DNA from: Dehalococcoidia bacterium | GTDB taxonomy: Bacteria; Chloroflexota; Dehalococcoidia; Bin125 | Reading direction: 5' to 3' | DNA: 64,000 nucleotides | Assembly: GCA_965215375.1 (NCBI GenBank) | Contig: CBDCDO010000002.1 | Location: 975,685 to 1,039,684, forward strand | Part shown: piece after piece, positions 1 to 64,000 of the stretch | Position numbering within the stretch: the stretch's first letter is position 1 | Layout of the letters: each line of letters begins with the position of its first letter | Translations under genes and position numbers: made by a program | The notes under the pieces: model-generated | What the model saw: only the letters and a program-made list of their open reading frames with translations | Databases searched by the model: none | Told to the model about the DNA's origin: nothing

Positions 1-1386
1 CACGATCGCGGCCGCGATCTCCAAGCGTGAGATGTCTTTCAGGTCCTCCCAGCGCGGGTTGAAGGGGCCCAGCGCGGCGCGACCCATCAGTCGGAGCACG
101 TAGATGGCGGTCAGCGCGGCCGAGAGGATGCCCAGCGCGGCGAAGAGCGGGAAGGTGTCGATTGCGCCGACGAAGATGTGGAACTCGGCGACGAATCCAG
201 ACAGTCCGGGTAAGCCAAGCGACGTCAGACCGGCGATGCCGAAGAAGATCACGAACAGCGGCATCTTCTTGACGAGGCCGCCGAAGACGCGGATGTCGCG
301 GGTGTGCGCCTGGTCGTAAAGTCCGCCGACCATCGCGAAGAAGAGGGCGGTCATGACACCGTGCGAGAACATCTGCAGGACGGCGCCGTTGACACCGATG
401 TTGTTCATCGTCCCGAGGCCCATCAGCACGAATCCCATGTGCGAGACGGACGAATAGCCGATCACGAACTTGAGGTCGGTCTGGTGGATGGCGGAGATGG
501 CGCCGTAGACGGCGGCGACTCCACCGAGCACGAGCAGCACGGGCATCCAGAAGTCGGTGCCGGCGGGCAGGATTTCCATACCGAGGCGGATTACCCCGAA
601 GGCGCCGAGCTTCATCAGGACGCCGGCGTGGAGCATCGAGACAGCGGTCGGCGCGGCGACGTGGCCGTCGGGCGACCACGTGTGGAACGGGAACAGACCG
701 GCCAGAATGCCGCAGCCGATCATGAAGAACGGGAAGAAGGTGTTGGCAAAGCTACGGTCGAACTCGATATCCCGGAGGACGGCCATGTCGAAGGTGCCGG
801 CCCCGGCCTCGGCGAAGACGGCGAAGATGCCAATGAAGATCAGCACGGAGCCACCGACCAAGACCATGGTCAGCTTCATCGCGCCGTATTCCTTGTTGGT
901 CGATCCCCAGATCACGATCAACAGGTACATGGGTAGGACTGCGAGCTCGTATGAGAAGAACCAGAAGAACAGGTCCTGGCCGATGTAGACGCCGTAGACA
1001 CCGGTGAACAGGGCGAGGAAGAGGATGAAGAAGTCCTTCACCCGATGCGTGATTTTCCAGGAGACGAGCACACCGGCGAAGCCAACGAGTCCGTTGAGCA
1101 GGACCATTGGCGCGGCGATGCCATCGACGGCGAGGTGGAGCGAGATGCCGTTCTCGCCGAGGAAGGCGATGTTCTCGATCCATGGGTACTGAAGGTTGAA
1201 CTGGTAACCGCCCTCGGCGAAGTCGTAGACGGCGAACACCCAGATCGAGTCGATCAGGGTCGCTGTCGTCGCGATCAGGGCGATCCCACGCACGACGTTG
1301 GCGTGTCGCGAGGGCACGAAGATCGTAAGCAGCATCGCTGCCCCGGGGATCAGCAAGAGCAGGAGGAGAGCTTCGCCTGCGTCCAC
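1..1386 (-). CDS. nuoM: NADH-quinone oxidoreductase subunit M (partial; C-terminus beyond window start)
   Basis: Minus-strand translation from GTG at 1386 gives VDAGEALLLL...LPMYLLIVIWGSTNKEYGAMKL...FHTWSPDGHVAAPTAVSMLHAGVLMKLGAFG, a typical NuoM/ND4 antiporter-like subunit; in-frame stop (1402-1404) just upstream. Not in ORF track because it runs off the window. Confidence 0.85.
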   Translation of the reverse strand, partial: MDAGEALLLLLLIPGAAMLLTIFVPSRHANVVRGIALIATTATLIDSIWVFAVYDFAEGGYQFNLQYPWIENIAFLGENGISLHLAVDGIAAPMVLLNGLVGFAGVLVSWKITHRVKDFFILFLALFTGVYGVYIGQDLFFWFFSYELAVLPMYLLIVIWGSTNKEYGAMKLTMVLVGGSVLIFIGIFAVFAEAGAGTFDMAVLRDIEFDRSFANTFFPFFMIGCGILAGLFPFHTWSPDGHVAAPTAVSMLHAGVLMKLGAFGVIRLGMEILPAGTDFWMPVLLVLGGVAAVYGAISAIHQTDLKFVIGYSSVSHMGFVLMGLGTMNNIGVNGAVLQMFSHGVMTALFFAMVGGLYDQAHTRDIRVFGGLVKKMPLFVIFFGIAGLTSLGLPGLSGFVAEFHIFVGAIDTFPLFAALGILSAALTAIYVLRLMGRAALGPFNPRWEDLKDISRLEIAAAIV

Positions 1387-1425
1387 GCTGTGTGCCTCTC
1401 TCTATCCGTCTCTGTTTCGTCGGGC

Positions 1426-3360
1426 TTATCCGCGCAGGAGGAAGGCGAGGCCACCCGCGAGGGCGACGCCGACAACCATGAGCAGCGCGTAGTCAGGAAT
1501 CCGCCCGGTGACGTGGTAGCGCAGCCAGTAGGCGGCGTAGCGCGTCGCGTCGGCAGGGGCATTGATTCCAGTGTCGTTGACGACCATACGGTCAAACCAG
1601 GAAACGATCCGCGCGAGCGGCAACATTGCTCGGTCGATCGCCCATTGGTAGGCCTCATCGAAGTAGAACTTATTCTCGACGACTGCGGCGAGTCGCGGCT
1701 GGAACTCACGCACGGCTTGGGCGCGATGCGAGTTCCGACCCCAGAAGAACCAGTATGCGGTCAGGAAGCCGAGCAGGGACACGGTGCCGGTGACGGCAGC
1801 GATCGAGTTGGAGAAGTGGAAGTCATGCGGCTCGGGGAAGTACACGTAGTTGTTGATTCCGCCGGGGAAGCCGAGCGCGTCGCCGACCTGATCGAAGGCG
1901 ACGAATCCGACGAGGAAGGTCAGCACGGTGAGGAAGACGAGAGGAATGAGGATGGTGGGGTCGGCCTCGCGGGCGCGCTTGATCACGGCGATGTCTTTGG
2001 GCGGGCCGAAGAAGGTGATGATCACGAGTCGGGCCATGTAGAGCGCTGACAGGAACGCCGCGACACCGAGCAGGATGGCGACCACCGTGTTCGCACCGCC
2101 GAGGGTGGCGACGAAGATTTCGTCCTTGGAGAAGAATCCTGACAGCGGTGGGATTCCGGCCAGGGCGACCGAGGAGATGATGAAGGTCGAGGCGGTCACG
2201 GGCATGCGCCACCAGAGTCCGCCGAGCTTTCGCGCGTCCTGCTCCTCGGTCATGTGAATGACCGAGCCGGAGCCCAGGAAGAGACAGGCCTTGAAGAAGG
2301 CGTGGGTGAGCAGATGGAACATGGCAATGCCGACGGCGCCGACCCCCAGGGCGACGAACATAAATCCGAGTTGCGACACAGTGGAATAAGCGAGTACGCG
2401 CTTGATGTCGTTCTGGGCGAGCGCCATGATTCCGGCAAGCAGCGCCGTCGTGAGGCCAACTCCGAGCACGACGTTGGAGGCGCCGGGCGTGACCTCGAAG
2501 ACGGGGAGCAGTCGGGCGACGAGGTAGACGCCAGCGACGACCATCGTGGCGGCGTGGATCAGCGCGGAGACGGGGGTGGGGCCTTCCATCGCGTCGGGCA
2601 GCCAGACATGGAACGGGACCTGGGCCGACTTGCCGGCCGCGCCGAGGAACAGCATCAGTGTCGAGAGCGTTAGATATCCGTCGCCCATGACTTGCGGTAG
2701 GTCGTTGACGCGTCCGGCCTCAGCGGCGGCGATGATGTCGGAGATTTGGAAGGAGCCGGTCGCGCGCCAGAAGAGGATGATGCCGATGAAGAGTCCGACG
2801 TCCCCGAGCCTGGTCGTGACGAATGCCTTCTTGGCCGCCTCGACGGCGGAGCGGCGCTCGTAGTAGAAGCCGATCAGCAGGAATGAGCAGAGTCCGACGC
2901 CTTCCCAGGCGACAAACATGAGCAGCAGGTTGTCGGCCAGGACGAGGGTGAGCATCATCGCCACGAACAGCGAGAGCACGGCGAAATACCACCAATAGCG
3001 CGGCTCGGGTTTGCCGTGATGTCGGAGGTAGTTGGTCGAGTAGATGTTGACCATGAGGGCGACGGTCGAGACGACGAAGACCATCACCATGGCGATCGAG
3101 TCGACCGTGAATCCGAGTCGGACGACGAACTGGTCGAAATTGATCCAGTCGGTGCCGACGTTACGGATGCCGCCGAGTCCGGCGCCGACCCAGTCGAGGT
3201 GGGACTCGAGCACGAAGAAGAAGAGTACGAACACGGCCAGCGCCGAGCCAACCGAAATGAAGTCGCCACCGCGTGGCAACTTTCGCCCGAACAGGAACAG
3301 GACGACGAAGGAGATGGCCGGGATCGCCGGCAGAATCCATGCGTGGTCAGCCCAGATCAT
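1426..3360 (-). CDS. nuoL: NADH-quinone oxidoreductase subunit L
   Basis: 644 aa ORF; NuoL/ND5 motifs (WEGVGLCSFLLIGFYY, long C-terminal amphipathic helix region). Confidence 0.95.
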   Translation of the reverse strand: MIWADHAWILPAIPAISFVVLFLFGRKLPRGGDFISVGSALAVFVLFFFVLESHLDWVGAGLGGIRNVGTDWINFDQFVVRLGFTVDSIAMVMVFVVSTVALMVNIYSTNYLRHHGKPEPRYWWYFAVLSLFVAMMLTLVLADNLLLMFVAWEGVGLCSFLLIGFYYERRSAVEAAKKAFVTTRLGDVGLFIGIILFWRATGSFQISDIIAAAEAGRVNDLPQVMGDGYLTLSTLMLFLGAAGKSAQVPFHVWLPDAMEGPTPVSALIHAATMVVAGVYLVARLLPVFEVTPGASNVVLGVGLTTALLAGIMALAQNDIKRVLAYSTVSQLGFMFVALGVGAVGIAMFHLLTHAFFKACLFLGSGSVIHMTEEQDARKLGGLWWRMPVTASTFIISSVALAGIPPLSGFFSKDEIFVATLGGANTVVAILLGVAAFLSALYMARLVIITFFGPPKDIAVIKRAREADPTILIPLVFLTVLTFLVGFVAFDQVGDALGFPGGINNYVYFPEPHDFHFSNSIAAVTGTVSLLGFLTAYWFFWGRNSHRAQAVREFQPRLAAVVENKFYFDEAYQWAIDRAMLPLARIVSWFDRMVVNDTGINAPADATRYAAYWLRYHVTGRIPDYALLMVVGVALAGGLAFLLRG

Positions 3361-3376
3361 TAGTCCATGCTCCCGG

Positions 3377-3691
3377 TTACCACTTGAGGAGATTCACTTC
3401 GTCGACGTTGGCGGTGGCGCGGTTGCGGAAGGTTCGCACTACGATACCGAGCGCCAACGCGACCTCGGCGGCCGCGATCACGATGATGAAGAAGGCGAAG
3501 ACGATACCCGTGATGTTGCCGAAGTCGATGTGTCCGTAGACCGCGAACGCGACCATGTTGAGCGAGACGGCGTTCAGCATGAGCTCAACCGAGAGCAGGA
3601 TCAAGACAGCGTTGCGACGGGTGAGGACACCCATTGCGCCGATCGCGAAGAGGATGGCGTTGACAACGAGGATGTGCTCGAGAGCTGGCAT
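3377..3691 (-). CDS. nuoK: NADH-quinone oxidoreductase subunit K
   Basis: 104 aa, three TM helices, NuoK/ND4L-like (LLSVELMLNAVSLNMVAF). Confidence 0.95.
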   Translation of the reverse strand: MPALEHILVVNAILFAIGAMGVLTRRNAVLILLSVELMLNAVSLNMVAFAVYGHIDFGNITGIVFAFFIIVIAAAEVALALGIVVRTFRNRATANVDEVNLLKW

Positions 3692-4209
3692 CAGTTGTCA
3701 TCCTCGTCCGGTGAGGCGAGCATGATCGCGCCGTCGAGCGCGATTGAGAGCAACACGCCGACGATGATGAACGGAACGATCCACAGTGTGAAGATGGCGT
3801 CGCCGATCGCCTGAAGTCCAACCGGCTCAATCGCGGAGGATGTCTCTGGGGTTGTCCAGGTCGTGGCGACGATGCCACCGATCAGGGCGGCCAGCAGTCC
3901 GAGCGAGGCGGCGATGCCGATCGGTCGGGAGCGTCCGAAGAGCGCTTGTGGTCGCTCGCGGGCGCGGGTCAGCATGAGGGCGAAGAGGATCAGGATGACC
4001 ACGGCGGAGCCGTAGACCAGGAGTTGGACGAGGGCGATGAACTCGACGGTGAGGATCAGGTAAATCCCGGCGACACCGGCGAGTGAGGCGATGAAGAACA
4101 GAGCGGCATAGACGATGTTGCCTGCGGTCACCACGCCGATCGCTGAGATCAGCATGACCACGGCCAGGATCCAGAACACCACCTGTGTCGCGGTGACGCC
4201 GTCCTCCAC
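3691..4209 (-). CDS. nuoJ: NADH-quinone oxidoreductase subunit J
   Basis: 172 aa membrane ORF with ATGA overlap to nuoK; NuoJ/ND6-like. Confidence 0.9.
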   Translation of the reverse strand: MEDGVTATQVVFWILAVVMLISAIGVVTAGNIVYAALFFIASLAGVAGIYLILTVEFIALVQLLVYGSAVVILILFALMLTRARERPQALFGRSRPIGIAASLGLLAALIGGIVATTWTTPETSSAIEPVGLQAIGDAIFTLWIVPFIIVGVLLSIALDGAIMLASPDEDDN

Positions 4210-4239
4210 GCGTTCGCTCCTCTTCTTCTCTGTTCTCGG

Positions 4240-5448
4240 TTAGTCGCCGCCGGCCTCGACCGGGGTGACTTCTGGTCCGGTGATCACGCGCGGCGTGGCC
4301 GGCGTGGTTTGGACTGTGCGTGTGCCTTCACCCTGCTTGCGTCGCATCACCGTGTAGACGAGACCGGTGAGCGCAACGAGCAGCGCGAATGAGACGAGTC
4401 CGACGACCCAATCGGCCCCGCCGTAGGCGAGGATGATGCCGTTGGCCAGCACTTGCACGATGGCGAATGGCAGCAACACCTTCCACGAGAAGGCCATCAG
4501 TTGGTCGATGCGGAGGCGAGGGAAGAGCGCTCGAGAACCGATCACGAGCACGATCATGACGGAGGTTTTGACCAAGGTCAGGACGATCTGTAGGCCGAGT
4601 CCGACATCGGCGCCGAAGGGCCAGTTCCAGCCGCCCAGGAAGAGCGACGAGGCGAGCAGCACCATCAGGAAGAGCGCGGTGTACTCGGCCAGGAAGAAGA
4701 TGCCCCAGCGCATGCCGGAGTACTCGACGAAGTACCCACCGACGACCTCGGACTCTGCGATCGGCATGTCGAAGGGCGGTCGGTGCAGCTCGGCCAGGGC
4801 GCCAATCAAGAATATGACGAAGCCAAGCGGTTGGAGCAAGATGTATGGCGTAGTTGTCTGGTCGCCGACGATGGCATTGATCGAGCCAGCGAGCGAGGCG
4901 TCGCCGTCGGCGGCCATGCGACTCGCGGCGACCATGACCACCGCGACGATGATTAGCAGCATGGGGATTTCGTAGGAGATGGCCTGCGCTGCAGCTCGGA
5001 CTCCACCGAGGAGGGCGTATTTGTTGTCGGAGCCCCAGGCTGCCATCACGATGCCGACGATGTTCAGGCCGAGCACGCCGAAGACGTAGAGGAGACCGAG
5101 ATTGAGGTCGCGGATGAACCACGTCTCGGTGAACGGCATCGGGACGAAAATCAGGAAGACGGGCACGAATGCCATGTAGGGCGCGAGCTCGAAGGCCCAG
5201 CGGTCGGCGGTGATCGGTCGGACGTCTTCTTTGGTGACCAACTTGAGCGCGTCGGCGATTGACTGCAGGGTGCCGACGGGGCCGGTGCGGGTCGGTCCGA
5301 CCCGAGCCTGGAGTCGGGCGAGGATCTTGCGCTCGAGGTAGATCAGCGCGAAGGCGTTGATCGTCATCAGTGCGACGACAAAGACGACGCGCAATAGCGC
5401 ATCGATCCAGTCAGGCATGCTGACGCCGGCGAACTCGCTCAAGACCAT
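4240..5448 (-). CDS. nuoH: NADH-quinone oxidoreductase subunit H
   Basis: 402 aa; NuoH/ND1 hallmarks (LERKILARLQARVGP, YEIPMLL, EYSGMRWGIFFLAEY). Confidence 0.95.
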   Translation of the reverse strand: MVLSEFAGVSMPDWIDALLRVVFVVALMTINAFALIYLERKILARLQARVGPTRTGPVGTLQSIADALKLVTKEDVRPITADRWAFELAPYMAFVPVFLIFVPMPFTETWFIRDLNLGLLYVFGVLGLNIVGIVMAAWGSDNKYALLGGVRAAAQAISYEIPMLLIIVAVVMVAASRMAADGDASLAGSINAIVGDQTTTPYILLQPLGFVIFLIGALAELHRPPFDMPIAESEVVGGYFVEYSGMRWGIFFLAEYTALFLMVLLASSLFLGGWNWPFGADVGLGLQIVLTLVKTSVMIVLVIGSRALFPRLRIDQLMAFSWKVLLPFAIVQVLANGIILAYGGADWVVGLVSFALLVALTGLVYTVMRRKQGEGTRTVQTTPATPRVITGPEVTPVEAGGD

Positions 5449-5587
5449 TTAGCGCATCCTCGATGGCTGTTGCGACTGCTCAAGCAGGGTACACGCGATT
5501 GGGCTTAGACCCATTACTTCCCGGCTTCGAGCTCTCCGTGGCAAAGCCTGCCCTTGCGCCGGGAAGACTTTGCATAACCCACCAATT

Positions 5588-5720
5588 CCGTCATTCCTGC
5601 GCGTCGCGCGGGAATCTCGATCCGTGCGGCAAGGCCGATGTGCTGCGGTGGACGCAGCTCCAGTGTCGACGCTGGTGCTGGCCTCAACGAGATACCCGCG
5701 ACGGATCGCGGGTATGACGG
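5588..5720. repeat. Family-A palindromic dispersed repeat (GTCATTCCTGCGCG..CGCGGGAATC / GATACCCGCG..CGCGGGTATGAC hairpin pair)
   Basis: About 133 bp element in the nuoH-nuoD gap; near-identical copies at 34429, 47396, 58597, 62013 and variants at 50878, 55036, 60064. Confidence 0.6.
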
Positions 5721-5813
5721 TGGGCATGTCGGCGGGTACGACGAATTGTTCAACGACCCCCGTACGCGGTGAGGTGAGCTGTCGCGGAGCGACTGCGATT
5801 TCGTGGGTCGACA

Positions 5814-6992
5814 TTAGCGATCCACTTCGCAGAGGACGATATCGATCGAGCCGAGCGCGACGACGGCATCGGCGAGATAAGCGTTGAGCACCTGTGGCCT
5901 CAGCGCGGAGAGGTTATGGAAACATGGTGAGCGCATCTTCACACGCCACGGCTTGTCGGTGCCGTCGGAGACCATGTAGATGCCGTACTCGCCGCGGGGA
6001 TTTTCTTGGCGCATGTAGATTTCGCCGGGCGCGGGTCGCAGCCGAGCGGGCATCCGCTCGGGCTCGATCGGCCCGGAAGTGGGCATCTGGTCGAGCGCTT
6101 GACGCAGGATGGTGACCGACTGACGCATCTCCTCGAGGCGCACGAGATAGCGGTCGTAGACATCGCCACGCTCGCCCACGGGGATCTCCCAATGGAAGCG
6201 GTCGTAGATGGAGTACGGCTCGTCGACGCGGAGGTCGAACGGGACGCCTGCGGCGCGGAGCATCGGTCCGGTGACGCCGTAGGAGATCGCATCGTCGGCG
6301 GTCATCACGCCGACATCGCGGCAGCGCGCGACGAAGACCTCGTTGTTGGTCATCAGCTCGTCGACATCGGCGATACCGATTTCGACCTGATCCAGCACCC
6401 AGTGGGAGTCTTCGATGAAGGTCTCGTGGGGCTGCCAGGCGAGTCCACCGACGCGGAAGTAGTTGTACATAATGCGGTCGCCGCAGACGGCTTCGAAGAG
6501 GTCCTGAATGCGCTCGCGCTCTTTGAAGGTCCAGGTGAAGGCGGTGCCGAAGTAACCGACGTCGGTGCCGAAGGCGCCCATGAACATAAAGTGCGAGAGG
6601 ATCCGGTTGAACTCGGAGAGGATCAGGCGGACGTACTCCGCGCGCTCGGGGATTTCGATGCCGGCGAGTCGCTCGACGGCGTTGACGTAGACCCACTCGG
6701 AGTTGAAGGCGGCGAGGTAGTCGGTGCGGTCTTGGTAGCCGAGGGCACCGCGGTAGTCGAGATTTTCCGACAGTTTCTCGCCGCCGCGGTGCATGTAGCC
6801 GATGTACGGGACGGCGTCCTTGACGATCTCGCCATCGACGGTGAGCACCATGCGGAAGACGCCGTGCGTGGCGGGGTGCTGCGGCCCGATGTTGATGTTC
6901 ATGTCGACGGTCTCGAACTCGCGCTCGACGACGACGGGTTCGGTGAGGACTTCACCTTCGAAGGTTTGCTGGACCATGCGGTCTACTCCCAA
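5814..6992 (-). CDS. nuoD: NADH-quinone oxidoreductase subunit D
   Basis: 392 aa; NuoD/49-kDa motifs (NIGPQHPATHGVFR, C-terminal LCEVDR). Confidence 0.95.
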   Translation of the reverse strand: MGVDRMVQQTFEGEVLTEPVVVEREFETVDMNINIGPQHPATHGVFRMVLTVDGEIVKDAVPYIGYMHRGGEKLSENLDYRGALGYQDRTDYLAAFNSEWVYVNAVERLAGIEIPERAEYVRLILSEFNRILSHFMFMGAFGTDVGYFGTAFTWTFKERERIQDLFEAVCGDRIMYNYFRVGGLAWQPHETFIEDSHWVLDQVEIGIADVDELMTNNEVFVARCRDVGVMTADDAISYGVTGPMLRAAGVPFDLRVDEPYSIYDRFHWEIPVGERGDVYDRYLVRLEEMRQSVTILRQALDQMPTSGPIEPERMPARLRPAPGEIYMRQENPRGEYGIYMVSDGTDKPWRVKMRSPCFHNLSALRPQVLNAYLADAVVALGSIDIVLCEVDR

Positions 6993-7047
6993 ATCCTCAT
7001 CGTATTGCCCGTCATGTGTTGCATGTCAGGGCGCTACCGTCGGCTGG

Positions 7048-8043
7048 TTATTCGCCGCGTAGCTGAGCTCGCCTCGCGGCGGCTAGCTCGCGACCGAGTC
7101 GGACGCGCTCCGCCTGAGCGGCGGCGCGACCCTCGGGGTCTTCTTCGGCATCGGGGATGGTTGGCAATTCTGGTGGTGGCGGCGCTGGCGGTCGGTCGTC
7201 CTGCGCTGGCGCGCTGCTCGGCGCTGGTGCCGCGGCAGCCGCTGGAGCGGCGGCCGGCCGTGGCGGAGGGGCAGCGCCTTCCGCTCGAGGACCACCTGCG
7301 GGCGGAGCGCCGGCGAGACGTTCGGCTCGGCGCACTTTCGCGAGCTCTCGGGCTCGTTCGACACGTTCGGCCTGTTCGGCTCGACGCGCTTCGCGTTCCT
7401 CTTCGGTCATATCTTCGAGGCGCTTGCGCTCGGGAGCGGCGGCCGCTGTCGATTCCGTCGCTGCCTCTTCTTCCTCAGCAGGCTCGGGCGGCGGGTACTG
7501 CTTAGTGAAGTACTCGACATCGACGCCTTGCTCGACCTCGATCGGGGCGAGCGGATAGCTCTTACGCAACGGATGGATATCAAGGTCTTCATCGAGCAGG
7601 AGGTTGCGCGGGTCGGGATGGCCGATGAACTCGATCCCGAACATCTCGCGGCATTCGCGCTCGGCCCAGTTGGCCATTTCGTAGATGTCGGTGACGGATT
7701 CGACCACGGCGCCTTCGGAGGGTACCCAGGCCTTGATCGTGACGGCCTGGCGCAGGGGAATCGAGTAGAGGTGATAGACCAGCTCGAGTCCGCGATCTTC
7801 CCAATCGACAGCGGTCTGATTGCGGAGCAGGTTCATCCGCAGACGGTCGTCGTGGTGTCCGCGTTCGAGGACTTCGTGGAGCGAGTCCACGGGAATGGTC
7901 AGGGCGACGTCGTCACCCTTGGTCAGCGCTGCATCGAAATTGATGAGCGGCATGACTTCGCGGTAGGTGTCGGCGATCGAGCCGGGCGGCGGCTCGTTGC
8001 TCGACACTTCCTCGGTCGCGGCTGGCGTTCGACGTGATGTCAT
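7048..8043 (-). CDS. nuoC: NADH-quinone oxidoreductase subunit C with about 130-aa Glu/Arg/Ala/Pro-rich C-terminal extension
   Basis: N-terminal 200 aa NuoC/30-kDa-like (EMFGIEFIGHPDPRNLLL); C-terminal half low complexity (EEREARRAEQAERVERARELA..AAPAAAAAPAPSSAP..PPAPPPPELP). Confidence 0.9.
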   Translation of the reverse strand: MTSRRTPAATEEVSSNEPPPGSIADTYREVMPLINFDAALTKGDDVALTIPVDSLHEVLERGHHDDRLRMNLLRNQTAVDWEDRGLELVYHLYSIPLRQAVTIKAWVPSEGAVVESVTDIYEMANWAERECREMFGIEFIGHPDPRNLLLDEDLDIHPLRKSYPLAPIEVEQGVDVEYFTKQYPPPEPAEEEEAATESTAAAAPERKRLEDMTEEEREARRAEQAERVERARELAKVRRAERLAGAPPAGGPRAEGAAPPPRPAAAPAAAAAPAPSSAPAQDDRPPAPPPPELPTIPDAEEDPEGRAAAQAERVRLGRELAAARRAQLRGE

Positions 8044-8047
8044 GGCG

Positions 8048-8620
8048 CTAGTAACCCCGGGCGCGTTCCTCGACGATCTTTTCCTGGAGGGCCAGGAGGC
8101 CGTCGATCAGAGCTTCAGGACGAGGTGGACAGCCGGGCACGTAGACGTCGACGGGAACGATATTGTCGACGCCCTGCACGACTCGGTCGTACTGGGTGTA
8201 GGGTCCGCCGTTGGTGGCGCAGGCGCCCATCGAGATGACCCACTTGGGGTGCGGCATCTGCTCGTACAGCAGTTTCACGGCGGGGGCCATCTTCTTGGTC
8301 ACGGTGCCGGCGACGATCATCACATCCGACTGTCGGGGCGACGGCCAAGGCACGATGCCGAAGCGGTCGAGGTCGTGATTGGCCATGTAGGTCGCGATCA
8401 TTTCGATCGCACAGCAGGCGAGTCCGAAGGTCATCGGCCAGAGCGAGGATTTGCGCGCGGCGGAGATGAGCGCCTCGGCCGGCGCCTGCATGACACCGGG
8501 GAGGACGACCTTGTAGGGGACCGTTGGTGGAGCGTCGTCGACGGCTTGCAGTCGAAGCAACTCGGGCGACATGATGACGGGCGTGGGGTCGCCCATGTGT
8601 GGTGGCTGCGAGGTCGTCAT
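8048..8620 (-). CDS. nuoB: NADH-quinone oxidoreductase subunit B (start uncertain; ORF extends to 8698 overlapping nuoA)
   Basis: NuoB/PSST motifs ([30 protein letters not shown]) including N2 cluster cysteines. Confidence 0.85.
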
Positions 8621-8657
8621 ACGCCTAGTCTCACTTGCTTGTTCGCTTCGTGCGCGG

Positions 8658-9044
8658 TCAGTTCCGTTGCCAGTCGAAGACGCCTTTGCGCCAGGCATAG
8701 GCGAGCGCGATCAGCAGTGTGCCGATGAAGAGGACCATCTGCCAGAGAATGACTTTGCCGAAGTCGGCGTCGATCAGGTCGAGGAACGAGACGGCCCAGG
8801 GGAAGAGGAAGACGACTTCGACGTCGAAGACGAGGAAGAGCAGGGCGTAGGTGTAGTAGCGGACGTGGACCTGGGCCCAGTTGCGACCGATGGGGAGCAT
8901 GCCGCACTCGTAGACCTGTCCTTTGAGTGCGGTGCGCCGCTGGGGCGCGAGAAGTTTGGTCGCGAGCAGCGCCGTCAGGACGAGCATGATCCCAACCGGG
9001 ATCGCGATCAAAACGGCGCCATAGTTCTCGAACAGCTCAGACAC
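8658..9044 (-). CDS. nuoA: NADH-quinone oxidoreductase subunit A
   Basis: 128 aa, 3 TM; NuoA/ND3-like ([33 protein letters not shown]). Confidence 0.9.
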
Positions 9045-9125
9045 GTTTACCTGCCATCATCTGCTCTGAATCGGTGCACCTACTCAGAGGTGCGAACAGA
9101 TCGTACCTGCGCGCAGTGATCAGGG

Positions 9126-9494
9126 TCAAACTTTGGCCGTCTCAGGGGTGTTTGGGGCTGCATCGGCGGCCGTCGGCGCAGGTGCGAGCTCCACATCGAT
9201 GTCCACATGCACATCCACCATGTCGAAGATCGTCTCGGTGTTGGGTGGTGGCTCATCGCCGGCATTGACGAAGTCCACGTGGAAGGCCATGGCATCGCAG
9301 AGCGTCATCTTGGGAGGCTCGACCGTTTCGCCATGGAGCTGCATACCCTCGACGTGAAACTCGATCGCCTCGCGGATCATCGATCTGGCTTCGTCGAGCG
9401 TGTCCCCGACGCTGACACACCCAAGCAACTCGGGGACATATGCCCCATAGTTGGTGTCAGCCCAGCCAAAGACCACTGCGTATTGGAGCTTCAT
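9126..9494 (-). CDS. hicB: HicB-family antitoxin (no recognizable C-terminal DNA-binding domain)
   Basis: 122 aa; N-terminal HicB/UPF0150 fold signature (MKLQYAVVF..YGAYVPELLGCVSVGDTLDEA..IREAIEFHVEGM); ATGA overlap with hicA. Confidence 0.7.
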   Translation of the reverse strand: MKLQYAVVFGWADTNYGAYVPELLGCVSVGDTLDEARSMIREAIEFHVEGMQLHGETVEPPKMTLCDAMAFHVDFVNAGDEPPPNTETIFDMVDVHVDIDVELAPAPTAADAAPNTPETAKV

Positions 9495-9691
9495 CTTCGA
9501 CTCTCCTTCAGCCCCGCTTGCCTGAGGATACTTTGCCAGAGATCTTCTCGTAGTTGCTCCGAGGGTCGGCCAGGAATCGTCACCGTTCCAGGCTTCACCG
9601 GATGATGAAACTGCCGATGGCTACCTCGAGTCCGCACATGCACCCACCCGTCGCGCTCGATCATTCGGATTGCCTCTCTCACCTTCGGCAT
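9491..9691 (-). CDS. hicA: HicA-family mRNA interferase toxin
   Basis: 66 aa; HicA motif (RDGWVHVRTRGSHRQFHHPVKPGTVTIP). Confidence 0.8.
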   Translation of the reverse strand: MPKVREAIRMIERDGWVHVRTRGSHRQFHHPVKPGTVTIPGRPSEQLREDLWQSILRQAGLKESRR

Positions 9692-9712
9692 TCTGAGCCC
9701 CCCATCACTCCC

Positions 9713-10198
9713 TTACTGCTCGTATTCCCGTTCGTACTTGAACTCGACCGTGTTGTTGATGTCGTCCAGCTCCCGCGTGTCGGTCTTGACGTAACCGAGG
9801 CGTTCGTAGAGGCGATGGGCTTCCTCGAAGCGGGTGTCCGACCAGAGTTCGATTCTCCAGGCTCCGTGCTCTTGGGCCCATTCCACGCCGGTCTCAAACA
9901 GCTTGCGTCCCAGTCCTTGACCTCGCAGATGTGCGTCCAGGTAGAGCCGATGCAGCTCGACCGTCGGCCCATCGACACGTTCGGCTGCAATCGAACCAAC
10001 GACCGCGCCTTCCTCATCGCGCATGACCCACATCCCGCCGATGGGCGACCGATACGGAAATGCGTGCTGCTCGGTCAGCAGATCCCAGAACTCGTCGACT
10101 GGATCCCAGATGAACTCGTACTCGTCGAAGACGCGATGAATCAGCTCGATCACTTCCGGCGCGTGTTCGTGACCGGCTGGTTCAATCTGGAAGGTCAT
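9713..10198 (-). CDS. GNAT family N-acetyltransferase
   Basis: 161 aa; GNAT acetyl-CoA motif (LHRLYLDAHLRGQGLGRKLFETGVEWAQEHGA); 21 bp upstream of hicA, same strand. Confidence 0.8.
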   Translation of the reverse strand: MTFQIEPAGHEHAPEVIELIHRVFDEYEFIWDPVDEFWDLLTEQHAFPYRSPIGGMWVMRDEEGAVVGSIAAERVDGPTVELHRLYLDAHLRGQGLGRKLFETGVEWAQEHGAWRIELWSDTRFEEAHRLYERLGYVKTDTRELDDINNTVEFKYEREYEQ

Positions 10199-10266
10199 GG
10201 CGCGTTACTCTGCTGCTCAAGACGACAACGATCGCGACACGTCGATCGGGCACGTGAGGAGCACGA

Positions 10267-11410
10267 TATGGGACCGCTCAGCGGGATTCGGATTATTGAA
10301 CTTCAGGGCATCGGACCGGGACCGTTCTGCGGGATGATCCTGTCCGACATGGGCGCCGACATCGTGCGCATCGACCGTGCGTCGAACGCGCCGGGCGAAG
10401 CCCCGGCCGATCCGCCCGGCGACCTGCTGGCTCGCGGCCGGCGTTCGATTGCGCTCGACTTGAAGAATCCTGAGGGCGTCGAGGTCGCGCTGAAACTGAT
10501 CGAAGGCGCGGACGCGGTGTTTGAGGGGTTCCGCCCCGGGGTGATGGAGCGTCTCGGGCTGGGGCCGGACGTCTGCCTGGAGCGCAATCCGAAGCTGGTC
10601 TACGGACGGATGACGGGCTGGGGGCAGGAAGGTCCCTACGCGCAGATGGCTGGCCACGACATCAACTACATTTCGCTGGCCGGTGCGCTCGCGCCGATTG
10701 CGCGCAAGGGGCAGGCGCCGGTGCCGCCGCTCAACCTGGTGGGCGACTTCGGTGGCGGTGGCATGTACCTCGCCGTGGGCATGCTGGGCGCGCTGATCGA
10801 GGCGCAACGATCAGGCAAGGGACAGGTCGTGGACGCGGCCATGGTCGACGGTGCGTCGTCGCTGATCACCTCGGTTCACGCCGGCCTGGCGACAGGCGGC
10901 TGGCGACGAGGTCGCGCGGCCAACGTGCTCGACACGGGCGCACACTTCTATGACGCCTACGAGACATTGGACGGCAAGTACGTCTCGATTGGCTCGATCG
11001 AGCCGCAGTTCTACGCCCAGTTGCTACATCTGCTGGGTCTCGAGAACGAAGAGCTGCCACGTCAGATGGACAACACCCGCTGGCCGGAACTGAAAGAGCG
11101 GGTCACGAACATTTTCCGCACGAAGACTCGGGCGGAATGGGAAGCGATCTTCGAGGGATCGGATGTCTGCTTCGGGCCGGTGCTGGAGCCATGGGAAGCG
11201 CCGAATCACCCGCACGCCAAGGCGCGCGGCGCGTTCGAAGAGGTCGCCGGTGTGGTGCAACCCGCGCCGGCTCCGCGCTTCAGCCGGACTGAGTCGAAGA
11301 TCCAGGGTCCGCCGGCTTATCCGGGTGAGCACACCGATGAGATTCTCGCCGAGATCGGGCTCAACGGATCGCAGGGCGAGGAGCTGAAGACGGCTGGGGC
11401 GGTGGCGTAG
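10267..11410 (+). CDS. Family III CoA-transferase (CaiB/BaiF; alpha-methylacyl-CoA racemase-like)
   Basis: 381 aa from ATG 10267 (MGPLSGIRIIELQGIGPGPFCGMILSDMGADIVRIDR); the ORF-track 618-aa ORF is an upstream read-through antisense to the GNAT/hicA genes. Confidence 0.85.
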
Positions 11411-11419
11411 ATTCGCTCA

Positions 11420-11520
11420 TCGGCGGGGACCCTCACCCCCCGCCTTCACGGGGGCAGGCTCTAACCCTCTCCCAGAGGGAGAGGGGATCCTGAGTCAGAT
11501 TCGAGAGGACTGGGGTGAGG
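11420..11520. repeat. Family-B GC-rich hairpin repeat
   Basis: GGGGACCCTCACCCCCCGCCTTCACGGGGGCAGG and CTCTCCCAGAGGGAGAGGGG stem-loops; related copies at 23430, 27060, 35480, 37170, 47520, 60200. Confidence 0.5.
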
Positions 11521-11530
11521 GCTCCGGAAA

Positions 11531-12586
11531 GTGAGTGCTATGGACTCTGTCACCGACTATCGACTTTATCCAGCGATTCAGGCTCAACCGTCTGAGTGCG
11601 CCAAGTTGTTGAGTAGCTCTCAACCGTTTGAGCGTGCAGCTCGGATGCTTGGCGATGCTGCTCGCGTCTGGACGGTTGGGATTGGCACCTCGTACAACGC
11701 GGCGAATGCGGCTGGATGGATGCTCCGCGCGGCGGGTCTGGAGGAGCGACCGCTGACGAGCTTCGAGTTCGCCACTTGGCCGTCCCTGTCCGAGGGCGAT
11801 GCCGTGTTGCTCTTCGCCCACACGGGACGCAAGACGTATAGCGGTCATGCACTCGCGCTTTGCATTGAGCGTGGCGTACCGGTCGTCCTGATTACCAAGG
11901 TCGACACCGGCTTCGACCTCGATTCATTCCCTGACAGTGTGACCGTCCTGCACACGACAACGCAGGATCCTTCGGCGATGTACACGGTCTCGCACACGAC
12001 CGCGATGACCGCGGCAGCGATGATCGCTGATACCGTTTCGCCCGGTGCATTGGGCGATATCTCGGAGATCCCGTCGGCACTGGCGGCTGCGCTGACGTTG
12101 GAGGATGCGGTCGCTGAGCTGGCGGCGGAATGGGCATCGGGCGCGTTGATCGCGTTGGGCGCGGGTCCGATGCTGAGCGCTGCCGAGGAGGCGCACATCA
12201 AGATTGCTGAAGCGTCGCGCCGCGCGGTGCGTCACCAAGAGCCGGAGTCGTTCCTGCACGGACCCGCAGTGCAGATCGTTGACTCCGACCGCGTGCTCGC
12301 GTTCGCGGCCGATGATGCGTCGTCAGAGCGGACCCGCGCGATTGTGCAGTTGACGATCGACAACGGCTGCTCGGCAGCGTGGGTGGCGCCACGGAACGTG
12401 CGCGGTCCAGAGGCGGCGCGTCATCTGACGCTGCCCAACCTGTCGCCAGTGCTGTTGACGATCCCGTCGGTCGTGCCAGCGCAACTGCTGGCTGCACACT
12501 TGGCCGCCAACGACGGTGTCAACGCCGACGACTTCCGCACCGACGTCCCCCAATTCCGCGAGGCGCTGTCGCAGCTATCGCTGTGA
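11531..12586 (+). CDS. SIS (sugar isomerase) domain protein
   Basis: 351 aa; two SIS-like segments (VWTVGIGTSYNAANAAGW; LIALGAGPMLSAAEEAHIKIAEAS). Confidence 0.7.
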   Translation: MSAMDSVTDYRLYPAIQAQPSECAKLLSSSQPFERAARMLGDAARVWTVGIGTSYNAANAAGWMLRAAGLEERPLTSFEFATWPSLSEGDAVLLFAHTGRKTYSGHALALCIERGVPVVLITKVDTGFDLDSFPDSVTVLHTTTQDPSAMYTVSHTTAMTAAAMIADTVSPGALGDISEIPSALAAALTLEDAVAELAAEWASGALIALGAGPMLSAAEEAHIKIAEASRRAVRHQEPESFLHGPAVQIVDSDRVLAFAADDASSERTRAIVQLTIDNGCSAAWVAPRNVRGPEAARHLTLPNLSPVLLTIPSVVPAQLLAAHLAANDGVNADDFRTDVPQFREALSQLSL

Positions 12587-12613
12587 GGATCTGCAGCGAG
12601 ACCAGGTGCCGAG

Positions 12614-15397
12614 TCAGCCCAGGGCGTTGATTCTTGACTCGAGGTCGGTTTGTTGACGTTGGAGGTCGGCGGCGAGGTCTTGGGCTTGTTGGACGACCTT
12701 TGGTGGCGCTTTGGCGCGGAAGCCTTCGTTGGCGAGTTTGGCCTCGGCCCCTCGGAGGCGCTTTTGCACGACATCGAGATCCTTGTTCAACCGCGCGCGC
12801 TCCTGTTCCAGATCGACGAGACCGCCCAAGGGGAGAATCACCTCGGCGACCGGTAGGACGGCAGAGGCGATCTGGTCGGTGGGTGCTTGGTCGCGGTTGG
12901 ACACGATCGTCAGCGGTCGGGCCCGTGCGAGCACTTCCACCACGGGCCGGGTGGCGCGAACCGCATCGGCGACGTCGCCCTGCGGGAGCACATACGCCTC
13001 GGCCCAAGTGCCGGCTTGGACTCGGTAGTCGGCGCGGACTTGACGGATGGCAGTGACGATCTCCCTGACCGCGGCGAACTCGGTCTCGGCATTGTGGTCA
13101 CGAGCGGTATCGCCTGGTTGCGGATAGCGGGCGCTGATTAGAGCGGTGGAGTCGGCGGCGTCGCCGAGATGTGGTCGGAGCTGTTGCCAAATTGCCTCCG
13201 TCACGAACGGCATCCAGGGATGCAACAGGCGGAGGCCGCCATCGAGGACGCGAATGAGCACCGGAAGCGGTGAGAGGTCGCCGCTGCGCAGGCGGACCTT
13301 GCTCGCCTCGACGTACCAGTCGAAGAACTCGCCCCAGAGGAAGTCCTGGATTTGACGACCGGCCTCGCCCAGTTGGAACTGACGGAGCAATTCGTCCACC
13401 GATTCGGTGACGGCTTGCAGTCGGGAGAGGATCCATCGGTCTTCGAGCGGGACGTCCGTCGCCTTCGGCTCGTCTCTCTGCGAGGGAGAGGAAGCAGGGT
13501 CAGCGCTGGCGATTTCGCCGAGGACGAACTTGGCTCCGTTCCAGAGTTTGTTGGCGAAGTTTCGGGACCCTTCCAGGCGCTCGTCGGTGAGGCGCATGTC
13601 GTTGCCGGGAGTTGAGCCGGTGGCGAGCGTGAAGCGCAGGGCGTCCATGCCGTATTGGTCGGCCTTCTCGAGCGGGTCGATCACGTTGTCGAGCGATTTC
13701 GACATCTTGCGACCCTCGGCGTCGCGGACCAGTCCGTGCAGGTAGACGGTGTGGAATGGCGGCGCGTCCAGGTTGTAGCAACCCAGCATGATCATCCGCG
13801 CGACCCAGAAGAAGAGGATGTCGTAGCCGGTTTCCATCACCGAGGAGGGATAGAAGCGGGACAGGTCATCGGTCGTCTCGGGCCAGCCGAGGGTCGAGTG
13901 TGTCCACAGACCGGATGAGAACCAGGTGTCGAGCACGTCCGGGTCCCGGACGAGATCTGTGTCGCCGCAGGTTGGGCAGCGGGTCGGGTCTTGTAGCTCG
14001 ACGATGGGGTGCGAACCCTCGTCGATCGTGATCTCGCCATCGTCGGCGGTGATGATTGCGTCGGCGTCGCAACCGCGGCAGTACCACGCGGGAATGCGGT
14101 GTCCCCACCAGAGCTGTCGCGAGATGCACCAGGGGCGAATGTTATCCATCCACTGGAGGTATACATTCTTCGAGCGCTCGGGGACGATTCGGACTTCGTC
14201 CTCGCGCACCACGCGTGCTGCTTCTGCCGCCATCTCATCGGTATCGACGAACCACTGATTGGAGACCAGCGGCTCGACCACCACGCCTGAGCGCTGCGAG
14301 TGTCCGACGTTGTGGATGTGCGACTCGGTCCTCACGAGGTAGCCGTCTTCGTCGAGGTGTTGGGCGACGAGACTGCGCGCCTCATCGCGGTCCATACCTG
14401 CGTAGAGACCCGCTTCCGCCGTGAGGGTGCCGTCCCAGTCGACAACGCGAATCGGCTCGAGACCGTGGCGCTCGCCGATCTCGAAGTCGAGTTGGTCGTG
14501 TCCCGGCGTGATTTTGAGTGCACCGGTGCCGAACTCGAGGTCTACGCCGTCGTCCGCGATGAGGGGGATTAGGCGATCGAATCCGCGCAGCGGCAGGCGC
14601 ACGTGTCGCCCGAGGTGCGGCTGCCAACGCTCGTCGGCAGGGTGTACGGCGATGGCGACGTCAGCAGGAATCGTCTCTGGTCGGGTGGTGGCGATTGTGA
14701 CACCGTCGTCGAGTTCATTGCCGCGCTCGTCGACGAATGGATAGCGGACGTGCCAGAGTTTGCCCTCTTCCTCCTCGTATTCGACCTCGACATCGGAGAG
14801 CGCGGTGAGCATCTGGGGGTCCCAGTTGATGATCCGCGCGCCGCGGTAGATTTTGCCGTCTTTGAAGAGGTCAACGAAGGTCTTGCGGACCGCGGCGCGC
14901 GGGGTTGCGTCGAGGGTGAAGGCGGTGCGCTCCCAATCGCAGGAGGCGCCCATGCGTCTCGCTTGCGCGGTGATCCGCGGACGCGTGACGCCGACCCAGT
15001 CCCAGACACGCTCCTCGAAGGCCTCGCGGCCGAGGTCGTGGCGGGTCATGCCCTCGCGGGCGAGCTGCTGCTCGACAACGCTCTGGGTGGCGATGCCGGC
15101 GTGATCGAGTCCTGGCAGCCACAGCGTGGGCTCGCCGAGCATGCGGTGCCAACGGATCAGCGCGTCCTCAATCGTCAGCGTGACCGCGTGTCCGAGGTGG
15201 AGCACGCCGGTCACATTGGGCGGCGGCATGATCACGGTGAATGCATCACCGTCATTGAGCGCTTGATCGGTTGGGCGGAACCATCCGTTGTCCTCCCAGA
15301 AGGCGTAAATCGGATCTTCAACGAGGGACGCGTCGTAGGCGCCGCTGAGGTCGCTGAGGATGGACAGGTCGAGTGCGGTCGGTTCCGAAGTGGTCAC
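12614..15397 (-). CDS. valS: Valine--tRNA ligase
   Basis: 927 aa; HIGH (PPPNVTGVLHLGHA) and KMSKS motifs, C-terminal coiled-coil. Confidence 0.95.
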   Translation of the reverse strand: MTTSEPTALDLSILSDLSGAYDASLVEDPIYAFWEDNGWFRPTDQALNDGDAFTVIMPPPNVTGVLHLGHAVTLTIEDALIRWHRMLGEPTLWLPGLDHAGIATQSVVEQQLAREGMTRHDLGREAFEERVWDWVGVTRPRITAQARRMGASCDWERTAFTLDATPRAAVRKTFVDLFKDGKIYRGARIINWDPQMLTALSDVEVEYEEEEGKLWHVRYPFVDERGNELDDGVTIATTRPETIPADVAIAVHPADERWQPHLGRHVRLPLRGFDRLIPLIADDGVDLEFGTGALKITPGHDQLDFEIGERHGLEPIRVVDWDGTLTAEAGLYAGMDRDEARSLVAQHLDEDGYLVRTESHIHNVGHSQRSGVVVEPLVSNQWFVDTDEMAAEAARVVREDEVRIVPERSKNVYLQWMDNIRPWCISRQLWWGHRIPAWYCRGCDADAIITADDGEITIDEGSHPIVELQDPTRCPTCGDTDLVRDPDVLDTWFSSGLWTHSTLGWPETTDDLSRFYPSSVMETGYDILFFWVARMIMLGCYNLDAPPFHTVYLHGLVRDAEGRKMSKSLDNVIDPLEKADQYGMDALRFTLATGSTPGNDMRLTDERLEGSRNFANKLWNGAKFVLGEIASADPASSPSQRDEPKATDVPLEDRWILSRLQAVTESVDELLRQFQLGEAGRQIQDFLWGEFFDWYVEASKVRLRSGDLSPLPVLIRVLDGGLRLLHPWMPFVTEAIWQQLRPHLGDAADSTALISARYPQPGDTARDHNAETEFAAVREIVTAIRQVRADYRVQAGTWAEAYVLPQGDVADAVRATRPVVEVLARARPLTIVSNRDQAPTDQIASAVLPVAEVILPLGGLVDLEQERARLNKDLDVVQKRLRGAEAKLANEGFRAKAPPKVVQQAQDLAADLQRQQTDLESRINALG

Positions 15398-15522
15398 AGT
15401 TGGACTCCGCGTGATCGCATGAATGCGAATGGATCGTTGGTGCTGGCTGGCGGACGCTTGGCGCGTGCTTGCGGTTCGGCGCGTGTTGGAGGTTGCGTCC
15501 GTCGAGGTTGGACGCGCCGAAC

Positions 15523-16416
15523 CTAGCCTACGGCGACCAGGACGCCGTCGATCACATCGGAATCATCGACCGGTTGATCGACACGTGTCTGCCGGCGTCG
15601 ATGGCGTCGTTGTTTGGCGGCTTCCAGCTCGTAGAGCATTTCCATTCCTTGCCGCGTGTCCGAGGCGACGCGCGCAGGGTCCTGGCGTTCGAGTCGGCGA
15701 CGGAAGAGCCAGTAGGTGAAGGCCTGCCACTCTGAATGTTCGATGCGTTCCGGGTCAGCGTGGTCGCGATGGATGGCGGCGCGGTACTCGCGCAGGAGGT
15801 CGGCTTGGCGCGTTCCGTAGATTCGACCGAAGACATCGCCGTCGAGGTCGCCGCGCGCGTGCGAGAACTCGATTCCGCTGCGCTCCTTCTGGAGCACGCG
15901 CTCAATGGCGAGGTGCAGCGCCTGCTCGACTCGGACACCGTAGAGGAAGTTGAGGTGCGCCCAATACTTGGCCGTGCCGAGACGCTCCTGAAACTCGGGT
16001 TCGCTGAGCGGAACCGGCGGGGCCTCGTCGAAGAGGAGCGCTTCCACCTCGGCGAGAGGCAATAGCCCTGCCGGGGCCGAGTCACAGATCCGCTCCGCGA
16101 GGAGGAGCCAGTCGAAGGCTTCGTGCTCGATCAGGTAGACATATTCACGACCGTCGGCGGTCTCGCGTGGTACATCCCAGTCGCGGATGCAGTCGAGGAG
16201 TGCGTCGAACCAGGGGGTTCCCGCTCTCAACCGGGCATGGAATTGGGCGAGCAAGGCTACGGGGCCGAACTCGATCAGTTCGTGATCGATGACATGGTCG
16301 CCGTCATCTGCGTGATCGGGGGCGAATCCAGTCTCGACGGGTCCGTCACCGGTGGCTCGATCTCTGATGTGCGGAAACGGGATGTCACTTGCTGCTTCCG
16401 ACTTCGCGTTTGCCAT
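15523..16416 (-). CDS. Hypothetical protein (start probably MANAK at 16416, abutting secA stop)
   Basis: About 297 aa acidic ORF, no recognizable family; 3 bp downstream of secA on same strand. Confidence 0.5.
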   Translation of the reverse strand: MANAKSEAASDIPFPHIRDRATGDGPVETGFAPDHADDGDHVIDHELIEFGPVALLAQFHARLRAGTPWFDALLDCIRDWDVPRETADGREYVYLIEHEAFDWLLLAERICDSAPAGLLPLAEVEALLFDEAPPVPLSEPEFQERLGTAKYWAHLNFLYGVRVEQALHLAIERVLQKERSGIEFSHARGDLDGDVFGRIYGTRQADLLREYRAAIHRDHADPERIEHSEWQAFTYWLFRRRLERQDPARVASDTRQGMEMLYELEAAKQRRHRRRQTRVDQPVDDSDVIDGVLVAVG

Positions 16417-16418
16417 CC

Positions 16419-19154
16419 TCAAGCCGCCTTCCCGCAGCAACGCTTGAACTTCTTCCCGCTCCCACACGGACACGGGGCGTTTCGCCCGACCTTCTGTCCG
16501 CCGTTTTGAACGGTTGACGTCGCGGGACGGCTCGCGACCGCGACGCCTCCGCTCGAACCGCCTGATTCTCGCACGTTGCTGACTCGCACCGGTGCGCCCG
16601 TCGTGCCGGCTGGGAGTCCGCGGGGACGGCGACTGGTCGGTGCGGGCGCGCCGGGCGCGCCGGGTTCGTCGACGCGGATTGTGGCGTGCATGACCGACGC
16701 GGAGACCTCACGGCGCAAGGTGGCGATCAGCTGATCGAACATGTCGAACGCCTCGCGCTTGTAGGTCACCAGTGGATCCTGCTGTCCGTAGGCCTGCAGG
16801 CCGACACCCTGTCGCAGCCCGTCGATTTCGGTGAGGTGTCGGATCCAGAGCCGATCCATCGTCCGCAGGACGAGTCCGCGGAGCAGTTCGATCGAGGTTC
16901 CGTCAACGGTTCGGGTGTCGATCTTCTCGGCGAGCTCGCGGAGCGCTTCGGCGGCGTGGTCGCGCAGGGCTTCGACGCATTCATCCAACTCGGCGCCGTA
17001 GAGCGCGTCGCGGTCGAGTCCAGTCAGGGGCAGCACTTGGGCAGCGTCCTGCCAGAACTCATCAGCGGTGGTGTCGTCCCAGAGTTCATTAGCGAAGGCT
17101 TCTTGCACATCGTCGATCGTCTGCAAGAGCATGTCTTCAACGATCTCGATCAGCTCTTCCTTCGCGGTCAGCACTTTGTCGCGCTCGGCGTAGATCACCT
17201 CTCGCTGGCGATTGATCACATCGTCGTAGTCGACGAGATGTTTGCGGATGTCGAAGTGGTAGGTTTCGACCTTCTGTTGCGCCTGTTCGAGCGCTTTGCC
17301 GACCATCCCGGACTCGAGCGGGGTGCCGTCCTCGAGGCCCGCTTTCTCCAACATGCCGGGTAGCCAGTCGGGGGTGAATCGCTTCATGATCCCGTCTTCA
17401 AACGAGACATAAAAGCGCGACGAGCCAGGGTCGCCCTGCCGACCGGCGCGACCGCGTAGCTGGTTGTCGATTCGTCGCGACTCGTGTCGCTCGGTGCCGA
17501 TCACGGCGAGACCGCCGCGCTTGGCCACACCTTCGCCAAGTTTGATGTCGGTGCCGCGACCAGCCATGTTCGTGGCGATCGTGACGGCGCCTGGTTCGCC
17601 GGCGTTGGTGATGATCTGTGCTTCGCGCTCATGCTGCTTGGCGTTGAGCACTTCGTGGCCAATGCGTCGACGTCGGAGCATGGACGAGAGCTGCTCGGAG
17701 GTCTCGACCGAGGCGGTGCCGACGAGCACTGGTCGACCGTCCTTCGCGAGGTCGGCGATTTCACTGATTGCGGCCTCGAACTTGGCCTTCTCGGTGCGGA
17801 AGACGAGGTCAGCCTGATCGTCGCGGACCATGTCGCGATGGGTCGGGATGATGACTACGTCGAGTTCGTAAATTTTGTGCAGCTCTTCAGCCTCGGTTGC
17901 GGCGGTGCCGGTCATGCCCGAGAGCTTTTGGTACATGCGGAAGTAGTTCTGGTAGGTGATCGTGGCGAGGGTGACGGTTTCGCGCTCAACCGAGACGCCC
18001 TCTTTGGCTTCAATCGCCTGGTGCAGACCTTCGGAGTAGCGCCGACCGTCCATCATCCGGCCGGTGAACTCGTCGACGATCACGACCTTGCCGCCGCGGA
18101 CGACATAATCGCGGTCGCGCTGGTACATGAACTGCGCCTTGAGCGCCGAGTCGAGGAAGCGGGTCAGTCGTGCGTTCTCGCCCTCGAACAGGTTGTCGAT
18201 GCCGAGCTGGTCCTCGACCTTGGCGATACCCTCTTCCGTCATCGCGACGGTGCGCGACTTGGGGTCTGGGGTGAAATGAGCCTCGGGTTGCAGGCCGCGC
18301 ACGAGGTTGGCGAAGACGCGATAGGTATCGAGCGATTCTTCGGCCTGACCGGAGATGATCAGCGGCGTCCGCGCCTCGTCGATGAGGATGTTGTCGACCT
18401 CGTCGACGATCGCGTAGGCGAGCGGTCGCTGGACCTTCTCGGACGCGTTCATGACCATGTTGTCGCGCAGGTAGTCGAATCCGAACTCGTTGTTGGTGCC
18501 GTAGGTGATATCGGCGCGGTAGGCTTCCTGTCGCGGGACGGGACGGAGCATTTTGAGGTCGCCGAGTTCGCGCCGACGCTGCAACTCCTCGGCGTCCATC
18601 GACTCCGGGTTCTCGATGTCGACGGTCGAGTCGGCCTCGGGGTCGAACATGAACGCGGCGCGATGCTGGAGCACGCCGACGCTGAGGCCGAGCGCGTGGA
18701 AGATTGGCGCCATCCACTGGGCGTCGCGCTTGGCGAGGTAGTCGTTGACGGTGATCAGATGCGCGCCGTCACCCTCGAGCGCGTTGAGATAGAGCGCGAG
18801 GGTTGCGACCAAGGTTTTGCCCTCGCCAGTGCGCATTTCTGCGATTTTGCCCTGATGTAGGACGATTCCGCCGACGATCTGGACGTCGTAGTGGCGCATC
18901 TGGACTTGGCGCGTCGCCGCTTCGCGGACGACGGCGAAGGCCTCAGGCAGGATGTCGTCGAGCGAGGCGCCATCTTCGAGTCGGTCGATGAACTCGGACG
19001 TTTTGGCGCGGAGTTCGTCGTTGCGGAGTCGTTTGACCTCAGACTCCCAGTCGGCGACAGCACCGACGGCACCGGAGAGTCGTTTGACTTCGCGCGCATT
19101 GGCGTCGCCGATGAGCGATCCCGCTCGCTTCTTCGCCCGATCGAGCAGACCCAT
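16419..19154 (-). CDS. secA: Preprotein translocase ATPase SecA
   Basis: 911 aa; DEAD-like motor motifs, C-terminal zinc finger CPCGSGKKFKRCCG. Confidence 0.95.
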   Translation of the reverse strand: MGLLDRAKKRAGSLIGDANAREVKRLSGAVGAVADWESEVKRLRNDELRAKTSEFIDRLEDGASLDDILPEAFAVVREAATRQVQMRHYDVQIVGGIVLHQGKIAEMRTGEGKTLVATLALYLNALEGDGAHLITVNDYLAKRDAQWMAPIFHALGLSVGVLQHRAAFMFDPEADSTVDIENPESMDAEELQRRRELGDLKMLRPVPRQEAYRADITYGTNNEFGFDYLRDNMVMNASEKVQRPLAYAIVDEVDNILIDEARTPLIISGQAEESLDTYRVFANLVRGLQPEAHFTPDPKSRTVAMTEEGIAKVEDQLGIDNLFEGENARLTRFLDSALKAQFMYQRDRDYVVRGGKVVIVDEFTGRMMDGRRYSEGLHQAIEAKEGVSVERETVTLATITYQNYFRMYQKLSGMTGTAATEAEELHKIYELDVVIIPTHRDMVRDDQADLVFRTEKAKFEAAISEIADLAKDGRPVLVGTASVETSEQLSSMLRRRRIGHEVLNAKQHEREAQIITNAGEPGAVTIATNMAGRGTDIKLGEGVAKRGGLAVIGTERHESRRIDNQLRGRAGRQGDPGSSRFYVSFEDGIMKRFTPDWLPGMLEKAGLEDGTPLESGMVGKALEQAQQKVETYHFDIRKHLVDYDDVINRQREVIYAERDKVLTAKEELIEIVEDMLLQTIDDVQEAFANELWDDTTADEFWQDAAQVLPLTGLDRDALYGAELDECVEALRDHAAEALRELAEKIDTRTVDGTSIELLRGLVLRTMDRLWIRHLTEIDGLRQGVGLQAYGQQDPLVTYKREAFDMFDQLIATLRREVSASVMHATIRVDEPGAPGAPAPTSRRPRGLPAGTTGAPVRVSNVRESGGSSGGVAVASRPATSTVQNGGQKVGRNAPCPCGSGKKFKRCCGKAA

Positions 19155-19222
19155 CCAAGAACCTCATCGCTCCAGCCCCACCGCAGGGCATACATATCCA
19201 GCATAGCCCGACGGGGATCAGC

Positions 19223-21064
19223 TTAGGTGCAATCGATTACGAGTCCAGAGAAGGCGATGCGGAGCCCACTGGGCGAGAACTCCGCCCGAGCTCCATGGTG
19301 GCAGATGTTTCCCGGTGCCAAGAGCGTATGAAGAACAGCGCCTGACTGCCGATCGATGAGGAGAAATGCAACTCTCACCCACCGCGAGCCATCCCAAGAG
19401 AGTCCGACACTAGGGAAGACAGAGAACCCAGCCTCATCGAACTCCATTGGATGCGTGAGCGTGCGTACCACGATCCAACGACCATCCGGCGAGACGTCGA
19501 CTGCGGAGCGAAAGCGGTCGAGGTCAGCTCCGGCGGGCAGCTCGGGCAATCCTGCATCGAAGTCCTCGCTGGAAGACTTCAACTCAGGAGGTTCTGACCC
19601 AGCCAGTCGTCGCTTCTGCGACGCGGGTTCATAGATCATCGTCTCGTCGTCGTTGGCTTGGAAGGTGAGGGTGGAGTCGCGCAGCCACGAACTGTTTCCA
19701 GCCAGCAACCCGCTCTGCGAACCATCCACCCCGAGGACGTAACTCCCGCCCATTTCTGTCCAATACCGAGACAGCAGGTATCGGGAGTCGGGGGACCATG
19801 CCAGAGACGGATCGCCGTCGTGGTGGGTGTATCCGCGCTGGTTGACGGCGGTAAACGTCATCGCTGCGGTTCCATCGGTCGGGAGGATCACGATGTCACG
19901 CGGAGCGTCGCCCGATCGCCAAGCGTTTCCCTCCGCCATGCCGAATGCTGCATATTGACCATCGGGCGAGAACCTCACCCATTGCGATTCCTCAAGTTTC
20001 GTGAGTTGACCGGTCGCCAGACTCCAGCGCCAGATGCCAGCGGAGTTAACACCGACAATGGTGTCGTCGTCGCGCCATCGCCAGCGACGGAAGTAAGGCG
20101 CTGAGTGATACGGCTCTTGTAGCGTTCCGTCGTCGCCGATGCTAAAGACGTCCGTCCGGGCACTGACAATGACTGGCACATCTTCCACTTCAACGCTGAG
20201 TTGCAAGCGGCTGCGCTCTGTCCAGAAGTATCCAAAAGTAAATTCTGGTGTGCGTAGTGCGATCCAGGTCGAGTCGTAAGTGCGACCCAGTATCGGATAG
20301 TGGCGCTCGTAGTCGCCACGGATGAGGATGGCGCCGGGCAGCTCAACTGGTGTCGCCAGTGCTGCCGTGCCGTACCAAGTGACCCGCGCTGTGGCGCGTA
20401 GTGCACCTGATTCGAGTAGCCCGTCTGCCTGTCCCATCGGGTTCCAGACGCCGATGCTTGGCCCGATGTACACCGGCAGCGGGCCAAGGGTCGGCAAGTC
20501 CAACAGGACGGGCTCTACGAAGACGGCCGCGAGCGCGTCCCCAGGCAAGCGAACCGCAATCCACTTACGGTCTTCAGATCGACCCAACACACTGACAACC
20601 AGCGAATCGCCGCCTGGCAACTCCACTTCCGCGATTGGGGGTTCAGGCGCCTCGACTTCCTGCAGTCTCCGAACTTCTGAGAACGGAAGCAATGCTTCGT
20701 CGTGCCGAACCCATTCGCCACGGTGTCCGCCACCTTGGATTGCCAGCCGAATCCAGATTTCACCGGTCTCCAGTTGGGCCCAACCTTCGGCAAACAGGAG
20801 AGCCTGTTTGCCATATGAATGCTCTGGTTGCCAAAGGCCACCGGGCCACTGGTAGACCGCCAGATCTCCAATCGTCCAGAACGGGATGAGTCCCAGGGTT
20901 TCTCCTTCAGGCTCATCCTGAACTTGCGGTGCAGGTTCAGCCACTGGCTCATCTGCGACTGCTAGTTCGGGCGCCTCATACGACGGCACCGCATCGTCTG
21001 AGCAGGCAATGATGGCGGTCATGCAAAGCAGGATTGTGGCGACGAGGAAGAGTTTCATACCCAT
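19223..21064 (-). CDS. Lipoprotein with PD40/TolB-like beta-propeller repeats
   Basis: 613 aa; signal plus lipobox (TAIIAC), repeated FSPDG/WSPD motifs, C-terminal ..IDCT. Confidence 0.7.
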   Translation of the reverse strand: MGMKLFLVATILLCMTAIIACSDDAVPSYEAPELAVADEPVAEPAPQVQDEPEGETLGLIPFWTIGDLAVYQWPGGLWQPEHSYGKQALLFAEGWAQLETGEIWIRLAIQGGGHRGEWVRHDEALLPFSEVRRLQEVEAPEPPIAEVELPGGDSLVVSVLGRSEDRKWIAVRLPGDALAAVFVEPVLLDLPTLGPLPVYIGPSIGVWNPMGQADGLLESGALRATARVTWYGTAALATPVELPGAILIRGDYERHYPILGRTYDSTWIALRTPEFTFGYFWTERSRLQLSVEVEDVPVIVSARTDVFSIGDDGTLQEPYHSAPYFRRWRWRDDDTIVGVNSAGIWRWSLATGQLTKLEESQWVRFSPDGQYAAFGMAEGNAWRSGDAPRDIVILPTDGTAAMTFTAVNQRGYTHHDGDPSLAWSPDSRYLLSRYWTEMGGSYVLGVDGSQSGLLAGNSSWLRDSTLTFQANDDETMIYEPASQKRRLAGSEPPELKSSSEDFDAGLPELPAGADLDRFRSAVDVSPDGRWIVVRTLTHPMEFDEAGFSVFPSVGLSWDGSRWVRVAFLLIDRQSGAVLHTLLAPGNICHHGARAEFSPSGLRIAFSGLVIDCT

Positions 21065-21114
21065 CAGACGTTATCGGCGGTCCATTCGTTCCCGATGGTC
21101 GCGGGTTCTGCCAA

Positions 21115-23379
21115 TCAGGTGCAGTCGTTGTCTTCGCCACTGAAGGCGAGCCACTGACCATCCGGCGAGAATGCGGCCGTGTGGCCTGCCGACCAACACT
21201 GATCGGGATTGGCGCGGAATCTCGCGACGATGCGGCCGGTCTCGATATCGATCAACCGATACTCACTGTTCCGCGGCCAGGGAGGCGTGATATATCCGGG
21301 ACGGGGCGGATAGATTGCCACTCCATCCTCGTCATACTCGTTGGTTCGGTACGTGCTTTGCGTCAGCAGGAGCCGACCATCGGGCGACCAATCGACGATC
21401 ATGTTCCAATCGTAGAAGCGCCGGTCGTCATTCTCGGGCACAGGTAGCGGCAACTGACTCGCGGTGCCAGTCGTGAGATCGAAGTGGAATCCTTGTGCGT
21501 CGGCGAAGACGACGGCGACTCGTTGGCCATCGGGGCTCCACTGGTAAGAGCGAACAAGCCAGTCGGTATCGTCCACACTCACGGAGACATCCGGCAACTC
21601 GACGGCGATGTGGCTCTCGGCGTCATAGACGACGGTAGAGGCGACCCCGTCGCTCACGGTTGCAAAGTGCACGAGATGGCCGTCGATGCGAAAGACTGGA
21701 CCGTCCGCTCCACTGTCCCTCCACTTGGGCTGATTCAACGGGGCGGGCAGCAATGTTGACTCTGACGTGGTCCAATCGGTGATTGTCCAACCGGGTTCGG
21801 ACGGGTCCCAGTGCAGGGATCGCGTTTGGTCGCCATACGAGTAGGAATCGGGCAGATCTGTCGGTTCTCGAAGCAATTCTCCATTAGCCGAGTAGACCGC
21901 GTATCCATCGGCCGTCTGCATGAGCAACGAGTTGCCAGAGAGCCATCGTCTGAAGGAGCCGGTCAATGCAGAATCGAACTGAGTCGCCGTTCCATCGAGG
22001 CTGAGCACGTTCGCGCCGGACCAGTCGTTCTCGTCGTATGAGTCGTACCAGGCCAGTAAGAACTGAGAGTCGGGCGACCAGATCAACGATGGATCTGCAT
22101 CATGATGGGTGAAGTAGGCAGCACCAGCGTCGACGAACGTGACTGATTCGCCGCTATCGACCTCAGTGATGGTGATATCGCGGGTGAGATCGCCGCTCTC
22201 GTAGTCGGGTCGAGTGCCGCTGGCGGCGAAGCGTCCGTCGGGCGAGAACACGACCCACTGTGGCGGCGCGAATTGAACCGGTTCAGCGTCGACGGCTGGA
22301 TCCCAGCGCCACAGGCCGTCGTTTGAGCCGATCAGAACGCCATCGGCGCGCCACTGCCAGTGATAGAGCCTCAGTGCGGTCGGGACCTGACCGTCGCCCG
22401 TCTGAACCTCGTTCGCGATCGACTCGTTCGTGATCTGAAGGAGCTCGGTCTCGCCGTTCAGCATGTAGGGCAACGTGGTCGGGTCGACGTTCAAGTTGAC
22501 GGAATCCAACTGAATCCATCCCACGGGCGGAACGAAGTCATCCATGCGAATCGCGAGCCACGCTTCGTCGAGCGAGCGACCCAACACGGCGTACTGCTTT
22601 GGCGGCATGCCGCCCCAGTTATCGCTGACTTGGTAGATGCGAAATCCGCTGGGGTCGCCATTGGGTCGGTCATAGATCTCTGCCCAATGGCGTGCTTCCA
22701 CGACGACGATGGGCGTTTCGTCCGGAGGCCTCCACTCACCGAACACGAAACCCTCATAGACAGGCAGCCAGTACCACTTCCGATCAAGTGATAAGTCCGA
22801 GGTAGACACCCACAACGGTTGATCGGAGCCCGGCAACAGCACAGCCAACTGTTGCTCGTCCGCTGACTGACCTAGCAGCGAGACCGTGATGGTTTCTCCG
22901 CCTGGCACATCCAGTTCTGCTGTGGGGAACTCGGGCGCCAGTACCCAAGGCAGCATTCGCGCTTCATCCAGACTGAGTGGAGTCTCGCGTTCACGAACCC
23001 AACCTTCGACGTTGTTGTTCATGTCGAGACGAAGCCAGAGTTCACCGTTCTCTGGGCGGGCTCGTCCATTGGCGAGCAGGAGCGTTCCCGCTCGATGACT
23101 CAGGAACGGCTGCCAGTCGTTGCCGGGCCACTGATAGATGTCGAGGTTGTCGGTCAGCCTGAACACGACCACACGATCGCGCTCGGGCTCGGCATCCTGT
23201 GCTGCTGCGGGTTCAGGCTCGGGCTCGGCCTCTGGCGATTCCGCAACTTCCGGCTCCGCCTCAACCGGGGCCGTCGCTTGCACGGTCTCGGGCTCGACGT
23301 AGACGGGCACCTCGTCGTCGGTGCATGCGGTGGCGAGAGCGATCGTGCACAGGAGGATTGTGACGACGAAGAGTCTCAT
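21115..23379 (-). CDS. Lipoprotein with PD40/TolB-like beta-propeller repeats (tandem paralog)
   Basis: 754 aa; lipobox (LATAC), shared N-terminal YQWPG..WQP motif and repeated (F/W)SPDG(R/Q) motifs, C-terminal ..NDCT. Confidence 0.7.
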   Translation of the reverse strand: MRLFVVTILLCTIALATACTDDEVPVYVEPETVQATAPVEAEPEVAESPEAEPEPEPAAAQDAEPERDRVVVFRLTDNLDIYQWPGNDWQPFLSHRAGTLLLANGRARPENGELWLRLDMNNNVEGWVRERETPLSLDEARMLPWVLAPEFPTAELDVPGGETITVSLLGQSADEQQLAVLLPGSDQPLWVSTSDLSLDRKWYWLPVYEGFVFGEWRPPDETPIVVVEARHWAEIYDRPNGDPSGFRIYQVSDNWGGMPPKQYAVLGRSLDEAWLAIRMDDFVPPVGWIQLDSVNLNVDPTTLPYMLNGETELLQITNESIANEVQTGDGQVPTALRLYHWQWRADGVLIGSNDGLWRWDPAVDAEPVQFAPPQWVVFSPDGRFAASGTRPDYESGDLTRDITITEVDSGESVTFVDAGAAYFTHHDADPSLIWSPDSQFLLAWYDSYDENDWSGANVLSLDGTATQFDSALTGSFRRWLSGNSLLMQTADGYAVYSANGELLREPTDLPDSYSYGDQTRSLHWDPSEPGWTITDWTTSESTLLPAPLNQPKWRDSGADGPVFRIDGHLVHFATVSDGVASTVVYDAESHIAVELPDVSVSVDDTDWLVRSYQWSPDGQRVAVVFADAQGFHFDLTTGTASQLPLPVPENDDRRFYDWNMIVDWSPDGRLLLTQSTYRTNEYDEDGVAIYPPRPGYITPPWPRNSEYRLIDIETGRIVARFRANPDQCWSAGHTAAFSPDGQWLAFSGEDNDCT

Positions 23380-23429
23380 GTCATTTGAGACGCCCGCACT
23401 GCTGGCAAGGTTCCCTACGGAGACCGTTG

Positions 23430-23625
23430 AATAACTCAGTTTCCCGTCCCCGCCCCCGAGCGGGGACCCGCTTTGGCAACGCCGGGGCTGCTCGGCCAGG
23501 ACTCGGTTGGCCAGATACCGGTGACAAACATGGCCGCCGGTCAGAGGCCAGGGAAGGAGCAGGCCCCCGCTCGGAGGCGGGGGCGGTTGAGGGGTGTTGC
23601 AAAGGTCTCCTACGTAAACAGCGCT
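23430..23625. repeat. Family-B GC-rich hairpin repeat block
   Basis: CCCGTCCCCGCCCCCGAGCGGGGACCC and CCCCCGCTCGGAGGCGGGGG palindromes between lipoprotein gene and prs. Confidence 0.5.
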
Positions 23626-24557
23626 CCGACCGAGTCTCCCTCGTGAATCCGACGAATCGCCTCTCCGAGCAGGGGGGCGATCGAGACGATCTCCAGGCCG
23701 CAGCCTGCTCCGTCGTTGGTGGGCGGCAGTGTGTCGGTCACCACCACCTTGCTGATCGGGCTCGCGGCCAGACGATCGATCGCCGGATCCGAGAGCACTC
23801 CGTGCGTCGCCGCCCCGTAAATCTCCTGCGCGCCCTCTTCGCGTAGCAGCTCGGCCACGTGGACGAGGGTGCCGGCGGTGTCGATTTCGTCGTCGATGAT
23901 CAGCACGTCGCGACCGTCGACCTCACCGATCAGTTGCATCACCTCGGCCTGATCCTCGTTGCCGCTGCGGCGCTTCTCGGCGATGGCGAGGCCGACGCCG
24001 AGCCGGTCGGCGGCGAGTCGGGCCCGTTTCGCCGAGCCCAGATCGGGCGCGACGACGACGCCGTCGAATCCCTGCTCCGCGAAGTGATCGATCAGTAGTC
24101 GCTGGCCGGTGAGCTCATCGGTGGGGATGTGAAAGAAGCCCTGGATTTGGCCGGCGTGGAGATCCATGGTGAGCATGCGGTCGGCGCCGGCGGTCTGCAT
24201 GAGGTCGGCGAAGAGCCGCGCCGTAATCGGGACGCGCGGCTGGTCTTTTTTGTCCGAGCGACCGTAGGCGAAGTAGGGCACAACCGCGGTTACGCGCCCA
24301 GCCGAGGCGCGACGGGCGGCGTCGATCATGATCAGCAGTTCGACCAGATGGTGATTGACCGGTCGGGCACCCGGCTGGATGAGGAAGACATCTCGCTCGC
24401 GGATGTTCTCGAGGAACTGGACAAACGTGTTGCCGTTGGCGAAGTCGAAGACGTTGGCGCAGCCGAGCTCGACGCCCAGCGCCGCACAGACGTCCTGCGC
24501 CAACTGGGGATGCGCGTTGCCCGTGAAGACGACTGGTTCTCCGACGTACCGACTCAT
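23610..24557 (-). CDS. prs: Ribose-phosphate pyrophosphokinase
   Basis: PRPP synthetase motifs (DLHAGQIQGFF, VLIIDDEIDTAGT); start taken at MSRYVG. Confidence 0.9.
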   Translation of the reverse strand: MSRYVGEPVVFTGNAHPQLAQDVCAALGVELGCANVFDFANGNTFVQFLENIRERDVFLIQPGARPVNHHLVELLIMIDAARRASAGRVTAVVPYFAYGRSDKKDQPRVPITARLFADLMQTAGADRMLTMDLHAGQIQGFFHIPTDELTGQRLLIDHFAEQGFDGVVVAPDLGSAKRARLAADRLGVGLAIAEKRRSGNEDQAEVMQLIGEVDGRDVLIIDDEIDTAGTLVHVAELLREEGAQEIYGAATHGVLSDPAIDRLAASPISKVVVTDTLPPTNDGAGCGLEIVSIAPLLGEAIRRIHEGDSVGALFT

Positions 24558-24891
24558 CCGGACACATCCTCGATTTGGGGGGCGACTTGACCTGGTCAAG
24601 CTAACTCACGTCGGTCCGACATGCCGCGCGGGATGCCAGTTGTCAAGGCTATACACCGATGAGCGGTGGAAACAGGTCGGCAGCGCTCGATCGCGCGTGC
24701 TTCGGCGTGGCCTCGCGCTCGTGGCGCAGAACGGAAATGACGGGGTTGGCGGATTATGCAAAGGCCTCTGGGTGGCGACGGTGGTCTGTTCAGTTCAGTA
24801 GATTACGCAGTGAGTCCAGGGCGACGTAATCGTCGCTTCGGTTGGCCTTGTCTGGTTGCAGTTCTGCCGATCCTTGCCTACGATGCAGTCG

Positions 24892-24918
24892 TTAGCACTC
24901 ACAGCGTGCGAGTGCTAA
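24892..24918 (+). promoter_or_regulatory. CIRCE operator (HrcA binding site) upstream of groES
   Basis: TTAGCACTC-N9-GAGTGCTAA perfect inverted repeat 75 bp upstream of groES start. Confidence 0.8.
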
Positions 24919-24992
24919 CAGGCGCTACGACGACGTAGCCACCTACACCAAGCAGCAAGAACGCAGCAGAGCAGAGATAGGAACTCAGAAAC

Positions 24993-25289
24993 ATGGCCAC
25001 CGAGCTTAAGCCGCTCAACGACCGCCTCGTGATCAAGCCGCTCCAGCAGGAGCAGGTGCTCTCTTCCGGCATCGTGATCCCTGACTCGGCCAAAGAGAAG
25101 CCGCAGCAGGGCGAAGTTGTCGCCGTGGGCCCAGGCAAGCGCGATGACGAAGGCGCCCGCATCCCGCTCGACATCGAACTCGGCGACCGCATCCTCTACA
25201 AGAAGTACACCGGCCAGGAAATTCAGATCGACAACGAAGATCTGATCGTGCTCGAAGAGCGCGAGGTCCTGGCCAAGCTGATCGTTTAG
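24993..25289 (+). CDS. groES: Co-chaperonin GroES
   Basis: 98 aa; MATELKPLNDRLVIKP.. Confidence 0.95.
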   Translation: MATELKPLNDRLVIKPLQQEQVLSSGIVIPDSAKEKPQQGEVVAVGPGKRDDEGARIPLDIELGDRILYKKYTGQEIQIDNEDLIVLEEREVLAKLIV

Positions 25290-26987
<1,698 letters not shown>

Positions 26988-27018
26988 GTCCACCTGTCCC
27001 AAACACAGGGTCAATCCA

Positions 27019-27050
27019 CAGCCCCGACTCATCGAGTCGGGGCTGTGTGT
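27019..27050 (+). terminator. Putative intrinsic terminator after groEL
   Basis: CAGCCCCGACTC-ATC-GAGTCGGGGCTG 12-bp perfect stem followed by TGTGTAT. Confidence 0.5.
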
Positions 27051-27059
27051 ATCCATCGG

Positions 27060-27640
27060 CAACATCGGGCGAGCGGCCCAGTCCAAACGCCCCCGAGCCA
27101 TCGACCCAGTTTCGGTTCCTCCTCGCGAGCAACACACTTCAATTCCCCCGCAGTTGCGGGGGTCTGCTTGGGGTTGGCGGTTGCACCTAGTCGGGCCGCC
27201 ACAACGGGGACGAGGGCAGGTCCCCGCTCGGGGGGAGGCCTTTGCATAATCTCTTTCCTCCCCCTGCAGGGGGAGGTGCTGAAGGCGGAGGGGGTCCTGC
27301 TCCGACAAGCCCTATCTGGTACCTGCGCCAGCAGGACCCCCTCAGTCGCTCCGCGACAGCTCCCCCTGCGAGGGGGAGCAAATGAATCAAAGGCCTCCTC
27401 GGGGGCGGGGACGGGATAACAGGGCACTAGCCGGTCCACACGCTAGCAATCAAGTCCAGTTCCCAAGTGCGAGCGACCCAGTTTCGGTTCCTCCTCGCGA
27501 GTAACCCACTGCAATTCCCCCGCGGATGCGGGGGTCTGCTCGAGGTCGGCGATTGCACCTAGTCGGGCCGCCACAACGGGGGCGAAGGCGGGTCCCCGCT
27601 CGGGGGCGGGGACGGGAAAACCAGCCGGCGGTGGGGGTGC
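27060..27640. repeat. Repeat block: two about 140-bp direct copies (27098-27232, 27477-27615) plus nested family-B hairpins
   Basis: CCCAGTTTCGGTTCCTCCTCGCGAG..AATTCCCCCGC(A/G)..GCGGGGGTCTGC..GCACCTAGTCGGGCCGCCACAACGGGG repeated about 90% identical; first copy followed by inserted CTCCCCCTGCAGGGGGAG element. Confidence 0.6.
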
Positions 27641-28866
27641 TAGCCGGTGGCGAGGTTTGTTGAGTTTAGGGCGTTGGCGGGATTGAGCTCTTGGAATGGA
27701 TCGGGGAACTCGAGCAGTCGCAGCCACGGCAGCGGATTGACCGTCACGCCGCGCACGACCATTTCCCAGTGCAGATGTGGGCCCGTCGCGAGACCGGTCG
27801 CTCCCATCCGACCGATCAGAGTGCCCTGCTCGACCACCGTTCCGGCGGTCTGTAAGACCTCGGACAGGTGGTAGTAGCCGCTGAACACGCCGAGGCCGTG
27901 ATCGACGATGATCCCGTTGCCTCGACGTCTGGTTCGTCCCGTCCAGCTGACGACCCCGCTGTTCGCAGCGCTCACGATTGAACCTGTCTCGCCGCCGAAA
28001 TCGATGCCGGTGTGGTACTCCTCAACTGGCCCGCCGTTGAACGAGCGCTGCTCGCCGTAGAGCGCGGTGATCTGACCCTCGGACGGTGGATCGAACACGC
28101 CGAGCCAGTGGAGCTGGGGTGTCAGTCGGGACTGATACGGATGCCGCATTGCGGAGTCTTCATCGCGGATGGTGGGCTCCAGCAGCGCGGCGTTTGGGCC
28201 GTCGATCTGGATGTTGTCGATCGTCCACTCGACACCCGTCACTTGGAGCACCGTCTCTTGCCAGAGCAGCTGTCGCCCGTTCGGTCCCCAGACGGATACG
28301 CCGAGCGACTGCGGACCAACCAAGGCGTTGGCGTCGATCCCGAAGAATCCGAGAAATCGGGTCTGATTTCGGAGGAGTGAGAAGGTTTGTCCTTGCCACG
28401 ACATCGAGGCGGCCTCGGCGCCTGGCGCCTCGACCAGCAGGAGCACCGTCTCGCCCTGCGAGGCTGGGCTTGGGATGACGTAGACGAGCGGTTCCGGCAA
28501 CTCCGCTGCGGGTTCCGACTGGGTTAGAGCGTTGGAAACCGTTTGCTGGCGCTCAGCGACCGCTTGCTGTTCTGGAGCAGCCTGGTCGGTTTGTCCCAGC
28601 GGGCTGTCCTCGCTGTTGGTCTGGCTGGCCTGGGAGGTGGACTGACGATCGGTCGCGAACGGATCGAGGTCGTCGCCGCCGCACGCGCTGAGCAGGACGC
28701 CCGCACCAGCGCCGACGATCGCCCGCAGAACCGTACGCCGGCTCAAGCGGATCGGTCGCGCTGACGGTTGTGTCACTCTGCGCCCGTGGGAGCGCTCGAC
28801 GGGATTCACGACCTCATCCTCAGCCGCTGAATTCGCTTCATCAACCAAATCACGCGTAGCTTGCAC
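27640..28866 (-). CDS. M23 family metallopeptidase, Tat-signal lipoprotein
   Basis: RRTVLRAIVGAGAGVLLSAC signal; C-terminal LytM motifs (HTGIDF, HLHWE). Confidence 0.8.
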   Translation of the reverse strand: MQATRDLVDEANSAAEDEVVNPVERSHGRRVTQPSARPIRLSRRTVLRAIVGAGAGVLLSACGGDDLDPFATDRQSTSQASQTNSEDSPLGQTDQAAPEQQAVAERQQTVSNALTQSEPAAELPEPLVYVIPSPASQGETVLLLVEAPGAEAASMSWQGQTFSLLRNQTRFLGFFGIDANALVGPQSLGVSVWGPNGRQLLWQETVLQVTGVEWTIDNIQIDGPNAALLEPTIRDEDSAMRHPYQSRLTPQLHWLGVFDPPSEGQITALYGEQRSFNGGPVEEYHTGIDFGGETGSIVSAANSGVVSWTGRTRRRGNGIIVDHGLGVFSGYYHLSEVLQTAGTVVEQGTLIGRMGATGLATGPHLHWEMVVRGVTVNPLPWLRLLEFPDPFQELNPANALNSTNLATG

Positions 28867-29083
28867 ACGATCGTCAGAATGCGTTGTTCGCCGACCTCGC
28901 GCAAGATCTCCAATGCACTGTACACATATGAGTTACGCTCTCAACAAGTGTCCTGACGGCCGATATCGGTGGTCGGGTTGGCGCGTTTGGGTCGAAGACG
29001 CCTGGACTGACGAGAGGTCCGCGATTCTGCGCCCGAACGATTACGTCGATTGAGCGGAAACTCTGCGAGCGGAGAGATCCCCG

Positions 29084-30034
29084 ATGGATGATCCCCGAAC
29101 CGTGCTCCTCAGTGTCGTGGCGAATGTCGAGCGTGTGATTCTCGGCAAGACCCCGGAAGTGCGGCAGGCGGTGATCGCCCTCGTCGCCGACGGACACCTG
29201 CTGATTGAGGACGTTCCTGGCACGGGCAAGACGATGCTCGCGCGGGCGCTCGCCGTCTCCACCGGTTGCACGTTCAATCGGATTCAGTTCACGCCCGACC
29301 TCTTGCCGTCGGACGTGACCGGCGTCTCTGTCTACAACCAGAAGACACAGGATTTCGAATGGCGACAGGGTCCGATCTATTCGCAGATCGTGCTCGCCGA
29401 TGAGATCAACCGTGCGACCCCTAAGACGCAGTCGGCGCTGCTCGAGGCGATGGAAGAGCGTCAGGTGACCGCCGATGGGGTGACCCGACAGTTGCCGCCG
29501 CCATTCATGGTGTTGGCGACCCAGAATCCGGTCGAGTACGAGGGCACGTTCCCGCTGCCCGAGGCACAGCTCGACCGCTTCCTGCTGCGCATCCATTTGG
29601 GATATCCCGACGCGAACGACGAAGTCGCGGTGCTCGAGGGTCAGCAGCAACAGCATCCGATTCAGGCGCTGGCGCCGGTCACGTCGCCCGAGGAAGTGCG
29701 CGAGATTCATCGCGTCGCTCGCGATATCTGGGTCGACCCGCAGCTCAAGCAGTATGCCGTGCAGTTGGTCGCAGCGACACGTTCGCACGAGGCGGTCTAT
29801 CTCGGGGCGTCGCCGCGAGGATCGCTGGCGCTGTTCCGCTGCGCGCAAGCCTCGGCGCTGTTGGCAGGTCGCGATTACGTGATCCCCGACGACATCAAGT
29901 CGCTGGCGCACCCTGCATTGGGACACCGCATCATCCTCAGTCCATCGGCGCAGGTACGTAATCAGGACGCGCGCACGGTGATCGATGATGTGTTGGAGCG
30001 CGTGGCCGTGCCCGGCGCTCGGGCGGCGTCATGA
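29084..30034 (+). CDS. MoxR-family AAA+ ATPase
   Basis: Walker A GTGKT, Walker B LADEINR, typical MoxR length (316 aa). Confidence 0.9.
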
Positions 30035-30072
30035 CCTGCGCGACCAGCGCGGACGGTAGATCGGACTAACCC

Positions 30073-31554
30073 GTGCGCGGCGTGGGCGGAGCATTGACGA
30101 GTCCCTTCCGCCTCGTGTTTGGCGGCGCTTGGCGGGCGACCTTCGGTACTCGGCGGTCGCTCAGCATTGTGGTCACGTTGACGATCGTCGCCTTTGCGGT
30201 GGGCTTTGCTTCAAACTATTGGCTCCCCCAGCGACTGGGCTACACGCTGCTCTTCGGCCTGATCCTGGCCGGACTCTGGACCTGGTCTTCGGGACGAGGC
30301 GTTCGGGTACGGATGTCCCGCTCCCGCGATCGCGTGCAGGCGGGCGAGTCGATCGTCGAGCGCTTTGAGGTGATCAACGACTCTGGCATCCCCAAGCTCT
30401 GGTTGGAGGTCGAGGAGACCTCGGACCTGCCTGGTCACACGGCACAATTCGTGACGTCGCTGAGTCGAGTGAGCCATCGCAACTGGCGAGTGCAAACCGA
30501 ATGCGGCCGACGGGGTCTCTACAACCTCGGACCGATCACCGTGCGGAGCTCCGATCCGTTTGACATTTTCCACCGCGAACTGCGGTTCGGACACCGACGC
30601 GGTCTGGTCGTCTATCCGCGAGCACTTGAGCTGCCTCGGTACTCAGCTCCACCGGCCAACCTGCCCGGCGAGGGTCGCTTCCGTCGACGCACCCACTACG
30701 TCACGCCCAACGCGTCTGGCATCCGTGACTATGAAGCGGGCGACTCGGTCAACCGCATTCACTGGAAGAGCAGCCTGCGCACGGGATCGCTCAAGGTGAA
30801 GACCTTCGAGCTCGACCCTGCCTCGCACCTGTGGGTGATCCTCGACCTGTCCAGTCAGGATCACATGGGCAGTGGTGACGATGCGTCGATCGAGACCGCG
30901 GTCACGGTCGCCGCTTCGGTGGTGCGACTGTTCATCAACCAGAACCGCTCGGTCGGACTGATGATGTTCGGCGACCGCCTCGATGTGATCGAGCCCGACC
31001 GCGGATCACAGCACTTCGGTCGCATTTTGGAGTCGCTCGCGGTCGCCCAACCGGTCGGCACCGTTCCGGTCGCGTCGATTCTCTACCAGCAGTCGCGACG
31101 CTGGGGTCGACACACGACGGTGATCGTGATCACCGCCTCGACCGATCCACGTTGGCAGGGAGCGATCCGCACGCTCACCCAACGCGGGGTCAAGGCAGCG
31201 GTGGCACTGCTCGATCTCGATTCGTGGGGCGGTCGATCCGGCGCGGCCGCGACAGCGGTCGAGCTTCGTGCACTCGGCGTGCAGGTGAATCTGATTCGCA
31301 AGGGTGACCACATCCCGTCGGTGATGGTTGGGCAGATTCCTGGTGGACCGGTGGCCTCGGCCGCAGCGCTCGCCGACCTTGCCGCATCCGAATCCAACGG
31401 CGCCAATGGTGGTGGCGGGGTGCCGGCCGCGCAGTCCAATATGGAGATGGAAGAGGTGCTGTCCGAGTCGGCCTGGAGTGAAGGCGGAAGCGCCGCTCCC
31501 AGCGAGGCTGCGGATGGCGCGAAGTCGCCGAGTGAAGGGACACCGGTCCCATGA
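30073..31554 (+). CDS. DUF58 (vWA-like) protein
   Basis: 493 aa; N-terminal TM pair; DUF58 core (IRDYEAGDSVNRIHWKSSLRTGSLKVKTFE); C-terminal Ala/Gly-rich tail. Confidence 0.8.
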   Translation: MRGVGGALTSPFRLVFGGAWRATFGTRRSLSIVVTLTIVAFAVGFASNYWLPQRLGYTLLFGLILAGLWTWSSGRGVRVRMSRSRDRVQAGESIVERFEVINDSGIPKLWLEVEETSDLPGHTAQFVTSLSRVSHRNWRVQTECGRRGLYNLGPITVRSSDPFDIFHRELRFGHRRGLVVYPRALELPRYSAPPANLPGEGRFRRRTHYVTPNASGIRDYEAGDSVNRIHWKSSLRTGSLKVKTFELDPASHLWVILDLSSQDHMGSGDDASIETAVTVAASVVRLFINQNRSVGLMMFGDRLDVIEPDRGSQHFGRILESLAVAQPVGTVPVASILYQQSRRWGRHTTVIVITASTDPRWQGAIRTLTQRGVKAAVALLDLDSWGGRSGAAATAVELRALGVQVNLIRKGDHIPSVMVGQIPGGPVASAAALADLAASESNGANGGGGVPAAQSNMEMEEVLSESAWSEGGSAAPSEAADGAKSPSEGTPVP

Positions 31555-34406
31555 GCGCCAGAACGCCAAACGACGGATCGACCGAGCCCACGACGGTCGT
31601 CGCCGAGGCCGAGCGCCGCTTCTTCGCCCGACGCAGCGGTAGTAGCGAGACGTTGGTGGTCTCGGGACAGCAACGTCGGATGACCATGGGGCAACGAACC
31701 CTCGAGACGACGATCACGTTTGGTATTCTGCTGCTCGTCGCGCTCTCGACCGCGAACAGCATCTACATCGCCGGTTGGGTCGAAGAGATGCCCGACCTGC
31801 GGATCACCGCAATCGTGGCTGTGCTCCTGTCGGTCGGGTTAGGGGGCGTCAGGTGGCTGCGCTGGCCGTTCGCGATGGTGATCGGTGTGCTCGTCGGCGG
31901 ACTGCTGATCATGGCGCAGATCACCCAGCTCGAGACGCTCGGTGGTCAGCCGTTGTTCTGGGACCGATTCATCGACTTTGGCTACCGCTTCGAGGATTGG
32001 TTCCGCCAAGCGTTCAGCGCTGGTCTGACCACCGACAATCTGCCGTTCGTCTTCTTCACCGATGTCTTCGTCTTCATCGCAGCGTTTCTTGGTGGCTACG
32101 CGGTCATGCGCTGGCGCAATGCGTGGGTGGCGATGATTCTGCTCGGAGCGCTCCTCGCGGTGAACGTGTCCTACCTCTCCGACCGACAGTGGAACCTCTC
32201 GTACGGATTCTTCCTGACCGGCTCGATGCTGCTGCTGATGCGCGCCTCGCTGCTGCGTCGGATGGATCGCTGGCGAGCACAAGGCTCGGCCTATCCCGAC
32301 TGGATCTCGCTCTCGTTCCTCGGCGCCACGATGATCGCGATCGTGCTGCTGCTCACGCTCTCGCGGGCGATCCCGCGACCGGATGAGTCGCAAGCGCTCG
32401 AGGACGCCTGGTCAACGATCGCTGAACCCTTCGACGGTCTGAACGATGACTTCCGCCGCATATTCAGCGGGATCGATTCCCGTCGCGGGGTGCCGGTGCA
32501 CTCGTTTGACGACTTCCTCGTGCTGCAGGGCGATGTCGATCCGGGCGACGCCATCGTGATGCGCGCCGCTGCCACTGAGTCGGGCCTGCTCCGCGGTGCG
32601 GCGTATGACGAATACACCGGACGCGGTTGGCGACAGTCGCCGTCGGTCCCGCGGAGCGTTCCTGAGCTGCAACCGATCAGCGGCGCGGCGGCGGCGGACG
32701 ACACCTCGGTCCAGAACGAAGAGTCGGTGGTGATCAGTGAATATCTCGACCGTCGGCCCGTGGCGGCACAGATCTCGGTCGAGAAGCCGCCGGCGGTGAT
32801 GTTCTCCTTCGGCGCGCCCGTGATCGCGAACAAGGACACGAGAGTCGACACTCTGGCCGCGGTCGACTTCAGTGTCGATTTTGCCGCAACCGAGCGCTTC
32901 GCAGGCACCGATCTCGAACCCGCGCTGGCCGCGATCAGCGATCGTATCGATGCAGGGAACGAGGATCTCGAAGACGATATCGAAGTGCCGTCGCCCGATG
33001 AGGTCGCGTCCTATGTGCCCGCTCAATACACGCTGATTGACGTCACGATCGACTCCAAGAGTGGCGCGCCGACCGGTCTGCAACTGCGCTCGGTCCCCGA
33101 GGAGACGGACGTGCTCTCGCTGCGACCGGCCCAGAGCCGCGTGCGGGCTGGCTATACATATCAGATCACTGGCACGGTCTCGGGCGCGAATGAGGCGACG
33201 CTCGCCGCCGCTGGTCACGATTACCCGCTCTGGGTCAGCGAGACCTTCCTCCAGCTACCCGACTACGAAGAGGAAGAGCTCGCCAACCTCTCCAGCTTCA
33301 TGCACACGATTGCGCGGAGCTTCCGACTCGGGCCCGACCCGCTGCGCGACGACCGCGGATACAACCCATACGCAATCGCGTCCGCGGTCGAGACGTATCT
33401 GCGCTCGGCTCCCGCAGTCGATGAGGGCGGACAGATCGTTCGCGATGACGACGGCGAGCCGGTCCTCTTGTTCCCGCTCACAACCGACATCGAGCTGCCG
33501 CCAGCGAAGTCGGACGCGGTCTACTGGTTCCTGTTCGAGAACGAGGAGGACGGTCAGCCGGTCGGCGGCTATTACGACTACCACGCCTCGGCGATGGCGG
33601 TCCTGCTGCGCGTGGCCGGCGTGCCCGCTCGGATTGCGACGGGGTTCGTTCTGGGGCCGAACAACTTCGACGATCGCACCCAGAACTACGTCGTGCGCGG
33701 TCACGACTCCTACGCCTGGGTCGAGGTCTACTTCCCGGAGTACGGCTGGGTCGATTTCGACCCGACGCCGAGCGCGTCGGCTGATGAAGCATTGGCTTCC
33801 ATCGCCGGTGGCGGCGCTGGCGGACGACGGATCGCCGCGCAACGCCTGAGCACACCGAGATTCGATCTGCGGCCGGGCGCCGGCGGACCCTCACTGGCTG
33901 ACGTCGTTCTCGACGACATCCTGCAGTATCTCGCGGCAGGCACGCTGCCTGGCGAGAGTCAGCCGTTCGAGCAACGTGCGAGTCAGTGGTACTGGCTCGG
34001 ACCGGTGATCGGCATCGCCACGATCGTTGGCCTCGCATCCGTCTTCTGGCTTTCCTGGACGATCTCGCTGCGGGGCCTGGAGCCGACGGCCCGACTGTGG
34101 GTCTCGACCGCACGATTGGCGCGCTGGATCGGTGTGCGGGCCGATCCGTCGACCACGCCGCAGGAACACGCGCGACAGATCGATGAGCTGCTCGGTCTGG
34201 GCGATCTCGCCACGAGCTTGGCCGATCACTACGCGGCCACGAGATTCGGTCGGAAAACGCTGAACGACGAGGAGCGCGAAGAGACCAATCAAGCCTGGAA
34301 GCGCCTACGGATGGGTCTGATTCGCCACACCATCCGCGTGCCGGTCAAGCCCGCGCCACAAATCGAAGATGAGTTCGACGCCGCACCAGCCCCCGCAGGC
34401 GACTGA
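31551..34406 (+). CDS. Transglutaminase-like membrane protein (TgpA-like) with Cys-to-Tyr at catalytic position
   Basis: 951 aa; N-terminal multi-TM domain; core GGYYDYHASAMAVLLRVAGVPARIATGF...GHDSYAWVEVYFPEYGWVDFDPT; ATGA overlap with DUF58 gene. Confidence 0.8.
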   Translation: MSARTPNDGSTEPTTVVAEAERRFFARRSGSSETLVVSGQQRRMTMGQRTLETTITFGILLLVALSTANSIYIAGWVEEMPDLRITAIVAVLLSVGLGGVRWLRWPFAMVIGVLVGGLLIMAQITQLETLGGQPLFWDRFIDFGYRFEDWFRQAFSAGLTTDNLPFVFFTDVFVFIAAFLGGYAVMRWRNAWVAMILLGALLAVNVSYLSDRQWNLSYGFFLTGSMLLLMRASLLRRMDRWRAQGSAYPDWISLSFLGATMIAIVLLLTLSRAIPRPDESQALEDAWSTIAEPFDGLNDDFRRIFSGIDSRRGVPVHSFDDFLVLQGDVDPGDAIVMRAAATESGLLRGAAYDEYTGRGWRQSPSVPRSVPELQPISGAAAADDTSVQNEESVVISEYLDRRPVAAQISVEKPPAVMFSFGAPVIANKDTRVDTLAAVDFSVDFAATERFAGTDLEPALAAISDRIDAGNEDLEDDIEVPSPDEVASYVPAQYTLIDVTIDSKSGAPTGLQLRSVPEETDVLSLRPAQSRVRAGYTYQITGTVSGANEATLAAAGHDYPLWVSETFLQLPDYEEEELANLSSFMHTIARSFRLGPDPLRDDRGYNPYAIASAVETYLRSAPAVDEGGQIVRDDDGEPVLLFPLTTDIELPPAKSDAVYWFLFENEEDGQPVGGYYDYHASAMAVLLRVAGVPARIATGFVLGPNNFDDRTQNYVVRGHDSYAWVEVYFPEYGWVDFDPTPSASADEALASIAGGGAGGRRIAAQRLSTPRFDLRPGAGGPSLADVVLDDILQYLAAGTLPGESQPFEQRASQWYWLGPVIGIATIVGLASVFWLSWTISLRGLEPTARLWVSTARLARWIGVRADPSTTPQEHARQIDELLGLGDLATSLADHYAATRFGRKTLNDEEREETNQAWKRLRMGLIRHTIRVPVKPAPQIEDEFDAAPAPAGD

Positions 34407-34428
34407 TCGAGGGTTGGAGTCCACCAAC

Positions 34429-34570
34429 TCCGTCATTCCTGCGCGCCACGCTCCGTCATTCCTGCGCGCAGCGCGGGAATCTCGATCCTTGCGGTCTGCC
34501 TGATGTGCTCCTGTTGACGTTTCAGCCGCGTCGACGTTGGTGCTGGCCTCGGCGGGGCGCGGGTATGACG
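34429..34570. repeat. Family-A palindromic dispersed repeat
   Basis: CCGTCATTCCTGCGCGCAGCGCGGGAATCTCGATCC...GGCGCGGGTATGACG; same architecture as 5588-5720. Confidence 0.6.
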
Positions 34571-34639
34571 TAGTGATTTGTTTCGGCGGGTGTGACGATT
34601 GCTGCGCAGGTTCGACGATGTCGGGCTTATCCTGTTGGT

Positions 34640-35476
34640 ATGGCTCGCTCTTCTGAGATTGCACTTGCTTTGCTGACTGCTGCCCGCGAGGGGCCGGCGG
34701 TTGCTTCTTGCACCTTGATGGGCGCAACCGACGGTGTTGATGTCGAGGTCGGCGCGAAGATGCTCGTCTATGCGGGTGACGTTCTCGGCGACATTGGCGG
34801 CGGACCCTTGGAAGCGGCGGTCACCGAGTTCGCTCGCTCCGCCATCCCGAAGCACCTCGTCCAGACCTGCGCATTTTCTCCCGACGGCGAAATGATCGAA
34901 GGGCGACGCGCCATTGAATCGGCCGATGCCATCGTTGAAGTCCTCGTTGAGGTGGTCGAGCCGGCGGCGACGCTCCTCGTCGTCGGCGGTGGACACGTGG
35001 GCCTTGCCGTGGGACAGCTCGGTGCGATGCTCGGTATGGAGGTCGCGATCATTGACGACCGCGAGGACTACGCCAATGAGGAGCGATTCCCCTACGAGGC
35101 AAATGTCATCTGTGGCGACTTCGGCGAGGAACTCGAGCGCTTCCCGATTTCGGCCAACACCTACATCGTCCTGGTTTCGCGCGGACACAAGGTCGACGAG
35201 CTGGCGCTGCGAGCTGTCGCCGAGCGCGGAGCGGGCTACGTCGGCATGATCGGCTCCAAGCGACGCACCCGTACCGTCTTGCAACATCTCGCCGAAGAGG
35301 GGATCGACCACGACGCGCTGAACCGCATCTTCACGCCGATCGGGCTCGATATCGGCGCCGAGACGCCGGAGGAGATTGCGGTGTCGGTCCTGGGCGAGAT
35401 TGTGCTCGTCCGACGCGGTGGTGATGCTCAGCCGATGTCGGACTATGGCCGAAGCATTGCCACAACGCATCGCTAA
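34640..35476 (+). CDS. XdhC/CoxI-family accessory protein (full length; start uncertain 34592-34640)
   Basis: N-terminal XdhC_CoxI-like segment plus Rossmann XdhC_C (LLVVGGGHVGLAVGQLGAMLGMEVAIIDDRE). Confidence 0.7.
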   Translation: MARSSEIALALLTAAREGPAVASCTLMGATDGVDVEVGAKMLVYAGDVLGDIGGGPLEAAVTEFARSAIPKHLVQTCAFSPDGEMIEGRRAIESADAIVEVLVEVVEPAATLLVVGGGHVGLAVGQLGAMLGMEVAIIDDREDYANEERFPYEANVICGDFGEELERFPISANTYIVLVSRGHKVDELALRAVAERGAGYVGMIGSKRRTRTVLQHLAEEGIDHDALNRIFTPIGLDIGAETPEEIAVSVLGEIVLVRRGGDAQPMSDYGRSIATTHR

Positions 35477-35479
35477 ACT

Positions 35480-35560
35480 GAGAGCGATCATGTTGCTCCC
35501 CCTCGCAGGGGGAGCTGCCACGAAGCGGCTGCGGGGGTCCCCCTCACTGCGCGGTGACGG
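35480..35560. repeat. Family-B hairpin repeat (short)
   Basis: CTCCCCCTCGCAGGGGGAGCTG and CTGCGGGGGTCCCCC. Confidence 0.4.
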
Positions 35561-35578
35561 AAACTGGAGTAACGAGCA

Positions 35579-35896
35579 ATGCCACACGACGAGGTCTACG
35601 AAGCGATGTCCAGCTCGTTCGAGCGAGGCGCACCTGTGGCTCTGGCGACCGTCGCCCAAACGCTGGGCTCGACACCGCGCAAGACCGGCGCCAAGATGCT
35701 CGTCCGCGAGGATGGGACGTTCGTCGGGACGATCGGTGGCGGCTGCGGCGAAGCGGAAGTCTGGCAAGAGGCGATGGACGCCCTCGACGACGGCGACGCG
35801 CGCATGGTCACGGTCGACCTGACCGAGCCCGTCGATGGCGAGGACAAAATCTGCGGCGGAATCATGCGCATTTTCGTCGAGCGCCTGGAGGCGTAA
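35579..35896 (+). CDS. Stand-alone XdhC_CoxI N-terminal domain protein
   Basis: 105 aa; LATVAQTLGSTPRKTGAKMLVREDGTFVGTIGGGCGEAEV. Confidence 0.65.
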   Translation: MPHDEVYEAMSSSFERGAPVALATVAQTLGSTPRKTGAKMLVREDGTFVGTIGGGCGEAEVWQEAMDALDDGDARMVTVDLTEPVDGEDKICGGIMRIFVERLEA

Positions 35897-36102
35897 GGCG
35901 TCTCAAGCAACCGCGTCGGCGTTGATGACATGGCGAAATCTCGCCATAACGCGTCACACAATGCGGACAACACTGATAAGCTAGGAACCAGCCGCCTGTA
36001 CCGGGCCTCGTACCGCTCGTCCGCGGAGGAGGTAGACCGAGGCGACACGCCGCCCCAAGGATCGGCGTGCGCTCAGCGCCGGCGGCACAGCGGGAGTTCG
36101 GT

Positions 36103-36333
36103 ATGGCACTGATTGGCTTTGGTCCGGTCGAAGCGATTGTCGTCGTGGTCGTGGTCCTAGTCGTCTTTGGCGCCGGTCGGTTGGCCGGTGTCGGCAAGGC
36201 GCTCGGGACCGGTCTGCGAGAGTTCCGCGAGGAAGCGCGTGGCCCCGAGGGGGACGACTCCGGTGACACCGATGAAGTCGCCGTCGCCTCAGGCGCGGCG
36301 GATGACGAAGACAAGTCGTCGGCCTCACGCTGA
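36103..36333 (+). CDS. tatA: Twin-arginine translocase subunit TatA/E
   Basis: MALIGFGPVEAIVVVVVVLVVFGAGRLAGVGKALGTGLREFRE followed by acidic tail. Confidence 0.85.
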   Translation: MALIGFGPVEAIVVVVVVLVVFGAGRLAGVGKALGTGLREFREEARGPEGDDSGDTDEVAVASGAADDEDKSSASR

Positions 36334-36363
36334 CGTCTCGACGTTCGCACTGACACATCAGCC

Positions 36364-37122
36364 TTGGCTCTGCTTCGCGCCGTCGCCCTCGACCTCTGGG
36401 GCACGCTAATCGTCGATGCTCCCGGTGGAGGTCGACGGCGAATGCGCCGTCGGGAATCCCGGCTCACCCAAGCGTACGAACGAGCCGGCGCCGGACACGG
36501 CGCCGCTGAGGCGGTGCCTCGCGCGATTCGCCACGCGATCGATGCCCTCGTCGTCGCGCACCAGTCCAACATCGACCTCTCGGGCACGGATCGCGTGAAC
36601 GCGGTCCGCGAGTCGATGCTTGAGCAGTGTCCCGACACCGTCGAGGACGACGCTCTTCTGGCGGAGCTCGAAGGTGCCGTTTGCGAGAGCGCCAGCTGGG
36701 AGCCGCCCGACATCATCGACGGCGTTGAGTCCGAGCTGGAGTCGCTTAGGCAGCGAGGCCTGAGTCTCGCAGTCGTCTCCAATACGGGGCTGGCACCGGG
36801 ACGGTACGTCGAGCGCGCGCTGCTCGCGCGAGGATTCGGACGCTGGATCGATCACTGGATCTGGTCCGACGACGTGCGCAGCTGGAAGCCGGGCCAGCCC
36901 ATTTTCGAGGCGACCCTCAGCACGATCGGCGTGGAAGCCGCACAGAGCGCATTCGTGGGCGACACGCCCGAGGCCGACATCCTCGGCTCCCGCCACGCGG
37001 GCTTCGCCGTCTCGGTGCTCGTCGGCGACAAGCAAGACCCAGCGATCGCACCCGACATCGCGCTGCCATCAATCAAGGGTCTCACCGAGGCACTGACTGC
37101 GCAGGGTCACCTGCCGACGTGA
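36364..37122 (+). CDS. HAD-superfamily hydrolase
   Basis: Motif I ALDLWGTLI; 252 aa. Confidence 0.75.
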   Translation: MALLRAVALDLWGTLIVDAPGGGRRRMRRRESRLTQAYERAGAGHGAAEAVPRAIRHAIDALVVAHQSNIDLSGTDRVNAVRESMLEQCPDTVEDDALLAELEGAVCESASWEPPDIIDGVESELESLRQRGLSLAVVSNTGLAPGRYVERALLARGFGRWIDHWIWSDDVRSWKPGQPIFEATLSTIGVEAAQSAFVGDTPEADILGSRHAGFAVSVLVGDKQDPAIAPDIALPSIKGLTEALTAQGHLPT

Positions 37123-37169
37123 GTTCGTCTCGGACGGCCTCTGACGTATGGAGGCTGTTGGACGTTTGT

Positions 37170-37440
37170 TATCCCCGCGCTGAGACCAGTGCGTAGGTTG
37201 TGATCTGAAAGAGCTCCCCCTCTGGTGAGCTGGCGCGAAGCGCCTGAGGGGGCCCGCCAGCGCGACGACCAGAGCAGGTGCAGACCCCCGCATTCGCGGG
37301 GGAATTGCATCTTGGTGTGCCTGCGCTTCTCCGACGACCCACCTCGACATGGACCATCGGCCGGCCGAGCGGGCTCCACGCATTCGCGGAGGAACTACGT
37401 TTGGACGAGGACTGCGTCTAGACCATAGGTTTGCGCAGAA
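37170..37440. repeat. Family-B GC-rich hairpin repeat block
   Basis: CTCCCCCTCTGG..CCTGAGGGGG, CCCCCGCATTCGCGGGGG, CCACGCATTCGCGGAGG motifs. Confidence 0.5.
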
Positions 37441-37726
37441 TGGCCTTGGCGACCTGCTCTGGCGACTTCGTGGTTGGCGGAATCATTGGCTTACGTGGCA
37501 TTAGAGCTTCCCCCGGATTTCTTCAAGAATGCCCTCGATCTTTTCGAGCCTGTCCTCGATGCGGGTGAAGCGATCTGAGCCATCGTCATCAGGGGTGAAA
37601 TACTCGATAATCCAGGCAACATCACCACGAATCACATGAATGCTCTGTTCTATTAGGGCCTGTTCACTCTAATCGGGGCTTGTGTCAGAGTTAGGGGAAC
37701 GGTCTGGCGGCCGGGCCAATGGGAAT

Positions 37727-38134
37727 ATGCAACTCACCGATGCACAGTGGGCGCGGATCGCGCCGCTCATGCCGACACCGCGCGGAAACTGCAATCTACC
37801 CTCGCGACAGGTGCTGGATGGTTGGTTGTTCGTGACCAAGGAGGGCTGTAGCTGGCGTGCCTTACCCGAGCGTTTCGGTCCTTGGCACACGGTGTACATA
37901 CGCGGACGTCGCTGGATCGACAAAGGCGTGCTGGAACGCGTCTTCGCCGAGCTGCAGCTGGTCGAACTGGAGGCGCAGCTCGAGCAAGCTGAGCCAGACC
38001 GACCGCTGCGAATGTCGATCGACAGCACGAGCGTGAAGGTCCATCAGGACGGGACGGGAGCACCCACCAAAAGGGGCGCCAGGCGATCGGACGCTCGCGT
38101 AGCCTGTCCCCGGCTTGACCGGGGAGAGGTCTGA
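37727..38134 (+). CDS. IS5-family transposase OrfA (N-terminal part, upstream of programmed frameshift)
   Basis: MQLTDAQWARIAPLMP...GWLFVTKEGCSWRALPERFGPWHTVY; candidate slippery site CCAAAAGGGG near 38077. Confidence 0.8.
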   Translation: MQLTDAQWARIAPLMPTPRGNCNLPSRQVLDGWLFVTKEGCSWRALPERFGPWHTVYIRGRRWIDKGVLERVFAELQLVELEAQLEQAEPDRPLRMSIDSTSVKVHQDGTGAPTKRGARRSDARVACPRLDRGEV

Positions 38135-38154
38135 CGACGAAGCTGCACGCCATC

Positions 38155-38529
38155 GTGCTGGAAGACCGCCTCCCGCTGATCATGACCCTGACGCCGGGCC
38201 ACTGGAGCGATGCGCCCTGGGGACGCTGGCTGCTGGAGCGGCTCGGCCCCGTATCTGGTCAGCCGCAACTGCTCGCCGACCGCGCCTATGAGGGCGATGC
38301 GATGCGCGCGCTGGCCGCCGAACTCGGCTGGGAGTTAGTCACGCCGCCAAAGTCGAATCGCCGCAAGCCCTGGGCGCTGAACCGCGTCGTCTATCGCGCC
38401 CGCAACGCGATCGAACGCTACTTCGGCCGCATCAAACGGCTGCGCGGGATCGCCATTCGCTACCACAAACTCGCCCACGTCTACTTCAACCAGATCCTCC
38501 TCGCCTGCATCCACTTCATCACGAAATAG
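38155..38529 (+). CDS. IS5-family transposase OrfB (DDE part)
   Basis: LLADRAYEGDAMRALAAELGWELVTPPKSNRRKPW..YRARNAIERYFGRIKRLRGIAIRYHK, DDE_Tnp_1-like. Confidence 0.8.
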   Translation: MLEDRLPLIMTLTPGHWSDAPWGRWLLERLGPVSGQPQLLADRAYEGDAMRALAAELGWELVTPPKSNRRKPWALNRVVYRARNAIERYFGRIKRLRGIAIRYHKLAHVYFNQILLACIHFITK

Positions 38530-38760
38530 AGTGAACAGGCCCTAGTTCATGCGCCTTCTGATGCGAAGAACTTGTGGCGGTCGTCTTCCAGGTTCCCTCT
38601 CCTGATTCGTTGTTCCGAACTGCGTCACGATCGCAGTCGCTGATTTACAACCGTTTGCGACCCAAATCCTCGATGCTATCAACCCTCGTTCACCTCCCCT
38701 CGTCACGCATCTGATCCCCTTCGCGGCCCCGAGGCCTTCTCAGACGCATATGCTGAGGAC

Positions 38761-39936
38761 ATGAGCTTTGGTATGTTCGGTGGACCTGGATTTCGGATTG
38801 GTCGCATTTTCGGTATTCCGATCCGACTCGACCTCTCCTTCTTCTTTGTCTTTGCCCTCCTCGTCTACCTGATCGCGACGCAGGTGCTTCCAGATTCGCT
38901 GGACGGACTCGGCGGTGCCGAGCGCTGGTTGTATGGCGTGGTCGGTGGCGTGGTGTACTTCGTCTCGTTGCTGATCCACGAGCTCGCGCACTCGCTGATG
39001 GCTCGCCGATACGGGATGGAAGTGTCGGGGATCACGCTCTTCTTCTTCGGTGGGGTCTCGGTGATCCGCGAGGACTCGCAGCGACCTGGGCAGGAGTTCT
39101 GGATCGCGATCGTCGGTCCGCTCGCTTCGCTCGTGCTTGGTATCGGTTTCGTGCTGCTCGCCCAGTTTGTCTTGGCGGCCGACACCACGCTCAACGACAT
39201 GGTGATGGTGCTCGGTGTCGTCAACTGCTTCCTCGCCGCGTTCAACATGCTGCCCGGATTCCCCCTCGACGGCGGACGCGTGACCCGAGCAGCGATTTGG
39301 CGACTGACCAACTCGCGCCACCGCGCCACTCGGATTGCGGCACGCATCGGACAGGGACTCGGCGCGGTGATGATCGTCTATGGCATCGGCGGAATATTGA
39401 CCGACGCCGCCATTTTCAACAGCGGATTCAACTCGCTCTGGGTGGCGCTGATCGGATTCCTGCTCATCACCCAGGCGTCGCAGGGCGTGAAGGCGGCCGC
39501 GCTCGAGCGCGACCTCTCGGAGCTCCGCGTCGGCGAGTTGATGCTGAAACCACCGATCGCACGGACCGCCGAGGCCGATCTGCCCATCCGTATCCTCGCG
39601 CCGTCCCGCACGCAGCTCGACCAGCAGGATGTCTTCATCGTCGCCGAGCAGGGAACCGCGGTCGGCATCGCCTCGGCGGTGCAGATCTTGCTGCTGGACG
39701 AGGAGCAATACCTCAGCGACTGCCTGCGCGACATCATGCTTCCCGCAGGACAGATCGAATCGCTCGAGCCCAACGCCGGCGCCGACGAAGCGCTGCGACT
39801 CCTTCAGAAAGAGCGCGCGTTCGTCCTTCCCGTGGTCGAGCGCGGTCGCTTGCTCGGCGTGGTGGGCCTCGAGCAGATCATCAAGGCGCTGGGACAGGGA
39901 CCGTCGCCTCGACTGGACCCTTCGAGTGGCGCCTGA
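38761..39936 (+). CDS. M50 (site-2 protease) family metalloprotease with C-terminal CBS pair
   Basis: HELAHSL zinc motif in TM region; C-terminal CBS-like repeats. Confidence 0.8.
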   Translation: MSFGMFGGPGFRIGRIFGIPIRLDLSFFFVFALLVYLIATQVLPDSLDGLGGAERWLYGVVGGVVYFVSLLIHELAHSLMARRYGMEVSGITLFFFGGVSVIREDSQRPGQEFWIAIVGPLASLVLGIGFVLLAQFVLAADTTLNDMVMVLGVVNCFLAAFNMLPGFPLDGGRVTRAAIWRLTNSRHRATRIAARIGQGLGAVMIVYGIGGILTDAAIFNSGFNSLWVALIGFLLITQASQGVKAAALERDLSELRVGELMLKPPIARTAEADLPIRILAPSRTQLDQQDVFIVAEQGTAVGIASAVQILLLDEEQYLSDCLRDIMLPAGQIESLEPNAGADEALRLLQKERAFVLPVVERGRLLGVVGLEQIIKALGQGPSPRLDPSSGA

Positions 39937-39982
39937 GCTGGTCCGAGGCTGAACTCCGAACCTTGGCAGTACAGTCGGAGAC

Positions 39983-41389
39983 GTGAGCTCGCACGACCAA
40001 TCCCTCGTTGGTTCCTCTCGACTGGCCGTGGCCGTGTTGGCGGGCAAGGCGACTCGACTGGGGATGCGCACACTCGGCTCGGGCGGCACGGCGCTGCCTG
40101 GCCTCGTCGTCGAGCGACTGCAGCCCGACGCCGCCCATCGGCTGGCGCGTGGCCTCTCCCAGACGGCGCTGATCACCGGAACCAACGGCAAGACGACCAG
40201 CGCCGCGATGCTGGCTCGCATCCTCCGCGCTGACGGTCGGACGGTGCTCCACAATCGGTCGGGTTCCAACCTGCTGCGCGGCGTGACCGCGTCGCTGGTC
40301 GAAGCTGCCTCACCCGTCGGCCGACTACCTCCAGAGACCAACGCCGTCTTCGAGGCCGACGAAGCAGCACTACCCGCGATCGCGCGCGCTGCGCCTCCGA
40401 GCGTCGCTGTCTTCACCAACCTGATGCGCGACCAACTCGACCGCTACGGCGAGATCGAGTCGATCGCCCGACGCTGGTCCGACGCGCTTCCGACGTTCCC
40501 AACAGCGACCAACATCGTCGTCAACGTCGATGATCCGCTGATCGCCTCACTGGTCTCCCAATGGAACGGTCCCTGTCTGAGGTTTGGCATCGAAGACCCA
40601 CACATTCCGGCCGCGCCGACGGGCGAGATCGTGGACGCGATCTGGGATCCGCATACTCAGGACGATTTCCAGTATTCGCGTCGATACTTTGCCCAACTCG
40701 GTCGCTGGCGCACGAGCTCCGGTGTCGAGCGGCCTCAGCCGGACATCGCTGCGGACGAAATCATCACTCAGGGCGCATCGACCGCATTCACCTTGCGAAC
40801 CGCGGACGCGGAGGTGGCGATTGTGCTCCCTGCGGAAGGCTTGTACAGCGTCTACAACGCGCTCGCAGCGGCGTCGGCCGCGACGGCGCTCGGTGTCCCG
40901 ATTGGCGCGATCCAACAGGGTCTGGAATCGCATGAGGCGGCATTCGGTCGGCAGGAAACGCTGACGGTCAGGGATCGACGCGTGCGCATTTTGCTGGGCA
41001 AGAACCCGTCGGGGATGAATCAGGCGCTCCGCACCCTCCAGCGACCCGGCGAGCGACACCACCTGCTGATCCTGCTCAACGACGGCATCGCCGACGGCAC
41101 CGATGTCTCGTGGATTTGGGACGTCGATTGGGAATCGCAAGCCGACCACTGTCGAACGCTCACGGTCGGCGGTCGGAGAGCCGCCGACATGGCGCTGCGG
41201 CTCGAATACGCTGGATTTCCCGAGCCCGCCACGACACCGACCCGCGACATCGGTGCCGCGCTCGATGCCGCGCTCGAGACCGTTCCCGAGTCCGAACAAC
41301 TGATCATTTTGCCTACCTACACTGCAATGCTCGACGTCCGCCAGCGACTCGGACAGATGGGCGCCTCACGTCTCTGGGATGTTGCCTAG
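39983..41389 (+). CDS. murT: Lipid II isoglutaminyl synthase, ligase subunit MurT
   Basis: Mur-ligase P-loop ITGTNGKTT; C-terminal MurT domain; the Cys4 zinc-ribbon seen in Firmicute MurT appears absent. Confidence 0.85.
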   Translation: MSSHDQSLVGSSRLAVAVLAGKATRLGMRTLGSGGTALPGLVVERLQPDAAHRLARGLSQTALITGTNGKTTSAAMLARILRADGRTVLHNRSGSNLLRGVTASLVEAASPVGRLPPETNAVFEADEAALPAIARAAPPSVAVFTNLMRDQLDRYGEIESIARRWSDALPTFPTATNIVVNVDDPLIASLVSQWNGPCLRFGIEDPHIPAAPTGEIVDAIWDPHTQDDFQYSRRYFAQLGRWRTSSGVERPQPDIAADEIITQGASTAFTLRTADAEVAIVLPAEGLYSVYNALAAASAATALGVPIGAIQQGLESHEAAFGRQETLTVRDRRVRILLGKNPSGMNQALRTLQRPGERHHLLILLNDGIADGTDVSWIWDVDWESQADHCRTLTVGGRRAADMALRLEYAGFPEPATTPTRDIGAALDAALETVPESEQLIILPTYTAMLDVRQRLGQMGASRLWDVA

Positions 41390-42171
41390 TGTCCAGCGCC
41401 GACCGTCACCAGCTCAACATCGCCGTGCTCTACCCCGATCTGCTCAATCTCTACGGCGACCGTGGGAACGCTCGCGCCCTCGAGCGACGCTGCCTCGCGC
41501 GAGGCATCGGCGCCACGGTGACCGGCGTCGGCATCGGCGACAAATGGTCTCCACAAGAGGCCGACCTCGTGCTGGTCGGTGGTGGACAGGATCGCGAACA
41601 ACGGCGGGTGCAGTTGGATTTGCAGCAGCGCGGCCCATCGCTCCGCGACTATGTCGAGGATGACGGTGTCGTCCTGGCGGTCTGCGGCGGATTCCAGCTC
41701 TTTGGTCACCACTATCGCGGCTGGGATGGTGAGATCATGGAGGGGATCGGCATCTTCGACGCGGTCGCGTCGCATCCCGGTCCGACGATCGCCCGCTGCG
41801 TGGGCAACGTGGTCGCGCTGTGGGAAGGTGAAACCGTGGTCGGATTCGAGAATCACGGAGGTCGGACGTACCTCAGCGATGGTCAGAATGCCTTTGCCGA
41901 GGTCGTCAGTGGATTCGGCAACAACGGCGGCGACGGTCTCGAAGGGGCACGGGTCCAGAACGCCTTCGGGACCTACCTCCACGGAGCGGTCCTGCCCAAG
42001 AACCCTCGACTCGCCGATCGTTTGCTCTCGCTTGCGATGGCGCGTCGGTACGGTCCCGATGCCGCCGACTTGGAACCGCTCGACGACCGTGCCGCCCTCC
42101 GAGCTCACGCGGAAGCGTTGCATGCAGCACTGTCGACCGGTGAATCCCCACTGGGAAGACATTTCGCATAA
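41390..42171 (+). CDS. gatD: Lipid II isoglutaminyl synthase, glutaminase subunit GatD (CobB/CobQ-like GATase)
   Basis: GTG start immediately after murT stop; catalytic LAVCGGFQLFG and TYLHGAVLPKNP. Confidence 0.8.
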
Positions 42172-42222
42172 CGTACAGTCGATCCGTGGAAATACGCTCG
42201 ACGATCTGATCAAGGAACCCAC

Positions 42223-42442
42223 CATGGCTGCGACCACCACTCTGACCCGTACCGCGCCCGATATCTCCTGCGAACACTGCGCCAATGCCATCACGGGCGC
42301 GCTGGGAGCGATCGACGGCGTCACGTCTGTCGCCGTCGATATCGACGAGAAGCGTGTGAACGTGGAGTACAACGCCGCGGCCGCATCGGTGGAACAGATC
42401 GACGCCGCACTTGAGGAGGAAGGCTATCCCCCGCTCCGATAG
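42223..42442 (+). CDS. Heavy-metal-associated (HMA) domain protein
   Basis: 73 aa; metal-binding SCEHC in HMA fold context (VTSVAVDIDEKRVNVEY). Confidence 0.6.
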
Positions 42443-43463
42443 CCCTTGGAGACAGCAACCTCGCGGACCTCGAAGCTCCAACAGTCGGCGGTTCCGCAGC
42501 GACGGCGATTCCAACGACGGGTGGCTGGTCGGTCCGACCTGGCTCTACGTCGTGTTGGCGATCGTCATCTTCGCCGTCGCCGCAGCCATTGCCGTCGTCC
42601 AGGCGACCAACTCGGATGATCCCGCCGGGGCGGATCAGGCGCAGACGGTCAGCGCTGCGTCAACGACGGACGATGTGCAATCGTCTGCCAGCAGCGAGTC
42701 GGATGACGAACCGGTCGAACAGCCATCGGCACTCACACAGGAAGATGTCTCGTCGGAGACCGATGGCGCTGAATCGGAAGAGGCAGCCGACACCGTCGCA
42801 GAGTCCGAGCAGGAGAACCAGCCCGACCAATCTCAGGCGACCGAAGAACAAGCGCAACAGCAAGCATCAGCCGACACGCCAACTGAGCAGGAGACCGATG
42901 ATCCGGTGCGCGGATTCATCGTGCCGATCTCGGGAGCTTGCATCACGGAATTTACCGGTCACTTGCCGTCGGCCGAGCGAGCATATCGAAACGATGGCGT
43001 ACACGAAGGGCTCGACTTCTACGAGTGGGCCTCCTGCACGGCCGTCAACGTCGCCACCGAGATCCTCGCGGCGAAGTCCGGCGTCGTGATCCGCGCGGAT
43101 CTGAACTATGTCGAAATCACCCCTGCCGACTGGGAACGCTTCGAACGGGCGAACTTCGCGGGCGAAGCAATCCTCGACGAACTGCGCGGCCGACAGGTCT
43201 GGATTGACCATGGCCGCGGCGTCGTCACTCGCTACGCGCACCTCTCGGCTATCGCGCCCGACATCTCCGTGGGTGTCGAGGTGCAACGTGGACAGGTGAT
43301 CGGCTATCCCGGCGAATCGGGACAGCGCGAGGTCTACGCTGACCCAGGCACCGACATCCATCTCCACTTCGAGATCCGCGTCGCCGATGGCTGGCTTGGC
43401 CAGGGTGACGCGCCAGAAGTCGCGAGACTACGCTACCTCCGCGCCTTCGGTCTGGTTCCATAG
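42411..43463 (+). CDS. M23 family metallopeptidase with N-terminal TM and acidic low-complexity linker
   Basis: TM (LYVVLAIVIFAVAAAIAVV), acidic linker, LytM motifs HEGLDFY, RYAHLS, HLHFE; start uncertain. Confidence 0.7.
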   Translation: MRRKAIPRSDSPWRQQPRGPRSSNSRRFRSDGDSNDGWLVGPTWLYVVLAIVIFAVAAAIAVVQATNSDDPAGADQAQTVSAASTTDDVQSSASSESDDEPVEQPSALTQEDVSSETDGAESEEAADTVAESEQENQPDQSQATEEQAQQQASADTPTEQETDDPVRGFIVPISGACITEFTGHLPSAERAYRNDGVHEGLDFYEWASCTAVNVATEILAAKSGVVIRADLNYVEITPADWERFERANFAGEAILDELRGRQVWIDHGRGVVTRYAHLSAIAPDISVGVEVQRGQVIGYPGESGQREVYADPGTDIHLHFEIRVADGWLGQGDAPEVARLRYLRAFGLVP

Positions 43464-43572
43464 GTCGAGGCGGCCATCTCGGGTTCTGCGTCGTTCTCGT
43501 TCCCGTACCGTCCTCGTTCCCAGATGCGGAGAGCGCCAGAGCGTCCTACGATCGGCACATCATCCGCAAGAG

Positions 43573-43899
43573 AAGATCAACATGACCACTAAACAAGCTG
43601 TACCGAATCCGCTCCCGCTGCCTCAAGATGTGCCAACTCAGGATCTCGAGGAACGAACACTTCGCTTCGCCGCCAACTCATTGCTAGAACACTTATCTGC
43701 CAAAGAGAACGACGTCGATGATGTCGCGGTGCAAGCGCTCGTGTTTAACTTGCAGAATCTCATGCGACTATTCGACCGACCTGTGTACGTTTGCCCAATC
43801 GAAGACGGTTCCGTCCGATTCGATCGACGAATAGAACAAGGCGATTGGGAAGAGGGACGCTGGAAGCTCGCTTGGGAGGTCCGAGATGATACGGCGTAG
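43573..43899 (+). CDS. Hypothetical small acidic protein (low-GC cassette gene 1)
   Basis: 109 aa; region about 53% GC versus about 65% background; no recognizable family. Confidence 0.4.
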   Translation, partial: KINMTTKQAVPNPLPLPQDVPTQDLEERTLRFAANSLLEHLSAKENDVDDVAVQALVFNLQNLMRLFDRPVYVCPIEDGSVRFDRRIEQGDWEEGRWKLAWEVRDDTA

Positions 43900-44113
43900 C
43901 AACCTCCAACCGATTGGCGAAGGAAGTGATTCCACAACGCGATCGGAAAGGCCTTCCAGGCTGATGAGTCGAGTGGTATCGCCGTTACAACAGCAAGCAA
44001 ACCGAGCACTGAGATGGTCAAAGCAGGAAATTCTGCTCGCGTTCTTCGCTGCATTCATTGCTGGTCTGGGTGCGGGAGCGGCACAGGCCCTGATGTCTTG
44101 GGTGCTTGAGTAG
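43886..44113 (+). CDS. Hypothetical small protein with single C-terminal TM helix (low-GC cassette gene 2)
   Basis: 75 aa; 14-bp overlap with gene 1; C-terminal ILLAFFAAFIAGLGAGAAQALMSWVL. Confidence 0.35.
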   Translation: MIRRSNLQPIGEGSDSTTRSERPSRLMSRVVSPLQQQANRALRWSKQEILLAFFAAFIAGLGAGAAQALMSWVLE

Positions 44114-44115
44114 TC

Positions 44116-46476
44116 TCAACGCGGACTGATCGGCCCCGGCGCTGGATCATCGGCCGACCGCTTCGCGGTCAGACCCGCCACAACGCCGTCCCCGATCAGT
44201 TCCTCAATCCGCGACATCGAGAGCCCGAGAATTCCCTCGAGGATCTCCGCCGTGTGCTCTCCCATGCGAGGTGCTGGACGGACGCATGATGGCGGCCGCC
44301 GACGCAGTCGCCAGGGGAAGCCCTGATACTGTCGCGTCCCGGTGTCGGGGTGGGTCAGATGCAACCACCAGCCGCGAACAGCCAAGTGCGGGTCGTGCAA
44401 GTGCGTCAGGGTCGAGTGCACCACCGCCGCGGACACACCGATCGCCTGCAATCGATGCTGAAGCGTCTGCGCATTCCAGTTCTTGGTCCAGTCGCCCAGG
44501 GCTGCCTCCAGGTCAGCTTCGTCCAACTGCCGACCAGCCGCCGTTCGCCACTCAGGACGATCCAGCCCGGCGTCCGTCGCCAGTCGGAGCCATGATTCGT
44601 CGTCTCGGACTGAGATCGCGATCCACTCGTCACCGCCATCGATGCCATCGGCGCAGCGAAAGCACTCGTGCGGCGTCGCGCCGAGCTGTCGGTTGCCGTT
44701 GCGCGCCGGGGTCTCCTGGCCCGCCGAGGCTGCCAACAGATACTCATCGATGTAGGCAACTGCCGACTCGAACATTGACCCCTCGACGTGTACCGCAGTC
44801 CGCCGATCGCGAGCTTCCTGCGCTCGCCACACGGCCGCGAGCGCTGACGCGGCCATTTGTGCGCCGATAATCGGATCGGCCTGCATTGTGCCAAGCATGA
44901 GCGGTGGCTCGTCGCGATAGCCGTACAACAAGTCCCAGCCGGCGTTGCCCTCGGTCGTGCCGCCGTTGGCTCGGAAGTTGTCGTATGGCCCACCAGTCCC
45001 GAAGCCCGAGAACGACACCAACGCAACCTGCGGGTTGACTTCACGCATGTCGGCGTGGGTCAGTCGCAGATTCTGGAGTACGCGCGGGCGGAAGTTCTCC
45101 AGGACGACGTCCGCTCGCGCGATCAGATCCAGCGCCAACTGCCGACCGAGCTCTGTGTCCAGCGCGAGCGAAATCGTCCGCTTCCCACGATTGGCCATAT
45201 TGAAGTTTGGCCGCACGTTGAGTGGATGCGCGTCGGGCGAGGCCACACGCATCGGACCACCCGCCTCATAGCGCCACAGATCGGGACGTTTCGGACCCTC
45301 GACCTTGATCACCTCGGCGCCCAGATCGCTCAGTAGACCAGAGGCATACGGACCGAGCCAGGCATGGGTGAAGTCGACTACACGCAACCCATCGAGCGGG
45401 CCGCTCGACTGCTCCGGCCTCGGCCGAGACGCGAACCGTTCGCTTCCGCCGCGCTCGGAGTCGCCTTCTGACTCATGCTCCGTAACGCGCATTGCGCGTC
45501 CTGCGCCAGTGAGACCGTCCTCGGTGCGAAAGAAATCCATCGCCTGTAGCTGTGGATCGTTGAGCAGTTGTTCCGTCGACCGATGCATCGCCATCACGAC
45601 GCCGAGTTCTGAGAGCCTCGTCCAGACCGTCTCCGCGTCTCGTGATTCCACAATGGGGCGGACGTATTCGAGCGATGGTTCACGCTCGGCGAAGCGGCCC
45701 TCGCCTTCCAGCAGCTCCTCGGGCGGAGGATCGCAGCCGAACGCGATCGGCACGTTGCGCAGCGTCTCTCGAGACCACGGCGAGATCGTGACGTAGCCGT
45801 CCGCCGCCTTCAGCACCTTGGCCCAGCCAGGAGTGCCACCGACGCGCGGCAGCGCCTGACCCGAGAACTCCGACCGCAGCGACATAATCAACGTCGAGCA
45901 GGCCTCGTGCGACGACAGCTCGATCCATTCGCCACAGCCGGAGTGCAATCGCTCCAGCAACGCCGCCAGCGCCGCGACCGCGCCGAGTACGCCGATCGTG
46001 CGTGGGATGATCGCCGCTGGCGCGGCCAGCGGCTCTTGCCCGTGCAATCCATTCGTACCTGCAAATCCCGATAACGCTTGGATGATGAGATCGTCGGTCA
46101 GATACTCCGCGTACGGCCCGTCGGTTCCAAACGACGACGAATGTACGACGACCAGACGGGGAAACTCCTCGGCCACGCCGTCCAGCTCCGACAGCGGAGC
46201 GTCCGTGACCAACACATCGGCTTCATCAAGCGCCGATCTCCAAGCGCCCGACTGCAGCTCCTTACCGACCAGCAGGGACGCTCGCAACAATGAGACCGTC
46301 TCGCCGTCGCGCTCGATCGTCGGTGCGGCGCCCTTCAGCCGACTGTCGGCCGCTTCGAACGTCCGAACCTGAGCACCCCAGCGCGAGAACTCCCGCGCGC
46401 AGGCGGCCGCTGGTACGTCGCGACTGTATTCGACAACTCGAACACGGCTCAGCAGGTTCCCATCCGACACGGCCAA
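44116..46476 (-). CDS. Tandem-fused family III CoA-transferase (two CaiB/BaiF domains)
   Basis: 786 aa; second domain starts around LDGLRVVDFTHAWLGPYASGLLSDLGAEVIKVE; first domain VVEYSRDVPAAACAREFSRWGAQV. Confidence 0.8.
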   Translation of the reverse strand: MAVSDGNLLSRVRVVEYSRDVPAAACAREFSRWGAQVRTFEAADSRLKGAAPTIERDGETVSLLRASLLVGKELQSGAWRSALDEADVLVTDAPLSELDGVAEEFPRLVVVHSSSFGTDGPYAEYLTDDLIIQALSGFAGTNGLHGQEPLAAPAAIIPRTIGVLGAVAALAALLERLHSGCGEWIELSSHEACSTLIMSLRSEFSGQALPRVGGTPGWAKVLKAADGYVTISPWSRETLRNVPIAFGCDPPPEELLEGEGRFAEREPSLEYVRPIVESRDAETVWTRLSELGVVMAMHRSTEQLLNDPQLQAMDFFRTEDGLTGAGRAMRVTEHESEGDSERGGSERFASRPRPEQSSGPLDGLRVVDFTHAWLGPYASGLLSDLGAEVIKVEGPKRPDLWRYEAGGPMRVASPDAHPLNVRPNFNMANRGKRTISLALDTELGRQLALDLIARADVVLENFRPRVLQNLRLTHADMREVNPQVALVSFSGFGTGGPYDNFRANGGTTEGNAGWDLLYGYRDEPPLMLGTMQADPIIGAQMAASALAAVWRAQEARDRRTAVHVEGSMFESAVAYIDEYLLAASAGQETPARNGNRQLGATPHECFRCADGIDGGDEWIAISVRDDESWLRLATDAGLDRPEWRTAAGRQLDEADLEAALGDWTKNWNAQTLQHRLQAIGVSAAVVHSTLTHLHDPHLAVRGWWLHLTHPDTGTRQYQGFPWRLRRRPPSCVRPAPRMGEHTAEILEGILGLSMSRIEELIGDGVVAGLTAKRSADDPAPGPISPR

Positions 46477-46490
46477 TGCCTCCCGATCAC

Positions 46491-47306
46491 CTACTGCGAG
46501 TTGCCCGGCTTCTGCAGCTTCGCCAGCGCCTCGGCGACCGGCGATAGCTGTCGCTTGTCAGGCATCATGCGCGGATCTACCTGACCGAATCGCGCCCCGA
46601 CGGCATAAGTCATAAAGCTGGCGTTGATATGCGTCGTGAAACCCTGACCGTCCTGCGCGTTGTTAATCGAGTGCTTCACCTGTCGGAGGAACATCGGCGC
46701 TCGCTGCGCGACCTCGCCGGCGTAGGCCAAGGTCTTTCGCTCGAGCGCCTCGATCGGATACACCTGATTGACGAACCCGAGCTCCTGCGCTTCGCGCGCT
46801 GGGATGAACCGGTTCTGGAACAGAATCTCCTTCGATTTGCGCACACCGAGATCCCACGGCGCCGAGAAGTACTGCGTGTGCGAAGGCAGGAAGAGCGCGT
46901 CGTCGGACGCAAAGATCAGATCCATCGACGCCGCGACCATCCAGCCGCCGAAAATGCACTTGCCGTGCACCATCGCGATGGTCGGCTTGGGAATGTTGCG
47001 CCAACGCATCGTGTTTGTGATACGTGTGTCGCGCTGACGGTCAAACACACCGACAAAGTCGTCGGCCCAGCCCCGAACCTCGCGGTCGGCGAGCTCCGTC
47101 GGCGACCCAAGGTCGTGCCCCGCCGAGAAGTCCGGACCATTGCCCGACAGCACGATCACCTGCACCTCTGGGTCGTCGTTCGCCTCCTGGAAGGCACGGT
47201 CGATCTCTTCCAGCAACACCCGCGACTGGGCATTCCGATACTCGGGTCGATTCATGATTACTCGGGCAACGGGTCCCGGCTCATAGATCACTTCGTGATA
47301 CGTCAT
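46491..47306 (-). CDS. Enoyl-CoA hydratase/isomerase (crotonase) family protein
   Basis: 271 aa; VIVLSGNGPDFSAGHDLG and crotonase fold motifs. Confidence 0.85.
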   Translation of the reverse strand: MTYHEVIYEPGPVARVIMNRPEYRNAQSRVLLEEIDRAFQEANDDPEVQVIVLSGNGPDFSAGHDLGSPTELADREVRGWADDFVGVFDRQRDTRITNTMRWRNIPKPTIAMVHGKCIFGGWMVAASMDLIFASDDALFLPSHTQYFSAPWDLGVRKSKEILFQNRFIPAREAQELGFVNQVYPIEALERKTLAYAGEVAQRAPMFLRQVKHSINNAQDGQGFTTHINASFMTYAVGARFGQVDPRMMPDKRQLSPVAEALAKLQKPGNSQ

Positions 47307-47395
47307 GGCATGCTCCGCTCAACAGCTCAAATCCAATCCGAGACTAACAGCGGCCCAGCACCACTCCTTCGTCACCTGCCATCCTTCATCACCCC

Positions 47396-47733
47396 AGGCG
47401 CAACTCCGTCATTCCTGCGCGCAGCGCGGGAATCTCGATCCGTGCGGCTCGGCTGATTTGCTGCTCAGGACGCATTTGCCACGTCGCAGCACGTCTCGAA
47501 GCGGGCGGGGTACCCGCGGCAGAGCGGAGGCCTTTGATTAACTTGCTCCCCCTCGCAGAGCCTGTCCCCGCGTAGGCGGGGAGGGAGCTGTCGCGCAGCG
47601 ACTGAGGGGGTCCTGCCGGCGCGGGTACCAGATAGGACTTGGTGGAGCAGGACCCCCTCCGCCTTTGGCACCTCCCCCTGCTGGGGGAGGAAAGGGATTA
47701 CGCAAAGGTCTCCGGCGGAGCGCGGGTATGACG
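47396..47733. repeat. Composite repeat: family-A ends flanking nested family-B hairpins
   Basis: Starts CCGTCATTCCTGCGCGCAGCGCGGGAATCTCGATCC, ends GGCGGAGCGCGGGTATGACG; interior CTCCCCCTCGCAG, GTCCCCGCGTAGGCGGGGAGGG, CCTCCCCCTGCTGGGGGAGG. Confidence 0.6.
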
Positions 47734-47776
47734 ATTTGGATGGACCTCCCTTCGCGGGTTTGACGATAGTGGCGTG

Positions 47777-48568
47777 CTACTTGAACGACTCCGCTAGGAG
47801 GGCGTTGAGGATTTGGTTGAAGTCTTCCGGCTGCTCCCAGTAGACGCTGTGGCCGGCCTTGGGCACTTCTTGGTACTTGGCTCCTGGGACCATTCCGGCG
47901 GCTCTTTCGATGAGCGCGGCGGGGATGATTGCGTCTTCTGACCCTGCGAGGAAGTAGACCGGCATCGTTAGTGCGGACAGCTCATCCGGTCCGACGGCGC
48001 CGTCCTCTCGTCCGAATGACAATGGTTGGCCTGCGTCGAGCGGTGGATTGAGGCCTCGAATCTGGTTGTATAGGAAGACACCGTTGGGTTCGCGCTCGAG
48101 GTATGCCGGACCGACCATCCGCGTTAGCCCTCCTCCGGCCTGGTTGACCTGCGCCGACTCGAGCGCTTTGCGCATTTCGGCTAACAGCTCCTCCGACTCG
48201 ATCCCGAGGAACGTGTCGGCCATCAGCAGTCCGCGTACGCGATCGGGATTGCGCACGGCGAAGGGCAGAATTGTGAATCCACCCATCGACTGTCCAACCA
48301 GCACCGCCTCAGGAATCTCCAGCGCGTCCATCAACTCGCCGAGGTCGCGAGCGAAGGCGCGGCGACCCTCGCCCGAGTCATCGCGGCTCTGTCCCCAGCC
48401 ACGCACTTCGTAGGTGACGCATCGGTAGCGATCGCGATACACGGGTATCTGTTGCCACCAGCTCAGATGATTCCCGCCCGCTCCGTGGACGAAGATGATC
48501 GTCTCTGGACCATCCCCGAATTCGTCAAAGACCAACTGTCCACCGGTCACGTTCATTGTCTGCGGCAT
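47777..48568 (-). CDS. Alpha/beta hydrolase fold protein
   Basis: 263 aa; IIFVHGAGGNHLSW, nucleophile elbow GQSMGG. Confidence 0.8.
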   Translation of the reverse strand: MPQTMNVTGGQLVFDEFGDGPETIIFVHGAGGNHLSWWQQIPVYRDRYRCVTYEVRGWGQSRDDSGEGRRAFARDLGELMDALEIPEAVLVGQSMGGFTILPFAVRNPDRVRGLLMADTFLGIESEELLAEMRKALESAQVNQAGGGLTRMVGPAYLEREPNGVFLYNQIRGLNPPLDAGQPLSFGREDGAVGPDELSALTMPVYFLAGSEDAIIPAALIERAAGMVPGAKYQEVPKAGHSVYWEQPEDFNQILNALLAESFK

Positions 48569-48676
48569 CGACTTGTGCTCCGTTCGATTTGATTGCGGGT
48601 TGCGTTTGTGATTGCGTTTCCAATCTTGCTAAACGCTACCCTCTTGTCAGCCTGTACATATTGAGAGTGTTCCCCA

Positions 48677-49734
48677 TGGCCTTCGAATACACCGACATCG
48701 ACCTGCCAATTCGCGACAGCACGATCGCCTCGCAGCGGATGAGTTGGGATGTTATCGCCAGCCCTGGTCGATGGTGGAGCGGCGCTGAGCGAGTCGAGAT
48801 CGCGCGGATCGGTCGGGCCGCTCGCGACTTTGCATCCGCGAGCAGTGAGATCCTGCCGGAAGCCGCCGTTTACGCGATCCAGAAGCTCGTCGTCGACAAC
48901 GCAAATCTCAATCGCGAATGGTACGACGAGATTATCCGCTCTGACGGGATGGGCGAAGATCGCTACGTCGAGCTCGTTGCCGTGGTCGTGCACGCGCTTT
49001 CGATCGACGAGTTCCACCGCGCGCTCGACATTGCGCTGGAACCGTTGCCCGACGCTCAGCCCGGGGAACCCACGCGACAGCGTCCTCCAGAGGCGGAACA
49101 GCGGTACTCCTGGCCGCCGATCGTCCCGAAATCCGGTCTCAATCCTGGCGACGAGCAGCTCTACGGCCCGATGGAGTGGGGCGCCAACGTGATCTCGGCG
49201 CTTTCGCTCGTTCCCGAGAACGTGCGATGGCTCCACGATCTGTCCGAGGGTCACTACCTTTCCTTCGCCGAGATGCGTATGCCCGACCCGCTGCGCTCCA
49301 TCTCTCGCGCCCAGATTGAGCTGATCGCCGCCAGAGTCTCGGCCCTGAACGAGTGCTTCTATTGAACTGCGTCGCACGTGCGCATGCTCCGTGAGAGCAG
49401 CAATCGCAGCGGCACCCTCGACGGCCTCAACCTGCAGGGCACGGTCAATCCCGACGCCGACAGCGGCGTCCCGCACGGCAACCTCCTGACCGCGTTTGCC
49501 GAAGCCGCCGTCCGCCAAACAGACGCACTGCCGGCGCTGCGAGAACAGATCGTCGCAGAACTGGGCGCGCAGGAGTTAGTCGATGCCGCGGGCGTGGTCG
49601 CCAACTTCCAGCGCATGGTTCGGATCGCCGACGGTTGCGGCATTCCGCTCGATGAGTACACCCGCGAAGCGACCGAAGATTGTCGCGAGGAGCTCGGCCT
49701 GCACGAGTTCGCCTCGGCAGCCAACACGGCATAG
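48677..49734 (+). CDS. AhpD/carboxymuconolactone decarboxylase-family protein, candidate selenoprotein (in-frame UGA at 49363-49365 read as Sec)
   Basis: ORFs 48556..49365 and 49378..49734 share a frame, separated by one TGA; read-through gives RVSALNEC-FY-U-TAS-H matching CMD/AhpD motif N-x-C-x-x-C-x-x-x-H; hairpin 49384-49401 inside outer CUGCG/CGCAG stem right after UGA. Confidence 0.6.
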
Positions 49735-49747
49735 CAAGGAGCCTCAG

Positions 49748-50845
49748 ATGACCACCACCACTGCCCCCTTCGCCTACGTCAGCACGACGTGGGACATCCC
49801 AACCCGCGTTCGCGACGCGCACATTCGCAGCTGGGAGCGACTCGCCGCGCCCGGCGAGTGGTGGAGCGGCGCTGAACGTGTCAGCATCGCCGCTGAGTCC
49901 CGTCGAGCCTCAGCCCTCGTCGACGGTCGCTCTGATCCCGGTCCCGGCCCCATCGACCTGCCAGAGGCGACCGTGTTCGCCGTCCACAAGCTGATCGGCG
50001 ACCTGCCCAACGTCACCCGCGAGTGGTACGACGAAACGATCCGCGCCGACGGTATGTCGGACGCCCATTACATCGAAATGCTCGGTGTGGTCGTCAATAT
50101 CTGGTCGGTGGACGAGTTTCACCGTGCGCTCGACATCGAGCTCGAACCGTTGCCCGAACCGATCGCGGGCGAGCCGACGCAGATTCGTCCAGCCGGCGCG
50201 AAAGAGCATGGCAGCTGGCCGCCAACCGTCTGGCCGAAGGACCTGGACGCGCGCGACTCCGACATCTACGGCGGCAACGAGTACGCAGCCAACGTCCGCG
50301 CCGCGATGAGTCTGCATCCCGACAGCGTTCGCTGGCTCGGCGAGCTGTTCGACGCCCACTACCTGAGCTGGATTGAGATCGCTGGCGAGCAGGAGTCGTT
50401 CCGAGTCCTCACCCGACCGCAGCGAGAGCTGGTCGCGGCCCGAGTGTCCGCCCTGAACGAGTGCTTCTATTGAACAATCTCACATGTCATGCTGCTCGGT
50501 CGGAGCAGCGACGAGAACGACACACTGAACCTCAACGGCACCGTCCGCAACGAGGTCGATAGCGGCGTCGAGCACGGCGAGGCCCTCTTGCGATTCGCCG
50601 ATGCTGCCGTCGGTCGGGCACCCGACCTCGCGCAGGCGCGTGAGGCTGTCCACGTTGCCATGGGAGCAGAAGGCGTGATCGACTGTGCTGCGGTGATCGC
50701 CAACTTCCAGCGCATGGTCAGAATCGCTGACGGCTGTGGGATCCCGCTCGATTCCACGACCGCAGAGACCAGCGAGCCTTGGAGAGACGCGCTCGGCATC
50801 AACGACTTCCGAAGCCGAAACAACACCTTCACGCCAAGCAGCTAG
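49748..50845 (+). CDS. AhpD/CMD-family candidate selenoprotein, tandem paralog (in-frame UGA at 50471-50473)
   Basis: ORFs 49583..50473 and 50489..50845 share a frame; read-through gives ...ARVSALNECFY-U-TISH-VMLLGRSSDENDTLNLNG; hairpin GCUGCUC-GGUCG-GAGCAGC at 50491-50509, 18 nt after UGA. Confidence 0.6.
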
Positions 50846-50877
50846 GGCGTGGTCACATAAGGCCATTCAGTCCAGGA

Positions 50878-51030
50878 GTTCCCGTCCAACCCACTGAGAT
50901 ATCCGTCATACCCGCGCTCCGCTGCGGGTATGACGCTGCATTTGGCGCCACTGTCTGTGCACAACTCGACGAGATTGCCCCCTGCATCAAGTGCGGGGCA
51001 GGCTACGACAAGCGCGGCGATGACGGAATT
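50878..51030. repeat. Family-A repeat variant (reverse-complement orientation of the 60064-60200 copy)
   Basis: GTCATACCCGCGCTCCGCTGCGGGTATGACG ... CGGCGATGACGGAATTCTGACGAAGCAGTTGGC. Confidence 0.55.
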
Positions 51031-51062
51031 CTGACGAAGCAGTTGGCTGATGTGAACCCGCC

Positions 51063-51233
51063 CTCGCCGAGGCTGCGGTGCGTGGTCGAGTTGCTGTCAC
51101 ATTCAGATAGGGGTAGCGTGGTTGATCCCAGCCCTTCGGCGCCTTTCCGAAGGGCCACGCCCAAGGAAGTGAGTCCAAATCCCGTACTTCGGAATCCGAA
51201 TCAGCCGAGTTGTTCCGCCAAAACCGACAACCT
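51063..51233 (-). ncRNA. tmRNA (ssrA) 5'-domain-like fragment; incomplete, possibly a remnant
   Basis: Minus-strand GGCUGAUUCGGAUUCCGAAGUACGGGAUUUGG resembles tmRNA 5' consensus GGGGCUGAUUCUGGAUUCGACGGGAUUUGCG; no tag ORF, T-arm or acceptor 3' strand found downstream; downstream region is a family-A repeat. Confidence 0.25.
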
Positions 51234-51368
51234 CTGGCTAACAGGAATCCCCATTCGCGGGCAGTGACGATCATCCCCAAGTCGACGTGGCGCCCAACGG
51301 CTGGGCTAACCCAAGTGCATCTCTACCCGGTAGGCGGACACGGGTACGGGGTGCCAAGGTGAAGCGAC

Positions 51369-52019
51369 GTGCCGAGACGTACTGCCCTGTTCATTGACTA
51401 CGAGAATTCCTACCGGAATGCTCGGTCGGTGTTTGAAACTAGCGAGTCCGGCTTCGCCGCCACGGACGGTCATTTCGACCCTTGGAGACTCGGCCAAACA
51501 ATTTGCAAGACCTACAACGGACGGCATCCGACCGAAGATCCTCTAGTGTTGGTCGGCGTTCTTGTTTATCGCGGAGAACCGACCAATCGCGAGCCTCAGT
51601 GGCAGAGCGAAGCTCGCGCGCGGGCCGATTCATGGCGTGGGTCTGGAGCCGAGGTTCATATGAGACCGCTTCGCTACGACGAGGAAACAGGTCGATCCTC
51701 AGAAAAGGGCGTTGATATGCAGCTAGGCATCCACTTCGTAACCAAGTCGCTCAAACGAGAGCATGATGTGGCAATTCTTTTCTCGGCGGATCACGACTTC
51801 ATCCCGGCACTACAGTACGTTCGCGACGAAACTGATTGTGAGGCACACGTTGCCGCATGGGGCGTTCGTGCCAACGGGGGATTTCTGAGCCTCCCAGGCA
51901 TTTCCCCATTCGTGCACTGGGTGTCCAAACGACACTTTGACACCGTCGCTGACGCGACCACGTACCCATCTCGAGCGCCTGGGCACGAGAACAACCGTCG
52001 GCGCAATCGCCGACGCTAG
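51369..52019 (+). CDS. NYN (LabA-like / PIN-like) domain protein
   Basis: 216 aa; ALFIDYENS..., GVDMQLGIHFV, AILFSADHDFIPALQYV; about 55% GC, lower than surroundings; basic C-terminal tail NNRRRNRRR. Confidence 0.8.
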   Translation: MPRRTALFIDYENSYRNARSVFETSESGFAATDGHFDPWRLGQTICKTYNGRHPTEDPLVLVGVLVYRGEPTNREPQWQSEARARADSWRGSGAEVHMRPLRYDEETGRSSEKGVDMQLGIHFVTKSLKREHDVAILFSADHDFIPALQYVRDETDCEAHVAAWGVRANGGFLSLPGISPFVHWVSKRHFDTVADATTYPSRAPGHENNRRRNRRR

Positions 52020-52021
52020 CC

Positions 52022-52918
52022 TCAGCGCGCTGATTCCATCTGTTCGATCTGCTCAGACCAAGCGAGGACGTTTTCGGCCTGCTCGAGGACGGGCTTGTCG
52101 ATCATCTGGCCGTCCAGCGCGACGGCGCCGAGATTCCGCTCGACGCCGTCTTGGTATGCCTCGACCACGCGTCGTGCCCAATCGACATCGTCAGCCGGCG
52201 GACTGAACATCCGGTTTGCCGGGCCGAGCTGGTCGGGGTGAATGCAGAACTTGCCCTGGAAGCCGATCTCTCGCATCCGCCGCAGTTCGTCTTCGTAGCC
52301 CTCTGGGTCGCGAATGTCTGTCCACGGTGTGTCGAGCGGTGCGATTCCAGCCGCGTGGGCCGCATTGACTGACGCGCGTCGCGCCAGTTCCAGCTCGGCC
52401 CCGCCCTTGGTCCGACGCACGCCGATGCTGACCGCGTAATCCTCGCCGCCGACACAGATGCCGACCAGACGCTCCGATGCTGCGCAGATCTCATACGCGT
52501 TCGCGACCGCGTGCGCGTTCTCGATCCATGCGGCGATCTTCACCTGTCCGTCCGACAGGCCACGCGCACGCTCGAGCAGGGTGAGATAGTCATGTATACG
52601 CTGGACGTCGCGAGCACATTCGATCTTCGACACGCTCACGCCGTCGAGCCACGGTTGGACGATCGCGTCGAGCTCCTGCTCGATCAGGCCGGTGTCATAG
52701 CCGTTCGTACGAACGAACACCTGCCGTCCGCGCTTGGGAAAGTCGGGCAGGACGCGACAGAGCAGGTCGCGCGCGGCTGGCTTGTCGTCCCACGCGACCG
52801 AGTCCTCGAGGTCGAAGCAGAGCACATCTGCCTCAGCATCTCGCGCCTTCTCGATAAATCGTTCGCGGATGCCAGGCACCGACAACATCGATCGCATTAC
52901 CACTGCATTGGCCGCCAC
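52022..52918 (-). CDS. CitE / HpcH-HpaI family acyl-CoA lyase (citryl-/malyl-/citramalyl-CoA lyase-like)
   Basis: 298 aa; N-terminal RSMLSVPGIRERFIEKARDAEADVLCFDLEDSV and central AAWIENAHAV motifs. Confidence 0.8.
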   Translation of the reverse strand: MAANAVVMRSMLSVPGIRERFIEKARDAEADVLCFDLEDSVAWDDKPAARDLLCRVLPDFPKRGRQVFVRTNGYDTGLIEQELDAIVQPWLDGVSVSKIECARDVQRIHDYLTLLERARGLSDGQVKIAAWIENAHAVANAYEICAASERLVGICVGGEDYAVSIGVRRTKGGAELELARRASVNAAHAAGIAPLDTPWTDIRDPEGYEDELRRMREIGFQGKFCIHPDQLGPANRMFSPPADDVDWARRVVEAYQDGVERNLGAVALDGQMIDKPVLEQAENVLAWSEQIEQMESAR

Positions 52919-53640
52919 TACGCTTCCTCCTCGGCTGCGTGAGCTGTTGTACTTGTTTCTGAGTTTGGTTGCGGGAAGGTCGACTGGAGTGGCTCCAGGT
53001 CGGCCGTCATGATCGTGGCGCAGCCGCGGAATCCCAACGCTGCAGCGGCCTTCGCCTGATCGGGCGCGTCATACACGACCGGCAAGTTGTACGCCGCCGC
53101 TGTGAGCACCACGCTCGACGCCGCGACCGCCACGGTCGGACTATCTGGCTCGACTCCGAGCGAGGCGGCCAGTTCTTCGTGGTTAAAGGCGATCCACGTC
53201 ATCCGATCAGCGGAATCGCGCATCGCCTTGAGCGCGTCGGACATCAGGTCCATCGCCAACGGATGCTCGAAGCCCACGGCCATCGCGGTCAAACCGGGAC
53301 GAATTCCCGCCCGCAGCTCCAGGTCTTCCAGCAACCCCTCGAGATATCGCAGTTGGTCGACACTGCTCGGAGGTCGAGAGGCCACGCCGTAGACGCCCGG
53401 CTGGAGCGTTTGGCGCAGGTAGTCCCTCGCCAAACCGGACGCGAGCGGTGGAATCGCCAGATAGACCGGCGGTCCGAGTTCTAGCACCGCGGCGACACGC
53501 TCGCGTTGGGCCGCAAACTGATCCGCATCCTCGGGCGCGACCAACACGAGGGCGCTCGCCTGCGCGACCGCCTCCGCAGACGGCAGCGGCCCCTCGGGCA
53601 GCAGGATCAATACGGCACGAACGTCATCCATCGCCGACAC
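52918..53640 (-). CDS. Divergent HpcH/CitE-like protein (translationally coupled upstream partner)
   Basis: 240 aa; weak CitE-like core (MTWIAFNHEELAASLGVEP); start/stop overlap at 52918. Confidence 0.4.
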   Translation of the reverse strand: MSAMDDVRAVLILLPEGPLPSAEAVAQASALVLVAPEDADQFAAQRERVAAVLELGPPVYLAIPPLASGLARDYLRQTLQPGVYGVASRPPSSVDQLRYLEGLLEDLELRAGIRPGLTAMAVGFEHPLAMDLMSDALKAMRDSADRMTWIAFNHEELAASLGVEPDSPTVAVAASSVVLTAAAYNLPVVYDAPDQAKAAAALGFRGCATIMTADLEPLQSTFPQPNSETSTTAHAAEEEA

Positions 53641-53664
53641 CCACGTCTCCGTCTGCTTCTTCGC

Positions 53665-55032
53665 TTAGCTGGGGTGAAATCCGTCGACCCGCTCGCGCAG
53701 GTCGTCGAACTGCTCAAACGGACCGACCACAGCCGCCGCGAGGTTGTCTTCGCGCACAATCCGCTCGGCGACACGCTGAATGTCCGCCGCGGAGACTGAC
53801 TGATAGCCCAAAATCGTCTCCTCGACCGGCTCGATGAAGTCGTTCGCGAGCAACATTCCCCCAGCGCGATGACACCAGCTCGCGGCGGCGTCGAGGCCGA
53901 GTCGGAACGAGCCAACCGTATGCTCGCGAACACGGTCGATCTCCTCATCGGTCACTGGTTCAGCGATGAGTTTGCTCAGCTCCTCGAGGACGACATCGAC
54001 CGTCTCGAGCACGTGTTCGCCGGTCACGCCGGCCACAATTGTGAGGTGTCCTGCGTCATCGAACGCCGTCGGGTATGAACCGACCGAGTAGGCCAGCCCG
54101 CGCTTCTCACGGATTTCGGTAAACAGTCGAGAACTCATTCCGCCGCCCAACACCTCATTCATCAGCGTGAGCGCGAAGCGATCCGGATCGTGTCGGTGTA
54201 TCGATCGCAGCGCCATCGCCAGACTGCACTGTTCCAGATCGCGGACCTCAATCGTCGCTCGATCATCGGCCATCGTCGCGTCCGCGGATATCCGAGCCGG
54301 CGTCGGCTCGACCGCCGAAGCCGCCCAACCGGCACCCCAATGACGTTCGGCCAGGGCCAATACTTCGTCCCGCTCGACGTTGCCGGCGACGGAGAGCACG
54401 ATGTTCGAGGGTCGGTACCAGGTGTCAATGTGGTTCGTCAGGTCGTCGCGGGTGATGGCGTCGACCGATGCCAAGTCGCCCGCGATCTCCCAGCCCAACG
54501 GCTGCTCGCCGTACGACGCTTGGGTCAGGAGCTGCGAAACTCGCTGGCCCGGCTGGTCGTGAGCGCGTCGAATCTCGGAGCAGATCACCGTGCGCTCGCG
54601 CTCGATCTCGGATTCGGCCATCAGGGAATGACGCACGGAGTCGGCCAGCACATCCATGGCCAGCGAGAGTCGGTCAAAGGGCACGCGGTTCCAGAAGCAG
54701 GTGGTCTCGCGCGATGTGAATGCGTTCAGCGATCCGCCGGCGCCCTCAATTGCCGCAGAGATCGCGGTCGGCTCCGGTCGAGACTCCGTGCCCTTGAACA
54801 GCATGTGTTCCAAGTAGTGGGAGAGGCCAAGCGTCCGACGAGCCTCGTCCCGCGATCCGACGCCCACGTAGGCTGCCAGCACAGCGGCCTGCGAGTGCGG
54901 AATCGACGTCACGACCACACGCAGTCCGTTGGGCAGGACATCAATGCTGGGCGTGACGGTGAGACGTTCGGCTGTTCGGTCTGACATGAGCAATCTCAGC
55001 ATACCCGCGCCACCAACCAAAGCCCCAACCAC
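53665..55032 (-). CDS. M16 family (pitrilysin/insulinase-like) zinc peptidase
   Basis: Inverted zinc motif HYLEHMLFKGT; start may be internal (MSDRT at about 54987). Confidence 0.8.
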   Translation of the reverse strand: MVGALVGGAGMLRLLMSDRTAERLTVTPSIDVLPNGLRVVVTSIPHSQAAVLAAYVGVGSRDEARRTLGLSHYLEHMLFKGTESRPEPTAISAAIEGAGGSLNAFTSRETTCFWNRVPFDRLSLAMDVLADSVRHSLMAESEIERERTVICSEIRRAHDQPGQRVSQLLTQASYGEQPLGWEIAGDLASVDAITRDDLTNHIDTWYRPSNIVLSVAGNVERDEVLALAERHWGAGWAASAVEPTPARISADATMADDRATIEVRDLEQCSLAMALRSIHRHDPDRFALTLMNEVLGGGMSSRLFTEIREKRGLAYSVGSYPTAFDDAGHLTIVAGVTGEHVLETVDVVLEELSKLIAEPVTDEEIDRVREHTVGSFRLGLDAAASWCHRAGGMLLANDFIEPVEETILGYQSVSAADIQRVAERIVREDNLAAAVVGPFEQFDDLRERVDGFHPS

Positions 55033-55035
55033 CGC

Positions 55036-55136
55036 TGAGATTATCCGTCACACCTGCCGAGCCATCCGTCATACCCGCGCTCACCGCGGGTATCCCCCTG
55101 CACTCCGCGGCAATGACGGAGTTCTGACTGAGCAGG
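55036..55136. repeat. Family-A repeat variant
   Basis: CCGTCATACCCGCGCTCACCGCGGGTATCCCCCTGCACTCCGCGGCAATGACGGAGTTCTGAC. Confidence 0.5.
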
Positions 55137-55144
55137 GGTCTAAT

Positions 55145-56104
55145 GTGAACACACCCTTGGGTGAGGGTCCCAAACATCCCACCTCAACAGATCAACCAAC
55201 CGCAGCCGCGGATCAGCACCAAGCTCGCCTGCCACCCCGCTATCGCAAGCGCGTGGCCCAGGAACCTGACATGCAAGCATTCGTCGAGGCCCGCTACGAC
55301 TATCACTGGGCCCCGCTGCTCGGCTGTCTGGTTGGTCACCTGGAACACATCGGGATTGCTCAGCCGAGCTCCACCATCGGCTCGGTGACGGGCATCAGCT
55401 ATCAGCCGCCCCAAGACGCCGAGCTGCCCGCCACATTGAGAGACGGCCTCGCTTCGCTGGGCGCATCCTCACAGGTCACTAATCTGACCGATCCCAACCG
55501 ACTGCAACGCTATCGCGCCCGTCGACACCTTCGCGGCGAGCTGCGTGCCGACCGACCGGTCACGACCTATGGCGTCGGCGTCTCGGCCTTCGGTCCGGCT
55601 TGGGGACTGGTTGTCGGCGTCGATGACGAGCGCCGCGCTTGGCGTCGCGACGGTCCGATGACTGAACAGGTCTCGCCTTGGCTCGCAGAGACCGAGTTCA
55701 ACGCCTCGCCGACGCTCATCTTGATCGCCGCGCGCAAGGTCAACGGGACCAACGAGCCCGATCCTGACCGTGTCGTCGAGGTCGCCGCCGAGGCGTTCGC
55801 GCGGTCGAAGGAGCGGGCACGATCGGACCTCGGCGACCGCATCGCGCTGCTGGATAGCTCGGTCGAGATCGAACCGCAACGGTACGCGCACGAAGCTCAG
55901 ACGCTGGCCGCCAACTGGGGCGAGGCCGCCACCTTCTGGCGCGAGATGTCGGACCCTGACATCACACCCATCGCCCAGCAGATGGCCGTCACCCTGTCTC
56001 GCTACGCGACGCTGTTTCCCTACCCAATGGGCGGACAGCCCAACCACCCTGGCGTCCGAAACGCCGCAGTTCGCGTGCTCAGCGAAGCCCGAACGCTGGT
56101 CTAA
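55145..56104 (+). CDS. Hypothetical protein (start uncertain: GTG 55145 or ATG 55274)
   Basis: About 280-320 aa ORF without recognizable motifs. Confidence 0.4.
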   Translation: MNTPLGEGPKHPTSTDQPTAAADQHQARLPPRYRKRVAQEPDMQAFVEARYDYHWAPLLGCLVGHLEHIGIAQPSSTIGSVTGISYQPPQDAELPATLRDGLASLGASSQVTNLTDPNRLQRYRARRHLRGELRADRPVTTYGVGVSAFGPAWGLVVGVDDERRAWRRDGPMTEQVSPWLAETEFNASPTLILIAARKVNGTNEPDPDRVVEVAAEAFARSKERARSDLGDRIALLDSSVEIEPQRYAHEAQTLAANWGEAATFWREMSDPDITPIAQQMAVTLSRYATLFPYPMGGQPNHPGVRNAAVRVLSEARTLV

Positions 56105-56109
56105 GCGGT

Positions 56110-56372
56110 TCAACCACCAGTGAGCGACGCAACAAGCAGGCCAATCAGGATCGCTCCGATGGTCAACAGCACCATGATGATTGCGAACGTTGCCTGGTAG
56201 ATCAGCGCCCTGAGCTCGAGGCGTAGCTGCTCAAATGCCGCCTGAGTCTCTTCTCTCGGCGTCATTCCTTCACTCATCTCGTCGAGCGCTTCGACGAACT
56301 CGTCCACTGGCTCTTCGTCCAGTCCCATCCGCCTGACCATGATGTTCCGAATCCGAAGTGGTATCAATGACA
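56110..56372 (-). CDS. Hypothetical small membrane protein
   Basis: 87 aa from MSLIPLRIRN; C-terminal TM helix FAIIMVLLTIGAILIGLLVASL. Confidence 0.35.
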
Positions 56373-56460
56373 TGACCCCAGCAACCCTCCTGAAATCCAC
56401 GATAGCGCCCGAGGCCTTCGTTGATACACTCCCAACGAACCAATGACGGAGACATCCATG

Positions 56461-56751
56461 TCGATCAGCGTCAAACTCTTCATGACCCTCGTACCCCTGT
56501 CGAAATCGAAACAGCCTCAACTTTCCGTCGACTGGTTCGACGGCATCACCGCGCAACACATCCTCGAGGCCGAGGAATTCTCCGCACAGGACCAGGATGC
56601 GATCGCGGTCGTGATCAACTCGGTCCAGGCCCAACCCGACGACCTGTTGAACGACGGCGACGAAGTCGATCTGCTTGTCAACATTCAGGGTGGGTCGACG
56701 CGTGGTGGATCGGAATCCGAGCGGTCAATCGCGGACCCTTGCGGGGAGTAG
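56461..56751 (+). CDS. ThiS/MoaD-like sulfur-carrier protein with C-terminal extension beyond the Gly-Gly
   Basis: ...AIAVVINSVQAQPDDLLNDGDEVDLLVNIQGG followed by 16 extra residues (STRGGSESERSIADPCGE); start uncertain. Confidence 0.5.
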   Translation, partial: SISVKLFMTLVPLSKSKQPQLSVDWFDGITAQHILEAEEFSAQDQDAIAVVINSVQAQPDDLLNDGDEVDLLVNIQGGSTRGGSESERSIADPCGE

Positions 56752-56761
56752 CATCGAACCA

Positions 56762-58477
56762 GTGAGCAGCGGCGATCCGTCACCGAAGTACATCTTCATC
56801 ACCGGCGGTGTCATCTCCTCCGTCGGCAAAGGGATCACCACCGCATCACTCGGTCGACTGCTCCAGTCCCGCGGACTCTCAGTCACCGTCCAGAAGCTCG
56901 ACCCCTATCTCAACGTCGACCCGGGCACGATGTCGCCCTACCAACACGGCGAGGTTTACGTCACCGACGATGGCGCCGAAACCGACCTCGACCTCGGTCA
57001 TTACGAACGATTTCTCGATCAGAACCTCACCGCTGCGTCCTCGGTCACGATGGGACAGATCTCAGCCGAGGTGATCGAGCGCGAACGGCGCGGCGACTAT
57101 CTCGGCGGCACCATTCAGACCATCCCGCACGTCACCGACCTCGTCAAGGAACGTGTCCGCGGCCTCGCCGAGCGAGAAGCGGTCGATGTCCTCATCGTCG
57201 AAATCGGCGGCACCGTCGGCGACATTGAGGGTCAGGCATTCCTCGAAGCGATCCGCCAGATGCGTTACGAGGAGCCACGACACGGCACACTGGCAATCCA
57301 CGTCACCCCACTCTTTCATCTCAAAGCGACCAATGAGCTCAAGACCAAGCCGACCCAGCACTCCGTCCGCACGCTGCGCAGCATGGGGATCCAGCCCGAC
57401 ATCATCGTCTCTCGCACCGATATCCCCGCCGACCGCTCGCTCACGGACAAACTCGCTCTGTTCTGCGACGTCCCCGCCGAAGCGGTGATGACCCTGGAAA
57501 CCGCCTCCTCCATCTACCAAGTCCCCGCAATCCTGGAACAGGCGGGCCTCACCGACCTCACCCTGGAGCGACTCGAGCTCACGCCCAAACCGTGCCAACC
57601 GGGTCGCTCGATTGCCTCATGGCTCGAATGGACCGACCGACTCTCCCAGACCGACCGCGTCTGCCGCGTGGCGATCGTCGGCAAGTATGTCGAGCTGCGC
57701 GATGCCTATCTCTCGGTCAAAGAGGCGCTGATCCATGCCGGTGCGCAGCGTGGCGCCGCTGTCGACATCACCTGGATCCAGTCCGATGACCTTGACGACG
57801 CCGAGCAGCCCGAAATCGCCGCGGCGCTCGCCGATGTCGATGGGGTGATCGTCCCCGGTGGATTCGGAGAGCGCGGCATTGAGGGTGAGGTTGGGGTCGC
57901 TCGATTCGCGCTCGAGCAGCACATTCCCTACCTCGGACTTTGCCGCGGGATGCAGAACATGGTGATCGCCTTCGCTCGCGAACGACTCGAGCTGTCCAGC
58001 GCCAACACGACCGAGGCCGATGAACACACCGACGATCCCGTCATCGCCCTCCTCGACGAGCAGCGCGAACTGACCCAAATGGGCGGCACAATGCGCCTCG
58101 GTCGATACCCCTGCCAGCTACTGCCCGAAACCCACGCCCACGATCTCTACCAGTCGGAGTACGCCTACGAACGTCATCGCCATCGCTGGGAGTTCAATCC
58201 GGAGTACCGAGAACGATTCGAGCGGGCCGGTCTGCTCGCCAGCGGCACCTCGCGCGATGGCGAGCTCGTCGAGATCGCCGAGGTCGCCGACCACCCGTTC
58301 ATGCTCGGCTCCCAGTTCCATCCCGAGCTCAAGTCGCGCCCCGAGCACTCACACCCGCTCTTCCTCGGCTTCATCGACTCCGTTCTCGCCGAGTCGGAGA
58401 CGGCCCTCCGACACCCAGTCGGAGCACCCTCGCGCCTCGGAGAGGCCACACCTCAACAAGGAGAATCTGGTGCATGA
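56762..58477 (+). CDS. pyrG: CTP synthase
   Basis: GTG start at VSSGDPSPKYIFITGGVISSVGKGITTAS; synthetase plus C-terminal GATase (LGLCRGMQ, H..E). Confidence 0.9.
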   Translation: MSSGDPSPKYIFITGGVISSVGKGITTASLGRLLQSRGLSVTVQKLDPYLNVDPGTMSPYQHGEVYVTDDGAETDLDLGHYERFLDQNLTAASSVTMGQISAEVIERERRGDYLGGTIQTIPHVTDLVKERVRGLAEREAVDVLIVEIGGTVGDIEGQAFLEAIRQMRYEEPRHGTLAIHVTPLFHLKATNELKTKPTQHSVRTLRSMGIQPDIIVSRTDIPADRSLTDKLALFCDVPAEAVMTLETASSIYQVPAILEQAGLTDLTLERLELTPKPCQPGRSIASWLEWTDRLSQTDRVCRVAIVGKYVELRDAYLSVKEALIHAGAQRGAAVDITWIQSDDLDDAEQPEIAAALADVDGVIVPGGFGERGIEGEVGVARFALEQHIPYLGLCRGMQNMVIAFARERLELSSANTTEADEHTDDPVIALLDEQRELTQMGGTMRLGRYPCQLLPETHAHDLYQSEYAYERHRHRWEFNPEYRERFERAGLLASGTSRDGELVEIAEVADHPFMLGSQFHPELKSRPEHSHPLFLGFIDSVLAESETALRHPVGAPSRLGEATPQQGESGA

Positions 58478-58596
58478 CGCTCGTTTCTCCCCATCGCAGG
58501 TCGAGGTGCCGTTGGCGGAGGGGCAAGCTCCACCCGCAAGCCGAAGTGGGAAGCTGTCTTATCGCAGCGGGACGCCGTTCCTGCATCCGCCAACAC

Positions 58597-58734
58597 CGTC
58601 ATTCCTGCGCGCAGCGCGGGAATCCCGAACGGGTCGGCAGGGCCGACGTCGCGCCTCGGACGTGTCGACGGCGTTGGCGGTCGGTGCTGGAATCAGCGAG
58701 ATACCCGCGACAAGCGCTGGTACGACGGATTTTG
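58597..58734. repeat. Family-A palindromic dispersed repeat
   Basis: CCGTCATTCCTGCGCGCAGCGCGGGAATCCCGAAC...GCGAGATACCCGCGACAAGCGCTGGTACGACGG. Confidence 0.6.
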
Positions 58735-58839
58735 GCGTAGGCGTTACAAGTGGCGCAACGTTACTCGTTGAACTCCCTGGGAGAGAGGGAGCTTACGTTC
58801 CTATCCCCTCTCCTTCTTGGACAGGGCGAGGGGCGTATG

Positions 58840-59313
58840 TCTGAAGATGACGTTTTTCGATTCCTGATGACCGTTGCGACTCTTGTCTATGCCGGTGGAG
58901 TTGCAGCTCTGACTTTGGCCCTGACTCGTGCTTGGCAGACTGAGGATGCGGTTGAGCGTGATGTCCTCTTTCGCTCGGCCGACCGTGCCCATACGCGACT
59001 CTTGCTTCCGGGCATCATTGCTGCTGGCGTGGTCGGGGCGATCTGGGGCATCCGTGCCGAGAGTGTCGACCCGATAGAGACCGGCTGGCTCCTCGCGGTT
59101 GAGATCCTCTACTTGATCTCGCTTTTCGTGCTCGTGCCGGGCATGTTCGCAGGCGTCCGACGGGTGCGACTGCTCTCGCTCCAAGCGCGCAAGACCGGCA
59201 ACATCTCGGACGAGCTCACCGATGCCCTCAACGACCGCGGACCGCTGGTCTTTGCCGTTCTCATGTCGATCCTTCTGCCCGTCCAGGTCGCGCTCGTTAC
59301 CCTGCAGCCGTAG
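58840..59313 (+). CDS. Hypothetical integral membrane protein (4 TM)
   Basis: 157 aa from MSEDDVF; four hydrophobic helices. Confidence 0.5.
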   Translation, partial: SEDDVFRFLMTVATLVYAGGVAALTLALTRAWQTEDAVERDVLFRSADRAHTRLLLPGIIAAGVVGAIWGIRAESVDPIETGWLLAVEILYLISLFVLVPGMFAGVRRVRLLSLQARKTGNISDELTDALNDRGPLVFAVLMSILLPVQVALVTLQP

Positions 59314-59333
59314 CTGCGAGAGGACACGCCTAC

Positions 59334-60023
59334 ATGAACATCTTCCTCGACACCGCCCGGCTCGATGAAATCCAACAGGCCGTCGACTGGGGCGTCTGCG
59401 ACGGCATTACCACCAATCCCTCGCTGCATGCTCGCGCCGTGGCCCACGAGGGCGACCGCGCCATCCCCTACCGCGAGCGCATTCTCCGCATCGCCGAGAT
59501 CGTCGACGGACCGATCTCGGCAGAATGCGTCAGCCGCACCACCGCCGAGTTGATCGCGGAAGCGCGAGAGCTCGCGAGCTGGCATCCGAACGTGGTCGTC
59601 AAGATTCCTATCGATGGACCCGGGCTCGCCGCGATCAAGGCGCTGTCCGCAGAGGGCATCCGGATCAACACCACCCTGATCTTCTCGCTCAATCAGGCGC
59701 TCCTCGCGGCGCGCGCCGGAGCTGCCTTCGTGTCGCCGTTTGTCGGTCGCCTCGACGACATCGGTGAGGACGGCATCCAGCTCGTCGCCGACACGGTCAA
59801 CCTGCTCGACCGGTTCAACCTGCCCGCGCAGGTGATCGCTGCCTCGCTTCGGAACACCGACCACACGGCCGCTGCCGCACGCGTCGGCGCTCACATCGCC
59901 ACGATTCCGTTCCCTGTTCTCGAGCAGATGCAGCAGCACCCGCTCACCGACAGAGGCATTCAGGCATTCCTCGATGATTGGCATCAGGCAGAGGCGCAAC
60001 TCCAAACCCTGCCGGTTTCGTAG
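59334..60023 (+). CDS. tal: Short transaldolase / fructose-6-phosphate aldolase family protein
   Basis: 229 aa; MNIFLDTARLDEI..GVCDGITTNPSL..VVVKIP..TLIFS. Confidence 0.85.
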   Translation: MNIFLDTARLDEIQQAVDWGVCDGITTNPSLHARAVAHEGDRAIPYRERILRIAEIVDGPISAECVSRTTAELIAEARELASWHPNVVVKIPIDGPGLAAIKALSAEGIRINTTLIFSLNQALLAARAGAAFVSPFVGRLDDIGEDGIQLVADTVNLLDRFNLPAQVIAASLRNTDHTAAAARVGAHIATIPFPVLEQMQQHPLTDRGIQAFLDDWHQAEAQLQTLPVS

Positions 60024-60063
60024 TCGGGACGGCATCGTCGTGTGGCGATTGCAGCTCCTAGCT

Positions 60064-60413
60064 GCCAACTGCTTCGTCAGAATTCCGTCATTGCCGCGCT
60101 TGTCTCAGCCTGCCCCGCACTTGATGCGGGGCAATCTCGCCGAGTTGTGCACAGACACTGGCGCCAAATGCAGCGAGATACCCGCGGCGGAGCGGAGACC
60201 TTTGAATTACCCCTTAACCGCCCCCGCCTCCGCCTCCGAGCGGGGGCCTGCTCCTTCCCTGGCTTCTTACCGGCGACCATGTTTGTCGCCGGTATCTGGT
60301 CAACCGGGACCTATCCGAGCAGCCTGGGCTTTGCCAAAGCGGGTCCCCGCTCGGGGGCGGGGACGGGAAACTGAGTTTTTCAAAAGTCTCCGGCGGAGCG
60401 CGGGTATGACGGA
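60064..60413. repeat. Composite repeat: family-A variant ends with nested family-B hairpins
   Basis: CTTCGTCAGAATTCCGTCATTGCCGCGC...GCGAGATACCCGCGGCGGAGCGG ... GGGTCCCCGCTCGGGGGCGGGGACGGGAAA ... CGGCGGAGCGCGGGTATGACGG. Confidence 0.6.
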
Positions 60414-60673
60414 TATCTCCTGGACTGAGCGACCCCCTGTGAACACGCCCTGGTTCCGCGGCACTTGCCACTAGATGATCAACACCGATAAAATGCGAAT
60501 GTTCCAACCGGGAACTCTCTCACACTCCGCGCCTGTCGATTGTTTGGCGCCGTCGAGTGTGCCAGCCCGGATTTCCGCAGACTGAATTCGCATTGTCCCG
60601 TCCACGATCACGATCAACACGCACCGATCACCCACGTAGCGTTCACAACACGCCCTGATACCAGAGGTAGCCG

Positions 60674-61951
60674 ATGACGAGCCTGAATATCCCCGAACTC
60701 GAGACCCTGACCCGCGAGGAGCTGCTCGCCATCGCGCGAGAGATGGAACTGACCGGACTCTCCGCCCTCAAGAAACAAGACATCATCCTCCGCCTCTTGC
60801 AGGCGCAGTCCGAGGCCGAAGGCCACATCCTCTCTGGTGGCGTGCTCGAGGTCGTGGACGACTCGTACGGGTTCCTCCGCGGCGAATCGCTGCTGCCCGC
60901 ACCGACCGATGTCTACGTCTCGCAAGGGCACATCCGCCGTTCCGGTCTGCGCACCGGTGACTACGTGATCGGCTCTGTGCGCCCGCCTCGACAGGGCGAG
61001 AAGTACTACGGACTCTCCCGCGTCGACCTCGTCAACGGCGCCAACGCCTCCGAGGCCGCTGCTCGGCCTCACTTCGAGAACCTCACCGCCGTCTTCCCGC
61101 ACCAACGCTTCGAGCTGGAAACCAACGACCCGGCCGAGCTCTCCGGTCGCGTCATCGACCTGGTCGCGCCGATGGGTCGCGGACAACGCGGCCTGATCGT
61201 CAGCCCGCCCAAAGCGGGCAAGACGATGCTGCTGCAGTCGATCGCCAACGGCATCGCCATCAATCATCCCGAGGTCCATCTGATGGTCGTCCTGATCGGG
61301 GAACGTCCCGAAGAGGTCACCGAGATGAAGCGCTCGGTGCGCGGCGAAGTGATCGCCTCCACCTTCGACGAGCCGGTTGAAGAACACACGCGCGTCGCCG
61401 AACTCGGACTCGAACGGGCCAAGCGACTGATGGAAATGGGTCGAGACGTCGTAATCCTGCTCGACTCGATCACTCGTCTGACCCGTGCCTACAACCTCGA
61501 AATGCCCTCGACCGGACGGACGCTCTCGGGCGGCATCGACCCAGTCGCGCTCTATCCGCCCAAACGCTTCTTCGGATCTGCTCGCAAGGCGGAAGAGGGC
61601 GGCTCGCTGACGATCATTGCCACCTGTCTCGTCGACACCGGCTCACGGCTCGACGACGTCGTCTTCGAGGAGTTCAAAGGCACTGGCAACTGGGAAGTCC
61701 GGCTCGACCGCAAGCTGGCCGAACGCCGCATCTACCCCTCCATCGACATCGCCGCCTCCTCAACCCGGCGAGAAGAGCTCCTGCTCTCCGGCGAAGAGCT
61801 GCAGCGAGTCTGGCTGCTGCGCCGCATGATGTCCGTCCTCGCCGGCTCCGGGGGGGGCACCACCGAACCAACCGAGCGCCTCCTCGACCGTCTGGCGCGG
61901 ACCAAGTCCAACACCGAGTTCCTCGAGAACCTCACCGCCGCCGAGGCGTAA
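60674..61951 (+). CDS. rho: Transcription termination factor Rho
   Basis: 425 aa; N-terminal RNA-binding domain, Walker [17 protein letters not shown]- and R-loops. Confidence 0.95.
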
Positions 61952-62012
61952 CTCGCAAGCCACGCGCCGTCAATTCCACGCTCGGTTGGCAGCCGTTGAG
62001 TCATCCACCGAC

Positions 62013-62113
62013 CCCGTCATTCCCGCGCTTGCCGCGGGAATCTCGATCCGCGCGTCAAGGGCGCTCTGGTGCGGGACTCAGCGAGATACCCACGGCGGAG
62101 CGCGGGTATGACG
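62013..62113. repeat. Family-A palindromic dispersed repeat
   Basis: CCCCGTCATTCCCGCGCTTGCCGCGGGAATCTCGATCC...GCGAGATACCCACGGCGGAGCGCGGGTATGACG. Confidence 0.6.
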
Positions 62114-62143
62114 AGTGGTTCGGTGGCCTCCGGCAAGTGCGGG

Positions 62144-62947
62144 TTAGTCTCTGGCAGCCTCGAGCGTGAGGGCGACGGCGATGATTGCGGCCGTTTCCGC
62201 TCGCAAGGGTCGATTGCCCAGGGAGACCGGACGCCAGGCATGGCTTCGGGCGAGGCTCGCCTCCTCCGGTGTGAAACCGCCTTCGGGACCGATGAGGAGA
62301 TGCACCCGCTCGGGCGCAGGCAGCGCTGCGTCTCGGAGTTGATCGAAAATCGCGGCGATGCGCTGGTCGGGCTCGAGCGCTGAAGCCTGCAGCCTCAGGA
62401 CGTTCGGGGTTGGCTGTTCTCGGATCAGGTCGGCGACCTCGACAGGCGGGTGAATCGTTGGTCGAAACTCCCGACGGCACTGCTCCGACGCCTCGGTCGC
62501 CAGCCGACGCCAGCGATGAAGGCGCTGTGAGGCGTCGCCGCGAATGAGCGCTCGCTGCGACCAGACCGGCCGAACCTCGTCGACGCCGAGCTCGGTCGCC
62601 TTCTCGATGATGAAGTCATACCGCTGCGGTCTGATGAGCGATGCGGACAGCACGATTCTCGGCGGTGGAAGCGGCTGTAGCGTGCGTTGCATTGCGATCC
62701 GACAGATCACATCGTCTCGTGTGACACGTTCGACGACAGCGCTGTAGAGCTGCTCGTTGATGGGATGAATGAGCTCCAGCCGATCATCGCGACGCACACG
62801 CATGACGCGCTTGAGTCTGTTGGCTTTGCCGCCGGTGATTGTGATCGAGTCGTCCTCCACACGGGCCGACTCGTCGAGGAAATACCGCGGCACCAGTCCC
62901 GATACGCCGACGGACTCAGCATTGGGGTCGTCGTCGTGTCGGGTCAT
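62144..62947 (-). CDS. rsmE: 16S rRNA (uracil1498-N3)-methyltransferase RsmE (start uncertain)
   Basis: C-terminal LLIGPEGGFTPEE motif; the 431-aa ORF-track ORF (62144..63439) extends upstream into non-homologous sequence; plausible starts at MTRHDD (62947) or GTG near LVPRYF. Confidence 0.75.
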   Translation of the reverse strand: MTRHDDDPNAESVGVSGLVPRYFLDESARVEDDSITITGGKANRLKRVMRVRRDDRLELIHPINEQLYSAVVERVTRDDVICRIAMQRTLQPLPPPRIVLSASLIRPQRYDFIIEKATELGVDEVRPVWSQRALIRGDASQRLHRWRRLATEASEQCRREFRPTIHPPVEVADLIREQPTPNVLRLQASALEPDQRIAAIFDQLRDAALPAPERVHLLIGPEGGFTPEEASLARSHAWRPVSLGNRPLRAETAAIIAVALTLEAARD

Positions 62948-63095
62948 GGTGACGAGCGTTTCTCCGAACAATGGAGTCTCAAGATCGTGGCTGAACGGTA
63001 GACTCGCGGGAGCAGACCGCGACGCGATCTGTTGGAACAGAAACTGTACTACGTCCGCGCGGACAACTTCGGCGCAGATATGGATGGGATGACTC

Positions 63096-63875
63096 ATGGA
63101 TCTCGGTCTTGATGGCAAGGTGGCGATCGTCACCGGTGGATCGGAAGGCATCGGGCGGGCGACGGCAATTCTCTTGGCCGCCGAAGGCGCCAAAGTGGTG
63201 ATCGGCGCGAGACGCCAAGGTCCGCTCGATGAGGCACAGGCAGCCGTCGAGGCCGCTGGCGGCGAGTGTCTGGCGCTGTCAGTGGACGTCACCTCGGACG
63301 CCGATTGCGAGCGTCTCGTGTCGACCACGGTCGAACGCTTTGGTGGCGTTGACATTTTAATCAACAACGCTGGACAGTCGTCATCCGGCTTGATTGAGTC
63401 GCACGATATCGAGACCTGGGCAGTTGACGTCGATCTCAAGCTCTACGCCGCGATTCGCCTAACCAAGCTCTGCGTGCCGTCGATGCGTGAGCGCGGCGGC
63501 GGACGGATCGTCAATCTGCTCAACATCGGCTGCAAGACGCCCGGCGCCGGTTCGATGCCGACGGCGGCCTCGCGGGCGGCCGGTCTGGCGATGACCAAAG
63601 CGCTGAGCAAGGAAGTGGCCGCAGATCAGATTCTCGTCAACGCCGCCTGTATCGGTTCGGTCGACTCGGCCCAGTGGCACGGATTCCACCAGGCGCAGAT
63701 GCCCGACGCCACCTACGAGGAGTTCCTCGACAGCGTCGGCGAGCGCATCCCGGTCAAGCGGATCGGCACGTCGGAGGAGGCAGCGAACATGATCGTCTTC
63801 CTGTCCTCAGACGCGGCGAGCTTCATCTCGGGCTGCGCCATCAACATCGACGGCGGGGCGTCACCTGCTTGGTAA
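63096..63875 (+). CDS. SDR family oxidoreductase
   Basis: 259 aa; TGGSEGIGRA cofactor motif, NNAG, catalytic Y..K context. Confidence 0.85.
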   Translation: MDLGLDGKVAIVTGGSEGIGRATAILLAAEGAKVVIGARRQGPLDEAQAAVEAAGGECLALSVDVTSDADCERLVSTTVERFGGVDILINNAGQSSSGLIESHDIETWAVDVDLKLYAAIRLTKLCVPSMRERGGGRIVNLLNIGCKTPGAGSMPTAASRAAGLAMTKALSKEVAADQILVNAACIGSVDSAQWHGFHQAQMPDATYEEFLDSVGERIPVKRIGTSEEAANMIVFLSSDAASFISGCAINIDGGASPAW

Positions 63876-64000
63876 GCTGGCAAGCCAGATCGGCGCCAGA
63901 TCGGCGAAATGAAGACGCAAGGGATTGAAGCGTGACGACACAGACATATCGACAGGCATCCTGGTTGCTGCTGGAACAGGCAGAACGGGAGTTAGCAGCT

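Follow-up and report, generated by a model that had tools for sequence, protein, structure and literature searches.

Gene pair and read-through products

The window, the whole stretch of 64 kb that was analysed, derives from an uncultured bacterium of the Chloroflexota/Dehalococcoidia whose lineage is common in marine sponges. Two neighbouring paralogous genes, here called A and B, lie on its forward strand. Each is interrupted by a single in-frame TGA, and each reads on beyond it to a TAG stop. The coding features are the following.

48676 to 49734, forward strand: gene A, read-through coding sequence of 352 aa with the predicted selenocysteine (Sec) as residue 230 and a TAG stop
49363 to 49365, forward strand: predicted Sec-UGA of gene A, codon 230, TGA in 34/34 complete orthologues
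49736 to 49741, forward strand: AAGGAG, Shine–Dalgarno-like, 6 nt before the ATG of gene B, read by eye
49748 to 50845, forward strand: gene B, read-through coding sequence of 365 aa with the predicted Sec as residue 242 and a TAG stop
50471 to 50473, forward strand: predicted Sec-UGA of gene B, codon 242, TGA in 27/27 B orthologues plus the window

The initial annotation had located both TGA codons exactly. Its read-through products are likewise reproduced: the 352-aa product of gene A contains ...ARVSALNECFY(UGA)TASHVRMLRE... and the 365-aa product of gene B contains ...ARVSALNECFY(UGA)TISHVMLLGR.... Its start of gene A at 48677 is wrong; the ATG lies at 48676, and the orthologues share this start with an N-terminus that reads MAFEY. 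Gene B begins with the ATG at 49748. The two genes are separated by only 13 nt, and the presence of AAGGAG within this short spacer suggests that they form one operon. At the protein level, A and B are 50% identical over 360 columns (E 5e-116), and the tandem arrangement is kept in 27 related loci. When the window was scanned for further in-frame TGA codons flanked by coding-like composition, A and B proved to be the sole credible cases; the remaining candidates are antisense shadows of annotated genes.

Conservation of the internal UGA

Orthologues of both genes were compared across related Chloroflexota/Dehalococcoidia MAGs. The internal stop is TGA in every complete copy, 34 for gene A and 27 besides the window for gene B, whereas the terminal stops of the same genes are a mixture of TAG, TGA and TAA. 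This contrast bears out the earlier argument against a simple nonsense mutation. The histidine four residues after the UGA and the hairpin beyond it, also part of that argument, are conserved together with the UGA in the orthologues of both genes. Selection on the protein is equally evident on both sides of the codon. Pairwise differences at codon positions 1, 2 and 3 amount to 0.107, 0.080 and 0.378 downstream of the TGA and to 0.127, 0.072 and 0.413 upstream, with amino-acid identities of 83.4% and 83.8%, respectively.

One in-frame stop in each gene is what would be expected if A and B were pseudogenes inactivated by nonsense mutations. The chance of this is minute. The TGA occupies the same codon in 34 + 27 orthologues that span 73–86% identity, purifying selection acts equally before and after it, both paralogues have retained it at 50% identity, and 252 of the 254 database homologues shorter than 330 aa end at the same residue. 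By these comparative data the pseudogene reading is already refuted.

A second alternative is that each gene is in fact two: a 229-aa or 241-aa protein would end at a real UGA, and a 118-aa protein would re-initiate at GTG 49378 in A or ATG 50489 in B. Start codons are indeed found in frame four to five codons past each TGA, and public gene calls, following usual gene-caller annotation, give exactly 229 or 241 plus 118 aa. Against this stand the codons between the UGA and the first possible restart. Codons 231–234 (T-A/T-S-H, T-A-S-H in gene A of the window) are kept as amino acids with synonymous variation present, and are thus translated in frame. A split would also remove the histidine of the CxxC-xxx-H motif. 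Furthermore, homologues with cysteine in place of the UGA are full-length single polypeptides, no stop other than TGA occupies this position in over 60 genes, and the hairpin is under constraint at the RNA level. Separate genes are thus very improbable, and the conservation of codons 231–234 already strongly disfavours them. Elsewhere in the window UGA serves as an ordinary stop. It ends 12 of the 31 Pfam-supported genes, for example those for ValRS and SecA, with domain models complete at the stop, so that the codon is not reassigned. From the sequence comparisons, we infer that both in-frame UGAs are recoded as selenocysteine within a Cys-x-x-Sec motif.

Hairpins downstream of the UGA codons

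A hairpin resembling a bacterial selenocysteine insertion sequence (SECIS) follows each UGA within the coding sequence.

49382 to 49401, forward strand: upper hairpin in gene A, SECIS-like, 5' arm GC-(A bulge)-UGCUC, loop CGUGA at 49390 to 49394, 3' arm GAGCA-GC
50491 to 50509, forward strand: hairpin in gene B, SECIS-like, loop GGUCG at 50498 to 50502 on a 7-bp stem of GCUGCUC/GAGCAGC

Published criteria for bacterial SECIS elements specify a loop of 3–9 nt with a G among its first two bases, an upper stem of 4–16 bp, a distance of 16–37 nt from the UGA and a minimum free energy (MFE) of at most -7.5 kcal/mol (PMC13188914). Hairpin A falls within these limits, with its CGUGA loop, a stem of 5+2 bp, 24-nt spacing and -17.6 kcal/mol (nucleotides 4–54), and so does hairpin B, with its GGUCG loop, 7-bp stem, 24-nt spacing and -17.6 kcal/mol.

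The two hairpins are supported by different kinds of evidence. Hairpin B, GCUGCUC-GGUCG-GAGCAGC at 50491–50509, is exactly as first described. Of 200 shuffled sequences, 198 fold less well (MFE z -2.4 to -2.8), and 94% of the cells in the alignment of 27 distinct orthologues pair. Two-sided changes occur from G21-C39 to C-G in four sequences and from U20-G40 to A-U in five; this covariation is confined to one clade and may reflect one or two events only. Ten changes convert U-A to U-G or G-C to G-U; all one-sided changes in the stem give a G-U wobble.

Hairpin A is not more stable than shuffled versions of its 63% GC sequence (z +0.5 to +0.7), and the case for its reality lies in conservation, not in thermodynamic stability. 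Nucleotides 22–39, counted from the U of UGA, are invariant (18 nt, 30 orthologues), and 98.5% of the stem cells pair. Codons 238–242 (L-R-E-S-S, four of them six-fold degenerate) have zero synonymous variation among 29 distinct orthologues; this is the lowest value of 243 windows, in a gene whose mean is 0.97 bits. The signal here is conservation without covariation. The upper hairpin of A proposed in the initial annotation is therefore upheld by its invariance, while the outer CUGCG/CGCAG stem in which it was said to be nested is unsupported. The lower helix as tested (nine pairs, nucleotides 5–13 with 42–50), which is related to the CUGCG/CGCAG stem but offset from that exact pairing, pairs in 64% of cells with no meaningful covariation.

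A hairpin at the same position also occurs in a homologue of about 37–40% identity (L037), and likewise in L039, which represents a third group. The SECIS of Escherichia coli fdhF is likewise a hairpin directly 3' of the UGA within coding sequence. Its apical loop GGUC recurs as the first four bases of the hairpin B loop, and the G-U is common to hairpin A. Differences are that the fdhF loop begins at nucleotide 22 and those of A and B at nucleotide 28, that the stems are dissimilar and that no Rfam model is shared. No Rfam SECIS match was obtained at the gathering score in the whole window, nor at E values up to 10 between 49300 and 50600. To our knowledge, Rfam has no good model of the bacterial SECIS, and this null result consequently carries little weight.

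Family membership and the redox motif

The initial annotation had proposed alignment of both proteins to CMD/AhpD families (CMD, carboxymuconolactone decarboxylase). This gave a full-length match to a curated AhpD-related selenoprotein model, NCBIfam NF041238, an equivalog model named 'AhpD_rel_CFYUT, alkylhydroperoxidase-related (seleno)protein' with a curated cutoff of 175 bits. Gene A scores 358.6 bits over model positions 1–357 of 357, and gene B scores 345.9 bits over positions 3–357. The CFYUT motif with its TGA-encoded U is present in both (A, NECFY-TGA-TASH; B, NECFY-TGA-TISH) and conserved in all orthologues. By these sequence matches, A and B are members of NF041238. The CFYUT motif, the CxxU redox motif and a downstream SECIS-like hairpin are common to family and gene pair, and there is no essential difference between them; the local features are the tandem paralogues, both with Sec, in Dehalococcoidia.

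Matches to broader models are weaker. Pfam PF02627 (CMD) covers the motif with 30.7 bits in A and 24.5 in B (gathering score 23). TIGR00778 (ahpD_dom) gives 28.5 for A, above the cutoff of 27.8, and 27.0 for B, slightly below it. Neither protein belongs to AhpD proper (TIGR00777, score 15 against a cutoff of 191.95) or to the peroxidase-related family TIGR01926 (37.4 and 34.2 against 81.8). Because these scores lie so far under their cutoffs, an AhpD-like peroxidase chemistry is a matter of analogy and not of membership.

The position of the UGA at the second cysteine of the AhpD/CMD motif, as originally proposed, is borne out by alignment with the AhpD-like structures 6k40 and 2oyo, whose N-R-C-(V/L)-Y-C-A-V-S-H matches N-E-C-F-Y-U-T-A-S-H residue for residue. 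Cysteine homologues at this column, which the initial annotation had recommended looking for, were found in P0104 (CFYCTSAH), P0107 (CFYCTNAH) and P0140 (CFYCTSVH). These are the only three Cys forms among 258 homologue clusters retrieved, so that the family is overwhelmingly Sec-containing. P0095, P0104 and P0107 carry an N-terminal CxxC (e.g. EDCGFC) that is absent from A and B.

In A and B, a helical domain of some 200 aa makes up the N-terminal part; it is strongly conserved, and its invariant residues include a PGxWWxGxxR motif. An AhpD/carboxymuconolactone-decarboxylase-type domain with C-F-Y-U-T-x-S-H comes after it. Mycobacterium tuberculosis AhpD (1gu9/1knc) and the AhpD-like TIGR01926 proteins (6k40, 2oyo, 2pfx, 3c1l) match residues 208–328 only. 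In comparison with these proteins, A and B are twice as long owing to the conserved extra N-terminal domain, and Sec replaces the second cysteine of AhpD. The AhpD-like 1/2 and CMD-domain selenoproteins of the GOS and Sargasso Sea collections share with A and B the superfamily, the CxxU motif and marine or uncultured hosts. They (COG2128/TIGR01926, PF02627) are treated as families separate from NF041238 in a 2026 review (PMC13188914). According to the same review, NF041238 corresponds to 'hypothetical protein 1', described in the selenoproteome of the Sargasso Sea by Zhang, Fomenko and Gladyshev 2005 (PMC1088965).

A structure was modelled for the Cys homologue P0104 in place of A and B. Few full-length sequences stand behind the model, and its C-terminal, catalytic third is of low confidence. 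The C-terminal fragments encoded in the window were misplaced by MAFFT and left out. Comparison of the N-terminal 140 aa with the C-terminal domain by hhalign detected no internal duplication (probability 0.2). Given 11% identity, the low-confidence C-terminal model and the lack of detectable internal duplication in the sequence, the likeness to human Sestrin-2 (PDB 5cuf) is best regarded as a resemblance only.

Selenocysteine machinery and host

Pfam scans that covered roughly 40 of the larger ORFs in the window revealed no selA, selB or selD, none was seen in 35 related loci, and ARAGORN found no tRNA-Sec in the 64-kb window or the same 35 loci. Evidence for the machinery comes from a relative. 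The sponge-derived bin125 has one SelA (COG1921) and one SelB (COG3276), as listed in Table S4 of Slaby et al. 2017 (PMC5649159). Its contig MPNM01000001.1 is one of the loci compared here (L005) and carries orthologues of both A and B with TGA. In BSepDB, Dehalococcoidia MAGs have some of the richest selenoproteomes, with 46–49 selenoproteins.

Sec insertion in A and B is deduced from such evidence, which leaves some room for read-through free of selenium, through near-cognate Trp or Cys, Cys inserted via the Sec machinery or a lineage-wide reassignment of UGA. We consider this very unlikely, on a par with the split-gene reading. Reassignment conflicts with the 12 of 31 window genes that end in UGA. 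The hairpin is conserved, specific in position and within the SECIS limits, the column is Cys in homologues, a classic Sec/Cys signature, and the relative that bears the A/B pair has SelA and SelB (PMC5649159).

Proposed mechanism and function

A and B are tandem, probably co-transcribed paralogous genes of NF041238, and very probably selenoprotein genes whose UGA is decoded as Sec by means of a SECIS hairpin. The steps may be envisaged as follows. (i) The in-frame UGA of each mRNA would be recoded as selenocysteine. (ii) The hairpin, with its 5-nt loop starting 24 nt after the UGA and G-U at loop positions 2–3, would act as the bacterial SECIS. (iii) This element would recruit SelB with Sec-tRNA(Sec), allowing ribosomal read-through to products of 352 and 365 aa. 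(iv) By analogy with the CxxC...H motif of AhpD, Sec would take the place of the second cysteine. (v) Sec might then cycle with Cys227 (A) or Cys239 (B) via a selenenylsulfide, in a thiol/selenol oxidoreductase that reduces hydroperoxides or disulfides.

In M. tuberculosis AhpD, the second cysteine, Cys133, is the nucleophile. Analogy with AhpD would make A and B Cys/Sec thiol–selenol oxidoreductases. Among the same set of about 40 larger ORFs, no peroxiredoxin/AhpC gene was present in the window. A different function is conceivable though improbable, namely that CFYUT proteins are non-peroxidase selenol reductases which, for example, dehalogenate sponge-derived organobromines, with the A/B pair as a heteromer. 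Bmp8 uses a Cys-based mechanism that has been compared with the one found in deiodinase, a selenoenzyme. The organobromine proposal draws on this likeness and on the sponge-symbiont hosts, as well as on a family that is almost exclusively Sec-containing and whose extra N-terminal domain is highly conserved.

Annotation and significance

The novelty implied at the outset was overstated, since NCBIfam and published work on selenoproteomes already include a family named for CFYUT. The finding holds but is an ordinary one: the A/B family has been described and curated, and with the family, Sec codon and motif covered by NF041238 and known from marine metagenomes since 2005, little discovery value remains. 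The practical value lies in the annotation of selenoprotein genes truncated at UGA. That pipelines miss these genes, as had been anticipated, is confirmed by the retrieved homologue predictions of less than 330 aa, 252 of 254 of which stop exactly at ...N(E/Q)CFY. It follows that the genomes of sponge-associated Dehalococcoidia under-report their selenoproteomes. As a family in which Sec predominates so heavily (3 Cys forms in 258 clusters), NF041238 also merits functional study. In the public protein collections searched, the window itself is represented by truncated entries, namely its 229-aa and 241-aa fragments.

Probable recoding of an in-frame UGA in two tandem genes

Genes A and B are almost certainly selenoprotein genes, as the initial annotation had proposed; support comes from a conserved TGA, a coding signal downstream of it, SECIS-like hairpins and Cys homologues. 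The two reading frames are as follows.

48676–49734, same strand as gene B: gene A; ATG 48676, single in-frame TGA 49363–49365, TAG 49732–49734
49748–50845, same strand as gene A: gene B; ATG 49748, single in-frame TGA 50471–50473, TAG 50843–50845

Both TGA sites and the read-through motifs agree with the initial annotation, whose start for gene A (48677) is off by one. Read-through yields products of 352 aa (A, ...ARVSALNECFY-U-TASHVRMLRE...) and 365 aa (B, ...ARVSALNECFY-U-TISHVMLLGR...), which share 50% identity along their whole length. The spacer of 13 nt, within which AAGGAG can be read, suggests that the genes form one operon.

Orthologues were compared in 35 related loci; these come from MAGs of Chloroflexota/Dehalococcoidia, several of which bear bin names in the sponge style. 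The internal stop of gene A is TGA at codon 230 in 34/34 complete orthologues (73–86% identity); the terminal stop varies among TAG, TGA and TAA. Gene B stands in tandem behind gene A in 27 of the loci, with an internal TGA in each. Six loci (L007, L009, L013, L014, L016 and L034) retain gene A and lack gene B, which makes the pair frequent but not universal. Gene A of L034 carries another in-frame TGA, at 6868, and its C-terminal match has shifted to 6851; a frameshift, an inserted stretch or faulty assembly could account for this. UGA also serves as a normal stop: of the 31 window genes with Pfam support, 12 end in TGA, with their domain models complete there.

On the 3′ side of the TGA the pattern of change is that of in-frame coding sequence: at codon positions 1/2/3, pairs of sequences differ by 0.107/0.080/0.378 downstream of the TGA and by 0.127/0.072/0.413 upstream. 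Amino-acid identity is the same on both sides (83.4% downstream, 83.8% upstream). Gene callers report two separate genes. This reading is ruled out because T-A-S-H, encoded by the four codons straight after the gene A TGA and before any possible restart codon, is kept as amino acids with synonymous variation present. These codons are translated in frame; a real stop followed by independent downstream genes, which the initial annotation had named as evidence against recoding, is not what the orthologues contain.

SECIS-like hairpins

A hairpin follows each UGA (nucleotides numbered from its U).

49382–49401: hairpin A, GC-(A)-UGCUC / CGUGA / GAGCA-GC, 5-nt loop at nt 28–32
50491–50509: hairpin B, GCUGCUC / GGUCG / GAGCAGC, 5-nt loop at nt 28–32

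Both lie within the published limits of the bacterial SECIS consensus: a loop of 3–9 nt, an upper stem of 4–16 bp, G in the first two loop positions, 16–37 nt spacing and MFE ≤ −7.5 kcal/mol (PMC13188914). G29-U30 is common to both loops, and the GGUC of loop B is that of the Escherichia coli fdhF SECIS element (from the K-12 genome). Thermodynamics backs hairpin B only, whereas comparative sequence data settle the question for both in favour of real hairpins. Against shuffled sequences, the folding energy of B has a z of about −2.4 to −2.8; that of A is unexceptional for 63% GC sequence. In hairpin A, nt 22–39 do not vary in 30 orthologues, and gene A codons 238–242 (L-R-E-S-S) have zero synonymous change, the lowest of 243 windows (gene-wide mean 0.97 bits). 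In hairpin B, 94% of cells pair across orthologues, two pairs are altered on both sides (G-C to C-G and U-G to A-U), and 10/10 one-sided stem changes give G-U wobble pairs. The compensatory changes represent few independent events, since all come from one clade. A hairpin also occupies the same position in L037, a homologue about 37–40% identical, and in L039, from a third paralogue group. The hairpins first proposed are both kept in orthologues, and the coordinates given for B are exact; the outer stem proposed for A is not conserved and is rejected.

Family identity and proposed chemistry

Genes A and B are plain members of a selenoprotein family already curated and published, so their novelty is low. 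The NCBIfam equivalog NF041238 ('AhpD_rel_CFYUT, alkylhydroperoxidase-related (seleno)protein') matches both products end to end (358.6 bits for A, 345.9 for B; cutoff 175). The PF02627 match (30.7 and 24.5 bits against 23) is limited to the CMD/AhpD core that surrounds the motif. Both score far under the cutoffs of TIGR00777 (AhpD proper) and TIGR01926 ('peroxidase-related'); on these scores they are therefore classed as AhpD relatives, not AhpD itself. A 2026 review (PMC13188914) equates the family with 'hypothetical protein 1' of the Sargasso Sea selenoproteome, for which a paper of 2005 described conservation of CXXU and predicted a SECIS element (PMC1088965). Marine metagenomes are rich in the related AhpD-like and CMD-domain selenoproteins, which likewise carry CxxU.

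Alignment to CMD/AhpD members, a check suggested by the initial annotation, places Cys at the UGA column. Three homologues (P0104, P0107 and P0140) read CFYC, and N-R-C-(V/L)-Y-C-A-V-S-H of the solved AhpD-like structures 6k40 and 2oyo aligns residue for residue with N-E-C-F-Y-U-T-A-S-H. The alignment puts the UGA at the second Cys of a CxxC motif, with a conserved His four residues later. The full-length Cys forms are rare (3 among 258 homologue clusters retrieved); nearly all members belong to the Sec type. One member (P0095, MEM7080499.1), named '(seleno)protein' by NCBI, reads CFYVTSSH in the collection sequence, where V may stand in for U or be a real Val. Public gene calls nearly always cut the family short at the UGA: 252/254 homologue predictions of under 330 aa end in N(E/Q)CFY, in line with the expectation that annotation pipelines miss such genes.

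Similarity to solved AhpD-like structures is confined to residues 208–328. An extra domain, strongly conserved and rich in invariant positions (PGxWWxGxxR is one example), makes up the first ~200 residues. By analogy with Mycobacterium tuberculosis AhpD, Sec takes the place of the second CxxC Cys, Cys133, the nucleophile of that enzyme. The chemistry would most likely be a redox reaction in which the Cys/Sec pair cycles via a selenenylsulfide. The roughly 40 larger window ORFs scanned include no peroxiredoxin gene.

Sec machinery and genomic neighbourhood

Neither the 64-kb window nor the related loci yielded selA, selB, selD or tRNA-Sec. Two indirect lines of evidence for such machinery are nevertheless good ones. 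Both orthologues, each with its TGA, are present on contig MPNM01000001.1 (L005) of bin125 from an Aplysina aerophoba metagenome. This bin is listed with one SelA (COG1921) and one SelB (COG3276) in Table S4 of a study that found both enriched in sponge-symbiont bins (PMC5649159). Dehalococcoidia MAGs are among the richest bacterial selenoproteomes in BSepDB.

The window is core chromosome (nuo genes, ValRS, SecA, GroEL, PRPP synthase, CTP synthase, Rho). Its other features include the following.

42411–48568: upstream block, compared with L001–L035, synteny conserved; M23 peptidase, 786-aa family III CoA-transferase, enoyl-CoA hydratase, alpha/beta hydrolase
9554–11410: second family III CoA-transferase
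29084–34406 (+): MoxR AAA ATPase, DUF58 protein, TgpA-like transglutaminase (951 aa); an apparent three-gene operon
15523–16473 (−), 19223–21064 (−), 34433–35767 (−), 41386–42372 (−), 54929–56104 (+): long ORFs with no Pfam match at E 1e-5

Apart from the M23 peptidase, the genes of the upstream block are divergent from A and B, an arrangement kept in most related loci. The enoyl-CoA hydratase is 85–92% identical across them; the alpha/beta hydrolase occurs in about half only. A functional link with these divergent genes is possible. In L037 (3015–5310), the CFYUT gene has two genes before it, one with a rhodanese domain and one a 130-aa ORF with no Pfam match, and a 61-aa ORF after it; rhodanese-like proteins are often tied to selenium or sulfur transfer. 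One of the Pfam-less window ORFs (613 aa) adjoins secA; some may be spurious, the sequence being GC-rich.

A dispersed intergenic repeat, resembling a REP or MITE element, begins directly 3′ of gene B. A 133-nt copy, 92% identical, and some shorter fragments of the core occur at other places in the window, and related genomes carry copies of ~85% identity at differing positions.

50846–51070: repeat behind gene B
50905–50934: its palindrome, 11-bp stem, GTCATACCCGC-N8-GCGGGTATGAC
60064–60194 (−), 60393–60419 (−), 55045–55115, 62079–62113, 5692–5720, 47715–47733: further window sites
L010 2151–2337 and 5754–5913; L011 2071–2289: copies in related loci
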